A stretch of 63,931 nt of DNA, filler included, from Dirinaria sp. TL-2023a (Eukaryota): assembly GCA_051941275.1 (NCBI GenBank). It is 57 parts of 57 records of this genome, joined end to end, with 100 filler letters (N's around TTAATTAATTAA, not from the genome) between each part and the next. Parts side by side here need not be neighbours in the genome. Positions count along the whole stretch, not along the records: positions 40,702 to 41,720 come from JAVEBF010003084.1; 56 more parts are not named here. One strand, given 5' to 3'. Below are positions 1 through 63,931 of this stretch, one piece after another (the stretch's first letter is position 1; every line of letters starts with the position of its first letter). The notes under the pieces are model-generated. The model worked only from the letters and a program-made list of their open reading frames with translations. It ran no database searches and was not told the origin of the DNA. Made by a program: the position numbers and the translations under genes.

Positions 1-501
1 CGTCATCATAATACTGCGAAAGTCGAGCAAAAAAAACTACACAGATTTCTCAGCATATAAATCTATAGCTCTTCTCGACACACTGAGCAAGACACTAGAA
101 TTTATTATCTCGAAACGTCTACGCTACGTCGTCGAGAAACAAAGCACACTATCGAACACGCAGATGAGAATCAAAAAACATCGATCGATAAACACAGCAT
201 TACAGCTCATAACGAAAAAAATGCATACGATATGAAACGAAAACAAGAAACGTGTGACATCATTAATGAATCTGAACGTTTTCGAAGCATTCGATAACGT
301 ATCGCACGTTAGATTGCTTCACAATATGCGCAAACGAAAGATATCGACACGTCTGTTGACATGAGTGAAAGACTTTCTGAAGAAACGTCGAATCACACTG
401 ATTATTGACGATTACACGCAAACGAAACGTCAAGTGACAGTTGAAATATCTTAAAAATCTTCGCTCTCATCGATATTTTATCTGTTCTATAACGCAGATC
501 T
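1..501 (+). mobile_element. Decayed Tad1-like LINE reverse transcriptase fragment
   Basis: Frame 2 reads ILRKSSKKNY..AYKSIALLDTLSKTLE..EAFDNVSH..EIS*KSSLSSIFYLFYNADL, a mutated form of RKPGK..YRPIALL..GIPQGSPLSPILYLFYNADL. Confidence 0.9.
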
Positions 502-790
502 TGTCAGGATCTGCACAGCGCTCAATGGCATATGGATACAAATAGACTAGGACACTAACTATGAAGAAGAAAAGGAAAGGAAATCTATCTACAGGAAAAC
601 TCAAATAGGGGCCCGAAGTAATATCGGTCCGAGAACGCTAGGCCTGATAAGGCAAAATCAAACCACCTCTAACAAAACATCTGATATAGACCAAACCACA
701 TACCAAGGACCTTTCTTCAGGGTTCAGAGAGTCATGTGATCTGATCTAAGATGCTACAGATCTAGATTCATGACATTACCCCTCTTCTTC
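502..790 (-). mobile_element. LTR (family A, 502-775) with adjacent polypurine tract; 3' end of an LTR retrotransposon inserted into the LINE
   Basis: TGTCA..TGACA termini; reverse complement of 776-790 is GAAGAAGAGGGGTAA; shares ends with 11620-11866, 18702-18921 and 55424-55719. Confidence 0.8.
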
Positions 791-1043
791 AATAAGCAAC
801 GTCCCTGTTGCGATTAAAATAAGATTCTTTCGAAGTATAATCAGATCAATCAGGATTTTTTTTTTTTAAAACCATTTAGCGTGTCTCGAGAAATCGCACG
901 TGATTTTCAGATTTTAGACTTCAGTTTTCTTTTATGATCATAGCTTGACCGCGTGAGGATCCTCTGATGCTTTTGTATGTAAATTTCTGCGAAATTGATC
1001 GAGCTATAATCAAGGGTTGCAGTCTTTATGTGTGCCTCAGACT

Positions 1044-1143
1044 NNNNNNNNNNNNNNNNNNNNNNNNNNNNNNNNNNNNNNNNNNNNTTAATTAATTAAN
1101 NNNNNNNNNNNNNNNNNNNNNNNNNNNNNNNNNNNNNNNNNNN
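1044..1143. other. Artificial contig linker (N44-TTAATTAATTAA-N44); first of 56 copies
   Basis: Identical 100-bp spacer with stops in all six frames recurs every ~1.1 kb; contig lengths decrease steadily along the window. Confidence 0.99.
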
Positions 1144-1188
<45 letters not shown>

Positions 1189-1191
<3 letters not shown>

Positions 1192-2186
1192 GCATTTTCA
1201 AAGTCATTCAGAAGATTCAGCGTCTTTCTTTAGCGATCTACACGTCAAAGAGATCCGAGCGCATGATACGAATTCACGATCTAGTTCAACTTTTTTTATA
1301 ATCGAAGCTTATCGCTGCAAACGAGCGAGAGCAGTGACTTGAGATGAGAATATGCATTGTTTGCAAGACTTTCGAGAAAAAAAATCAAAAAACGTTGATC
1401 TTTACAAAACTGAAGTCGATATGATCAATTTATCAGTCATATCGAGTTTATGAAGAGTTTTGTTGTAACAGCGATACATTGATATTGATATATGTTGACC
1501 AATGCAGACTAGCGCCGGCTGGACGTCGGTTGTCAAGAATCATAGTCATGGGTAGACGCCATGTGTATAAGAATTATACATGCGTCTTCGGATCGTCAGC
1601 TCCCGAAGACCAAGCTCTTTAGCCTACGCAAGCGTCAGTGAAAAGTCAGCGCTTGTAAGATACTATATCTGCTGATTCTCTATTATCTAGCATCAGCTGA
1701 TCATGATGAGGCATGATGACGAAGTGATGTTAGGAGTCGCAGTTATGTATAGCAGATCACTCACTCTTTCTTGAGATCCTTAGTGATTAGTTCTAGCAAG
1801 AACTATAGTACTAGATAGCAAACCAATTTATTACACTATCACGTCTTTCACATAGTACGGGTCAGCATGTAGCAGACCAGTACGACCTTACATTTGTAGT
1901 ATAGTATGAACTTCGCAATGCTACATTGCTAGATGCGAGCATGTAAATCGCGATATATGTCGACGAATGTGATTTTTATCACAAAGCGACAAATATGTAC
2001 AAAAGAACATGAAAGCGAAAAAAAGTCGTTATAAATGAGAAGCATCTAGACATGCTAACTAGCATGAAAAATCTTGTCTTCATCTGAAAAGAGCAAGACT
2101 AAAATGCAAAGACTACGAATTTGATGAATGAATGTGCATATTTACGAATTCGAATCTTAAACGTCAACTATCTCGATATATTATTC
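1189..2186 (+). pseudogene. Hypermutated fungal NLR (NB-ARC winged-helix region plus TPR repeats), interrupted by a solo LTR
   Basis: IRIHDLVQL (MHD-like motif) near 1265; INEKHLDMLTSMKNLVFI*KEQD*NAKTTNLMNECAYLRIRILNVNYLDIL at 2031-2186 matches the fungal TPR pattern LGEEHPDTLTSMANLAFTWKGQGR; in-frame stops. Confidence 0.8.
1464..1892 (+). mobile_element. Solo LTR (divergent relative of family C) with 5-bp TSD TTTGT
   Basis: TGTAACA..CTTACA; TTTGT at 1459-1463 and 1893-1897; 5' and 3' parts similar to 19685-20096. Confidence 0.9.
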
Positions 2187-4244
2187 NNNNNNNNNNNNNN
2201 NNNNNNNNNNNNNNNNNNNNNNNNNNNNNNTTAATTAATTAANNNNNNNNNNNNNNNNNNNNNNNNNNNNNNNNNNNNNNNNNNNNGGGGGAGAATTGTA
2301 AGGAAGACCACATATCGTTACTAAAATGATATGCTCTGCTAGATCAGTGAGATTTTACCACCAACATATGACGCTCAAGTCCCAGCTCCTCTCGTCCTGC
2401 ATTATTTGTCGTAAAGCAGTTTTGTGATCGCGGGATATGAGCTTAAGGATTCTATAAACGATGATAGACTGGCACCTACAGCATTAGCTCATCATGCGAT
2501 CGCGTACACCACAACTTACTATGATCTATCACAGCTTACCATCATAGCCCAACGCTTTTGCTAGCTATTAGGCGGATCTTTCTCATTAAATCTACAATAC
2601 TTTCGTTTGTCGTGCCAATCGCGTGATAATTTCCAAGGCTCTTAACTGCTCATAGAAGGAATTGGAGTAGTAATGGCCCGACATTCCTCGATCCACTTAA
2701 GCAGTAACGGCTACAGCAGTACATCAAAATCTTTCACTACAGATTTGAATGGCTAGGTCGTTAGCCCGAGGACTATATTCTAGATCAATAGATGCCACTT
2801 ACAACCGGGCTGTCTAGCTGCTTTGAGGCCGTACTGAATGCGTTCACTACTCACATTCATATTTGCAACCCAGATCCAGGCTGGGGACAGTAATGAGCAA
2901 TGCTATGCCCCTTGGAAGTTGATTGATCCAAACTTGCTTGACGACATCGTGGGAGACGCTAGCTGGTGCGTGCAGACACGGATGGAGAGTTCTTTTCACT
3001 GCCAGAAGACGTTTTTAGGGTTTAATCAGGGTTTTTGTCGAAGGTAGATAGTAGTTCGACTGGTTCCATTGTATATTCTCGAAAGCATTAGGTAGAAGAA
3101 CTACAAATCTGGCAGTCGATAAATACAGTCCAGGTTTTTAGCTAGTAAACTTTTGTTGATTCCGCTTTCATATCTAGATAGTTGACGCGCCACAGGCGCC
3201 TGGATTACCCGGCATGAGGGTCATCCCTTCTCTGATATGACCTAATATGGGTGAGCAAAGCAAACAAGAGCAGACTCTAAGGCGATGTGGAGGCTACGTC
3301 TGCTATGGAAGGATATAACAAAGACAAGNNNNNNNNNNNNNNNNNNNNNNNNNNNNNNNNNNNNNNNNNNNNTTAATTAATTAANNNNNNNNNNNNNNNN
3401 NNNNNNNNNNNNNNNNNNNNNNNNNNNNCTTAGATAAGCCAATGCCAAGGCTGGGGAGCTCAGCCTGGAAGCCGAGCTGTGTAGGCGGTCTTCCAACAGG
3501 AGAATTCTGTCACTCATTATTACTCCGTACATGTGTCGTGTATTGGTTTTCATGTCGAGCGATATCAGCAAAAGCGCTGGCCCTTCGAAGGTACTCGTTG
3601 AGGAGGTATTTAATTGAGCTGGAAGACCAGATGTTAATTTGACAATGCCAATCCAGAAAGCGTCCGGGCAAGAAACGAATTGATGATTGATCGTCAGCCT
3701 CAGCAACCTCGATGTTTGCCTTGGCTGCAACAATGCCGTTGGTGGACTGCTGGAACAATTTTTCCTAGATACATGGATTGATGGTCACTTCGAGGATGGT
3801 TGTGCGGGGCAACATCATTCGGAGCTCCTGTTGAGCGACTGCCAGTTAAATGTACGTTGCGAAAGTCGGGTTTACCTTAACGGGCAGACTATCAAACGCG
3901 GGTCTCGATCTTATCGGCAAGTGAGCTCATCCATTATTCGCTGGCCGATGTGATGATGTCACTCGGCATACTGCATAGAGCTCGCCGTTACACACGTGCT
4001 TTCGTCTTTCCGAGATGCACATGTGGGGTTGATCTGCCGCGGTCTTACCTGTAGATTCTCGGCTCAATTACATTCCATTATTTGTTCGCTGCATCGCTAA
4101 AGTAAGTATCAGTGCTAAGGTACGAGGACACACTTGGATTCTTTTTCATCTCTTCTTTCTTGAGGCTTCCTTATTCCTTTTCTCTGCGGGCTCGCGCTTA
4201 TACCAATTATCCTTCCGTAATCGACACCTTTTTGGAGATCCAGA

Positions 4245-4469
4245 ATGGAGATCGATACTCCATCCAACAAAAGCAGTCCAACGCACATCGAGGGAGCTTC
4301 GAGCAAGTCCCATGAAAACTCCCATGGCGCCCTCTCCGGCCCCGCTCTGGTTGCAGCTATCACCTCGGTCTGTTCTTCAGGCTTTCTGCTCTTCGGCTAT
4401 GACCAAGGGGTTATGTCCGGCGTGGTCATCTCCAAGATCTGGCTTGCGCAGATGGGTCACCCCAGCACC
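4245..4469 (+). CDS. MFS sugar porter, N-terminal fragment
   Basis: TM1 motif SSGFLLFGYDQGVMSGVV; truncated by contig end. Confidence 0.9.
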
Positions 4470-4733
4470 NNNNNNNNNNNNNNNNNNNNNNNNNNNNNNN
4501 NNNNNNNNNNNNNTTAATTAATTAANNNNNNNNNNNNNNNNNNNNNNNNNNNNNNNNNNNNNNNNNNNNGCGCCTATATAAAAACTTCGAAGTCGTACCC
4601 TGGACTGGGACGCTTTGCAAATAGAGTGAGATCGTTCGAACGACGTATAAATTAACGTTGGAGAGGTGGGAGTCAGCTTCAAGTTCGGAAGCAGACACAC
4701 AGTAAACCCTAGGGTCATTCTTGTGGTGGAAGC

Positions 4734-5430
4734 TCATTTTCCGATCTGGGAGGCTGAAGACCCGGGTGACGGGAAACAAAAAGACAAAATTGAGTGACAA
4801 CAAGTGCCATGCTCGCCGTGGGCAGCGATATATTGATTAGAGACTCGTTGGGAAATGTGTAGCGAAAGAGGAGTAGAGTAGCCACTATAGCTATCCCAAG
4901 CTTGATACTGGATCAGGTCAGCCATGTGGTCTAGCAGTACCGACGAATGTGTCACCTGCCCTCGTGGCGCATCAAGCTTCTCAAAAAAGCTATAGCTCGA
5001 TCTGGTCCATATCAAAAACACGCTATTTTATGGCGTTAGTAATTGGCAGACCTCAAGGAAGTACTAGTATCGATTGGACTCACACCCAACAATGGTTACT
5101 GGAGGCGGTCGGATCGCTTCTGAAGCACAAACAGCCGAAGGCAGAGAAGACCATGCAGGTGCCCCAAACAGCAAGCGGGTGTCCCTTGAGACGGACAAGA
5201 AGCTGAGCTGCTCCCAGGACAAGTAGAACCGGCACGAGGACGGCTAATGGAATTGGTATGACTGAAGCCGTATCGGCATCCATGGCAACGAGTCCATATG
5301 TCGGTAAAGGGGCTCCTATCGCGAGCCGCGGGAAAGCTGTAAGGATAACTGTCCAGCGAAAAACGCCATTTAGGATCACAGAGCCTAAGGCAATCCGGGA
5401 GACACGAGTTGGTGGAGTGGCGTATGCCAT
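4734..5430 (-). CDS. Hypothetical membrane protein, two exons
   Basis: Hydrophobic ORF joined in frame to the next ORF by a GTGAGT..CTAAC..TAG intron at 5023-5083. Confidence 0.45.
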
Positions 5431-5709
5431 GAATGATTGCATCGCTTTGCTTGTTCACTTGCAAAGTCAGATAGTATAGCCGTGTCAGTTAACCAACAGG
5501 AAGGTTGCGGAACACGGATGAAATTGTAGGGTGTAGGCGTGGTGTTTGGATAAGTGATGAGCATCTTGACAAAAGGTATGGAGGAAGCGCCGGAATAAAT
5601 AGCACTTTANNNNNNNNNNNNNNNNNNNNNNNNNNNNNNNNNNNNNNNNNNNNTTAATTAATTAANNNNNNNNNNNNNNNNNNNNNNNNNNNNNNNNNNN
5701 NNNNNNNNN

Positions 5710-6749
5710 CCTCAAAACATGCTGCCCCTAGCGCCAACAACTCCCTCTACCTATGCGGCCGATATCTGGAGTGGGTGGGTGGGAAAGCGCTTTGCGATGC
5801 GAAAATCGAGTGCGATTTGATGTTGAAGCAGGCGATGGAGCAATGATGATAGCCAACTCAAGGTGAGGCCCATGATGACCTAAATACACACTGCCAAGCC
5901 AACTGCCAAAATCTCACTGCTCATGCTGCTAACCGAATTGAGATAGACCTTGACGATATGCGACATGCGCAAGTTGCTTTGAGAGTATTGCTTTGCAATC
6001 ATTGCTTGAAAATTCAATGCTTGAAAATCAATGCTTTGAAATCAACAAAGCATTGCTTAAAAATCAACAATATATTGATCTAGATGACAATGTCAGCAAC
6101 GCACTCGATAGACATCTAGACACTTTTCTCTAGCCCTGCTAGACACTGAAATGCTTTCGATGCCTCATGAGACTAGCAAATATAGACACAAACGAGTGAA
6201 CTGAATTTGAGTCTCGTCGGCGTCAGAGACGTTTATCTAACAAGCAAACAAACGAAAACACGATCTCAAAACATGCTGTCTCCAGCGTCAACAACTCCCA
6301 AACCTCAAGTACGTTGATCAAAAAGAATGAAGGACAACGTCTAACGAGAAACACGAAGAACTTAACAGCAAAGACGCGAGACAGCATGTTGTAGAAAACG
6401 TGTGCTGCAATGCTAGTCGACAAAAAGAAAACGCAAAATAACATTACGTCATCACGTTTTGAAATTTTCGCGAGGAGTTCAAAATTTGCTTCACATCGCG
6501 ATCAACATAAAGTCGATAGACATCGAATTTTCATCGATCTAAGATGCGGATTTCGTCATCAGGAAGGCTCCGCAAATGTGCCTTCGTTGCTGCACCTCGA
6601 CGAAAGAAATAATCAGAATAATCGTCATCGATGTCGCATATCAGTTTTTTCAAAATGACGACGATGTGTTGTCGCGAAAACGACAGTCGCGATAATTGAA
6701 AAAGCGACGCATCAGAGAGTGCAGAATGCATCTCAAACAGATATTTTAA
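5710..6749 (-). mobile_element. 3' end of an Ngaro/DIRS-type tyrosine-recombinase retrotransposon (YR C-terminus 6444-6749 plus split direct repeats)
   Basis: YSDYFFRRGAATKAHLRSLPDDEIRILDR*KFDVYRLYV, a mutated form of YSGHSFRRGAAT..LGRWKSDAYRLY; repeat at 5710-5745 duplicated at ~6263-6299; homologous to 18209-19240. Confidence 0.85.
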
Positions 6750-6849
6750 NNNNNNNNNNNNNNNNNNNNNNNNNNNNNNNNNNNNNNNNNNNNTTAATTA
6801 ATTAANNNNNNNNNNNNNNNNNNNNNNNNNNNNNNNNNNNNNNNNNNNN

Positions 6850-7276
6850 TTTTTGATAGTGCAGTATTTGAATTGCAAGTGCTTTTAGAAGTGACGTTTA
6901 TCCTTTAACGCTTGACGAATTTGACTACATTTCTCATCGTCTTTACTGGCAAGCAGAATGCGATCATATATGAGAGTCTCTTTATCGTCAATAGAGAATA
7001 TTTGCACTTTATTCGATGACAGAAACATCTGATGTTGATATTTCAATCGATCGTCTTTCTTTTTAGATTTATTATTAGACTTGCGAGTGAGAGCATCGAC
7101 TTTGACATTCTTCGCATCGATTTGATACATTATCTTAAAATTGAACTCTGATAGTTTTTCGACTCATCGAATCTGACGACGAGTCAATTCTTTTGTTGTC
7201 ATAAAGTGTTTCAGAGATTTATGATTTGTGAATATCTTCACAGATAACTCGATTGTTTTTAATTCTGATCGTCTGT
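6850..7276 (-). mobile_element. Decayed Ty3/Gypsy pol (RNase H end)
   Basis: IFTNHKSLKHFMTTKELTRRQIR*VEKLSEFNFKIMY..NVKVDALTR. Confidence 0.9.
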
Positions 7277-7627
7277 TGTCATGATAGTTTGACCCTTACG
7301 ACCTAGTAACATATTACGTGAGATGGGTGGAAGCTTTCCCAAGGTTCTCTGAGGTCAGTAGAACTCAAGCGGATACTCGGAAACTTTTAGATGATTTGAT
7401 GTCATCGCTCTATAAGCGCTGCGTAGACTTCGGTACAATCTATCCGCAATACTGTCAAGTGATTGCGAGATCGTATAGAATAAAGAGGCCATTCTCATCT
7501 CGAGAACTTGAGTTTCTCAGTAATTAGTCTTGATAGCCATAGACTTCTTGTTTCCCATACTATTGCACATTGTCACATAACCTAGCTAGTACTTGATTTT
7601 CATAAGGAACTTCTTACTAGCATAACA
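7277..7627. mobile_element. LTR, family B
   Basis: TGTCATG..CATAACA termini; reverse-complement partial copies at 15944-16224 and 55278-55423. Confidence 0.85.
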
Positions 7628-7889
7628 AAAATGATCGAGACAATGATGTGATCGCAGCTGCAGTCGACACGAACTGAGAACAAGAAAGACGTCTTGAAAG
7701 AAGCGACATAGTATTAACACATCACGAGAAGCTCGAGAGACTCATTATCGAGACTGAGAAATTGAAAGCTCACTGCGAAAGAAGTGACAACTGCGTAGAC
7801 AGAATGTATAGAGTTTACTCAGACAGTCAAGTCTCACTAAAGATGATACACACAATGATCTCGACAACAGATCAGTCACGTCTACGACG
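7628..7889 (+). mobile_element. Decayed LINE RNase H domain
   Basis: DVIAAAV..THHEKLERL..RVYSDSQVSLK, matching GVGAA..xELxAI..IYSDSQAALK. Confidence 0.7.
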
Positions 7890-8670
7890 NNNNNNNNNNN
7901 NNNNNNNNNNNNNNNNNNNNNNNNNNNNNNNNNTTAATTAATTAANNNNNNNNNNNNNNNNNNNNNNNNNNNNNNNNNNNNNNNNNNNNGCTTCGGGACC
8001 TCGCGATGCGTGTGGCGGCGCTCGAACGCGGCTACCACGCCCTCGCCCGTCGCCTGGAAATCGTAGAGAACCGAAAGGTGCCTTCACCCGACACGGTATG
8101 TATTTTCTCGATATGTTATTTTATCCCCACTGATCCCAATTAGGTAGTCAGTGTGGCACGCGACTCGGCTGCCTTATTCCTCGAGGATCTGTCCTCGCTC
8201 GCCGGAAGCATGGCTTCGACGAGGTCCAGGGGTACCAGTAGATACAACAACCCCATATTCTCGAAGGCCTACCGGGATGCGGTGAAGCAGGAGTAATTAC
8301 TTTTGTAAATCGAGTTTAAATGCACAAATATTTCGGAGAGCTTTTAGGGAGTGAAGAAAACTATTCTGAACTGATAGAAAAGTCTAGACGGGCCCTGAGC
8401 ACAGTCCTAGACTAGTCCGACCACAGTCAAGTGACGAGCGACCGCTCGTTCAGCGTTCTGCTCCTCCAGTCGCAACTTGCACGTGACTTCAGCGACTATC
8501 TCGGTCGTCGTCGCTGGCTACACATACATAAGGTAAAATCCCGATAATTTCAGGGATATTTGGGGTATAGTAGAGGAATGTATATACATAAAATCGAAGA
8601 CTTTGGTATATGTTTGAGAGAACGGTTAAGAAAATGGAGAAAAATATAGGGAAAATTTGGTCCCCTGACA

Positions 8671-9028
8671 TGAAGGAGGGACGAGCAAGGAAGTGGGCTG
8701 CGAATCTACACGGGAAAATGTTCCTGTCCGAAGGAGCACCGCCACCGTACTTGACTAATTGGGAAGCATTTGTCGGGCAATTATTTCGAGCGTTCGGAGA
8801 CGCAACAATCCAGATAACGGCACAGCGGGCCATCGATAATATCAAACAAGGTTCAAGAAGCATTACGGAATTTATTATCGACTTCGAGATCCACGAGGAC
8901 GATACTGGCTATGACGAAACGGCCCTGATCTCCCGGTTCCGAAACGGGTTAAACAAAGAATTCTACAAAGCAGTCTACGACAGAAACGAGCTTCCAAAAA
9001 CTCTACAAGACTGGAAGGACTGCGTACG
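8671..9028 (+). mobile_element. Ty3/Gypsy gag capsid fragment, not hypermutated
   Basis: GRARKWA..WEAFVGQLFRAFGD..IKQGSRSITEFIIDF..ALISRFRNGLN (retrotransposon gag major-homology-like region). Confidence 0.85.
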
Positions 9029-9901
9029 NNNNNNNNNNNNNNNNNNNNNNNNNNNNNNNNNNNNNNNNNNNNTTAATTAATTAANNNNNNNNNNNNNNNN
9101 NNNNNNNNNNNNNNNNNNNNNNNNNNNNGATGGAGAGGAAGGCCCCGTTCAAAGGTCGTTCTAGCAGCGTGACTTGGTCATGCAGTCCTCTTGACTTGCT
9201 ATCCCACGCATAGTGCTCGTGATGCTGGAGTGTGCGAATAGTAATCCTCTTAGACGCAGTCGTTTCCGCCATCGCGTTCCAATCGATGGATTGGAGACTG
9301 AGAGGTGTTGAAGCAACTGCTTCCCGCCGCAGGCAGCAAGTGACATACATGAAGTTGCAGTCAAGATTGAAAATCTCTTCGGACTCGGAAGACAGGATGA
9401 AGCGACCTTATGAAATGAGCACTCTCACGACTCACCCCTCAGGCCTTCAGCACGCAATTTCGCCAATTCCTACGACATCAACTTGAGCCATTTTTTAAGC
9501 TCTGGTACCTGCAGGAAGTCGCGAAGTATTTCGAGTTTTCGACATGCCCCAGCTGTTGGCCAAGCAATGCTTATTTTGATGGGTTGACCCTTGGATGCAC
9601 AAGCACGACGGCCAATGTTTGAGGAGATCTTACGGTGAAGAAGCATTCACTCGGATGCTTGTGTCTACCAGTCGCGCCTTCCATTGGGAATTCTCATTGC
9701 CTCTTCGTGGTGCGCGATTTGGTGTGCGCAAATAACTTGTGGCTGTGCTTGCCCACTAGCGCGCACGCATACGACGCTCGTCGGGTTTCTCCTGAGAATG
9801 AACACCTCCTTGGGTGACTTTTCTTCCCTCTTCAACACCCACACTCGTTGCTGAGCCGTCAGTCTGTCGTTCCCTACATTTCCTTCGGCCTCACAATAAC
9901 C

Positions 9902-10141
9902 ATGTACACTGTCTTGCGATGGATCACCTATTGCCTGGCCGCCGGCGGCCTGGTGCAAAGCATCGACATCGACTTCACTTCCTCCGACTCCATCAAAAGC
10001 GCGTCGAGCACAATCGTCTACGACATGATGAACGGAAACTATCTTGGTAATCTGACCGGCGAGCCTCCCGGCATTTTAATACCTCCATACTTCTGGTGGG
10101 AAGCCGGCGCGATGTTCATGCATTTGGTGGATTATTACTAC
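9902..10141 (+). CDS. GH76 mannan endo-1,6-alpha-mannosidase (DCW1/DFG5-like), first exon
   Basis: Signal peptide, then SIKSASSTIVYDMM..PPGIL.PPYFWWEAGAMF..VDYYY; followed by a GT donor. Confidence 0.92.
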
Positions 10142-10265
10142 TGTCAGTCACGTCGCGTTCCTCCCNNNNNNNNNNNNNNNNNNNNNNNNNNNNNNNNNNN
10201 NNNNNNNNNTTAATTAATTAANNNNNNNNNNNNNNNNNNNNNNNNNNNNNNNNNNNNNNNNNNNN

Positions 10266-11302
10266 AACGCATCCCGCACAGCATCGAGATTACTCCGCAC
10301 ACTCATCCACTCTTCTCCTTCCCCATCTTCTCCGCCGCCGCCACCACCACCACCAAGGGGCGGGAAAAACGGATGATCACTGCCCCACATGACTTTATCC
10401 TTCCCGACCATCTCGACCGCCGCCCTGATCCCCGTAGCCCCGTACGCGACCCCGTCGAGGTATATATTCTGGCGCATCACGGTGCGAAGGGAGCGTTTGG
10501 GTCCTCGAACCCGTTCCCTTCGCCCACCATCACTATCGTCATGTTCATCATAAAACCCCCTCTCATGCTCGACACAACTCTGCACGCGGTCCGCGAGCCC
10601 GACCACCGCGCCGCCCGCGTGCGCCAGCAACACCCGCAAGCGGGGGAACCGGTCGAACACGCCGCTCAGCCACATCCTTGTAAATGCGGTGGTGGTTTCG
10701 AAGGGGAAGCCGAGGGAGAGGGGGAGCACGTGGCCTGATCCTTTTCCTCTGGAACTTGTTGGAGCTGAAGAAGAAGAAGAAGAAGAGGAAGAGAAAAGCG
10801 AATCCGGCACGCCGTAATGCGGATGGATGAATACCAATAACTGGGATTTTTCCAGCGCGGCCCAGATCGGGTCCAGTGCTGGGTCGTCTAGCCCGCCTCC
10901 CCCGTGACCTTGATCCTGATTTCTTTGAGAGTCGTGGTGGTACACAAGGCCCGCAGTACCGATAATCACGCCCCTGATCTTCGCCAGCGATGAAGATATA
11001 TATTCGATCTCGCCCACAATTCTATCGGCTGCAGGCGCGGAAAAGGGCAGCGTGCCGAAGGCGTAGATCTTTCCCCCTCCCTCTTCTTTTCCCTCTCCTT
11101 CAGTACTCAAAGAAGCCAGCTCCTCATTCACCCTCCTCGCCCACTTCCCACTTTCCTCGTCATCAGAGGACAAAAAATCCAGCCACGGGTTCGCGAGACT
11201 TAGGATCGAGGTTTTTATACGGTGGTGGCGCATGAATGACTGGATGCGGCGGAGGGAACTGTAGTCTTTTGTTAAAGGCCGGCCGAGTGCGGAGGGGGGG
11301 GT
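10266..11302 (-). CDS. Amidohydrolase_2 family; uracil-5-carboxylate (isoorotate) decarboxylase-like, partial
   Basis: SLANPWLDF, FIHPHYG, GHVLPLSLGFPFETT, LLAHAGG and GSDHPFFPP motifs. Confidence 0.88.
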
Positions 11303-11619
11303 NNNNNNNNNNNNNNNNNNNNNNNNNNNNNNNNNNNNNNNNNNNNTTAATTAATTAANNNNNNNNNNNNNNNNNNNNNNNNNNNNNNNNNNNNNNNNNN
11401 NNTTAATCACATCGATATCATGAGTGAACGATTCGTCTTCGACGATGAGCAGAGTTTGATCGACGACGAAATCAGAAAATCGTGAGTGTAGATAATAAAT
11501 CATACTACGGAGAGTTTCTGTTTCTGTATCTCTCACGAAGTGATCTCGATTGCGATCGAGCTTGATGTGACAATTAAAAAGGAACGAGCGTAATTTCTCG
11601 CGTTTGATCTCATCGAATT

Positions 11620-11866
11620 TGTCATGACCTGCACAGCGCTCATAGGTATATGAATACTACTAGACTAGGATACTAAGTATAAGGAAGAGAAGAAGGAAAA
11701 AATCAGAAGAAGCAGAAGTATAAGTACAGGAGGTGCAAGTAACAAATAGGGGGTCGGGTATGCGGGTAACACGCCTAGGAGGGTATAGTACAAAACCCCT
11801 TAATATCAGAGTCCTCAGGGTCCTCCAGGGTCTACACATAGGTGCTTCCAGGTCAGGTTCATGACA
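11620..11866 (-). mobile_element. LTR, family A
   Basis: TGTCATGA..TCATGACA termini; shared CTGCACAGCG and CCAGGTCAGGTTCATGACA ends. Confidence 0.85.
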
Positions 11867-12439
11867 GACGAAACGAAACCAATACGAATTGAAATCGATG
11901 CATCGAATCTAGTTATAGAAGTCTGTCTGTGTCAGGAGAAATAGAATAAATGACATTCAGTGACATACTTCTCGAGAAAATTGTTATCGACTGAACAAAA
12001 TTACGACATACACGATAAGAAGTTGCTAGCGATTGTAATATTCTTAGAAATCTGAAGAGTTTATGTTAAAGGAGCATCTGATCTCGAAATACTAACGAAT
12101 CATAAGAATCTGCTACATTTTACAACAACTAAGCAGCTAAACAGAAGACAGATCAGATGATCGAAACTTCTTGAATAATACAAGTTTATCATAAGATACA
12201 TCTCAGACAGAGAAAACGACAGAGCAGACGCATTAAATCGAAGAAACGAGTATATAAAGGAAAAGACAGAGTTCAATCACAGCATTTTAAAAATGAATTA
12301 GAATAAATCATTATCAGCAAACAGAGTATAGAAATTAAATGCGACACTGCGTATACTCAGAGACGATTAAGAGCAATATTCTATAGAGAAAAAGAAATTG
12401 CAAATATCAGCACACAAGATTGAAGATTGCATAAAGAAA
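11867..12439 (+). mobile_element. Decayed Ty3/Gypsy RNase H
   Basis: IEIDASN..TYFSRKL..EQNYDIHDKKLLAIV..LTNHKNL..LNRRQIR*. Confidence 0.92.
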
Positions 12440-14839
12440 NNNNNNNNNNNNNNNNNNNNNNNNNNNNNNNNNNNNNNNNNNNNTTAATTAATTAANNNNN
12501 NNNNNNNNNNNNNNNNNNNNNNNNNNNNNNNNNNNNNNNATTATCCTACCCTCTTCTCGGTATTAGACAAAACCCGCAGCTTCAATTTTCCTTCCTCCTA
12601 ACCCTTGCCTGCCTCCCTCCCTCTTGATATTCAGCTTTTGGAGGAGAGAAATCTCTTTCTCCTACCTTACTTTTATGCAAAACGCGTCATCTACCTTACC
12701 AAAAATATTAGGGTTTTCTTGAGGTACGGTTACACCTAAGGTACCTTACCTTTGCTTTAATGTGAGATAAGTACTGTAATGCAGATAAAAAGCCGCAAAC
12801 TCAGTAGTCACTTATTATTTGTAGGTCTACGTGTTCAAATCTATGACTATCGATGTTCGGAAAGTGTATAGGTAAGGTGGATTTATAGAGTAAATGAAAT
12901 GGGAAAGGGGTGGTTCCTAAGGTATCTAAAGGTAAAGTTCGTAGACGTAGTACAACACGGGAGCTCTTCGACGATATGCTCATGCTATACTCAGCTCATG
13001 CCGTAAAAATGATGCTCAGCCGTCACCATCACTGCATCAAACCATCAAATCTGCTCGTACACCTTTTACTGATGCGCCGAACGAGTACAGCGGGGGACAC
13101 TTCTGAGGAACTGGAGGCGTGAGTTTGGAGAGGTAGTGTCTCGAGCGTGCAGCTGGCGATCTTAATATCTTTTCATGGCCTAAGGACTGAATATCTCACA
13201 TTGGGAGGTGCTTAGACCTGTAAATATATTTATTGGCTGGCAATAGTACTATTCGAAGGATTCATTGTTTCGCCTATCTGGATCTGATGAGGGTTCTTCT
13301 AACGCTGCTCAGAAATGAAACCCCAGTTTCTAATGGGCATAAAACCTCACAGATGTCGATCCAGATGACTTGCCTGCCATACTTGACAATCATAACTAAA
13401 TAAAATTCATGAAGGAGAAAAGCAGAAGTATTGAGAAAGTCACCTAAATCGCAAACACGACACCATCATCGAAAATAGAATAATGCAGCGGTTTTGAGTA
13501 TCGAGTTAGGAGGGGGTGCGGCAGATGTACTGTATTTAGAAGATGCAAGGAATAATGAGAGCCCCCCCCCCGGGNNNNNNNNNNNNNNNNNNNNNNNNNN
13601 NNNNNNNNNNNNNNNNNNTTAATTAATTAANNNNNNNNNNNNNNNNNNNNNNNNNNNNNNNNNNNNNNNNNNNNACCATTATCACCTTTTAGATCAGAAA
13701 TGAGACGAGGAAGAAGAGACTGTGTTTCCTTTTCTTTTCTTTCTTCTGTTTTTTTTTTTAAGGGGGGGGGAGATAGATTAAGACATCGATTTGATCCGAA
13801 AATCCCAATTTCTGATCCATATAACGAGACGTAGAAAGCGAAAAAGAACCAAAAAAAAAAAAACCAATTCTCCCAAAAAAAAATCTGGATTTAACGTACG
13901 CATATATATTATCAAACCTCAACAATCTCAAAATCCCCCCTCTCCCCTACATACCCAATCATCACTACTTACAATCATCTATCAATATCTTCTCCCCCAA
14001 CTCGATGCTTCAGAAGCAAAAAATCACAAGCCATCCTCCTTTTCCATCCAGCGCCTTTTCACACTTAACCATTTATCTATCTAACACTTTCATAATGAAT
14101 CCATCCATCAACCCTTCATAAAACCGTGATATCACTCGAACCCCGTTCTTCTCGCCAGAGAGAGAAGCGAATACATTAAGTCCTGAGACAGCAAACGCTC
14201 GAAGGCTAAATGAAAACGAATTGCCGATACCGAACGAGGGTTGATCTGGCGGTAGTGGGATTCCCTGGAAAAAAAAGAGGTGCCTTGGAGACTGCGTATA
14301 TAGAGGAGGGGGGGGGGTTTGAGATTGTCAAGATTTCGCAACACGTATATACGCCGAATCTATTTCCAAACACCAGATAGAAACGAGACGGGAGGGAAAG
14401 AAAGGAGTACAGCTAAGATAAGCGAAGACGAAGAAAAACACGATTTTTCCCAAATCCGAATTGATTTATCTCAATGGGATATTTTGATTGGATTTTGATT
14501 TGGTCTGATGTTTTCACTTGTGTGATATACAGCAGGAAAAAAAGGGGGGGAAACCATGATTTTCGCAAGAAACAAGGGAGAAAACAGACGGGAAAGGGCA
14601 TGCATTTGATTTCGTTTAAAATTTCGAATGCACATGGACTGATTACCTAGTTGATGTGATCCATGTGGAATAGGGAACAACTCTTTTTTCTCTCTCTCTC
14701 TCTCTTTTCNNNNNNNNNNNNNNNNNNNNNNNNNNNNNNNNNNNNNNNNNNNNTTAATTAATTAANNNNNNNNNNNNNNNNNNNNNNNNNNNNNNNNNNN
14801 NNNNNNNNNCCCGCTAACAAGCCGCCCCCACCGCAATAG

Positions 14840-15205
14840 TCAGTAGCACACATGCCCGCGCGGGCGATGACGTACAAGTTCCTCAACACCTTCATCGACG
14901 ACCTCTTCGCCTTCACCATCAAAATGCCCACCCTGCACCGCCTCGCCACCCTGCGCGACGACGTCATCTTCTTCGTCTACCTCTACCAGAGCTACGCCTA
15001 CCGCGTCGACTACTCCCGCGTCAACGAGTTCGGTCAGGGAGGAGGCGATGACGCAGAGCCCGTGAGGGAGGAGCAGCAGAGGAAAGTCGATGCTGCTGCT
15101 GAACCGGACAGGAAGGCTGTGCAGGATGCGACGACGCCTGAGAAGGCGACGGGGGCGGAGAAAGGTAAGGCTGCTGCTGCTACTGGTACGAAGAAAAGAC
15201 GGTGA
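14840..15205 (+). CDS. CLPTM1 family protein, last exon
   Basis: SVAHMP..MTYKFLNTFIDDLFAFTIKMPTLHRLATLRDDVIFFVYLYQ..YRVDYSRVNEFG; preceded by GCTAAC..TAG. Confidence 0.95.
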   Translation, partial: SVAHMPARAMTYKFLNTFIDDLFAFTIKMPTLHRLATLRDDVIFFVYLYQSYAYRVDYSRVNEFGQGGGDDAEPVREEQQRKVDAAAEPDRKAVQDATTPEKATGAEKGKAAAATGTKKRR

Positions 15206-15943
15206 GTTTTTGAAGGTATGGATGGATGGATGGGTAGGAGAGTTGGGGCTTTTAGACAGAGTAAGTCCCTAGGGGGGTTTTTATGACATAGGTCTAGCGT
15301 TCTTCTCTGATATGTTTTCTACTTAACATAAGTTAGCTGACATTATGCCATTTTTGGTTCTTACGCATGCTATATTCCTGCTTCCGCTTCTGAGCGTTTT
15401 GGAGAGGGGGAGAACCTCCCCGCCCTTGAATTTGAACACACAAAAAAAAAAAAAAAAAAAAAAAATCCAAATGCGAACCCACATCCAAAACCCAGCATAC
15501 ATAGAATACACTCTCATATTCGTATTCCCAGACCCTACAACCCACACACGGTTTCCTCATAATCCTCAACATCCACCCTATCCTATCTACCTTATCTTCT
15601 CCACTCAGCCACGCGCCGCCTCTCTCTACCTCTACCTCTACTTCCTCACTTTCCTCCCTTGCTCCCGGTATTCTCCTGCTCCGCGGGGGAAAAAAGGGAA
15701 AAGAAATAGAGCTACGTTTTCAGGAGATTGGAGGCTGGAGTTTTCTTTCTTTTTTTTTTTTTTCTTCTTCTTTTGAAGGGGGGAGAATTGAGGGGGTTGA
15801 TTAACGGTGGGCAGGTTGGGATGGGATGTGGGGAGTGTAGGAANNNNNNNNNNNNNNNNNNNNNNNNNNNNNNNNNNNNNNNNNNNNTTAATTAATTAAN
15901 NNNNNNNNNNNNNNNNNNNNNNNNNNNNNNNNNNNNNNNNNNN

Positions 15944-16224
15944 TGAGAAACAAGAAGTTTATGACTATCAAGACTAATTACTGAGAAACTCAAGTTCTCG
16001 AAATGAAAATGATCTCTTTATTCTATACGATCTCGCAATCACTTGACAGTATTGCGAATATATTGTACTGAAGTCTACGCAGCGTTTATAGAGCGATGAC
16101 ATCAAATCATCTAGAAGTTTCCGAGTATCCGCTTGGGTCCTACTGACCTCAGAGAATCTTGGGAAAGCTTTCACCCATCTCACGTAATAAGTCACTAGGC
16201 CGTAAGGGTCAAAGTATCATGACA
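15944..16224. mobile_element. LTR, family B (partial, inverted relative to 7277-7627)
   Basis: Reverse complement nearly identical to 7277-7560. Confidence 0.88.
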
Positions 16225-16976
16225 AGTCTTCAGAGCATCATCGAAGATAGAATATTCTAATGTGTCGAATTCGTCAGATATAAAGTCGTTTATCGAGAAT
16301 TCGTGATGCGATAAGTCGTGAATGCATTTTCAATCGTCAGATGTCTTAAATATTAGATCTAACGATGATGATACGAAGCGTCTCGTCGACGTTCTCGACA
16401 CGCGAGTGATGCGATGTGTCTTCATTTATTTGATGAGATCGACGATGAGAATTTCAAATGCAGAAGAAGCAGAAAGATGATTGAGAGTCAAAAATAGATT
16501 TTTCGAGTCGATATACTCGATTTTAGCGTCGTGAGTGAATATTCTAACTAGTGTGTTTACAAACTTTTGATTCGAATATTCTCTCAAAAGATATGCTCAT
16601 TTTGAAATCTTGAGAGATCTCGAATCGTCAAACGATATCTCATCGACAGATGTGATGTTATAAAGAAAGACCTCACGAATTGACTGCAGCGATGTAGACA
16701 TCGATGCAAGTCATCGACGTGACTTGACGAGTAAGAGTATGAAGTTGCTGAACGATAGCGTGTATTTGCAATTCGTTGTTGTATGTTCAGATGACTGACA
16801 TTTGAAGCAGACGTGTTTATACTTGCAATTCTTCGAGCACTCAACATCGTTGCTTCCTCTGCGACAGTATTCTGTCGATACTCTGCTGACGATAGATGAC
16901 GATGTCATCGATGTAGACTTTGCTCTAGCGACTTTCTTTCTTATCAGCGTCAGAGATTTTAACGACGAATCGAAAG
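16225..16976 (-). mobile_element. Decayed DIRS/Ngaro-type ORF1 zinc finger and RT N-terminus
   Basis: YCRR..ECSKNCKYKHVCFKCQSSEHTTTNC, then FVSSSLDLIFKTSDD*KCIHDLSH..SINDFISDEFDTLEYSIFDDAL (mutated SPLGLVPK..GWRxIHDLS..SVND). Confidence 0.8.
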
Positions 16977-17076
16977 NNNNNNNNNNNNNNNNNNNNNNNN
17001 NNNNNNNNNNNNNNNNNNNNTTAATTAATTAANNNNNNNNNNNNNNNNNNNNNNNNNNNNNNNNNNNNNNNNNNNN

Positions 17077-18108
17077 AAGCGCAGGAGAACAGAATATCCA
17101 GCTACTGAAGGCCCAAGCAACATCTTGAAGCTACGTGGTGCGCAGCAGCAAATTAGCCAGGCGCCTTCAGTGCCTCCTGCAAACTCCACCGGAACATTGC
17201 TGCCGTCTTCCTTCCCAAGTAATGCCGGCCTCAGCTTCACAGGCCCACCGACAAGATACCACATCAGGCCCAACGGGTACGATCCGGCCCTTGAGGCAGC
17301 GTTTGCAGCATACCAGTCATCGGTGTATGGGACCACACAAGCACCTGGTCCAAACCAGCCATTCGCTCTTCCGAATAATGCCTATTCTCATGACAATGCT
17401 GGTCCCTCGTCAGGTCCTTCTTTCACTGGCACCAACGTCAACACGCACCACACAGTAAACCCGCCCCGGTTGCCGCCGACATCTAATCAATTCGATGGTC
17501 GAACCCAAACGGTGCCATCCAACCAAGGGCCAGGCCAACGTCAGACCGGCGTGTTTCCTTCAAATGCTCCTCCACGGCATCAACCTTCGAACTGGCCTGC
17601 ACAACCACTGGGAGGCATATCCGACTGGACACAGGTACATGCTCCAACGCAGTACCGTCCAAACACGCCTCAAGGCTGGGGTACTCGTCGGCCAGGGGAC
17701 AACCAGAGGATGGGCCAAGCATCTTCTGAAGGCAATCAATATCCGGCTGGTACAATCAGGCCGGGTATGCCACGTCTGAATTTGCCTACTCGGACTCGGG
17801 CTCGACCTTCTAGTACTGGGTATGGCCCAGGACAGATGCCCAGCACAGCTACCAGTGCGAACACCCTTACGAGGAGCACAGATGATTCGGACTTGAGCCA
17901 CACCTCAGCAAATGCGCTAGATCATCCACAACTTCTAAAGAGGCGTCGGGTCCTGGTCCCAGGAGCGGCGGGCTCACAATGGATCTATCCGCAGGAAACT
18001 CTCGGTGACCGCCACCATGGCTTCCCACCAGGATCGACTAGCGGCCAAGCCAATCCACCACTCCATCCGCTTACTTCTAGTGAGCACTTCACACGACCTC
18101 CTCCTCCC
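17077..18108 (+). CDS. Hypothetical Pro/Gln/Gly/Ser-rich protein, internal fragment
   Basis: Open frame across essentially the whole contig; low complexity; possible NLS (LKRRR). Confidence 0.65.
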
Positions 18109-18208
18109 NNNNNNNNNNNNNNNNNNNNNNNNNNNNNNNNNNNNNNNNNNNNTTAATTAATTAANNNNNNNNNNNNNNNNNNNNNNNNNNNNNNNNNNNN
18201 NNNNNNNN

Positions 18209-19240
18209 GCGTGATAACGTAATGTCATTTTGCGTTTTCTTTTTGTCGACTAGCATTGCAGCACACGTTTTCTGCAACATGCTGTCTCGCGCTCTTGTTT
18301 CTGAGTCCTTCGTGTTTCTCGTCAAACGTTGTTTTTCATCCTCTTTGATCAACGTGCTTGAGATTTGAGAGTTGTTGACGCTAGAGACAGCATGTTTTGA
18401 GGTCGTGTTTTCGTTTGCTTGCTTGCTAGATAGACGTCTCTGACGTCGACGAGACTCAAATTCAGTTCACTCGTTTGTGTCTATATTTGCTAGTCCCATG
18501 AGGTATCGAAAGCACTTCAGTGTCTAGCAGGGCTAGAGAAAAGTGTCTAGATGTCTACCGAGTGCGTTGCTGACATTGTCATCTAGGTCAATGCATTGTT
18601 GATTTTTAAGCAATGCTTTGTTGATTTCAAAGCATTGATTTTCAAGCATTGAATTTCCAAGCAATGATTGTAAAGCAATGCTATCAAAGCAACTTGCGCA
18701 TTGTTATGAACCTGACCTGGAAGCCCTATTATAGGTCACGTGCTTGTGGTCACGTACTTGCGACTGGACCCTGAAGACCCCTATTACTAGGTGTTTACCC
18801 GACCGGGTCCCTACAAAACCAGGCACCCACCTCTGTATCTAGCCTTCTTCTTTTCTTCCTCATAGTTAGTGTCCTAGTCAAATAGTACCCACATGCTATG
18901 TTCGCTGTGCAGGCCCTGACACGCATATCGCATATCGTCAAGGCCTATCTCAATTCGATTAGCAGCATGAGCAGTGAGGTTTTGGCAGTTGACTTGACAG
19001 TGTGTATTTAGGTCATCATGGGCCTCATCTTGAGTTGATCATCAACATTGCTCCATCGCCTGCTTCAACATCAAATCGCACTCGATTTTCGCATCGCAAA
19101 GCGCTTTTTCACCCACCCACTCCAGATATCGGCCGCATAGGTAGAGGGAGTTGTTGACGCTAGAGGCAGCATGTTTTGAGGTCGTGTTTTCGTTTGCTTG
19201 CTTGCTAGATAGACGCCTCTGGCGCCGACGAGGCCCAAAT
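18209..19240 (+). mobile_element. Second copy of the Ngaro-like 3' end, with split direct repeats (from 18367 and from 19146)
   Basis: Reverse complement of ~5710-6455; ~95-bp repeat GAGTTGTTGACGCTAGAG..CAAAT present twice. Confidence 0.85.
18702..18921 (+). mobile_element. Solo LTR, family A, with TSD CGCAT
   Basis: TGTTA..TGACA; CGCAT at 18697-18701 and 18922-18926; empty site in the homologous copy near 5965. Confidence 0.92.
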
Positions 19241-19340
19241 NNNNNNNNNNNNNNNNNNNNNNNNNNNNNNNNNNNNNNNNNNNNTTAATTAATTAANNNN
19301 NNNNNNNNNNNNNNNNNNNNNNNNNNNNNNNNNNNNNNNN

Positions 19341-19684
19341 ACGAAGAGAGTCGTTATTGCTATGACGTTTATGAACTCATTTACTGACTAGTTGACTTTT
19401 GAGAACAGAATCGCGAATGTACTACTCTGTTTTATGCAGTTGATTTTATTGATCCCGATTTGATTTTGAGCATGCTTATGCTTGCAAGTCAGAGTATTCT
19501 GTTAAATCTAGAGACAGCAAATTAACGATTCAAAATTATCTTCGAAAAATTCGAAATCTCTGAACTCGTTAATTTTGTCATAAATCTGACGAGACAGTAG
19601 CGAGCGTATATACTAATTTGCGTCGATGTAACGACGACGACAAATCAATCGAAATCGAAGCTTCGTCGATTTCACCTCATTCTA
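19341..19684 (+). mobile_element. Decayed Ty3/Gypsy protease region
   Basis: Nearly identical to 32850-33110, which leads into RT. Confidence 0.75.
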
Positions 19685-20096
19685 TGTAACAGTGATACCT
19701 GATATATTGGTATATATTGACCAATGCAGGCTAGCGCCGCTTGGCAGCCGGGGGTGCCCAGGGGCAATCCTTCGGGGTCTGAAGCATGGCTAGCGCCGCC
19801 TAGAAGTCAGCGTCGGAAGGTTGAATCTCGAGGCTAACTAGAAACCAGTGAGCGGTTAACGCTTATAGAGCATTGTGTCTACGAGCGCTCGTGACCCGTC
19901 AGCGCGGGGCTCGTCATGGTGAGGCAATGTTAACGCTCGCGGTTAAGTATAGGGGACCACCCACCCTTTCGGAGGGGGTTCTTAGTGATTAGTTCTAGCA
20001 GAAACTACAGTATCAGGTAGTCATATAATCTATTACACTGTCACGTCTTTTACACAAGTACTGCGTCGGCGGGTAACCGGCGCATACGACCTTACA
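19685..20096 (+). mobile_element. LTR, family C (412 bp), lightly mutated copy
   Basis: TGTAA..TTACA; same-length copies at 33321, 40918 and 55736. Confidence 0.9.
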
Positions 20097-21262
20097 GACG
20101 TCAGCGTTTACAAATTGATCGAAGAGCCGTCATCTTAAAACAAAAAAAAAAAAAAAGCAAAAAGAGATGTGATGATGTTGATAATGCTGTTGATGAGCGC
20201 TGACTCGCAATCGACGTCAGCAACGCATCTCTTCTCACTCTCAAATTAAGACAAAACAATACTTATAGATGATGATTATGATGTTCTCAAAGAAGAACGC
20301 TGTTAATAAATCTAATATCAGTGCTTGAAGAGAAGTATTTATCAAAAATGCTTTAAGGACAGAGTAAAGAGNNNNNNNNNNNNNNNNNNNNNNNNNNNNN
20401 NNNNNNNNNNNNNNNTTAATTAATTAANNNNNNNNNNNNNNNNNNNNNNNNNNNNNNNNNNNNNNNNNNNNCACCATCCCAACGATCCAACCACAAAACA
20501 TCTGATTTTCAGAAATCCTCCCTCCTAACACTAGTATCCCTGATTAAATCCCCCACCGACGCGAGCGAGAAAGAGAAGACATTCTGAATCCCTCAAGTAA
20601 CATACTGATCCACGGATTCCGCACCTAGACGACGAGGAGGAGGAGGGGAGACAGGACATTATTGATCTGCTCAGGTGGCTGGGAGATGATGAGGCGCTCA
20701 TATATCATGTCTACTTGCTTGCTGCTTGATGGTTTTATATGTAGTCAGTCGCTTGCTTGCTCTTTTGGGATTTAGGATCTCGATCTCATCCCCTGATACG
20801 TACGTTCGTGGGGTGTGGAAACCCCACCTATCTGTTGTGTGAAAAGCACGGTTTTGGGAAATGGATAGTAATCTAATGGGTTGGGTGGCTTCTACTATTG
20901 GAAAGAGAGGAAGGTGGGCTACTGAGGGTGAGTGGGTCTTTGAGCGGATGGCACAGTTTAGGACGAGACGAAATCGAGGAGGGGAGGGCGGTTGTGTAGT
21001 GCTTCCTCCGTGGCGGGTGAGATTATCTCTGGACGAGTATCGGAGGGGAAGTGTATCTGAATTAGAGATTATTATTTTGATTACGGGGTTCTCACTATCG
21101 TGATATACTTGGAAGATCATGACTGATTTCCGCAGATCCTCGGCATCAAGGCCATCATCTGTTCGATTGCTGTAATGAATTGTAGTACTCCCGTCCTGGT
21201 GAAGAAGCTAAGTTAATGATAGACGCAACGCTATGTGATCTAGAAGTCTGATTTAAGACTCT

Positions 21263-21500
21263 CTATGCAGTATTTGCCTTTCTGGGCTTAATTGACACAA
21301 CAATATCGTCACCTGGGATCGGCGAAATGATTCCCAGATTCGGCTTATTAACATCCAGTCGAGCGAATGATTGCGCCTTCGACTTTGAAATGCTTGACTC
21401 TTCCTTCTCCTTCAGACTGAGATCGAATTGGTCCAACACAAAGGCCAGGAACCCGAGCACCTCTCTCTGGGTGAAAACCCTCCCAGAGCAGTACTGCGAC
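21263..21500 (-). CDS. Cytochrome P450, C-terminal fragment
   Basis: Heme-ligand region YCSGRVFTQREVLGFLAFVLDQFDL, followed by RLD..KPNLGIISP..GDD tail. Confidence 0.75.
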
Positions 21501-21600
21501 NNNNNNNNNNNNNNNNNNNNNNNNNNNNNNNNNNNNNNNNNNNNTTAATTAATTAANNNNNNNNNNNNNNNNNNNNNNNNNNNNNNNNNNNNNNNNNNNN

Positions 21601-22534
21601 AGCGCTTGGACAAGCCGCAAGTGCAGGTCAGTACAAGAGCGTCGCGCTTCTTCTGAAGCATGGCGCCAAGGCAAATGGATCCGCTGAGGCTGGAGATACT
21701 CAAAGCGAGGATGTACATCCAGAGCAGCAAAGTGATTCTGCTGAAAAAGATGTTGCCAGGGATGAAATGACGCCGTTAGTGAGCTCGATAGCTAAAGAAT
21801 GGGCCTCCGAAGACAACGCGGATCATTTTCGATGTTTCCAACTGCTCCTTAACGCCGGCGCCGATGCAAATCAAATCAGCTCCAGGGAGTACTTTTTGGC
21901 GGATGATTATCGATTTTCATCCGGATCATGGTCTTTGCCTCCGGGTAGGAAGACGACAGCACTCCTCACCGCTGCGTATTTCGGACGTCTAAGCATGATA
22001 AGGGCACTTGTGCAACAAGGTGCCGATGTTAACTTCAGTCTTGAAAAGCACAACACGGCCCTAAGCACATCGCTTCGAGCAGAGAGCTTTGAATATGAAG
22101 GCAATCATAAGGACGTGGATCTAAACAGCCTGAACTCCTCATCACTACAGACAAGGGCAACACTACAGCTTCTGATCGAACTAGGGGCGGATCCAAGTCT
22201 TTGTACACAAGCCGATCAGGAAAGAATCACGCAGCTGCTTAACATGACAGATCAAGAACTAGAAAACATGGCTGCTATAGAACGGCTTACACGTCAACCA
22301 CAATTATTGCCCTATCCATATTTCGATTTCTACCTCTCAATCGGTTTTGGCGAAAGGGCTGGACGTTTGAGAAAATTGATAGCACAGGGGGCCGATCCTG
22401 GACTGTGTTGTACAAGAGACAGGAAAAGGCTCTCAGAGATACTTCAGTGGAGCGAGTCCGAGATAGACTCGCTCGATGCACAACGCAATGGATACAGACT
22501 TTTCTTGAATGAAGTCAGAAGAGGTCTCCTTTGA
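21601..22534 (+). CDS. Ankyrin-repeat protein, C-terminal fragment
   Basis: TPL..LLLNAGADAN; TALLTAAYFGRLSMIRALVQQGADVN; LLIELGADP. Confidence 0.88.
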
Positions 22535-22728
22535 GCTACAGCGATATCTCGAGCTCTATAGCTCTTCACGCTGACATGATTGCCACTGTAAGCGATTAGG
22601 CACAAACTATATGGCATAATTTACTATCNNNNNNNNNNNNNNNNNNNNNNNNNNNNNNNNNNNNNNNNNNNNTTAATTAATTAANNNNNNNNNNNNNNNN
22701 NNNNNNNNNNNNNNNNNNNNNNNNNNNN

Positions 22729-23465
22729 CACTCACAAGGGGACTATACGAGATCTATATACTTATATAGGCGGCGCGTCAGCGCTGCGTCGACTCTTTTC
22801 TTGTTACGTGCAGTTTTCTCTATTCATAATACTAGAAAATCCTTCATGCGAGAACTTTATGAGTCTAAGAATCTGAAGAGAGAGCAGTCGTCTGAAACTG
22901 ACTGAGTAAATCAATGAATAAAATCATGCGTATCGTCGCTGTGACATCAGTGATATTATCGAACAGTTTTCTCACATTTGTGATGTTATTCGTTTTTCGT
23001 TGCATCTTTAGTCTCTTCTGTTTTCACGTAGAACACGTTAATAACACGTGTCTGACTGTCATGCGATTTTGTTTGCAGTCGCAAATCTCTGTATCATTTC
23101 AGAGACGAGTCGCTCGTTTAAAAATTGATTGAAATTTATTTTACTCGTTCTCAACTGTGTAAACAAAACGCTGTGTGATTTCGCTCGATCATCATGAAGT
23201 CGCATATGACGCTGAGTTATCGTAAACGTCAACGCGCGATAATGAGCTTCGTTGATGTCTTTTTTTCATTTTTTTCGTCATTTTGCGCGAGTTTATTCTT
23301 GAATCAGCGCTGCTCTGACAGTAGATTCACACGTCAATTAATCGAGCAGCGAATATTTGTGTGTCTCGTTGATTATTTTATTTGCCTCTTCCTTGTCTTT
23401 TATTTCTTTGTGATCGAGTATTCAGTGAAGTTCGAGTGAAGTTTTCTTTTCTCGTATCGTCTCGC
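22729..23465 (-). mobile_element. Decayed Tad1-like LINE ORF2 C-terminus (CCHC) and 3' UTR
   Basis: ICDCKQNRMTVRHVLLTC motif; same family as 46289-46731. Confidence 0.85.
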
Positions 23466-23755
23466 TGTTACGACCCTGATCGAACATCTAGGGTTAGTGG
23501 AAGATTAGCCTTTATCAGTAAACTCTGAGTGTGATTAGTACTGATCAAGAGAACTTGACACTGAGCGATGCTCAGTTGATCAATAATGATCAGTACACTG
23601 AGCAACTTGTCATGAACCTGACCTGGGAGCACCAAGGTGTGGTCACGTGCCTGCCTTGGAGGACCCTTAGGACCCTGGAGGACCCTGATATTTGTTTACC
23701 CGCATACCCGACCCCCTATTTGTTGCTTGCACCTTCTGTATCTATACTTCTTCTT
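23466..23755 (+). mobile_element. Nested LTR fragments (unknown LTR from 23466; family A from 23608)
   Basis: TGTTACGACCC start, then TGTCATGAACCTGACCTGG matching family A. Confidence 0.7.
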
Positions 23756-23855
23756 NNNNNNNNNNNNNNNNNNNNNNNNNNNNNNNNNNNNNNNNNNNNT
23801 TAATTAATTAANNNNNNNNNNNNNNNNNNNNNNNNNNNNNNNNNNNNNNNNNNNN

Positions 23856-24620
23856 CTCTTATATCAATACGTGATTTTGAGATTAATAATCACATATTCG
23901 ACGAATATATTATCGTCGATATATATTTTTCAAACAAAAATAAGAACGATAACTCTGTTATGATCAAAATCACTCGCGAAACGCATTTGATGAAAGATTT
24001 AAAAATTAAAATGTTTATTAACAATTACTGTATCGAGTCGAAAAAAATCGTTTTCAACGATGTTAAAAACATCACGTATATTGAGAACTGTGAGATCATC
24101 GTTGCTGCAAATATTAAAACGTCGCGCATTATAATGCAGATTTTAGTACATGTTCGAAAAATCGTTATCGTGTCATCGAATTCAAAAATCACGATATCAA
24201 TTTATTATATCACGATGTCAAACGATCGCGATTTTTTTATTCGAATCAGTGAATCAATTGAATTTGACGCTTTATGCACATTTGACGGATTTCGAAACTA
24301 AAAACATAATAATACGCAACGACGACGATTAAACGATATATTTATCACGTAACTGTCGTGTTAATCGCATGACGAAAATGAATTTCTCAAACGTTTTTCA
24401 AATCGATTCAGAAATTAATGATTTGACTATGAGATTTAGAGCATCTCAACATAAACTCTTCTGATTTAAAAAAACTATAACTGCATCTATCGCAGCAGTT
24501 ACGATTATCAGCGCGATTTTTGTAATCAATATATCGTAATTAATCTTAAATATCGATCTTTTGACGTCAATGCTTAACGTTTCGAACATGTCGTTATCAT
24601 GAAACGACTTCGCGCTCTTT
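23856..24620 (+). mobile_element. Heavily mutated Ty3/Gypsy protease region
   Basis: ISIRDFE..EYIIVDIYF..ITRETHLMKDLKIKMFI pattern of fungal gypsy pol; CC/GG almost absent. Confidence 0.6.
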
Positions 24621-25860
24621 TGATAGGGCTGCTGATTATGGATGATAAAAGAGTTAATTGTTATAACTACTGAATGATCATCTAATATACATGCGGTTGC
24701 CACGGCGACAAATAAGTCATCGTTTATGATGGTACTTTGACAAATATCAAAGTATCACAATCAATGATTCTAGCAATCGTAACAGATGCCCTCAAACACA
24801 AGAAAAAAGCATCTTTCTCGATGTTATTTTTTATTTCTCAGATTTTTTTTTTTTTTTTTTTTTTTTTAATTCTTACTCGATNNNNNNNNNNNNNNNNNNN
24901 NNNNNNNNNNNNNNNNNNNNNNNNNTTAATTAATTAANNNNNNNNNNNNNNNNNNNNNNNNNNNNNNNNNNNNNNNNNNNNCAGCGGAGGAAAGCCGTCA
25001 TCGAAACATCATACCTTATTCATTGGGCGAAGAAGAAGTCGAGAGAAGAGCACATCGCGAGAAAAGCAGCAGCTGAAAAGCACTCATCAGAGGAACCTCA
25101 TCACATATCAAACATACCCAACCGATTTCCTAGTCACATCCTCGAGTGCGTTGTTCGGAAAAGAAGCATGGAGTTATTAGGTTGATGGAAAACGGATCTT
25201 GCGAGGCGTTATGAAATGTTTTCAGAGTTTGAACGTATGTTTTGCTTTGCCCCGGTTTCTTACGCATCGAAACCGGTTCTTCATAGATAGCTGTCAATTC
25301 TTACAAAGACTTTTGTGAATCGAGATGTATCTTCAAATGTCATCAATTCTCCAAGTATGTATGCACTCGTGCGTGATAAACTTGCGTCACTCAACTCGTC
25401 ACTATCTTACCTTGGCAATGATTGAGGAACGAGCAGATCAGGGCTGATTGAGGGTTCTGAGGAGTCTGATAGCCCTGCATTAATTTGGGTCCTTCTGTCT
25501 CGTTTTCATCAGTCAATGCGTCTTCAGGTATCACCAAGTGCTCCAGATTTAGGGTGACAAAAGCTATCTTTTCGTATTTTTATGAAATTTTAAATTTGTA
25601 TGTTTAAGCACTAACGCTTTAACAGCGGTATAGTTCATCGCCAATTCGTTGTACCCTTTTGCTCGAAAATAGCATCCTGCCAGCCTAGAAGCATTGGATA
25701 AACCTGGGCATGAGGTATTTATGAATGGGTGGAATTGATAATGATCAGTGAAAACAATTGTGCGGTGCTGATTTAAGACTTCAAAAATAATTCTGGTCAC
25801 AAATTCCCTGATAGCTACAAGCACGGCAGCAATTGTAGAAACTTGGAGGGATTTTGGACC

Positions 25861-26006
25861 ATGGGACGTGAAGAAGTTAATGGAGCGCTTTCCAATGGAA
25901 CTGCGCCAGAGAATGTCCAGACATGTAGTTCTGGTCCTAGGTTCCTGATTATCGGCGCTGGCTCTCGAGGCAATGCCTACGCTCACGCAGTAACGCAATC
26001 TACAAA
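25861..26006 (+). CDS. Gfo/Idh/MocA-type NAD(P) oxidoreductase, N-terminus
   Basis: PRFLIIGAGSRGNAYAHAV Rossmann motif. Confidence 0.8.
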
Positions 26007-26221
26007 NNNNNNNNNNNNNNNNNNNNNNNNNNNNNNNNNNNNNNNNNNNNTTAATTAATTAANNNNNNNNNNNNNNNNNNNNNNNNNNNNNNNNNNNNNN
26101 NNNNNNCCCTTTCCACCACGAAAAAAATCCATTTCTCCTCTCTTTCCCCCTTTTCCCTTCTCCCTACCTCTTAAACCCACGAAAAGCAACTCGGCCCCTC
26201 TAATGTTAATCTCCAAACCAG

Positions 26222-26427
26222 GCAACCCAGTCCACTGCTACTACTGCCCCAACTGCACCGCGCACGCCTACCACCACCAGACCGTGCTGGGCGACAAGAT
26301 CATCGTGCGCACGGCTCTGCTGCAGGGCGCCAAGAAATTCGGCGTCGGCGCCGAGATTTTCGGCAAAGACCGTCTGCCGTGGCAGAAGGAGGTCGCGCAC
26401 ACGTTCGAGGGCCCGCCTCTGTCGTAG
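26222..26427 (+). CDS. GFA/Mss4-like (CENP-V family) protein, last exon
   Basis: GNPVHCYYCPNCT..AEIFGKDRLPW; upstream CTAAT..CAG acceptor. Confidence 0.85.
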
Positions 26428-27231
26428 GAAAGCCGACTCCATGTGTTCTACTCCCCTCCTGCATGACCCAGAAGAGAGAAAGAAAAAAAAAAAAGGAGGG
26501 GGAGCAAGGAGCTGGGTAAGAAGGAGGGATCAGTGACTAGAGAGAGAAATAGGGACAATGGTCCCAATTCGTCAGCATGTGTAAATTAGCGGGCTTTGAG
26601 CTAGCGATTAGCGAGGGGGGCGTGTTGTTGTTGTTGTTGTTATTGTTGCTGTGAGCTTTTGTATCCTATCAAGGCTGCGAGTGAATACATAATAGCAGCA
26701 AGCATATTCAATTCGGTGGCTTTTGCAAAAAAAACCCATCCAGTGGCAAATGGAATTGAAAAAGATCCACCGAAAAGTAGGTTCACATCCTCATTGTAGA
26801 CCTCTTATTACCTTCTATTCATCTTATGTCTCCCTTATTCACTGTTGATCTAGCCCCTTTTTCTTTTGGCGAGGGAAAAAAGAAAAAAGAAAAACAATCC
26901 AATAAGACCCTTCCCTTTCTTTCCTTTCCCGTCTTTCCTTCCCCCTTTTCTTTCTCTTCTCTTCGCGGGAAGAAAAAACCCCCCAAACCAAAAAAAAAAA
27001 AGGCGTACACCCCTTCCCTCCAAACCATTCCCCTTCCTCCCACTCTAAGTATCTACAAGCTTCCCTCCCCCCTGCCCCAAAACAATAACAATAACATAAA
27101 CCGCTATCTTCTCCTCTTATATCCTCAAGATNNNNNNNNNNNNNNNNNNNNNNNNNNNNNNNNNNNNNNNNNNNNTTAATTAATTAANNNNNNNNNNNNN
27201 NNNNNNNNNNNNNNNNNNNNNNNNNNNNNNN

Positions 27232-28255
27232 GTAACAGTGAGGGATAAAATGTGTGAACAAACATTTCTCGAATTACGTACGTTACACGATCATAAAGTG
27301 CACATGAGAACGACTCATTCGAGAATTAATAAATTGATAATCTTTATTAAATTCACGTTACACATATGCTAAATTCAGGCAATGAAAGAATTTTATTCTC
27401 AGATTTCGTCGAAATATATTAAAAAAAACGTATATTAATATATGTCGTGTATAAATTGCGTTTATATTTGATAAAATTTTGAAAACATATGTTTTTCGAA
27501 ATGAATGACGCGATGCTCAGTATTATCAAAAATTAAAATACGTTTTTTCGCGATTATGCGTATGCTCAATTTATATCCGCATAATTTTTTTTCACACAAA
27601 TATCGTTTTGATAAAATTTTCGCAAATCAATGTGAGCGCATAACGTAAATTTAAAACAAAATGAGTATGAGTTCGATTTATGATTTTTAGAAAAAATAAT
27701 CTCGAATTCGTCGTCAAATATAAAATCAAATTTTATCGTAAATAAAATCGTAACAATTAATTTAAGTCGATAATTTATAATATTAAATGACTAACATATG
27801 TTAAACATAAATTTAATTTAAATCGTCAATATTTATATTTTGCAACTTAAAACAATAAACTCGAACGTCGTATGTGACGAACATATATTAAACATATATT
27901 TTTTCGAGTGATATAATTGTTAAATTTTTAGCATATATTGAGTATACGTTTGTTTAGTTTTTTTAATATCAAGATATGATGACATAATCTCGACATGTGT
28001 CGAGTTTTTAAATGCTTAACACATTAAACGCGCATTCGCGAATTAACGCGCTAAGAAATGTTAATTATTCGTGTTTGAGTTTTTTATTTTTATTTTTTTA
28101 AAATATTTTTTTGTTGTTGAGATCGTATTTAGCATACGTTGATTTTTTATCATTAATTCAATACAATTATTTGTAACTCAAATTAATGATAAATTGAGCA
28201 CATATTTAAACTCATTAATTTATTTAAAATTGAGCACATGCTCATCTTAAATTTT
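27232..28255. repeat. Extremely AT-rich hypermutated repeat relic
   Basis: CC/GG nearly absent, many surviving C/G lie in CpG; no ORF. Confidence 0.7.
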
Positions 28256-29920
28256 NNNNNNNNNNNNNNNNNNNNNNNNNNNNNNNNNNNNNNNNNNNNT
28301 TAATTAATTAANNNNNNNNNNNNNNNNNNNNNNNNNNNNNNNNNNNNNNNNNNNNCAGTCAAGGGAAGCAGTGATTCTCGGCGCTAGGAGAGAAAATCCA
28401 TAACATGGAATAAGGTGGTATCGAGGGTCGGTAGCGCATAAGTCGGGTAGGAATACCTACAGATACTCATGCAGCGTCACCAAGTCGCCGCCGCATTAGC
28501 GTGGTACCCTACATGTATCTTACTGTATGTACGTTGCCCTCCGCGGATTGCGGAAGAGATACCTTACCTACCTTAGGTGCGTGATTCGTTCACGCACCCG
28601 ATTTGGGACTAGCGTCCCAATTTTTCTGCAAACCGCGAGATTGTCTGCACTGCCATCCCCCTGCAGGGGCCCCGCAGCTGTGTCAGGGCAGCCTATTGAA
28701 CAGCGAGGCCATAAACCAGGTACCAGCCACCTAATATTGGCGATCTGCGATCTGCTCTCGTCCCTGATCCAGCGCACACCCGAGTGGTGGTTCCAGCGAC
28801 TACCTAACGACAGTTACGCCATATACTGCCATCATCTCGCGTGAGCATGGCAATTACTGTCCCGGCGCAGAAAGATTTCTATCAAAATTCACGGCATCAC
28901 TGGAAAGAGCCTGAGTGTATTCGCTTTCTATCGTTGTCTTATCAGTCATCGATACGCAGTAGAGCCGGGGAAAGTAAATGTCGAACAGCAAAGTTGCGCC
29001 AAAAGAGAGCCCACAGTTGGTGGGTGATTATTGATGTATATGTTCGTTTATACTGTCTGACAGTAAAGCGTACACCCAGAGGAAACCAAGAGCCTCCATG
29101 CATACCACGAGTCCACAGCACAAGGAGCCGGTAATGCCTTTTTCTTGCTGCCGAACTCAGCAAGCTTATATGCAAAGTCGATCGTCGATCGTAAGGAATC
29201 TACCTTGTTGCAGATTTCCCGGTCCCGGTTATCTCACTATCCTCACCATGCAACTTCCGAGCTGCCTTTACCCTCGTAACGTGGGAACATTAAATTTAAC
29301 ACTAAGGTAATATCGTTCGCCCGATATGTACGTTTACGCACGACGGGAGCCGTCTTAGCACCTGCCAAAGCTGCATGAGNNNNNNNNNNNNNNNNNNNNN
29401 NNNNNNNNNNNNNNNNNNNNNNNTTAATTAATTAANNNNNNNNNNNNNNNNNNNNNNNNNNNNNNNNNNNNNNNNNNNNGCTCAACTCCGCCGGAAATGT
29501 TTTCTGTTGAGCTACACATCAAAGGTAAATAAGAAATTGTGACTCATAGAGGTTTTGGAGGCAAGGCAGGGAAATGTATATATAAGTCTCTCCCTCTCTC
29601 TCATACGCAGTGTCTGTCTGTCTACGAAGCATAAATCTTTCCTTTCTCTTTCTTTTTCCTTTCCTTTTCTCTTGAAACCTTGAAAAATCTACTACCGTCC
29701 CAAAACCAAAACCCAAAAAAAAATTTTCTATCTACCGAACTGACTGACGACCTGTTCTCTACTGTTCATCTAAACCCGCGCGCATAAAAACCAAAAAAAA
29801 AAAAATTTTTTTTTGGAGGGCGGGACCCTTGAAGCTACATACATACATAACCTAAGGTATCTCCTTGGGTTAGTTAGGATCTTAACTAAGGTACTTAAGT
29901 TCGCTTGTGGCTTGGAAGAA

Positions 29921-30503
29921 TGATGTACTTCTCGAGGTGTAGTACGAGTACGGTTATGTATGGCGATGATACTAGGGGGTTTGAGAGGAGGAACACGGAC
30001 GAGAAGAGGAACAGGGATGAGGAGGAGACCAACGACGACACCACCACCACCACCACCACCACAACCACAAAGAAAACCCACTTCTACGACCTGCCCCCCG
30101 AACTCCGCGTCCAGATCTACGCCCTCGCGCTCTGCCTTCCACACCGCCTCATCCGCGCATCGTTCCCGCACTCCCAGCCCCTGGATCTCGACCAAGACCA
30201 AGGGCAGGGAATGTCCCCCTACCTCTGCCCGCTTGACCTGCTTCACCGGAGACCACACTCCGACCCACTCCCCCCGTACCACCACCACCCCTTCACCCCT
30301 GCCCTCCTACTCACCTCGCGCCTGATTTACAACGAATGCCTCCCGCTCTTCAACACCCTGAACACCTTCCACCTCACGCTGCCGCTCTACGGTGGTGCAA
30401 CCTTACCCATCCAAAAACCTCCAACGACAATCCACCATCTCTCGCTCGCGCTTCCGGAGCTAGGTCGCGGGGCGACGAGACGGAATTTCAGAGGGTTTTT
30501 TAA
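29921..30503 (+). CDS. F-box-like (2EXR-type motif) fungal protein, N-terminal fragment
   Basis: HFYDLPPELRVQIYALAL..PALLLTSRLIYNECLPLF; start codon uncertain. Confidence 0.75.
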
Positions 30504-32271
30504 NNNNNNNNNNNNNNNNNNNNNNNNNNNNNNNNNNNNNNNNNNNNTTAATTAATTAANNNNNNNNNNNNNNNNNNNNNNNNNNNNNNNNNNNNNNNNN
30601 NNNCAATCACGTTCATCGAGAACGATTTTTTTGAAAGTCTCATTTTCTTTCAGACTATGTAAAAAAAATGTTAATAGGGAGGGGGGAAAAACTCAAACGT
30701 CAGAAGATTAGAACATGAAAGTATCTAAAGATGTTCAAAAAAATGCAAAAAAAATCTCGAAAAATTTAAAATTGACACTGAGAGTTTCTCTCGCTTCTCT
30801 TGTTCTTCTCGCTCTTTTTGTTTATTTTATTTTCTCTCATCGTTCTCGTTTTTCTCATAATTCTCGTTCATCTTTTGTCGACGATGTTCGTCTCATCGAT
30901 TAAATCTGTGATCGCATTGACTCTGACTCGGGAGAGAATCCTCTTGTCAAAAGTTCACTCTGCGATAAAAACGCAAAGTTTCAGCAGATATTCGTTAAAA
31001 TCGAAGAACTCTCATTTATCGTCGAATCAGTGCTCGAAAACTGTTAGTAAAGTGAATTTGTGTTGACTTAAAATTTTTGATACATTCTTCTGCAAAAAAA
31101 AAAATTTACATTTTTAAATCGAGCGAAAATAGACGAGTTCACGTTCAGAGTGACAAGATACATCTCAATCATAGCAGACTGCGAAAAAAATTAGTATTAC
31201 TGAAAAATCTTTTGAAAAAAATGAAATACTTACAACATAGAGATGCTCACAGAGAAAATGATCGTCATCGTTTATCTCTTGAGATTGCTGATTATTTCGA
31301 TAGACATGAGCTGAAAATTTTCCATTTTTACCTATCTTGTGACTTTTGCTACATGTGTAGCATCGCGGGACCTTGTCGACAATTTTTCAAGAATTACGTT
31401 TAAGTTTTCGTTGTAAACGAGAATTTATGTCGAAAACATTGCTCGATTGATGATATATTTTCTTTGTCGTATTTATCTTTCAGCTACATTGTTGGTGGAA
31501 AAGAGTGAATATGGTTCATCAACTGTCACATGTTGCTCCTGACGAACAGCTTTCAAGAGGTGACCGAAGCTGCACCCTCGTACCCATCTCCAATCATCAT
31601 CAGAGCCTACAGTCAAACTTGGTGTCNNNNNNNNNNNNNNNNNNNNNNNNNNNNNNNNNNNNNNNNNNNNTTAATTAATTAANNNNNNNNNNNNNNNNNN
31701 NNNNNNNNNNNNNNNNNNNNNNNNNNAGGCCGGGCTGTCGGCCTAAAGCTGCCTTTCTTACATCTAGGTAGCTAGTGGCAAGTATTGTCGGTCTGACAGC
31801 CTCACTACGAGACGAGGCTGAGATACCTTACAAGAAGATAGCACAAAAAGATAGCATCAAAAGTGTCACTACGCAGGTAGAGCTGTCGAATTGCTTGATG
31901 TCGATGGTCAATCTATGAGTATGCTACCGACCGGGATCTTATATCTAGTTGCGTAAGTCGCTCCTTCTGTTGGTGGTCGTTGCTGCGTACTATCTGCTGG
32001 GCTATGGCTGGATTACTACGCCGAGAAAATACCTATCTCATGTTCATGGGCATCACGTTGATCCTTCTCGCAGGGCCACGTAGAAAGATGAAGATCCTAA
32101 TCTATTAGTAGGCTCCTGGAATAAGCACCATGCTGGATTGTGTGATATTAGCAATCTAGCTCCTCAAATCTCCGCGACCGACATTCACCATTTGGAACAG
32201 AACTCATGTTATAGATTGGGTGACTTTGTTCGAGAGCGTCGGCTCATATCCGGCGCTCCACCGTCAGCAAA

Positions 32272-32749
32272 ATGAGTTTTGGATTTAGTGTTGGCGACTT
32301 TATCGCCTTCGGAGCACTAATTTGGAAGGTAAATGGTGCATGCTTGATCTCAGATTCGATCCATAGGGCTTATGAAACTCGCTTCTTGAATCTTTCTGCA
32401 TCGTCCCCCCCCCCTCCCAAACTTTGGGCTAAGTTAATTACGCAGTCCGGGCTGCGTTTGTTCGAGATCCAATACTTACACGAAATAGATACGTGATAGG
32501 TGCAAATCCTCGGCGACTGAATTTCGAGATCTCTCTCGAGAAGTCTCTTCAATGCACTTTGTCTTGAAAGCCATCGAAAGATCTTGGTGTACCAGGGGTC
32601 TCGCCCCTAATCAGAGATTCGAGTTATCCAATCTTGTCGAAGGGTGTCGCGAGATTTTGGAGGACTTGGAGGGTCTGCTGGACAGATACCGAAGCCTTGG
32701 CTCGAATTGGAAAAGTCCCGTCGATAGATTTCGTTGGGCTGCTGAGAAT
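32272..32749 (+). CDS. Fungal STAND/NLR-type N-terminal helical domain protein, two exons, partial
   Basis: MSFGFSVGDFIAFGALIWK, intron ~32329-32488, IRDRCKSSATEFRDLSREVSSMHFVL..GCREILEDLEGLLDRYRSLG..DRFRW. Confidence 0.85.
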
Positions 32750-32849
32750 NNNNNNNNNNNNNNNNNNNNNNNNNNNNNNNNNNNNNNNNNNNNTTAATTA
32801 ATTAANNNNNNNNNNNNNNNNNNNNNNNNNNNNNNNNNNNNNNNNNNNN

Positions 32850-33872
32850 TTGAGAACAAAATCGCGAATGTATTACTCTGTTTTATGCAGTTGATTTTGT
32901 CGATCTCGATTTGATTTTAAGCATGCTCATGCTTGCAAGTCAGAGTATTCTGTTAAATCTAGAGACAGCAAATTGACGATTCAAAATTATTTTTGAAAAA
33001 TTCGAAATCTCTGAACTCGTCAATTTTGTCATAGATCTGACGAGATAACAGCGAGTGTATGCATTGATTTGCGTCGATGTAACGACGACGACAAGTCAAT
33101 CAAAATCGAAACTTTCAATTCTTAAAAAGTTATTGAAGTTTCGAGATCAATTTGATAACGAGAAAATCGAGATTCTGTCTGAACAAGATCAGAAAGATCA
33201 TATCATTGATTTAATGAAGAGTCGAGAATTACTCTTTATGTCTTTATACAATCTTTCTCAGATCGAGCTGACTGAGTTGCGACGTTATCTAGAGAACGCT
33301 TTAAAAAAGAGCTGAATTCGTGTAACAGTGATACCTGATACATTGATATATATTGACCAATGCAGACTAGCGCCGCTTGGTAGTCGGGGGTGTTCAGAGG
33401 CAATCCTTCGGGGTCTGAAGCATGGCTAGCGCCGCCTAGAAGCCAGCGTCGAAAGATTGAATCCCGAGACTAACTAGAAGTCAGTGAGCGATTGACGCTT
33501 ATAGAGCATTGTGCCTACGAGCGCTCGTGATTCGTCAGCGCGGGGCTCGTCATGATGGGGCAATATTAACGCTCGCGGTTAAGTATAGAGGACCACCCAC
33601 CCTTTCGAAGGGGGTCCTTAGTGATTAGTTCTAGCAGGAACTACAGTATGAGGTAGCCATATAATCTATTACACTGCCACGTCTTTCACACAAGTACTGC
33701 GTCGGCGGGTAACCGACGCATACGATTTTACAATTCGTCATTTCGTTTCGTCAGCAGAAGCTTCGATTTTTTTTGTATTTAAAAAAGATGAAGAATTACG
33801 ATTATGTGTAGATTACAGAGAGCTAAACGCGATTACAATCAAAAATCGTCATTTTTTATCTCTTATAACGAA
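32850..33872 (+). mobile_element. Decayed Ty3/Gypsy protease-RT, interrupted by a solo LTR
   Basis: [51 protein letters not shown]. Confidence 0.92.
33321..33732 (+). mobile_element. Solo LTR, family C (412 bp), with TSD ATTCG
   Basis: ATTCG on both sides; removing the LTR and one TSD restores the RT frame. Confidence 0.93.
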
Positions 33873-33972
33873 NNNNNNNNNNNNNNNNNNNNNNNNNNNN
33901 NNNNNNNNNNNNNNNNTTAATTAATTAANNNNNNNNNNNNNNNNNNNNNNNNNNNNNNNNNNNNNNNNNNNN

Positions 33973-34860
33973 CATCATGGAGCCAGTGCATGTCGACGCC
34001 GTTGTGTTAGCCCCATCTTTTTTCGAAACAGTGGTCTCGAAACCGGACATGCTTGATTTCGTTACTGAAAACGTCGATAAGGTCTTCTATAGCGGTGGCG
34101 GCGTCTCAGAAAATGCAGGCAACGCCTTCGCCTCCAAGGCTCGACTCTTCAATATGCACGGGTCAACGGAGACAGGTGTCTAATGGCCATCCAAGCATTG
34201 GAAGTATATTCAACCTTACGCTGACGCTGAAATAGGATTTCGATCTTTGGGCAAAAATTCAGGGACCTCTGAAGTTGTCATTGTGAAGAATCTAAGTTCC
34301 GAGAACCCACAGCCAATCTTCACGCTCTTTCCTGATTACAACGAACACCTTACCAGACATAGTTTTGCTGCTCACCCTTCGGGCCTTCTAAGCCAGGTCT
34401 GTGGGCGTATCAGAGGAGGATGGATGATGTCATTGTCTTCAAACCCGGGTGCATGTGCAATCCGATCATCATGGAGCAGTATGTCGCACAGCATATGGAG
34501 GTCCGATCAGTTCTAATGACGGGCATGGGAGGGTCTCAACCTGCACTCTTGGTCGAGTCTGCCACCAATCAAGAGAGCTCCGCTGAGCCAAAGAACGAAC
34601 TTGCGCACAGACTGTGGCCTCTTGTCAAAGAGGCAAACGAAAAGTATAAGATTGGCGCCAGCGTCTCGCAGACGCATATTTTTATTCTCGATTCGAGCAT
34701 TACTATGAGATATGCAGGTAAAGCACAGTTCAACGAGCTCCTACACTTGAACAGTACAAGACTATCCTCGACGATCTGTATGCTCGCCACGGCAATGATT
34801 CACCCGACAACGACTTTGCGCTACCGCTCAATCTTTGAACCGACCAGGAACCAGTCATAA
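33973..34860 (+). pseudogene. NRPS-like (ANL) adenylation domain, disrupted
   Basis: FYSGG, HGSTETG, QPIFTLFP, RMDDVIVF..NP..E and QPALLVE motifs, split by a stop at 34181-34183 and a frameshift near 34390. Confidence 0.75.
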
Positions 34861-37800
34861 ATAATATCACAGTCACTCCAAATGAGACTCAAGCGTTCGA
34901 CAAGAGAATGGAGTAGCTTTGTCTTTCGTTACTCAGAGCCAGATCGTTGTAATCTTAAGTGCAAAGTCTTCAACGACAGGTCTCTGAACAAAATNNNNNN
35001 NNNNNNNNNNNNNNNNNNNNNNNNNNNNNNNNNNNNNNTTAATTAATTAANNNNNNNNNNNNNNNNNNNNNNNNNNNNNNNNNNNNNNNNNNNNAAGAAG
35101 CCACGAGAAAACATTTCTCGTACGGAGTCAATAAGGAAAGCGAGATACCGGGGGTTGGGGATGGAGGCTCCGCAGGAAATCAAGCTATGAAATATGCAAC
35201 ACGAACGGACCAGTGCACAGGCCACCAGACGGAGAACCTCACTCCGCCGAAAAGTTGAGTATGTTTTGATTGACTTTCAACGTCTCCTTTTCCACTGTGA
35301 CTTATCCGATTCCAGACATAAATCGAGCAGCTATTTGGAACGCATAGCCGCTTTGTTGTCTGCATTTGTTCGAAATGGAAAAACGTGTGGCGTCCACTGC
35401 CGCGATCCCGTATCTTCCTTTGAAACATGCGAAACTCAGGAAGAGATCCACTTCTCCGATCGAAATCGGCACGACAGACGAGCCGCGAGGGGAAAAATTA
35501 ATAATGAGCCCGATCGCTACCCGACCTTGCTACGACGCTTAACTCAAGTAGTACATCTTCGTCGTTCCAAGGTTGAGCGAGCCTGTGGGCCATCCTATCT
35601 TGACACGGCTATGGATGATGACATCTATGGAGCTGTGCCTCTCGACGCTCTTACTATTCAGAAGCGAACAGAGGCTCTATCAGAGGCTACAAAGCAGAAA
35701 GCTCCAACGTTGATGAAGGTACGAACGTGAAGAGTAGATGTGTGGAATCAGTAAGCCTGCTCAGAATCTTATCTTATCAAGTCTCATGAACCATTGGCAC
35801 ATCACGCTTTATTGGGACTCGTCGTTATACTGCTACCCAACTCACTATAGGCACTAGAGCTTCCTTTATATCCTCCAGGAAGAATCTTCAGTAGCAGGCG
35901 GCTAATAAGATAGAGGTCATGGCCAGCTTCTACATATTGCATACTACATTAAAGTGTCTAGAATGGGGTTATTCGACCCCCAATGGAGCTTTGATTTCAG
36001 CGAAGCCTTGGAGGGAAGCCAATACGCATTCGGCCTCAAGAACACTTATTATTGGATGACTCGAGCGGAGATCGGTCTTTCCCCGCAGTCCAATAGCCAC
36101 TAAATGTACACCACCANNNNNNNNNNNNNNNNNNNNNNNNNNNNNNNNNNNNNNNNNNNNTTAATTAATTAANNNNNNNNNNNNNNNNNNNNNNNNNNNN
36201 NNNNNNNNNNNNNNNNCCCCCCCTCCCCCGGCCCAAATGTCTCGGGATTCGAGGCGTAATTTCATTTTTGTCTTTTTGTGTGCGTGGAACAAGGAATGGC
36301 TCGCTGTCCTCGCTACCCCAGCACTATTGCGGTATCCGTTCTCGCTCAGATAATAGACAATAGGGTTGCTGAAAATTAAGTCTTAACTATTCGAAATCTA
36401 GATGTCAGTGGCGCGGAGGGACTATGGTCACTTCTTCCCCCAAGCAAAGGAAAGAAAAGAAAAAAAGTGGATATAACACTTTTCCAACGATCTTCCCACC
36501 CTATTTTACCCAGACTCGAGGGAGTTGGGACTCGGGGGGATTCAGGGGGTGGTCTGATAAGAAATCTGTAGAGAGAAAACATCGCTATGCAGGTTGACTC
36601 TTGTTTTTTCTAAGAAATTGAGGAGTGATTAATGATATTAAAAAATTTATTTTGGGTGCGTCGGTGAGAACGAGGTTACTGCCTTAGTATCTCTGCTATC
36701 AGTGGTCTGTGAAACACGTCTAACATGCATGCATGCATGCGCTCTAATTGACCATCCTAAGGTACCTGATATTGTGATACGCCTCTCCTTAAAAAAGAGG
36801 TAGGATATAGGCCTGGGCGTGGTTGTTGATGCTGTATGTGAATCATATGCTTTTTGACATTGAGAAGTTATTTGAATGAACTTTACTACCCTAAGCATAC
36901 CTATTTTGCGGGTATATCCCCCATGCATGGAAAAGATCAAATGGATGCGTCTTTTATATATATATAAAGCAGCGATCATGAAGAAGATCACGAATACATG
37001 CATGCAATGACGAATTCACCGGGTTTTTTGGTGCTGCGATCATGTCGGTTGCGATAGCAAAGTTCTAGGTTACCCGGATTTTATTTCTCGAGAGATCAGC
37101 TGTTTTGTTTTCTATACATCGGATTTGGTTATTTTTTTTATTTGGGAGTTGATTGTGTACTGACGTTCATCCTCTGAACACATTATAGAGGAGCGAGGGT
37201 ATCAAAAAAGGGGGTTGCGGTATATGATAGGGGGGCGGNNNNNNNNNNNNNNNNNNNNNNNNNNNNNNNNNNNNNNNNNNNNTTAATTAATTAANNNNNN
37301 NNNNNNNNNNNNNNNNNNNNNNNNNNNNNNNNNNNNNNTGAGGATTGAGAATCGATGTGTTTGTCTGCTTTTAGCAGATTTTGGAGTTCGTAGGAGGAGA
37401 GGGGGGTTGTGTTGGTTGGGTAGAGAATGAATGGCATTGTACAGTAAGAGGATGCTATTGATTTCTTGGAAGGGGTTGGTGGATAATGTCATTGTTCGTG
37501 GAAGAAATCTCGTTGTTTTCGAAAGAGTGTGTTTTTGAGAACGAGGGACAAAGAGTTAAGAGTCGGTGCCTACCTAGTAGGGATATGTTCTGGCAAGTAA
37601 GGACAAGAAACAAAGAAAAAGAGAAAAGGAATCGGTGCTCGGCAAAAAGTCCTCTGCAGGTTCAATCGGAGCCAATATCTAGATTGCAGCTTAGTCTGCG
37701 AGCATGGTCAGTTGCTACAAAGTCTAGCATGCTGACAGCCGGGAAGTTAATTTCCACTCACTAGCTACCACTCTATAACCTGCTAAGTGCGAGTATCAGC

Positions 37801-38459
37801 AGCGCAATCGAATACTTGGACTTGGACGGGAGGACTTCTTCTGGTGCAGAAGGTGCTTGCTTAGTGAGGATCATCCTGTTGGGATTTCCTATAAAGACTA
37901 TCTCCACAAACAGAGCGAGAGTTTGAGTATTACTATTATCTGTAATTAAGTTAAATAAGAGGATTATGGGCCATGCCTAGTTGGTCATTACCGCATATGT
38001 ATAAGTCTTGAGATTTCAACTACGTTATGCTTAACGACATCAAAGCAGTCGAGGAAGGATGTGATATAAGTAGGCTTTGTCAGAAGCAAGAAGCCGAGGC
38101 AAATTGTCAGATGGCGCTTCGCGCTGCTCTTGCAGGTTGCTCCTTTTCTCTGCAAAGCGCTGCAATGTATGTAACGAGATAGAGTAATCCGTGTGAGGCA
38201 GTTGAAAATATCGGATGCATTATTTGTGTGACATTTGCGTATTGACCATCGATCACTTTCCCACTCCTAGTCCATGCCTGCGCACAATAAGGATTGTAAA
38301 GAGACGGTATTCCAAAAGCGGATAGGTGCACATTTATCGCAAGTGGATTTGTAAGTTTTNNNNNNNNNNNNNNNNNNNNNNNNNNNNNNNNNNNNNNNNN
38401 NNNTTAATTAATTAANNNNNNNNNNNNNNNNNNNNNNNNNNNNNNNNNNNNNNNNNNNN

Positions 38460-39480
38460 GTCAACGTTGCAGAACAAGTTATTATTGACGAACGTAAATT
38501 CGTCGCGTAGAGAGCGCAACTCGACATAAATCGATGCACTTTCGATAACTGATGTTGAAACTAACGCTGTCGACAGACTTAATAATGAGTTATCGCAAAA
38601 CAAACAGAGATTATTTACTGAGTTGAGTTCTGTTTTTGATCTAGCTGAGGTGCAAGTCGTTATTTCGCGGAGGGTTATTAAAGACATGTCAGAGAGCGTT
38701 TACGAAGAGTCAGCGAGATCATTGAAGTTCTTAATTAAGAAGCTTCAAGAACAGAATAAGTGAGCAAAAGAATTTTGCGTCACAGATCAGTCGACTGATC
38801 ATCGAGATGACGATGATTCTGATTCGTCTCAGAATCGACGCAGACAAGTTAAGGCATGATCTCTAGATCAAAAGAGTCTAGTTAGACATGAAGATCGACT
38901 TTATGTTCTCGAGAATGAGGCTGTAAAAGAAGAACTTATTCGCAAGAATCATGATGATTCTTTGATCGATCACTTTGATGCAGAAAAAACTCTGAAACTA
39001 ATTCAGAGAAAATATTACTGACCCGTCTGCGGAGAGCAGATGAAAGAATATGTTCGATCATGTGATATTTGTCAACGCATCAAAGCATCGCGACATAGAT
39101 TATATGATGAGTTTAAGTCTTTGTCTGTTGTCACAAAATCATGAAAAGAATTAATCAGAGATTTTATAACGAGCTTGTCGACGAGCAAACGACGCAACGT
39201 TGTTTATAACTTCATATTAGTGATGATTGACAGATGTATCAAAATGACTAGATATTTATCTGTCAAAAAAACTATAGACGCCGCGCAACTAACGAAAATG
39301 TTTTTCGAAGAAATCGTTCTACGCTTTGACATATCAGATGACATAATGAGTGACAGAGAATCTGTATTTATTAGTGCTTTTTGATTCGCAATATGCTTTC
39401 ATGCGAAAATTAAACGTCGATTGAGCACTGCTTTTCATTCACAGACGAATGACTTAATCGAACGTCAAAATCAAGTTCTA
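38460..39480 (+). mobile_element. Decayed Ty3/Gypsy integrase (HHCC and core)
   Basis: NHDD..DHFDAEKT..KYY*..YVRSCDICQR..DFITSL..ILVMIDR..IMSDRESVFIS..STAFHSQTNDLIERQNQ. Confidence 0.93.
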
Positions 39481-39580
39481 NNNNNNNNNNNNNNNNNNNN
39501 NNNNNNNNNNNNNNNNNNNNNNNNTTAATTAATTAANNNNNNNNNNNNNNNNNNNNNNNNNNNNNNNNNNNNNNNNNNNN

Positions 39581-40016
39581 ATAGGCACCAAGTCCTTTGA
39601 CTTGGTTTAGTTAGTCTTTTGGCGCTGCCGGGACTTTTACCATTGGGAAACCTATCTAACCAAGGTTGGGTCTTTGACATTAAACCAAGTCAACACGGTC
39701 GCAAGGTTCTGAGTTCGATTCCCAGCCCGGACGTTTGAAGGGTTTTCGGGTTTTCGGCGAGGCTTTACGGCTGAGAGTTTACTAAACTCGGGGCGACTAC
39801 TTAACCGTTTCCACTAAGGCGAACCTCCTATCACACTCTGAGCGCTGAGCTTCGGGACGAAGCTCAGAGAGGGACCCGGATAGTGTTACGACCCTGGAAA
39901 ACAAAACCAAGTAGTAAGATAGGCACCAAGTCCTTTGACTTGGTTAGTTAGTCTTTTGGCGCTGCCGGGACTTTTACCATTGAGAAACCTATCTAACCAA
40001 GGTTGGGTCTTTGACA
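39581..40016 (+). mobile_element. TRIM-like miniature LTR element, copy 1 (5' LTR truncated, ends 39679; 204-bp internal; 3' LTR 39884-40016)
   Basis: Direct repeats TGTTACG..TTTGACA around a non-coding interior; PBS-position 13-mer complementary to the LTR; purine-rich tract before the 3' LTR. Confidence 0.88.
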
Positions 40017-40601
40017 CAGAAGACATCAAAATTGATAATGAAAATCTTGTTTGACGTTTTGATATCAATCGAAACGCTTTTGAAGTTCAGACCTCGAAGC
40101 AATTTGCAATGTCATTGCAAGCGCAGAATTATGTTTATGCTCTTTCAATTGTTGATATGACTCAGAAGAAATCTCGTGTTGATGTTATTCGAAATGATAG
40201 CGAAAACGCAACGTCTGCTCTCAGTACAGTGTTATTCGACTTCGCGAATGTATTTTCGAAGCAGAAGACTGAAAAATTATTCGAACACAAGACTACTGAT
40301 CATGTCATTGAAATTGAGAGTTCTTCGTCTCATGATCCTCTTTACAATCTGTCGATCAACGAGTTGACAGCGCTGAGAAGCTATTTAAACGACGAGTTGA
40401 CGAAAGAATGAATTCGACACTCTACAAGTTCAGCTGAGGCTTCAATTCTCTTTGTGTTTAAGAAGAATGATGAATTGCGTCTATGCGTGAACTATAAAGA
40501 TTTAAATAAAGTCATCATCAAAAATCGTCACTCTCTTTCTTTGATCACTGAAACTCTGAATCGTCTCTGCGAGTCTAAATGTTTTTCTAAAATTGATCTC
40601 A
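40017..40601 (+). mobile_element. Decayed Ty3/Gypsy RT start
   Basis: PLYNLSINELTALRSYL..FVFKKNDELRLCVNYKDLNKVIIKNRHSLSLI..FSKIDL. Confidence 0.92.
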
Positions 40602-40917
40602 NNNNNNNNNNNNNNNNNNNNNNNNNNNNNNNNNNNNNNNNNNNNTTAATTAATTAANNNNNNNNNNNNNNNNNNNNNNNNNNNNNNNNNNNNNNNNNNN
40701 NGATATGTTTACAAACATTATTCGAAATTATTTATTTGACAGATGTTTATTTTTGTCTTTATGAGTTTTTGAGATTCATCGACTGAAAGAGAGCGTCGTA
40801 TTAGAATGCGTCAGAGAACTTCTTTTCTTTCTCATTTCTACAGAGTTGAGAGATTTTTAACGAGCTTTAAATAAGTCGCAAATGCACTGAAAATCAGTGC
40901 TCAGAAGAGAGAACAAA

Positions 40918-41329
40918 TGTAACAGTGATATCTGATACATTGATATATACTGATCAATGCAGACTAGCGTCGCTTGACAGTCGAGAGTGTTCAGAGACAA
41001 TTCTTCGAGATCTGAAGCATGACTAGCGCCGTTTAGAAGTCAGCGTCGAAAGATTGAATCTCGAGACTAATTAGAAGTCAGTGAGCGATTGACGCTTATA
41101 GAGCATTGTGTCTACGAGCGCTCGTGACTCGTCAGCGCGGAGCTCGTCATGATAAAGTAATGTTAACGCTCGCGATTAAGTATAGAGGATCACTCATTCT
41201 TTCGAAGAGGGTCCTTAGTGATTAGTTCTAGCAGAAACTGCAGTATCAGGTAGTTATATAATCTATTACACTGCCACGTCTTTCACACAAGTACTGCGTC
41301 GGCGGGTAATCGACGCATACGACCTTACA
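40918..41329 (+). mobile_element. LTR, family C (412 bp), heavily mutated copy
   Basis: Colinear with 19685-20096; differs mostly by CC>TC and GG>GA. Confidence 0.9.
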
Positions 41330-41507
41330 TCTAGATGTGGTATAGTAATAGAGAGGTGACTAGAAAATCACTCTAAACGACAGTCATTAGATCGTTATCA
41401 GAGTCTAAAGAATTCTAATCATGAATAAATCGATTCATCTAATAATCTCATGCCATATTATAACAATCTGCCCACTATAAAAAGAAATAAGACGTCGATC
41501 TCGATGT

Positions 41508-41720
41508 TGTTACGAGCATGCACCTAGGTATACTACCTGGGGCAATATCTCTCATGGTTCTCAGGGGTAATACGCTAACCTGATCGGGGTACGCGACACC
41601 CGCACGCGTATATATCTGGGACCCCCATTGTATCTAGCTTCTCTTCTTCTTCTTTCCTTCCTTAGTGATAATATCTTAGTTAACTATACCTGCATTGACT
41701 TGCTCTGCACCGGTCCTAAC
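41508..41720. mobile_element. LTR, family D
   Basis: TGTTACG..CCTAAC at contig end; reverse-complement partial copy at 61615-61721. Confidence 0.75.
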
Positions 41721-42938
41721 NNNNNNNNNNNNNNNNNNNNNNNNNNNNNNNNNNNNNNNNNNNNTTAATTAATTAANNNNNNNNNNNNNNNNNNNNNNNN
41801 NNNNNNNNNNNNNNNNNNNNTCTACAACCACAGCGTCTTTTTCGAAGTCGAGCGTGTATCTTCACTCTGAACACTATACACCTCTAATCTCAAAACCGAA
41901 AGACAAACTATTTCTCCTTCCAATACCGACACAAAAAACACAATCAATCGCCTCATGATAAATATCCGAAACAAATCCTAAGGACATCACCAACCTATCT
42001 CCTCCTCCATCCCTCTCCAGCCCCCAAAACAACATCGTTACCTTCTCTGAGACTTGTCCACGCTGCTGTATAGCCGTGTCTACATTCCGAGGAGAGAAAT
42101 CTAAACACCCATCTATCCGCTCCTCCATCCATCTCGAGCTCGTGAGATATCGTTGGCATCTTGCCTGAGACTCGCCCATGCTGATATACACGACGCAAGC
42201 AGCATTCTTTCACACCTCAAGGCATACTTCCCTTGAAACTCGATACCCAAGTTAATTATCTCAGAAGCGGTCCGGTTCCGGTTCAGAGATAGGAGTTGAC
42301 GCAAGAGGGTTTAAGGGGGCGAATACCTACCTCACTAGGTCTGAGAGTGAGACACTTGGGTTTATGAACTTTTTGGGTGGACATATTGATATAAAAGGTC
42401 AGTGATAGAGGGAGGAGGGGTTTTAATGGTGAATGGTGGAGATCTGGGCAGGGGATGGTATATACTGCGATAATTCATTGGAATGATGTTTAAATTCCTT
42501 TAAGTTCTCTAACTCTGGGAACATATATAGTAAACAATAATGAATAACGCATTCCAAACCAATCCATTTGAGTTTATCAGAAACCCCTGACCTAAGCTAG
42601 CTCGTATCCCCTCCCACCGAAGGAGAAAAAACTCTAGTACTCAGAAACTAAACCGCAGCGACGAGGAATATCTGTACTCGTACTCGTACTTAATACCAGC
42701 CATAACCTGTTGCTACACTTAGTACTAAGTAAAGCAAAACTAAATATCACTAGTATGCATATCGACACTATAGATCTGTCGAGCGGGAGATAGAGTTCCT
42801 AAATGTAATAACCCCCCCGGAAAAAAAAAAAAAAAAAANNNNNNNNNNNNNNNNNNNNNNNNNNNNNNNNNNNNNNNNNNNNTTAATTAATTAANNNNNN
42901 NNNNNNNNNNNNNNNNNNNNNNNNNNNNNNNNNNNNNN

Positions 42939-43955
42939 TGAATCGAAGAAAGAAGACGAGTTTGAAGTCGAAAAAATTCTGAAGTAGCGAGGTCAGAAAT
43001 ATCTAGTTAAGTGAAGAGAGTGATCTATAGAAAACAACACGTGAGAATCAGCTAGAAATCTTTAGAACTGCGAAGAGAAACTTCGAAAGTTTCATCGAAA
43101 GCAGAAGAGTTCTGCAAAAACTCGTACATCGCTTGAGAGTTTCAAACAGAGAAAGATTTCGAAGACATCGTGAAAAGCTCTTGTTTCACTTGATATTCTT
43201 TTCACTCTATCTTCAAAATATTCTTGAATTCGATATCGCTCAGATCTTTCAGACGACGAAGTTAGTACTTTCGCTATTTTTTCTAACGAGCAAGCTTCAA
43301 ACGAGTTTTGAGAATTTTCTCATTCAATTTCTCAGCATTTTTTATCGTCTTGTTTATACTCTCATAATTCGAAGTTAAGTCGCACTTTCAATTCTTTCGA
43401 TAGCACTTCTCACACTTGAGATACTGACGATTGATCTTGCAAAGAACGTCAAAGAAGATACAGCATTGACAGAGACGCATCGTGAAGTACTCAGAGCGAT
43501 AGCGACGATCAGCAGTTTAATTACGACGATGAATTGTGAAATTGCGAAGAGACATATTGAAAGAAGAAGAGTTTTCGAGACGAAAATCTAAAAGAGAGAG
43601 AATAATGTTACGAGCCGATGCTACGCTAACTAAGAAATGAACAATATTCTTATAAGCGATAATCTAAGATATGAAAACTTACAGATTCAAGCAGAAGATT
43701 CTTCTTGACACTTGAACACATCGTCACGTAAGATTCAAGCAGTTCAAGCATCGACATTGCTTAAATATCTTGAATCGCTAGCGTCATAGAGTAGTATATA
43801 GAAACTCAATACGACGCTCTTTGTCACGAATTTACAACCCAACATCGTGTTAGAGATCTAGGGGTTTAACATCTATATCACTAGTGCCTATATATGAGAT
43901 CTTCAGATATCTATAGTATCTTTCTCCCTCATGTCTGGTATTCTCGTACATAGTC
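42939..43955 (+). mobile_element. Chromovirus 3' end: chromodomain, PPT (~43590-43605), 3' LTR from 43606, with a probable nested LTR from 43822
   Basis: EFEVEKILK*RGQKYLVK*RE*SIENNT*ESARNL; AAAAGAGAGAGAATAA directly before TGTTACG. Confidence 0.88.
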
Positions 43956-44223
43956 NNNNNNNNNNNNNNNNNNNNNNNNNNNNNNNNNNNNNNNNNNNNT
44001 TAATTAATTAANNNNNNNNNNNNNNNNNNNNNNNNNNNNNNNNNNNNNNNNNNNNGTTCAAACGGAATTAATTCACAGTAATGAATGTAAAGCTTTGAAG
44101 AGCTGATCATGAGAATCGAGCTAACAATCATTCAAAGAGAGAATGTCAGTGTCGATTGAGTGAACGACAATGACATAGATATCTAGGCTAGTGCACAACA
44201 TTATACTTCAGACATATTTTGAT

Positions 44224-45072
44224 TGTCATGAATTTGACCTGAAATGATACGAAATAAGAGATCATTGGATCGAACAATAGAATATAATATATGAATGCAA
44301 AGATGAATGAGACTGGAATCCAGCCTGGCTGGGCGAGTCATATACTCGCCCAGGGCTAGCTAGACTAGCTAACTAAACACTGTACTATCTACACACATCA
44401 TATGAAAACACTGACATGGAAACACCTATGTGCGGTCACGTGCTAGGTCACCTGACTATCTTGGACCCTGAAGAACCCTGGGAACCACATGTGTGGGATA
44501 TCTGGATATACCGAGTTACTTGTCAGTGGTGTTGTTGCTTTTGCCAGATCGGTGATAGGATTATTATGGGTTATGGAGGTTATCTTGAAGGTCCACCTTA
44601 TTAGGCATAGCGCCGGCACTAGGTCCGCTATACCCGTTAACACGGCCTAGGCGGACCACTATTTAGATCGCCCAGCGGGCCTCCTAGATAGATCATTCAT
44701 CTTTCCACCCACATATTATAATATCCCATTATTATGGTCTATGTTTTCTGGTCCAGTGACCACTTATTTTATATCAATCGGGTTAGAGTCTCTGGACCGT
44801 GTGTTGCCCGGCTTCCCTATTTATTATTGCTTGCACCTCCTGTACTTAGATTTCTTCTTGTGTCTTCCTCATAGTTAATGTCCTAGTCTAGTATTACCCA
44901 CATGCTATGTGCGCTGTATTGTCACGAGAACAAGTTTGGACCAGGTTAACTTGACTTAGACTAAGATTACTGTACAGAACAAATCACGAAGAAGGAAAGA
45001 GAAAAGAAGCAATCTGTAAACAATGAAGGGGTTTAAGACCCCGAGGCTATATCGCTTGAGCTCAGATATTGT
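44224..45072 (+). mobile_element. Nested LTR stack: long family-A LTR, a 172-bp insert (44245-44416) and another LTR from 44920
   Basis: Family-A ends present; insert TG..CA flanked by TGAAA/TGGAA. Confidence 0.75.
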
Positions 45073-45179
45073 NNNNNNNNNNNNNNNNNNNNNNNNNNNN
45101 NNNNNNNNNNNNNNNNTTAATTAATTAANNNNNNNNNNNNNNNNNNNNNNNNNNNNNNNNNNNNNNNNNNNNGACATTA

Positions 45180-45934
45180 CCTCGACGGTCCAAGTGCCCA
45201 TATGCGGCAACAGCGTGACGCGGGGGTTATCCAGCAGCCCGGGGTGAACACCTGGTTCGTCCTCGTAGACATCCAGGCCCGCGCCCGCGATGGTGTTGTT
45301 TTCGAGGGCGGCCGCGAGCGCGGCTTCGTCGATGACGGCGCCGCGGGCGGTGTTGATGAGGATGGCGGAGGGTTTCATGAGGGCGAATTGCGGCGCCGAG
45401 AGCAGGTGGTGGGTTTTTTTCTGAATAAAATCCGTAAGAACATTCATGGTTGTAACCATCGGTATATGTAGCGAAAAAAAAAAGAGGGGGCTTTCGGGGG
45501 GAAAGATAAAAAAAAAAAACATCTTACATTCAACGACAAATTCACGCTCACAACATCGCTCTCCCTCAACAACTCCTCAAACCCAACATATTCTCTCCCA
45601 CCACTCTCCTCCTCGCTCAATCTCCGCCGGTTATGATACACGATCTTCATACCCAACCCCTCCGCTTTTCGCGCCAAGTTCTTCCCAATGCCGCCCATGC
45701 CCAGGATGCCCAGTGTTTTGCCCTGCGGATCGTGGCCCAGCGGGGCGGGGCGCGGCCACCCGCGCCAGTGCTGCTGGCGCAGGGAAAACAGCGGCGCGTT
45801 GAAGCCGCGCAGCGCGGACAGGAGCAGGTATAGTGCTGTGTCGGCGGTCGCGTTGTCGACTGCTGTTGGGGTGTGGGAGACGTGGATCCCCGCCGCGGTG
45901 CATGCTGAGATGTCGATTTGGTCGTAGCCTGCGC
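45180..45934 (-). CDS. D-isomer-specific 2-hydroxyacid dehydrogenase (glyoxylate reductase-like), internal exons
   Basis: GAGYDQID, LGILGMGGIG, YHNRRRL, LINTARGAVIDE, GLDVYEDEP and LLPHMGT motifs; intron ~45422-45527. Confidence 0.95.
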
Positions 45935-46288
45935 CTGAGATTTAGATGTTAGGAATGGGGTTTGGAGAGGGATGTGGGATGGTTTTGGGGTAGGGGTTGG
46001 GAGGTTAAGCGGTCCTTCTTCTTCTTTTTCTTCTTTTTAACGCTGCTCGGCTCGGTGCCGTGCTGAGGAGGAGGGAGCATGTGTATGTAGATAGATAGAT
46101 CATGTAGATAAGAGAGATAGTAAGGGGGGATATTTTCTGAGATTCCTTCCACATCCCAAAAAAATAAAAAGAAGAAAAGAAGAACACCNNNNNNNNNNNN
46201 NNNNNNNNNNNNNNNNNNNNNNNNNNNNNNNNTTAATTAATTAANNNNNNNNNNNNNNNNNNNNNNNNNNNNNNNNNNNNNNNNNNNN

Positions 46289-46731
46289 AATTTTTAAACG
46301 AGCGACTCGTCTCTGAAGTGATCACAGAGATCTGCGACTGCGAACAAGATCGCATGACAGTCAGACACGTGCTATTAACGTGTTCTACGTGAAGACAGAA
46401 AAGATTAAAAATGCAACGAAGAACGAATAACATCACAGATGTGAGAAAACTGCCCGATAACGTCATTGATGTCACAGCGACGATACGCATGATTTTATTC
46501 ACTGATTTACTCAATCAGTTTCAGACGACTGCTTTTTCTTTAGATTCTTAGACTCAAAGAGTCCTCGCATGAAGGATTTTCTAATATTATGAATAAAGAA
46601 AACTGTACGTAACAAAGAAAGAGTCGACGCAGCGCTGACGCGCCGCCGATATAAGTATATAGATCTCGCATAGGTCCCTTGAGAGTATTAAATCGAGTAA
46701 GAATTAAAAAAAAAAAAAAAAAAAAAAAAAA
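46289..46731 (+). mobile_element. Tad1-like LINE 3' end with poly(A) tail
   Basis: CDCEQDRMTVRHVLLTC, 3' UTR and an A-run ending at 46731; same family as 22729-23130. Confidence 0.9.
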
Positions 46732-46752
46732 TCTTTAGTCAATTTTGCTGCT

Positions 46753-46974
46753 TGTTATGATATCATGAGTATTATGACACTAAGGACTATAGTCATAGGA
46801 CCAGGACCATATTTATAGAATCAGGGTCCATGGATTCGAGACTTTCGTTCCTGGTGACTGCTTTTTCTTTTACATGTAACTAGTTCATATAGCATATTAG
46901 ATAGTTTTGAGCAGGAATTGAACTTCATCTTCTTTTCCCCAAATTTTGATACCTTTTGATCGGCGCTCATAACA
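46753..46974. mobile_element. Solo LTR with TSD CTGCT
   Basis: TGTTATGA..TCATAACA; CTGCT at 46748-46752 and 46975-46979. Confidence 0.88.
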
Positions 46975-47403
46975 CTGCTCTTTTTGCGAAAAATAATGTC
47001 TAAGAAATGATTGAGATTCTGAAACGCAGCAATCGTTTGATCAAAGACTTCTCAGTCATCGTTTCAACGATATTCACACTCGATCGATCTTTGAGTTGAA
47101 TAAACTTGAAAAAAAATAAGAAAGATCTTATCGAGATGCAGAACATTATATCTAGTTTGTTGAAAAATTTGATAAAGATGAGCATTTTTTGAAATTTCAC
47201 GTTTCTGTTACGAGTCTGACTCTCACTGTTGTTACCCGGGTCATTTTCTACAAGGTTTTTGTGTGTGGTGTTGAGTTTTGACCAGATCGGGACTAGCGCA
47301 TCCNNNNNNNNNNNNNNNNNNNNNNNNNNNNNNNNNNNNNNNNNNNNTTAATTAATTAANNNNNNNNNNNNNNNNNNNNNNNNNNNNNNNNNNNNNNNNN
47401 NNN

Positions 47404-48416
47404 CAAAATCAAGCATAATTTGAGATGTCGAATAGTCATGAGTTCGTGTGATTTTGATATTCATGATTACTACATGATCTCGAATCAACAATGATCATGA
47501 GTTAGTAGAATTTCTTTCTATGCAGAATTTGCTTATTGTTGAAAACATTTTCTGAATCGTTCTTTCGAGCAAATCTGTTGAAGCAGAGTGACTGACTGAG
47601 CTCGTAAAATGACTGACTTCGTGCTTCGTCATAACGACATTCATATCGTAATTGACGAAATGAGAATCGTTGTTCGTGTATAGACTTCTCGATCAATCAA
47701 AAATAGAAGCAATATGCTCTCGAAACATATCAATAATTTCGTAAATCTCATGCTTCGTGTATGATTTTGCTCAGATAAAGCGACTAAAGTAATCGACGAC
47801 AAACAATATATACTGTGCATCAGTAGCTGTACAGATCGATGTGATAAACTCAAGTCAGTTCATTTCTATCATATTCATCGAATCAAATGCTTGAACATTT
47901 AATGCTTCGTTTTTGATAGATTTGCGAAGTCTGCTTTGACATGCATGACATGAGCGACATCAGTTCTTCACGTCTTTAACTCGAGATGATCAGTAGACTC
48001 TGCTTATAAGATAATCGAGAGTCAAAACAGAAGCATAATGCTCATGATTCTCGTGTGCTGCTCTCAAATATCGATTGATTTCTTCTTCAAACAGACAAAT
48101 GCTGATAGCTTCTGTTGCTTCGCGATATAATAAATGCTTGCTTTCGAACGCTGTTTCTAGTCGATAATTTTTGAATAAATATCTAAAAGCCTTTCTTCGA
48201 TTTCGATTTACTCTTAGCTCATTCATTCTGATTTCATCTTCTTGCAAGTAATCGATTATTTGATGATATATAAATGATATGCTCAATTGTTTCATTCTGT
48301 TCGCAATCGATGACATGATGCTTCGAGAAACTGTTTGCTGTTGCACTTCGTCAATTTCTAAAGTCATGATCATTCTGTCTGCATCATGTTGCTTCGAAAT
48401 CAACTGCAAACGAGTT
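47404..48416 (-). mobile_element. Decayed Ty3/Gypsy integrase
   Basis: AAHENHEHYA..RVY*S..CRSCHAC..IDYFSRF..YCLSS..VELSQSLCFN. Confidence 0.8.
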
Positions 48417-48748
48417 NNNNNNNNNNNNNNNNNNNNNNNNNNNNNNNNNNNNNNNNNNNNTTAATTAATTAANNNNNNNNNNNNNNNNNNNNNNNNNNNN
48501 NNNNNNNNNNNNNNNNTCTTTGCAGCAAATCAATAAGGTGCTGATCTCGAATTTTTATCTCTTTTCTGGTCAGCCGGAAGTATCAAATGAGTGACCGTTC
48601 ACAAGATCACAAGACAACAATGGGACGGCACTCGACAATACGTCATCTAGTTGCAAGTGCATTGCATGTTGCCATGTGCCGGCTGCGGCACCATGGTTAC
48701 CTCTAGGGTTAAAGTATAGGAATATGCGCAGTGGAAACAGGATGAAGC

Positions 48749-49528
48749 TCATCCCAGTACCTGCCTTGCCACAGTGTCGCCATGGGAAGCGACATAAAAT
48801 CTCTGCTCTTTGTTATACTCGAACCATGAGAAGCCCACGTAATTAGGACAGCTTGATAATGCCTCGGAGCTCGACAGCTGCTTCAACCAGTACCTCTTGT
48901 CGTCGTCTGAACTGCTGCTGTATCCTGTCTCGCCAATCACAAAGGGCTTGTTGTACGCCTTAGCGAAAGTGTCATGGAAGCCCTTATATGCGTCCGAGAA
49001 GGATTCATGGCTTTTGGGGTAGATATCAATCCCGACAATATCAACAGTGTCCGCCCCTGGCCACCACTGAGTGAGCTGTGAGTCATCACCGCCGACATTG
49101 TTGGGGGACCAAAACATGGAGACTTTATCGTTGTCGGCAACGGCAGCAGCGACGGCCTTCCACGCGGTAATGAATTCGTCGGCTGAACCATGGTACAGCT
49201 TGCCCTGAGGGGTTGCGTACCAGTTCATTTCATGCCCAAAACGAAGATAGACTTCGACGCCTTGGTCTGTGAACTTCTTCATGACAGCTGCAACTTGTGA
49301 GGCAACGTTTGAATCGACCTGCGAAAATGGGATTTCTGGCATCACGGAAGCAATGAAGATAGCGTCACCGATGTCATCCACCGAGATCTGGGTGAGCTGC
49401 GAGCCATCCCAAGTGCTGCTAGTGATCTGCGCATACTGACCGAAGTAGCATCCAGGTTTCCCAAGGTTAGATGTGATCGTTGCAAAGTCGCTCGCAGCTT
49501 CAGGAAGCCAGCCAACGGCAATGCTGTT
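48749..49528 (-). CDS. GH26 family glycoside hydrolase (beta-mannanase-like), N-terminally truncated
   Basis: YLRFGHEMN, MFWSPN, WWPGADTVDIVGIDIY, KPFVIGETG and SWFEY motifs. Confidence 0.92.
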   Translation of the reverse strand, partial: NSIAVGWLPEAASDFATITSNLGKPGCYFGQYAQITSSTWDGSQLTQISVDDIGDAIFIASVMPEIPFSQVDSNVASQVAAVMKKFTDQGVEVYLRFGHEMNWYATPQGKLYHGSADEFITAWKAVAAAVADNDKVSMFWSPNNVGGDDSQLTQWWPGADTVDIVGIDIYPKSHESFSDAYKGFHDTFAKAYNKPFVIGETGYSSSSDDDKRYWLKQLSSSEALSSCPNYVGFSWFEYNKEQRFYVASHGDTVARQVLG

Positions 49529-49687
49529 NNNNNNNNNNNNNNNNNNNNNNNNNNNNNNNNNNNNNNNNNNNNTTAATTAATTAANNNNNNNNNNNNNNNN
49601 NNNNNNNNNNNNNNNNNNNNNNNNNNNNATTGAAAAAAAAATAATATCATGAATCAAATTTTTATGAGTTTAATCACATGATTAAAT

Positions 49688-50196
49688 TGTTACGATCCTG
49701 GAACATAAGTAATAAGATAGGCACCAAGTCTCCGACTTGGTTTAGTTAGTCTTTTGACGATGTCGGGACTTTTATCATTGGAAAACCTATCTAACCAAGA
49801 TTGAGTCTTTGACATTAAATCAAGTCAACACGATCGCAAGATTCTGAGTTCGAATTTCAGCTCGAACGCTTGAAGAGTTGTTTTTCGGCGAGGTCTGTCG
49901 ACTGAGAGTTTATCTAAACTCAGAGCGACTACTTGTTTTGATAAACGTATATTAATTTCTGAGCGTCATGAGTCACTCTGATTAGCTAGCATTCTCTACA
50001 GAGTCTTGAATCTTCTCACTTCTCTCAACGCTAGCTTCGAGACGAAACTAAGCCGAGGGATCGAGATAATGTTACGATCCTGGAACATAAGTAGTAAGAT
50101 AGACACCAAGTCTCCGACTTGGTTTAGTTAGTCTTTTGGCGGTGCCGGGACTTTTACCATTGGGAAACCTATCTAACCAAGGTTGGATCTTTGACA
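49688..50196 (+). mobile_element. TRIM-like miniature LTR element, complete copy (127-bp LTRs at 49688-49814 and 50070-50196; 255-bp internal)
   Basis: Two direct TG..CA repeats; interior homologous to copy 1 at both ends; no matching TSD. Confidence 0.9.
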
Positions 50197-50740
50197 ATTG
50201 TCAACTCATTGAAGAATTTCGACAGCATTTGTCGAGTCGACGTCTTTTTTTGTTTTTGAGTCTGAGTCTGTGCTCTCTCGTTGACGTTTTTAGTCATTGC
50301 TAATATCATCAATCAAGTCGTATTTCTTTTTTGTTATCTCGCGAAACAACGAGAGCAAAGAATAAATTATGTAAATAATAGTGTTCAGTTCAATTGTAAA
50401 TAATAATACAAATAATGTTGCGATTGTTTGAAACTCGTATAATTGCAAAACGAGATAAGAAATTGAATGCTTTGTGTAATGTCAGAATCGATGCAGAAGA
50501 TATGATTTATGCAGATACTATCAACTAAATATACAAAGCATGAAGAAAAAAAAAATCTAAGTACAGAAAGTAGATATTTATAAATATGTGAGTGTTGATA
50601 ATGTTGATAAACTCTGATCGCTCGCATCGATCACCTCGGANNNNNNNNNNNNNNNNNNNNNNNNNNNNNNNNNNNNNNNNNNNNTTAATTAATTAANNNN
50701 NNNNNNNNNNNNNNNNNNNNNNNNNNNNNNNNNNNNNNNN

Positions 50741-51209
50741 GAAGACCCGGTCCATCCCAGTGGGCATTCTTTTTCCGACCTTCCTTACCAAACCAATACT
50801 TAATCGTGTACACGGTCGCTCGATACCATCCAGAAATTGAGCCCCAGTCTCGCTCAAGGTGCCACATCAAATGGATCGCACTAGACGGTGCTAGTCGAGG
50901 CTTCATGAGACCAGCAGCTTCGAAACCCGCTATGGCAGATTTGGCCCAGTCCAGGATAAAAATGGAAATCAGAACCCAGAAGAAGAAGACTGGCTTCGCA
51001 TCGATGGACCGCTCAGGTGATACTCCGTTGACTGCTGGCCGTAGCAGGTACTCGTAGATAACAAATAGAAAGTATGCCAATACGAAGAGCGGTCCTAGAA
51101 CATTAGCCGTCGCTCGCGGAATATGTCGTTCGAACTTGTACGATGTGCTCATCGGTACGTCTTCATCCTTGTCTTTAGACGGCGCGGATGCTCGCGCTGG
51201 TAGAGGCAC
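50741..51209 (-). CDS. Hypothetical fungal membrane protein fragment
   Basis: Two hydrophobic helices; W-rich segment WHLERDWGSISGW; start uncertain. Confidence 0.6.
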
Positions 51210-51911
51210 AAGTCCTGGAAGCAGATATCAGCAACAGAAGACTTGCCTTGGTCACATTTCATACTTGTGTGTCCGTAGGGATCGCCATTCTCATCCTCAG
51301 CCTCGTCAACATACTCGGAGGACAGAAAGTGTTCATAGTCTCCTTGCTCGGTGCGGTGCGCAGTTATCAAGGACGTTGTATCTTCATGTGTGCCTCGTTG
51401 AGGCCGACCCAGATCCATCTCAAGCCATTCAGAGCTACGCGGAGCTGGTCACACACTTATGAGGTGTCAGATCTTTCAGCTTTCATGCGCCAAGACTACT
51501 GGTCTGCCCTGGTTCGAATGGCCTGCATAAGCGTGCACTTTAGCGCCACCAGATGCATGCCACATCATTTCAACCCATGTAACGTCTTGGAGACATGCTC
51601 CTCCACCTTGCAACATCTAATTGACGAAAGTCTCCCCTGCCTCCCATACCATGAAAGTTCTTTCGCTTGAAAATTTTTCTTGAGGACCCTCTCCTCGTCT
51701 CCAATCTGACGGTTTTAGGTAAAGACGCTTACAGCCCTGATTCCTTATCGNNNNNNNNNNNNNNNNNNNNNNNNNNNNNNNNNNNNNNNNNNNNTTAATT
51801 AATTAANNNNNNNNNNNNNNNNNNNNNNNNNNNNNNNNNNNNNNNNNNNNCTTAATAATCTTCTCTTATTCTTTCACAGAATCTTCTCAACCTCACATCG
51901 TATCTCACAAG

Positions 51912-52385
51912 ATGCAGGTCATCTTCCGTCTTCAACTCCTCTCGCTGAGTGCTTTCGCATTTCCTGCACTACAGTCCTCTTCATCTGCCGAAGCCCCCTG
52001 CACGACTACGACCAACCATAGCAACTCCACCTCAACCAACTCCACCACGACCACCCCTAATTACAGCAAGCGCACCGACTCTGGAAATGCGGGTCCCAGT
52101 ATGCAGAGCTTTGACACCGCATGTACGGGTAAAGCTATTGGTCCAAATATCCCTTTTACCCCTCATCGTTGCACGAATTTCAATCCAACGCTGTCGCATT
52201 TCAACGTCGACGTCGCGGGACTGGGTTACGATGCAGGGCTTCTGTGGCTTTTTAGTGACCCCCACTGTGAAAATGAAACAACATCCGTCGATCTTTCGCA
52301 TCAGGTCATATACGAATCGGCCCAATGTTTTGACTCTAAGGTAACCTCGATCATGGCTGTGCAGTGGGGTACACCAGAGGCGTGA
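51912..52385 (+). CDS. Small secreted cysteine-containing protein (157 aa)
   Basis: Signal-peptide-like N-terminus, S/T-rich linker, KR dibasic site, then four Cys; complete ORF. Confidence 0.7.
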   Translation: MQVIFRLQLLSLSAFAFPALQSSSSAEAPCTTTTNHSNSTSTNSTTTTPNYSKRTDSGNAGPSMQSFDTACTGKAIGPNIPFTPHRCTNFNPTLSHFNVDVAGLGYDAGLLWLFSDPHCENETTSVDLSHQVIYESAQCFDSKVTSIMAVQWGTPEA

Positions 52386-52960
52386 AGTCCTAGTCGAATA
52401 TGACGAGGTGGAGCTCGTTTAGTTGACGGATCTGGGAGTGACCAAAAGAAGAGAATTTTTGATGTATCACATTTGTTGTTGGCGCGCATATAACACTCTC
52501 AGCCCTATGCCAAGCCTTGCATGTATTTAACCACACACACCTCCATAGTTCTTACAAAACCAGTCGTCAACTTCAACAGGTTATGAGCTCGGGTTCTGCG
52601 CTATGCCCGCTGAAAATCAATCAATGCGATGCTACTGTTGACGACTCCCTCGTGCGCACATCGCTGCTGCCACGCTGTAATCAATCAATTAACAACGATC
52701 GAATCTCCCTCTCTGTATCGCTCGTCGAAGCAAGGCTGTCGACATGAAGAGCAAGAAATGTACTCACTGTCAAGAGACGGCAGTGTAAGATAGCGGCGTG
52801 ATGTCGCTATATTGTTTATCAGAACGAAGCAAAGCTGCTGTCGTTCAAGTGTCGTTTCGTNNNNNNNNNNNNNNNNNNNNNNNNNNNNNNNNNNNNNNNN
52901 NNNNTTAATTAATTAANNNNNNNNNNNNNNNNNNNNNNNNNNNNNNNNNNNNNNNNNNNN

Positions 52961-53159
52961 AAACAACCCTTCAAGCGTCCGGGCGGAATCGAACTCAGAA
53001 CTTTGCGACCGGGTTGACTTGGTTTAATGTCAAAGACCCAACCTTGGTTAGATAGGTTTCCCAATGGTAAAAGTCCCGGCAGCGCCAAAAGACTAACTAA
53101 ACCAAGTCAAAGGACTTGGTGCCTATCTTACTACTTGGTTAGTTTCCAGGGTCGTAACA
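52961..53159 (-). mobile_element. TRIM copy 3 (5' LTR 53028-53159 plus start of the internal region)
   Basis: Reverse complement matches the LTR, TTAAACCAAGTCAA and GAGTTCGATTCC. Confidence 0.9.
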
Positions 53160-54184
53160 CAAATTATTTTCTCTCGAATTTCGTGACTGAAAGATTGTTA
53201 AACAGAGATGAACAATTCTACGATACTCATTTCGCTAACTTCACGACGAAAAAAAAACTACGAATTTTTAGAACAAATAAAAGACGAGTGATCAAATGAT
53301 ATTTTCGTGATTTCTGATATTATGTTATCAAGAATGAATACGCATTCGTGAGAAACGAGAGAGTACAAGCAGAGTTGAAGATCAAAGACAGTCAAGAGAA
53401 TAGAATAAAATGCGTGATACAAGATGACTCGAGTTCGTCACGCAAATCAAAATCACTGTTATCTCAATCACATTCGAGATCGCAATCTCTGTCGTTGAAA
53501 TTCTCTCTATCGCTTTTATCGAGATCGCAATCTCTGTCGTTGAAACTCTCTCTGTCGTCTTCATCGAGATCAAAGACTTCTACAACGAAGAAAAAAAGAG
53601 CAAGATATATCAAAATTTGAGAGTGATCAGATTTATCAGACATCGAGAAAAGAGCTGCATCTATCACAATACAATCAGAAAAAATGTCTACGCTTTCAAA
53701 TAAAAATGCGTCTAAATCGTCGACTGTGTCGTTTAACTTTACTTTTACGTCGTTTAAGACTCAGAAATCGCGAACATATGACTCGATGAATCTGAACTCG
53801 AATGAAAATATCTCGAATGATCAAGAATCATTCAAACATGCACTGAAGAATGAACAGCTCAGAGAGAGTCAGATATTCTCAACTTCACTTCAACATGAAT
53901 CAGATTTCGACGAGAAATCTCGCAAGCTCTCGATTTTCGAATCAACTCTGAAGAAGTTACTAGATGAAAANNNNNNNNNNNNNNNNNNNNNNNNNNNNNN
54001 NNNNNNNNNNNNNNTTAATTAATTAANNNNNNNNNNNNNNNNNNNNNNNNNNNNNNNNNNNNNNNNNNNNGGGGGGTGTAATCAGGAAGGGGGGGTGTGT
54101 GCTTAGCGGGCGCCTTCTTATTGATGACCTTAATAGCCGTAGCGAAAGCTCTATAATATTTCGAATGGGAGTCAATAACCAGTT

Positions 54185-55079
54185 GACAACAAGTTGCACA
54201 CTCGGCACAAAGTCCTTGATCAAAAACCTGATTCAGTACTAAGATATATTCGCTTTAGATCAGAACGAGATTTGCTTCGACGATTGTCGAGACGGCTGAA
54301 ACGAGATTTCAGCTGATTGACAACAAGTTACACACTCAGCATAAAGTACTGATCGAAAATCTCAAGTAGTACTAGTATCTTCGATTCATTTCAAAAGAGA
54401 ATTTTTCTCGATGAATGTCGAGAATGAAACGAGATATCAGCTGATTGACTGTTATGGACCAAATGGTGGGCCAAATATAATGATATTACCTATAAGGTAG
54501 ATAGTCAAAATAGCTAATAATAATGGTGATCCCCTGGGAAATCTGGGTGCAATCGCCTGCTAAATAGACCATACCTGCCCCAGGGGGTTCCGCCATAGGC
54601 TCGGAAGCATGTGAAACCGGCATTGTTGCGGGATGCGCCAAATGCATGGTGCAAAGCCATAAAAGTAAACACTGGGCCGGTGCCAAAAGATCATAGAACC
54701 TAGTACCAAAAATGCTAGTCCCAGAAGCATAGGAAGAAGCATGTGAAAATTCATAACATTGACAACAAGTTGCACACGCGGCACAAAGTACAGAATCAAG
54801 AAATCTCAATCAATACTAGTGTCTTCGATTCATTTCAAAAGAAGATTTTTCTCGACGAATGTCGAGAGTGAGACGAGATTTCAGCTGATTGACAACATGT
54901 TGCACTCTTAACATAAAGCACTTGATCAAAAATCTCAATCAGTACTAGAATATTCGCTTTAGATCAAAACGGGTTTTGCTCCGACGATTGTCGAGAGTGA
55001 AACGCGATATGAATTAGTTGACAACAAGTTGCACACTCGACACAAAATACTTGATCAAAAATCTCAATCAGTACTAGTA
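54185..55079 (+). repeat. Tandem array of ~130-bp units in two variants, split by a solo LTR
   Basis: GACAAC unit starts at 54185, 54319, 54447/54761, 54891 and 55020. Confidence 0.9.
54450..54758. mobile_element. Solo LTR (309 bp) with TSD TTGAC, not hypermutated
   Basis: TGTTATG..CATAACA; TTGAC at 54445-54449 and 54759-54763. Confidence 0.9.
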
Positions 55080-55179
55080 NNNNNNNNNNNNNNNNNNNNN
55101 NNNNNNNNNNNNNNNNNNNNNNNTTAATTAATTAANNNNNNNNNNNNNNNNNNNNNNNNNNNNNNNNNNNNNNNNNNNN

Positions 55180-56147
55180 ATAGGGGTCTGGTTCATGACA
55201 GATCTAATTCTACATCTCTTACATCTAGTCGCAGAAATCAGCGAATTTCTGCGTTAAATTGTAGATTTTAATCTATTTGTTATGTTAATAAGGAGTTCCT
55301 TATAGAATTTACGGACTAGCTAGGTTATGTGATAATGTGCAATAGTATAGGAAACAAAGAGTCTATTACTATCAAGATTAATTACTGAGAAACTCAAATC
55401 TTCGAGATGAGAATGATCTCTTTTGTCATGAACCAGACCCCTATGAGCCTGATCACATAACTAGGTCACATGATTTCATAGACCCTGAACCCTGAAGTAG
55501 AGCCTCTGAATATCACATGTGTGTGAAAAGATCTATATCAAGTGTTTTGTTAGAGATGTTGTGTTTTTATCTAATCAGATTTAATGTTCTCGAATCGATG
55601 TTGTTTCGATCTCATATTTAAATCTATCTGTATTTAGATTTTTTTTCTTTTCTTTTTCATAGATAGTATTTTAGTTTATTTGTACTCATATGTCATTGAG
55701 CGCTGTGCAGACTCTGATATTACACTATTTATCACTGTAACAGTAATACCTGATACATTGGTATATATTGACCAATGCAGGCTAGCGCCGCTTGGCAGCC
55801 GAGGGTGCCCAGGGACAATCCTTCGGGGTCTGAAGCATGGCTAGCGCCGCCTAGGAGCCAGCGTCGGAAGATTGAATCCCGAGGCTAACTAGAAGTCAGT
55901 GAGCGGTTGACGCTTATAGAGCATTGTGTCTACGAGCGCTCGTGATCCGCCAGCGCGAGGCTCGTCATGGTGAGGCAATATTAACGCTCGCGATTAAGTA
56001 TAGAGAATCACTCACCCTTTCGAAGAGGGTCCTTAGTGATTAGTTCTAGCAGGAACTACAGTATCAGATAGTCATATAATCTATTACACTGTCACGTCTT
56101 TCACACAAGTACTGCGTGGACGGGTAATCGACGCATACGATCTTACA
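55180..56147. mobile_element. LTR cluster: family A end (55180-55200), family B partial (55278-55423), family A (55424-55719), family C (55736-56147, 412 bp)
   Basis: Each segment matches other copies in this window. Confidence 0.85.
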
Positions 56148-56288
56148 GTTCTAATCACTTCAATCTTTTGAAGAGAAAGGCCCGAAGTNNNNNNNNNNNN
56201 NNNNNNNNNNNNNNNNNNNNNNNNNNNNNNNNTTAATTAATTAANNNNNNNNNNNNNNNNNNNNNNNNNNNNNNNNNNNNNNNNNNNN

Positions 56289-56775
56289 CGGTGCCATATG
56301 TATCGTTTTCGTGGTTCGGGAAGCCTTCTGACGAAGCGCCAGACGCTGGTAAATTGAGCGACTGCAAGTAAGTCTTGCTGGCCGCTTCGTCGAAGAAGCC
56401 ACCATGACTTCCAGCGCATGCGCTTGGACTATCGCTAGCGCTGCATGTTGGAGTATCTGCATCGAATACGTAAGTGTTATTCCAGAGTCTATCTAAAATT
56501 AGCATTGCTTCAGCGTTCTAGGGTTGCCAGCGGATAACGTACCCTTCAGCTCCGAAAGCAAGGTTCTGAGGAGGAGAGCCCACGGAGAGAAACACCCCTC
56601 TTGAGATTACATTGTCATCTAAAGTCACATTCGTGACAGGGACAGAAATCGGATCGGCGAGCGATGAAGAGCACGAGGCGCCACATGAACCTTTGAAGAG
56701 TAGAGCAATGCAGAAGAGCAGAGATGGTCGCAGCCAAAAACGAACGCGTAAGCTAAGATTCCTTGATACTAGCAT
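56289..56775 (-). CDS. Secreted or membrane aspartic-protease-like (A1 fold) protein, N-terminal exons
   Basis: Signal region; RGVFLSVGSPPQNLAF; intron; NNTYVF..C..C...HGGFFD..ASKTY. Confidence 0.8.
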
Positions 56776-59700
56776 CCTCAAATGGAATATCAGGGTATCA
56801 AAGCAACGCAGCTGAATTAACGCAGCACGGTCACGAAAAGAACAAGCAAAAAGGTTTAGAAAATAGAAAAGCACTGGTGCAAGAAAGATGTACTGTTGTA
56901 CCCTTAGTCAGAAGCTGTAGACCGAAACTCGAAACCCGAAACCCAAAGTATAGAAAGCGATTTTTATGCTGTGCCCTTCGTGAGCCTAGCACTCTGGCTG
57001 GATCAGCATGAAACTGGGTGGGTAAGCGGCACACTGTTCCTCAGCTCCTCGATAGGATTGATGAAGGCAATAGCCGCCTTGTCGAGTGCTGTAGAAGGGC
57101 TATCACATCATTCATATCGGTGTTAGAACAGATCAGCGGCAGCGCCCCCGGCACCCTTTCATTGGATGTGTCTTTGAAATGAGACGGGAGCGACTTTGAT
57201 GCGACAGCGAATTGGGGGTGTGCCAGGAGGGAACACCTTGCATGCATTTAGCGCGATGAAAATCTGGACCATTACAGTATTCTGGTCCCTTTCCTCNNNN
57301 NNNNNNNNNNNNNNNNNNNNNNNNNNNNNNNNNNNNNNNNTTAATTAATTAANNNNNNNNNNNNNNNNNNNNNNNNNNNNNNNNNNNNNNNNNNNNAATA
57401 CCTCGTCGACACGTTTCATTATTTTCGACGTCTCGTGACTCAAAGCCACCGACTAGGCTCAGCAGCAAACGATGATAAACACATTTTCGAAATAGACTCG
57501 CAATTGACGCTAAAAACTTGATCTCTAAGCTAAGATCCAGAACTTTTGCAGCTTTGTGAGGGAAACTCGGGGCAGCTTCAGTCGACGACATGGCCGAGAG
57601 ACTTCTAACACTGTCGAATTTGAAGACATTCATCGTCCCTGAGGAATCTTTTGTGTTGGAAACTATCGCTCCATGCATCTCATTTATTTGATATTCGTCA
57701 GGTATGTGATGAGATAATTTCTATACGCGAAGTTATAGAAGGGTCAAGGTACAGTATATAGGTGACACGGGTGCCCCCCCGCAATCATTATGGCGTTCAA
57801 TGATTTCGAACATGATGTACTTCTAATCGAGAGTTGTACAAGTATACTTGATCGCTTCTACGCGACGCAGAACTTTCTTGTATAGCTGAACAAAGAGGTG
57901 GCTGAAGCTTCACACAATGACTTAAAACCCCAAATTCGACCTCAATCCAGTTTTTGAGCGGCGCAAGCCGAGTCCACGGTTCTCCTGGGGAAAAAAAAGG
58001 GGGAAAAAAAAAAAAAAAAAAAAAAAAGACGGTCGAAATATAATCTACCAGGTCTTACTCAACGCTGATGATTGCCACCTACCTCATCAACCAGATGCAG
58101 AATGCAATCGCTTGCTACATTTATCAATCAGCATGACAATCATTCAGAAACATCATCTCTACGTAGAAGCTGTTTCGCGGATTTGATTCGTTATTGAGAA
58201 CAGATTTCGAACATGTAATGATATTGGTACTTTTTTATTTTATTTTTCAACAATTTAAATCGAAAAATCTCTTGTCGCGTGAAATTGTTTATTTTATTGT
58301 AGTGTTCTACTAACCCCCCTGGGGTGGTTTGAGGATTTCTGTTCTTTTTGAGTTTAGGAGGTACGAGTGCCTCCGGCTCATGTGATTTCCCCTCTTGTAG
58401 CTGNNNNNNNNNNNNNNNNNNNNNNNNNNNNNNNNNNNNNNNNNNNNTTAATTAATTAANNNNNNNNNNNNNNNNNNNNNNNNNNNNNNNNNNNNNNNNN
58501 NNNGATTTTAGCTAGAACCTCCACCTCCTCAAAGCTGCGAAGCTGAGAGGCTGCGAGAGTAAGCTGGATAACCTCTCTTCTTCACTATCTGCACTAGCCC
58601 ATTTCCTCTCAGCGTCATAAGATTCGATCTTATTGATCTATCTGCTCGACTCGTGTCCCGTGATGAATCTATCAGGAGAAAACAGTTGTTAACAATAACC
58701 GTACTGGGCTTTCGTTGGATTAACAACATATTATTAATAGTAAACTAACGAAATCTCAACTGAGAAAGTTCTTTGACTCAGAAAAATCCCCTCATCGATT
58801 CTCACCTGCTGAATCGATTCTTCATTTCAAGTGCAGGCTTTTTTTAATCATCTTAAGCGCGTTGAGACGGTTCATTAAATTAATTTTACACTCAGCGTTG
58901 GAATTTGACGACGCGCTCATGCTCCCTACCTAATACATAATCTTGCGCTTGTGGATTAGAGGTTTCATCGACCATCTTCGAGAGCGACACTAGTAGGATC
59001 TTCCTTATGTCTGTTTTCTCTTCATCCCAGAAGATTGTGATCACAGAGTACCGCTCAAACCCACGTAACAATGATTGGTTGATGCACATAGAACAGTACT
59101 TTAAAAGTACTGACAAAAAGATAGAGCAGAGGGTCAGACTTCGTTACCTCCCAGTTGATGTTTACGAAGCGTTTCACTACGAAATCAGCCCTAAGGCCTG
59201 TTTTGAGCCCAGCGAATAGATCTGCAAAGTGCAAGCGAAAGTTTATCACTCATTCTGACTGCTTAGAAGCCAAGTGAATAGATCTACCAAGCTGGTCGGG
59301 AGCAACTGACGGCTAGAGAATTGCAAGCTCAGATATTGACAGGATCTATCGAGAAGGCAACGATAAGAAAAAATACATAAAACTCTCTCGCGTCTGCACT
59401 CACTCATTGGCTCCCCAACAAAAAAACCTGCAACTGCTGCTAAAAGATCGAAACAAGCAAATCAAAGCTGCGACATTTCCACCTGCCTTCCCTTCTTCAA
59501 GCAGCAGAANNNNNNNNNNNNNNNNNNNNNNNNNNNNNNNNNNNNNNNNNNNNTTAATTAATTAANNNNNNNNNNNNNNNNNNNNNNNNNNNNNNNNNNN
59601 NNNNNNNNNGCATAAAATTATATTGGTAAGAATGCGAATTCTGATAATATTCATCTCACACTGTAATCGACGAGCTCAATTTCTATTGACGCTATAAGTT

Positions 59701-61119
59701 TCTTTTTGAGCTAATAAGGAAAGAAAAGAGAGACATTTCTTTTTGTGGGGTATTAACTAGATAAGGTATGCATATCCAATCCAATAAACCTCCTCTTAAA
59801 GAAATCAATCTAGCTCTCGGCCGTGTGCTCTGGAATCAGATATAGAAGACGAGTGATGGGATAAGTGAGAATAGAATTGAGAAGGTACTAGGATATAAGT
59901 CTTTATGTACTTACGGCTTTTTGGGACGCTTATGGGGCATTTTAGGTACTGAAGGTGGAAAAGCAGGTATCTTGGTATCTTACATTGATTCAAATGATTG
60001 TTCGAAAAAAAGAAAAGAAAAGGAAAGTAAAGGAAAAAAGGGGGAAAGGAAAGGACTGGAAACATGGATAGGTGGAAGAAGCCTTTGCTTGAGCATCTCA
60101 TGTCTACGAGAAAGAGGGAGTATGTGTAGGCCCTTCTTCTGATCAATTTCAAATGGCAAAAAAACCAAGATAAATAAACAAACAAAAGCAGAAAAAAAGA
60201 CAAGAACGGTGTGGGAGTCATCCTACCTGGCCTGCAACAATGGTATCACGTGATTTTTCTCCAATCGAGCGAAATCACAAAGCGGCTTCTTACCAAGCAT
60301 ATACCGAGCACACAACCCCTTCAGCGCTTTTTGACCTCTTCAATCCCACATAAGCCTGGCAACATATTTAAAAGAGAAAAAAAAGAAAAAACAATTCGTC
60401 TCACTTTCCAACGAAAGATTGCCTTGCCAATCCTTGACTGTGTCCCCTAATGAACAGCCCCCGCGCCAAGGGTAAGTACAGTAAGGCAATGCTTACACAC
60501 CGCCACCATCGCAGTGCACACGCTTCCTTCCATCCTTCTACCTCCCATCCCGCACACCAAAAAAAAAGCAGAGGAAGCTGGGCATGACGAAAGTAGCTCA
60601 CACGCGCGCCAATAANNNNNNNNNNNNNNNNNNNNNNNNNNNNNNNNNNNNNNNNNNNNTTAATTAATTAANNNNNNNNNNNNNNNNNNNNNNNNNNNNN
60701 NNNNNNNNNNNNNNNTTTATCTGTGTCAAACACTCTCGAAGCTGTAAAATACACATTCGCTTTGATAAATGTAGTAAATGTCTTCGTCGCGATCAGCGTT
60801 GCGACATTCGTGTGACGCAGTTCGAATGAGAGCGTCTAAAGTTAGAAAAAACAAAATTTCGTCAAGACATAAAGAAAGTATACGAGACGCAGAAAAAAAC
60901 TCGCGCGAATCTGAACATTGTTTTTGTTCGAGAAATGCGTTTTCGTCAATAGATAAATTTTCTGAATGATCGTATCGATGACGCGATATCGATTGAAGAG
61001 AAGAATATTGAAAAGTTGAAGATTTAGAAAACTTTGATCTCGCAGAGTTCGTCGAATGCTCTGATTTTCAATCTGTCGTCACACATCTGAAGTGTCATGA
61101 ACAAGTTTTCTAACGATTT

Positions 61120-61503
61120 TTGATCGATTCTCGTTCTTTTCGAAACTGTTGCAACGTCTGCTGACAGTTTTCAAAATTTCTGAGTAATTCTCACGTGTTG
61201 TTTTCTATAAATCACTCTTTTCACTTAATCAAATATTTTTGATCTCTCTGTTTCAGTATTCTCTCGATCTCGAACTCGTCTTTCTCTTGCGATTCAAAAA
61301 AGAAGATTTTCTGTATAGACGTATTGAGGTCGATTGATTCTAACAATGACATATAAAATACATTATGAATTCGCGCATTCTTTGATAGATTTAGTTCAAA
61401 ATTTACTAATCTCTTGACTGTCTTTATTAAAAATGATTCGATTTTGACATGATCGAGTTTCTTGCTTGATTTCTTAGTTTTCAAATTCTTGATCAGTAGA
61501 TAG
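61120..61503 (-). mobile_element. Chromovirus integrase C-terminus (GPY/F region and chromodomain), decayed
   Basis: KKLDHVKIESFLI..IHNVFYMSLLE..EFEIERILKQRDQKYLIK*KE..NT*E. Confidence 0.9.
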
Positions 61504-61721
61504 TGTTACGATCCTGGAACATAAGTAGTAAGATAGGCATCAAGTTCTTTGACTTGATTTAGTTAGTCTTTTGGTCATGCCGGGACTTTTATCATTGAGA
61601 AATCTATCTAATCATGTTAGGACCGGTGCAGAGCAAGTCAATGCAGGTATAGTTAACTAAGATATTATCACTAAGGAAGGAAAGAAGAATAAAAGAAGCT
61701 AGATACAATGGGGGTCCCAGA
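61504..61721 (+). mobile_element. TRIM-family LTR (61504-61614) interrupted by a family-D LTR
   Basis: Matches the LTR starting at 50070; switches at 61615 to the reverse complement of the 41720 end. Confidence 0.85.
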
Positions 61722-61821
61722 NNNNNNNNNNNNNNNNNNNNNNNNNNNNNNNNNNNNNNNNNNNNTTAATTAATTAANNNNNNNNNNNNNNNNNNNNNNN
61801 NNNNNNNNNNNNNNNNNNNNN

Positions 61822-62432
61822 AATCTTCGAATTCTCAGTATATTTTTGCGCGTCGACAGCGTGTTGACGCTGTTGAACTCTTGTGTCAGTGCGATCATCT
61901 CTGCTGCACTCATTTTCTGTACTCTTTTCGCTTTCGCGTTTTCTTTGATTCAGATCACAATTTTCAGTTCTCTGCTCAGCTGACGCTTCGAGGATGTAGC
62001 AGTAACGTTGACGCGTGTTGTTCTCTGTGCGCTCGCGATGCTCATGATCGCTATTTTCGCTCAATTACTCTTTTTCTGCACGTGTTTCTTCTTTTGTACA
62101 GTTTTTTCAAGTCTGCTGATCATCTTCTCAAGTCGCGCAATCATCGCGCCGCTATCATTTTGTGTGATCGAGATAGTTGCGATTTCGCTCTGAAGCGTCT
62201 TTGCGCGAATCATGTCGAACAGATTGTGTCGTTCAGTCATCGACATCATTTCGCTGACATTGATTCTCTTAAACTCATAGAGTCTCACAATCTTATTTAC
62301 CTCATTCAATATTTCGCTCGATTCTGATATTCTTCTCTGCGAAGACGTCTCGATGATATCTCGTTCATTTGTCGACGTCGCGTCGATCGCGTTCACCTCA
62401 CCGCGACGATCAGGATGAATCGCGAGCCTCAT
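61822..62432 (-). mobile_element. Probable decayed LINE ORF1 fragment
   Basis: CC/GG-depleted long frame with a coiled-coil followed by *AKIA (W-A-x-x-A-like). Confidence 0.45.
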
Positions 62433-62703
62433 CGTCAGTGATAATCCTCAGTAGCTCTTCGAATTCAAAAATAGTTTTAATTGATAGTATGATCGAGTTA
62501 CTCAATGTGATAAATGTTATCTGTTTACGAACAAATTATGACGTCGATTTTTTTTTATTTAATTGATTTAATATGCAAAAAATAAAAATTTAAGATTATT
62601 TAAAAAACTGATACAAATACTTGTAAATATTTACACGTAAAAATTAAATAGATTAATACGCGATTGAGTAGCTTTGTTACGATTTTAAATAAATAGTAAA
62701 AAA

Positions 62704-62827
62704 TGTTACGACCCTGAAAACAAAACCGAGTAGTAAGATAGGCACCAAGTCCCTTGACTTGGTTTAGTTAGTCTTTTGGCGCTGCCGGGACTTTTACCAT
62801 TGAGAAACCTATCTAACCAAGGTTGGG
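62704..62827 (+). mobile_element. TRIM-family LTR, truncated by contig end
   Basis: Nearly identical to the LTR starting at 39884. Confidence 0.9.
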
Positions 62828-63085
62828 NNNNNNNNNNNNNNNNNNNNNNNNNNNNNNNNNNNNNNNNNNNNTTAATTAATTAANNNNNNNNNNNNNNNNN
62901 NNNNNNNNNNNNNNNNNNNNNNNNNNNTTCCTGATTCTCTTACGGTGACGTATCCTAGCTGATCCGTCCAAACTTCACTTCGCTTCACTTCACCTCACTC
63001 AATCTTGGAAATACAGATACGTGAATTCTAAATGACTCAACGCATGTTCTATCTCTACGCACGAATCGATCTGATGATGGCAGTT

Positions 63086-63910
63086 CTAGGACTGGTAAGC
63101 TAAAATCAATCCCTCGTACGCCCTTAGGTCAAGTTCCTCGCCTGTTCTGTAATGACCTCCCCCACATCGACTTCCCTTCTTCTCTCTCGAACGTTGCATT
63201 ACTGTATAGTCCACACGTTGTCCATCAGCGCTGGTTGGTAGCCTGAATGAGACATCATTCTGCTTGGTCAAGTTTAACACAGTGAGCATGTTGTCTGCTG
63301 CTCTTCCCTCGTTAGCTATCGCTGTACGATGGTATGCGAATACTGTTCCATTATCCAACGACACAGGCTCAAAGTCTCCGAACACTAGCGTTTCTGGATG
63401 TGCTCGCCGAAATGAGAGCATCCGCTTCCAGAAGTTCAGGACTGAATCTGAGACCCTTTCCTGATCGGCCACATTGCAGACAGCCGTGTCAGTGTTCATG
63501 CGTGTCCATGGTTGTGTGCCGTCTCTGGCATCTGAGAAGCCAGCATGAGGCTTCGCAGAATCCCACGGCATGGGCATACGGCCGTGATCCCGAGCCTTGA
63601 GCCGTACTTGGTCTGCTACTTCTTGCACAATCTCGCCCATCTCGATCGCTCTCCCCGGCTCTGCTGCTTGACGAAGTCGATGCATGTCTCCCAAGAAGGC
63701 TTTGGTTTCGATGTCCATGTATTCATCGATTGGAATGTCTTTGGCAAGGTTGGCCATGCCTATCTCCTGGCCTTGATGCAGAAATAACGTCCCGCCTAAC
63801 GTAGTTTGCAATATAGCGAGTAGCTTGGCGACTTCAAATCTTGTGGTTGTACTTCCATCTCCAAATCTACTGACTGATCGTGCGGCATCGTGTGATTCTA
63901 GGAAGACGGT
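63086..63910 (-). CDS. GH13 alpha-glucosidase/maltase, C-terminal part
   Basis: FLESHDAARSVSRFG, GTLFLHQGQEIGMAN, KARDHGRMPMPW and SVLNFWKRML motifs. Confidence 0.95.
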   Translation of the reverse strand, partial: TVFLESHDAARSVSRFGDGSTTTRFEVAKLLAILQTTLGGTLFLHQGQEIGMANLAKDIPIDEYMDIETKAFLGDMHRLRQAAEPGRAIEMGEIVQEVADQVRLKARDHGRMPMPWDSAKPHAGFSDARDGTQPWTRMNTDTAVCNVADQERVSDSVLNFWKRMLSFRRAHPETLVFGDFEPVSLDNGTVFAYHRTAIANEGRAADNMLTVLNLTKQNDVSFRLPTSADGQRVDYTVMQRSREKKGSRCGGGHYRTGEELDLRAYEGLILAYQS

Positions 63911-63931
63911 CTAGAATCTTGCTATCAGCTC

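Follow-up and report, generated by a model that had tools for sequence, protein, structure and literature searches.

The DNA analysed here, a stretch of 63,931 nucleotides from the Dirinaria sp. TL-2023a assembly GCA_051941275.1 (the window), contains a family of miniature, non-coding LTR elements that resemble TRIMs and are, judging from sequence and predicted RNA structure, most likely self-primed in the way of Tf1. One base past the 5' LTR lies a site that is the exact complement of a segment of the same LTR, and in models of the RNA the two pair and enclose a stem-loop of U5. Being non-coding, the family must rely for its movement on proteins that an autonomous Ty3/gypsy element supplies in trans.

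The window is made up of 57 contigs of 1004-1043 bp each, ordered by size; between them stand linkers of 100 bases, with N on both sides of TTAATTAATTAA. The linker with TTAATTAATTAA was found 56 times at regular spacing (0.01 expected in the window), and the one at 39481-39580 runs up to position 39580, directly before the copy studied here. Since the window is a chain of small contigs, contigs lying side by side need not be neighbours in the genome and features at contig starts are truncated; positions 39581, 52961 and 42939 are therefore contig starts and not element ends. For the same reason, five copies in 64 kb are a sample of small repeat contigs and not a local cluster. Other contents of the window comprise a fragment of a GH13 glycosidase at 63089-63910, whose nearest relatives were Dothideomycete proteins (718 hits among 3345 candidates; top match Vermiconidia calcicola, 68% identity), and diverged tandem units of ~130 bp in contig 49 (54181-55079) which are 77-90% alike. 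Contig 17 carries a direct repeat of 93 bp (18369-18461 and 19148-19240, 93.5% alike, 779 bp apart), which was also found in contig 6, with the region 5710-6456 listed alongside, and may represent another short terminal-repeat element.

The earlier note had described an element of ~0.5 kb with LTRs of 127-133 bp and no ORF, and all of these features were present. BLAST also recovered the five copies it had reported, but two of the coordinates given for them, 39581 and 52961, are contig starts. The copies, named after their contigs, are as follows.

39581-39679, plus strand: 5' LTR of c36, truncated (LTR positions 36-134), a direct repeat with 39919-40016
39884-40016, plus strand: complete 3' LTR of c36, 133 bp, TGTTACG...TTTGACA, defined by sequence, BLAST and alignment
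49688-50196, plus strand: c45, complete and older, with LTRs at 49688-49814 and 50070-50196 and the primer site at 49816-49828
52961-53160, minus strand: c48, truncated where its contig ends; complete 5' LTR from 53159 to 53028, primer site from 53026 to 53014
61504-61614, plus strand: LTR fragment of c55, broken at 61614 where another LTR adjoins
62704-62827, plus strand: LTR of c56, cut by the contig end

A full LTR has 127-133 bp and reads TGTTACG...TTTGACA, and the whole element amounts to ~470-510 bp: c45 has 509 bp with LTRs of 127 bp, c36 has 436 bp plus 35 missing bases with an LTR of 133 bp. BLAST and alignment with the other copies placed the true LTR start at the equivalent of 35 bases upstream of 39581, and the 5' LTR of c36 lacks its first 35 bases because the contig start cuts it. 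Behind its full 5' LTR, c48 keeps the first 66 internal bases. The longest stop-to-stop frames were 53 codons in the copy at 39581 and 49 codons in the copy at 49688, the longest frames started by ATG 33 and 41 codons (c36 and c45). Between the two LTRs of c36 (39581-39679 and 39919-40016) 97 of 99 aligned columns were identical, and c36, c48 and c56 were 95-98% alike, which indicates fairly recent movement. The LTRs of c45 were identical at 117 of 127 positions and all 10 differences were transitions. A 5-bp target-site duplication could be assessed in c45 only, since the other copies are cut by contig ends, and was absent from this old, sole complete copy (TAAAT versus ATTGT). The flanks of c36, c45, c48 and c56 were all different. 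By eye, c36 lies within a Ty3/gypsy-like pol remnant; the pol fragment gave 0 hits among 122 candidates and matched no Pfam family. The LTR fragment of c55 sits within the integrase/chromodomain region of a chromovirus on the minus strand, and an LTR-like unit of ~214 bp, TGTTACGAGC...GGTCCTAACA, adjoins its broken end; this unit was found on opposite strands at 41508-41720 and 61615-61721 with 98% identity. We also tried the element in the opposite orientation and dropped this reading, because the sequence preceding the other LTR would then not be purine-rich.

The interior is organised in the same way in the copies that retain it. The following features were read on the plus strand of c36.

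39697-39733, plus strand: weak motif like a tRNA 3' half, followed by T runs, read from the sequence
39775-39789, plus strand: near-perfect palindrome GAGTTTA-C-TAAACTC, read from the sequence and conserved in c45
39845-39867, plus strand: stem-loop of 10 bp, CTGAGCTTCG-GGA-CGAAGCTCAG, just 5' of the polypurine stretch, read from the sequence
39866-39883, plus strand: purine-rich stretch AGAGAGGGA...GGATAG adjoining the 3' LTR, the presumed plus-strand primer

The interiors of c36 and c45 have ~125 bases in common on the left and ~50 on the right, and the two blocks stop at identical positions in both copies. The middle differs, with 32 nt in c36 versus 87 nt in c45 and, in a copy from a public sequencing run (X2, see below), 84 other letters replacing 54. 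Common internal ends together with differing flanks show that the unit moved as a whole. The stretch before the 3' LTR is purine-rich yet interrupted (AGAGAGGGACCCGGATAG in c36, GAGGGATCGAGATAA in c45). The stem-loop at 39845-39867 also formed in the fold of the presumed full-length RNA, and a related stem exists in c45. Beside the primer site, a block like the sense-strand 3' half of a pre-tRNA, with T runs, spans 39697-39760 in c36 and 49832-49890 in c45; its first part (39697-39733) consists of a GNRA-capped stem (GCAA loop), a T-arm-like CTGAG-TTCGATT-CCCAG and CCCGGAC-G. The reading of 39697-39733 as tRNA-like gained no support: ARAGORN found 0 genes in the window, Rfam returned no tRNA match at E values up to 10 in searches with 1 kb or 106 bases, and a simple T-arm pattern is common in the window (27 versus 11 expected). 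A cloverleaf across the LTR end and the primer site, drawn by eye, was dropped on the same ARAGORN, Rfam and T-arm-frequency grounds.

Around the LTR end, four features on the plus strand are of importance for priming.

39587-39606, plus strand: LTR hairpin ACCAAGTC-CTTT-GACTTGGT at the proposed U3/R border, predicted to fold with -10.5 kcal/mol
39597-39609, plus strand: proposed self-primer TTGACTTGGTTTA at the putative start of R, defined by complementarity and paired in every fold
39630-39674, plus strand: predicted U5 stem-loop inside the duplex of primer and primer site, from folds of c36 and c45 and the consensus of c36, c45 and c48
39681-39693, plus strand: primer binding site TAAACCAAGTCAA, one base past the LTR end (39679), defined by complementarity and conservation

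The complementarity between 39681-39693 and 39597-39609 was described before as perfect, and indeed all 13 nt are complementary (100%). The same holds for c48, where the site (53014-53026, minus strand) is identical and the 13-nt pair is perfect. The site of c45 carries a single C>T change, and its LTR segment starts with CC instead of TT; the pairing amounts to 11 bp including one G-U, with the first two primer bases unpaired. We also confirmed that no TGG follows the LTR in c36, c45 and c48, which rules out a site of the tRNA 3'-end type only. How often such a match arises by chance was determined by shuffling the 20 nt after the LTR in 5000 trials. The 13 nt of c48 were reached in 1 of 5000 shuffles. 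For c36 compared with its own 3' LTR, which has a deletion of 1 nt, the match is 11 nt and was likewise reached in 1 of 5000, while the perfect Watson-Crick run of c45 is just 6 nt, reached in 2241 of 5000 shuffles and thus ordinary. As a control, four LTR-end junctions of an unrelated family in the window gave 6, 5, 7 and 7 nt, which is chance level.

An RNA of c36 starting at 39597 was predicted to fold with its 5' end on the site in 15-16 contiguous base pairs, and this pairing encloses a small hairpin and the longer U5 stem-loop. c45 and c48 fold alike, and the consensus fold of c36, c45 and c48 gave the same 34 pairs, albeit from three sequences only. The whole-fold energies are unremarkable, with z values from -0.5 to -2.9 (among them -1.7 and -2.9). 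Both the position of the site and the predicted folds are as expected for self-priming of the Tf1 type, in line with the self-pairing geometry proposed before. Six changes in the stems of c45 all keep the pairs: in two pairs both partners have changed, in two others a single partner. These changes were not counted as evidence for selection, because a mutation bias of the repeats can explain them: C-to-T changes among repeat copies fall mostly on C before C (GG to GA if the opposite strand is read), and in a stem of CC and GG the two target bases pair together, so that the bias can mimic covariation. The bias was counted in the LTR copies of the element and in the repeats at 19685-20097, 33321-33736, 40918-41329 and 55736-56151. 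The CpC context accounted for 36 of 51 changes but for 227 of 1033 site-copies, with 15-17% changed per site-copy versus 0-6% elsewhere, and CpG sites changed in 1 of 242. Repeat-induced point mutation usually acts in the CpA context, and the CpC bias differs from it. RIPCAL describes CpC as a possible yet non-dominant form (PMC2621366).

The LTR segment proposed as the primer can also pair locally, and the earlier note saw in this a possible on/off switch. The local hairpin itself is well founded: it formed in all four LTRs that were folded (c36, c45, c55 and c56) with -6.6 to -10.5 kcal/mol, its arms are conserved in an alignment of seven LTRs, and the core of its 5' arm is the core of the primer site. 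The switch did not hold up in the models, as the minimum-energy folds paired the LTR segment with the site even when the 5' arm of the hairpin was included. When the presumed full-length RNA was folded, the segment lay on the primer site with its 5' copy and in the hairpin with its 3' copy, as the earlier note had pictured; here, the 3' copy would adopt the hairpin only because the primer site is already occupied. Since the long-range pairing wins with the 5' arm present, the hairpin is a fallback in these models and not a lock. A paired change in the hairpin of c55 fits the CpC/GpG mutation bias. That the hairpin nevertheless acts as a switch on top of self-priming, with the 3' copy of the primer locked and the 5' copy alone free, is unlikely in our view; its presence in four of four LTRs and the position of the 3' copy in the full-length fold speak for it, but the success of the long-range pairing and the bias behind the c55 change speak against it. 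We regard as very unlikely a still richer variant, in which a minimal natural self-primer of ~0.47 kb, reduced to the cis signals that priming of the Tf1 type requires, would combine the hairpin as a decoy for the 3' primer copy with a captured piece of a pre-tRNA that has a role of its own; such a piece would serve, for example, in binding of polymerase III factors or in RNA handling.

The comparison did not bear out the proposal that the element is a parasite of the chromoviruses at 42939 and 61120. The chromovirus fragments are real, but the LTR or primer site of the element is shared by none and only the termini recur. The contig at 42939 (c39, 42939-43955) is the 3' end of a chromovirus and begins with a chromodomain (Pfam Chromo, E 3.6e-7, 30.4 bits at a cut-off of 25.1, with stops read as X). 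This chromodomain carries stop codons at positions where chromodomains have tryptophan. The coding part is followed by a polypurine stretch AAAAGAGAGAGAATAA and, at 43606, by the LTR start TGTTACGAGCC with TATA-like runs; c39 has in common with the element just the first 8 bases of the LTR (TGTTACGA) and a similar polypurine end. The integrase SH3-like domain of c55 scored 23-24 bits, under the cut-off of 30. The c55 fragment had 15 relatives among 122 candidates, the best of which carry SH3_Tf2-1 and Chromo, and one relative of 976 residues contains reverse transcriptase, RNase H and integrase in addition. For the c55 chromovirus (61120), no LTR was identified.

The terminal motif itself is widespread: TGTTACGA was counted 13 times in the window (1.9 expected) and opens several LTR families. 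One larger family begins with TGTTACGACCCTG (contig 21), 13 bases identical to the start of the miniature element, and ends in ...GGTCATGACA or a variant of it (contigs 11, 17, 1 and 50), which resembles GGTCTTTGACA. The same start and a similar end indicate that the element shares its integrase-facing termini with larger families. Members of the larger family, with the TGTTACGACCCTG start and an end of the type ...CTGTGCAGG(N)C(N)TGACA, were seen at 23466-23755, 11620-11870 (minus strand) and 18700-18920 as well as at about 500-700 (minus strand) and 55530-55722; what lies past their ends varies from contig to contig, which is what solo or 3' LTRs should show. No autonomous Gypsy element that has this LTR body or primer site was found in any contig of the window, and when the element was compared with all remaining contigs by BLAST at low stringency, nothing beyond chance emerged.

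Related copies were found in three public sequencing runs (X1 to X3), each with 5-6% of the sampled words; regions that are uncovered in these runs carry no meaning. X2 contains a contig of 391 nt that runs from LTR through primer site and interior to the 3' LTR, and contigs of X3 span 39796-39899 and 39884-40016. X1, an RNA library, yielded a contig of 189 nt over 39607-39753 with 2 differences; it starts at 39607 and not at 39597, a position which is no measure of the transcript end, since such contigs do not reveal where an RNA begins or ends and may stem from library DNA. X1 and X2 have the primer site without any change, and the 3' LTR of X2 has the full 13-nt segment. Because the same junctions occur in independent public assemblies, the structure is not an artefact of the assembly analysed here. 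In one public contig two LTRs are only ~11 nt apart. A contig of 151 nt from X2 (39648-39681) joins the element's LTR end via ~11 other bases to an LTR start of the larger-family type, TGTTACGACCCTGGATCGA. Metagenome contigs scanned with the junction of LTR end and primer site, and then with the conserved LTR block, gave nothing.

For priming, we propose the following sequence of events. The LTR segment TTGACTTGGTTTA, the putative start of R, would fold back on the site one base past the 5' LTR and enclose the U5 stem-loop. RNase H of the partner element would then cut at the end of the duplex, and from the 3' end released in this way the minus strand would be synthesised through U5 and R. In this model the transcription start, the cleavage, the priming itself and the identity of the helper are inferred. 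In the scheme for Tf1 it is the RNase H cut that sets the 3' end of the primer (PMC7175516). If this applies here, a start near 39597 would not be strictly required, and a start somewhat upstream of 39597 would be compatible with self-priming.

Two other readings accept the anatomy of the element and give the complementarity a different meaning. The TRIM could take its primer from the host in the form of an RNA that is not the 3' end of a tRNA, such as an internal part or a half of a tRNA or another small RNA, with the self-match as a structural stem only. Primer sites for half-tRNAs do exist in other LTR elements (PMC6317226) and TRIMs of bivalves are also without a canonical site, with no mechanism assigned to them in the excerpt of PMC6934838. 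Still, we consider a host-RNA primer quite unlikely, as ARAGORN found no tRNA gene in the window, Rfam nothing resembling a tRNA in the region on either strand, and a self-match of 13-15 bp lies exactly at the primer position. The complementarity could also be a relic, or structural in nature and serve in packaging, dimerisation or as a palindrome at the level of the DNA, with the copies as dead remnants. The age of c45 with its 10 transitions in 127 LTR bases and its lack of a target-site duplication fit this view, as do the weak z-scores of the folds; moreover, the repetition of the primer-site core in the 5' arm of the hairpin could reflect a duplication. Against it, the similarity of the c36 LTRs (97/99) and of c36, c48 and c56 (95-98%) argues for fairly recent movement, the element is present in an RNA library, and the match adjoins the LTR end, where priming must start. 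On balance, a relic is unlikely.

That there is no such family at all, and that the short copies are independent internal deletions or LTR-LTR recombinants of a long element or artefacts of an assembly with contigs of 1 kb, is highly improbable. The differing middle of the interiors would be in accordance with it (32 versus 87 nt, and 84 for 54 in X2), as would the public contig with two LTRs ~11 nt apart and the size of ~1 kb of all contigs here. However, the internal blocks of c36 and c45 end at the same positions, the interior of the c36 type recurs in two other runs, and the flanks differ. The objection that the short interiors might be unique deletion derivatives was thus checked, and the architecture was found to be common to c36 and c45 and to recur in public contigs. 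Self-priming of a TRIM-like element remains the reading that we prefer.

Self-priming was shown for Tf1 and proposed for many chromoviruses of fungi and vertebrates (PMC7175516, PMC4600332, PMC6934838, PMC6317226, PMC2864245), such as Tj1, Tcn1, Maggy, Skippy, Cft-1, Boty, Grasshopper and Afut1 (PMC4600332, PMC7175516, PMC6934838); it is also predicted for 12% of plant LTR elements (PMC7175516, PMC4600332, PMC6934838, PMC6317226, PMC2864245). Like Tf1 and Tf2 of Schizosaccharomyces pombe and the Tf1/sushi group, the element described here is without a tRNA-type site. As in that group, the site past the 5' LTR complements a segment of the LTR, with a predicted U5 stem-loop in between (PMC7175516, PMC4600332, PMC6934838), and chromovirus fragments occur in the same set of contigs as the element. 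Unlike Tf1, it has a size of ~0.5 kb with LTRs of 127-133 bp, is without gag and pol, and has a hairpin at the proposed U3/R border in which the primer-site core occurs a second time. Its complement measures 13 nt versus 11 in the Tf1 type, and here priming is deduced from sequence and a predicted fold.

TRIMs are defined as non-coding elements of less than 1 kb whose terminal direct repeats measure 100-250 bp and whose primer site complements a tRNA (PMC6934838). Like TRIMs of plants, ants, cestodes, bivalves and fungi, the element is smaller than 1 kb and non-coding, has terminal repeats and occurs at several loci; the stretch before its 3' repeat is purine-rich but interrupted. It departs from the definition in that its primer site complements its own LTR and not a tRNA (PMC6934838). 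TRIMs were annotated in fungi without an analysis of priming (PMC4112212); in PMC3248453, searched for fungal TRIMs, "trim" occurs only within the software name TrimAl. The excerpt of PMC6934838 contains no claim of a self-priming TRIM or non-autonomous element, and the titles in a targeted literature search suggest none.

If the T-arm-like motif were derived from a tRNA, the element would resemble Cassandra in being a TRIM with a module of the polymerase III type. Cassandra elements are plant TRIMs which carry 5S sequences in their LTRs. Unlike in Cassandra, the motif found here is internal and not in the LTR, and it is statistically unsupported.

In sum, the element looks like a TRIM, lacks the tRNA site that defines TRIMs and probably works like a self-primer of the Tf1 type. 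This is a modest extension of known biology and not a new mechanism. The understanding of LTR elements is unchanged, since inheritance of the helper's cis signals is what one expects of a non-autonomous element. Such elements will be overlooked or misclassified by annotation pipelines that search for primer sites of the tRNA type. If self-priming is true, self-priming chromoviruses have miniature parasites, and the element would be a naturally pared-down set of RNA signals that helps to define the minimal substrate for the RNase H cut.

Follow-up and report, generated by a model that had tools for sequence, protein, structure and literature searches.

CpC-dominated, RIP-like hypermutation of retroelement copies in DNA of a probable lichen-forming fungus

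Described systems of repeat mutation

RIP is a textbook case of fungal genome defence. In Neurospora it is premeiotic and depends on RID and/or DIM-2, DIM-5, and HP1, with one RID pathway and one DIM-2/heterochromatin pathway. To our knowledge, neither the catalysis of RIP nor the reason why it prefers CpA has been resolved. Going by the accessible text of the works concerned, CpA stands out in Neurospora RIP (bioRxiv 10.1101/344036), RIP-like defences share this preference in a survey of 1,239 fungal genomes (PMC12543289), and more than 98% of the Dim2-dependent mitotic C>T changes of Zymoseptoria tritici are found at CA (PMC8016269). In two Capnodiales species CpC and CpG also fall, with CpA still dominant, according to the part of PMC5737583 that is available to us. 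RIP-like hypermutation has also been described in Pucciniomycotina (Horns et al. 2012, PMC3318451, accessible sections).

Classical RIP has been reported in lichen-forming Lecanoromycetes, namely Cladonia rangiformis (PMC12542154) and Xanthoria (bioRxiv 10.1101/2025.11.25.690456), and also in Endocarpon (PMC3897900), which is a lichen fungus but belongs to a different class. RID and DIM-2 homologues are present in Cladonia (PMC12542154). As far as the available text of these reports goes, their evidence is either a drop in GC, which reaches about 16% in Cladonia, or extensive RIP-affected regions together with TpA-based indices. A dinucleotide spectrum is absent from this text in the reports on Cladonia, Xanthoria, and Endocarpon alike.

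Mutations in a 412-bp LTR family

The window, by which we mean the whole stretch of 63,931 nucleotides that was analysed, contains four copies of a 412-bp LTR with TG...CA termini, all of them on the plus strand. The most mutated copy (40918–41329, +) sits amid Gypsy pol relics on both sides. It has 50 transitions, 24 C>T and 26 G>A, and 45 of its 68 CpC sites are changed. The least mutated copy (19685–20096, +) has 16 transitions (10 C>T, 6 G>A), and 26 are found in the copy at 55736–56147 (+; 10 C>T, 16 G>A). The fourth copy is a solo LTR (33321–33732, +) with 25 transitions (11 C>T, 14 G>A) and a perfect target-site duplication of 5 bp (ATTCG) on either side, at 33316–33320 and 33733–33737. 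Matching flanks are absent from the other three LTRs, which were checked singly and pairwise. The mutation load per copy thus spans a threefold range, and all four copies carry both C>T and G>A in similar numbers. We should also note that the window contains pairs of 44-N masks, 12 bases apart, about every 1.1 kb (112 places, the first at 1044–1087), which interrupt ORFs and alignments.

When the least and the most mutated copies are aligned, 50 of 413 positions differ. All the differences are transitions, with 0 transversions: 38 are found at CpC, 7 at CpA, 5 at CpT, and 0 at CpG. An earlier sequence-only reading of this DNA had listed seven changes (ACCT>ATCT, TTGGT>TTGAT, GACCA>GATCA, AGGC>AGAC, GCCG>GTCG, GGGGG>GAGAG, and ATCCT>ATTCT), all of which are present in this alignment. 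It had also claimed that both strands are altered within one copy, in agreement with the counts given above for the copy at 40918.

For site-normalised counts, C or G has been taken as ancestral at every transition difference between copies. With the four copies pooled, 97 of 272 CpC sites (36%) are changed to T, compared with 13 of 200 CpA (6.5%), 7 of 220 CpT (3.2%), and 0 of 232 CpG. Transitions amount to 117 and transversions to 2 in the 1,648 LTR cells of the four copies. Shared ancestry is not counted twice if each alignment column is considered only once: Changes are then found in 53 of 68 CpC columns, 10 of 50 CpA columns, 5 of 55 CpT columns, and 0 of 58 CpG columns. The difference between CpC columns (53/68) and all other columns (15/163) corresponds to a Fisher odds ratio of 35, with p = 8e-25. 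The main claim of the sequence-only reading, that CC>TC / GG>GA dominates and that CpG is spared, is borne out by these counts, and it holds when they are normalised for site numbers: The CpA and CpG rates are far below the CpC rate.

Changes which are found in a single copy may be polarised by the 3:1 majority, with no assumed direction. The direction is C>T or G>A in 31 of them and the reverse in 12. Ten of these 12 are located at TpC, as expected if a C>T change is common to the three other copies.

One public sequencing run provides scant additional data: three short contigs with 85–90% likeness to positions 40702–41720, which show 46 transitions and 2 transversions. Among the 40 places listed, 19 are new C>T/G>A sites (9 at CpC, 6 at CpA, 4 at CpT, 0 at CpG), too few to weigh. 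A search for the exact LTR pattern in public metagenome contigs gave 0 matches.

The choice of target is set by the 3' neighbour and not by the 5' neighbour. In the CC doublets of the LTR copies, the 5' C is changed in 62 of 132 cases and the 3' C in 3 of 132. In C runs longer than a doublet, the next-to-last C is the one most often changed. The changes alternate along these runs, as in GGGGG>GAGAG, because each change destroys the CpC context of the cytosine located 5' of it. The base on the 5' side has a small effect (ACC 0.33, CCC 0.30, GCC 0.42, TCC 0.41). A cytosine which follows a T and precedes a base other than C is rarely changed: 3 of 48 for TCA, 0 of 40 for TCG, and 0 of 24 for TCT.

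A preference concerning the base at +2 (C*CC 0.14 vs C*CD 0.41–0.52) was considered and rejected. The loss of context suffered by the 5' neighbour after each change is a simpler explanation.

The trinucleotide counts also bear on artefacts of assembly or sequencing and on a general mutation or damage bias on non-coding DNA, such as UV acting at dipyrimidines in a sun-exposed thallus. UV damage would agree with the light exposure of lichens and with C*pC being a dipyrimidine, but dipyrimidines as a class are not the target: TCA, TCG, and TCT show the low figures just given, and CpT is changed in 7 of 220 sites.

The strands of the changes are interleaved. In the copy at 40918 we have found 28 runs against 26 expected, with no strand clustering. 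Strand tracts, as in single-round Neurospora RIP, were looked for in the LTR copies and none were seen.

This arrangement is relevant to another possible cause, an AID/APOBEC-like single-strand cytidine deaminase which would act on retroelement cDNA or on transcribed TE DNA, before or during integration. APOBEC3G is known to produce C>T hypermutation at CC, where it changes the 3' C, on a single strand, so that GG becomes AG, and enzymes of the AID/APOBEC type read the 5' neighbour. All the mutated sequences identified in the window are retroelements (LTRs and Gypsy relics), as such a deaminase would have it; judging from the window alone, it is possible that the process is specific to retroelements. 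Nevertheless, the doublet counts are the opposite of those of APOBEC3G, the 5' neighbour has little effect while the 3' neighbour is decisive, and C>T and G>A are equal and interleaved within copies, whereas cDNA editing marks a single strand. Besides, the solo LTR is mutated differently from its sister copies in spite of its intact target-site duplication, so that the changes post-date integration. We consider a deaminase of this kind very improbable. The distinction made by the sequence-only reading between this pattern and Neurospora RIP (CpA), methyl-deamination decay at CpG, and APOBEC3G agrees with both the context and the strand evidence.

Depleted blocks, Gypsy relics, and host genes

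The non-LTR repeat pairs of the window give the following counts: 241 of 1158 CpC (21%), 140 of 1650 CpT, 101 of 1508 CpA, and 53 of 1012 CpG. A second repeat family has a member at 39581–40016 (+), with inter-member differences which are again mainly at CpC, and the repeat comparison places further members at 49684–50196, 52961–53160, 61495–61622, and 62695–62827. Some pairs do not show CpC dominance, such as 19399–19663 / 32850–33114 (CpC 1/4, CpA 10/72, CpT 8/62, CpG 4/72) and 22730–23126 / 46289–46686 (CpT 19/120, CpC 5/20). This would correspond to saturation, with hardly any CpC remaining.

The window also contains a tandem array at 54183–55079, with a period of about 130 bp. Many transversions and indels are found between its copies (for example, 26 transversions in 258 bp), in contrast with the repeat families which only have transitions.

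We have detected 28 CC/GG-depleted blocks, which amount to 23,000 of the 63,931 bp (about 36% of the window). Their CC+GG observed/expected ratio is 0.00–0.42 and their GC content 0.24–0.46. Outside the blocks, in 38 kb which comprise intergenic DNA as well, the corresponding ratio is 1.03, and the boundaries are sharp at a 100-bp scale; both features argue against a general damage bias. Cytosine density in the blocks, relative to the rest, is only 13% for CpC, while it is 98% for CpA, 106% for CpG, and 89% for CpT. TC/GA and CpG are elevated inside the blocks, where the CpG odds ratio is 1.06–3.21; TpA is not elevated.

Deamination decay of 5mCpG was considered as well and may be rejected: None of the 232 CpG sites of the LTRs is changed and the odds ratios of the blocks show no depletion.

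The block at 53151–54050 has 0 CC/GG where 51 are expected, with boundaries that are again sharp at 100 bp. In the CC/GG scan, the longest stretch free of CC/GG is found at 53151–54070 (unstranded), with 920 bp which include two 44-N masks. Another one, of 887 bp (47303–48189, unstranded), adjoins an intact host gene of the GH26/GH5 type (48749–49576, -), which serves as a control with normal CC/GG. Host ORFs, 5,177 bp altogether, have a CC+GG observed/expected ratio of 0.96. Judged by composition only, the bias does not appear outside the blocks; the earlier reading had named the same bias in single-copy DNA as evidence against its inference.

The product of this host gene has its best named relative in Heterodermia speciosa (Lecanoromycetes), with 80% identity. 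Two Pfam families typical of Pezizomycotina, 2EXR and DUF7730, are also found in the window, whose fungus is probably a lichen-forming Lecanoromycete. A fragment of the GH13 amylase type at 63086–63910 (-) has its best named matches in Dothideomycetes, with 68% to Vermiconidia calcicola. The differing class affinity of the two host genes may correspond to gene transfer or to patchy gene loss.

Classical cut-offs for RIP are a TpA/ApT ratio above about 0.89–1.15 and a composite index above 0. In the blocks TpA/ApT is 0.50–0.91, and all 28 have a negative composite index. The stringent RIPper thresholds, as quoted in the accessible text of PMC11412873 and PMC7882544, are passed by none of the 28 blocks and by none of the 126 1-kb windows. 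The expectation that indices based on TpA would under-call this pattern has therefore proved right. On the other hand, the RIPCAL index (CpC+GpG)/(TpC+GpA), defined in the available part of PMC2621366, is 0.087 in the blocks vs 0.81 in the rest of the window.

For 18 of the 28 blocks the window contains a repeat partner, and for 20 either such a partner or a TE protein match. The other eight have neither of them, in a search limited to the window.

The most AT-rich block (27151–28350, unstranded, GC 0.24) has almost no CpC and is also depleted in CpT, while CpA and CpG are retained, with a CpG odds ratio of 3.2. The second one in this respect (23751–24700, GC 0.31) has likewise lost CpT and CpC and retained CpA and CpG. 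These two blocks have 42 and 59 CpT cytosines per kb vs 131 in the rest. This suggests an order of targets: CpC first, CpT second, and finally CpA and CpG, at saturation.

Another possible process is methylation-driven deamination in heterochromatin, in which a DIM-2-type methyltransferase with a preference for CpC and then CpT would act on TE chromatin with no homology trigger, the methylated or enzyme-bound cytosines becoming T in ordinary mitotic growth. The growth of lichen fungi is slow and prolonged, which would favour this process, and so would the eight blocks with no visible partner in the window. There is a precedent in Z. tritici, where a functional dim2 raises mitotic C>T in methylated TE regions according to the accessible text of PMC8016269; the same source gives CT as the preference of N. 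crassa DIM-2, and in the most AT-rich blocks described here CpT comes second as a target. Nevertheless, a threefold spread of loads among sister copies (16 to 50), with almost no transversions, looks like bursts, and the least affected context is CpG (0/232), where maintained methylation is usually located. Besides, this process overlaps with RIP itself: DIM-2 drives one of the two Neurospora RIP pathways, as stated in the available portions of PMC12543289 and bioRxiv 10.1101/344036. Methylation acting by itself appears to us unlikely as the cause.

Several relics of Gypsy elements are found in the window. One of them (11405–12439, +) corresponds to RT-RNase H of a Ty3/Gypsy element, with one frame which is open save for stops. 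Its translation through these stops (written as X) was used as a query and gave 25 intact Ty3/Gypsy relatives; tblastn with these relatives gave seven relic segments. A pol relic upstream of the LTR at 40918 (38866–40600, +) consists of two segments, 38866–39480 and 40073–40600, and a C-terminal pol relic is located at 42940–43131 (+). On the minus strand, tblastn places a pol relic at 6960–7358, within a repeat (5710–7557) whose inverted partner is at 15944–19181, and both Pfam and tblastn place an integrase-end relic with an SH3_Tf2-1 domain at 61128–61502. The Pfam scan covered 150 of the 157 stop-to-stop ORFs of at least 70 aa, and its two TE matches, RVT_1 and SH3_Tf2-1, are both below Pfam's own cut-offs.

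Amid these heavily mutated relics we have also found an intact Retrotrans_gag ORF (8592–9080, +), which is unmutated and has a CC/GG odds ratio of about 1.0. A 375-aa ORF rich in Pro, Gln, and Gly (17029–18156, +), with no Pfam match, is also unmutated and has a similar odds ratio (about 1.0). These two ORFs may be single-copy or recent.

The intact relatives allow a codon polarity test, limited to positions with the same residue in at least 70% of the aligned relatives. Nine positions are Pro in the relatives: None of the relic codons is CCN, while five are TCN, three TTN, and one other. In the four Gly positions we find no GGN, three GAR, and one AGA. Trp is the residue in 11 positions, which have become TGA in nine cases and other codons in two, with TAG and TGG both absent. 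The remaining residues are better conserved: CAR is retained in 10 of 18 Gln positions, CAY in 13 of 16 His positions, and CGN in 14 of 29 Arg positions, with no case of CGA>TGA. The changes Pro>Ser, Gly>Glu/Asp, and Trp>TGA, which the sequence-only reading had noticed in TE proteins, are thus recovered, and Pro>Leu is seen as well. This comparison fixes the C>T direction independently of the repeat alignments.

Other assemblies and probable cause

A profile of intact Gypsy relatives allowed us to collect 80 Gypsy loci from public metagenome contigs. Three of these loci, L010, L013, and L020, belong to three different assemblies and have the same CC signature as the window. Their CC/GG odds ratios are 0.22–0.35, their composite indices are negative, and their Trp positions contain TGA in 10, 7, and 6 cases and TAG in 1, 2, and 0 cases, respectively. 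They are 77–84% alike mutually and 66–74% alike to the window. The contrast between contexts is weaker in this set (CpC 0.50, CpT 0.27, CpA 0.26, CpG 0.19), and 173 columns have transversions: To judge from these sequences, the copies are older than those of the window.

Another three loci, L008, L019, and L021, show classical CpA RIP, with CA/TG 0.32–0.59 and TA 1.3–1.5. Their Trp positions contain TAG in 8, 17, and 12 cases and TGA in none. In a three-way alignment of these loci, CpA is changed in 0.44 of the cells vs 0.047 for CpC. The survey of Trp codons in the 80 loci indicates that TGG is retained in 71, while the TGA type is found in four (weak in L050) and the TAG type in five (based on few positions in L045 and L064). 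The presence of the CC signature in contigs of three other assemblies, together with sister assemblies which carry classical RIP, argues against damage or an artefact. This is the least credible of the explanations we have considered, and we give it practically no weight.

A strong CpG depletion (odds ratio 0.0–0.37), with normal CC and CA, is found in L023, L064, L053, and L054. These loci represent a third kind of signature, that of CpG methylation decay, which may be separated by means of the same dinucleotide table.

The presence of almost only transitions, on both strands, in sharp blocks, with apparently spared genes, uneven loads, and a 3' rule, corresponds to the behaviour of RIP, and not to cDNA editing, CpG decay, or UV. 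Change in 36% of the CpC cells with only 2 transversions, together with the threefold spread in load, fits hypermutation better than clock-like decay. In our opinion, a genome defence of the RIP type is the most likely cause, and a probable one: a hypermutation targeted to C*pC in double-stranded repeated DNA. Repeats (LTRs, Gypsy bodies, and others) would undergo C>T hypermutation in bursts, and neighbouring genes would be spared. The target would be a cytosine with another C next to it on the 3' side, giving C*pC>TpC, or GpG>GpA on the opposite strand. CpT would be a weak second target, CpA would rarely be changed, and CpG would be spared. Some observations weigh against this explanation: the unmutated gag ORF, the eight blocks with neither partner nor TE match, the repeat pairs in which CpC does not dominate, the retroelement nature of all the identified targets, and the weaker contrast in L010, L013, and L020.

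Enzymes similar to C5-cytosine methyltransferases typically choose their target by the 3' neighbour, and RID and DIM-2 are of this kind; for this reason we would propose an enzyme of the RID or DIM-2 type in which the neighbour preference is altered. The accessible text of bioRxiv 10.1101/344036 also argues that a choice by the 3' neighbour points to C5-methyltransferase-like enzymes. Homology would be the trigger of the process, which might take place before meiosis or during mitosis. A broader suggestion, which we make tentatively and hold to be a little less than an even matter, is that some lichen-forming fungi have either a RIP machinery with a changed target or some other enzyme, a cytosine methyltransferase or deaminase of double-stranded DNA which would read C*pC, while sister lineages keep the CpA form.

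Some practical consequences may be pointed out. RIP surveys based on TpA/ApT, composite indices, or AT-rich k-mers under-call this signature, as seen in the window, where about 36% of the DNA is affected and 0 of 126 windows are detected. If our reading is true, kingdom-wide surveys of RIP which use TpA or AT-rich k-mers would miss whole lineages with an active defence, and the annotation of TE relics, pseudogenes, and GC landscapes in the genomes of lichen fungi would change accordingly. The signature is readily detected by the RIPCAL index (CpC+GpG)/(TpC+GpA) and by counting Trp>TGA vs Trp>TAG. A CpC lineage would also give a comparative handle on the specificity of RIP, by means of RID and DIM-2 from genomes of the CpC and CpA types. 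The assemblies of the TGA and TAG types would then be a natural experiment on the residues of RID or DIM-2 which set the RIP target.

In the literature we have searched, as far as its available text goes and with subscription journals and supplements outside its scope, we have not found a RIP in which CpC is dominant. The pattern described here is a new form of RIP-like hypermutation, which may be compared with the known systems as follows.

It is similar to the RIP of Neurospora and other Pezizomycotina in several features: Changes are almost exclusively C:G>T:A, they affect both strands, they occur in sharp blocks of repeats and TE relics with genes apparently spared, loads are uneven as if produced by bursts, and the 3' neighbour decides. 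It differs in its target, since CpC is the least favoured step in Neurospora, and in that CpA and CpG are spared. Unlike Neurospora RIP, it does not raise TpA, the TpA/ApT and composite indices fail, and Trp codons become TGA instead of TAG.

The Dim2-dependent mutation of Z. tritici also consists of C>T changes which are limited to TE regions, depend on the 3' neighbour, and do not have CpG as the mutated site. It is tied to a C5-methyltransferase, while here the link to an enzyme is one that we infer, and CpA, its target, is nearly untouched in our case. APOBEC3G editing is similar in that C>T changes occur within CC doublets of retroelements. Nevertheless, APOBEC3G takes the 3' C on one strand, and here the 5' C is affected on both strands equally. 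The hypermutation of Pucciniomycotina has in common a lineage-specific shift of context in TE copies. In these basidiomycetes the target is reportedly TpCpG, a trinucleotide which contains CpG, unlike our case, where CpG is spared. Finally, TE blocks eroded by C>T are shared with the RIP of other lichen fungi, but the blocks described here differ from those in the reports on these fungi, since they keep a GC content of 0.24–0.46 and fail the TpA indices.
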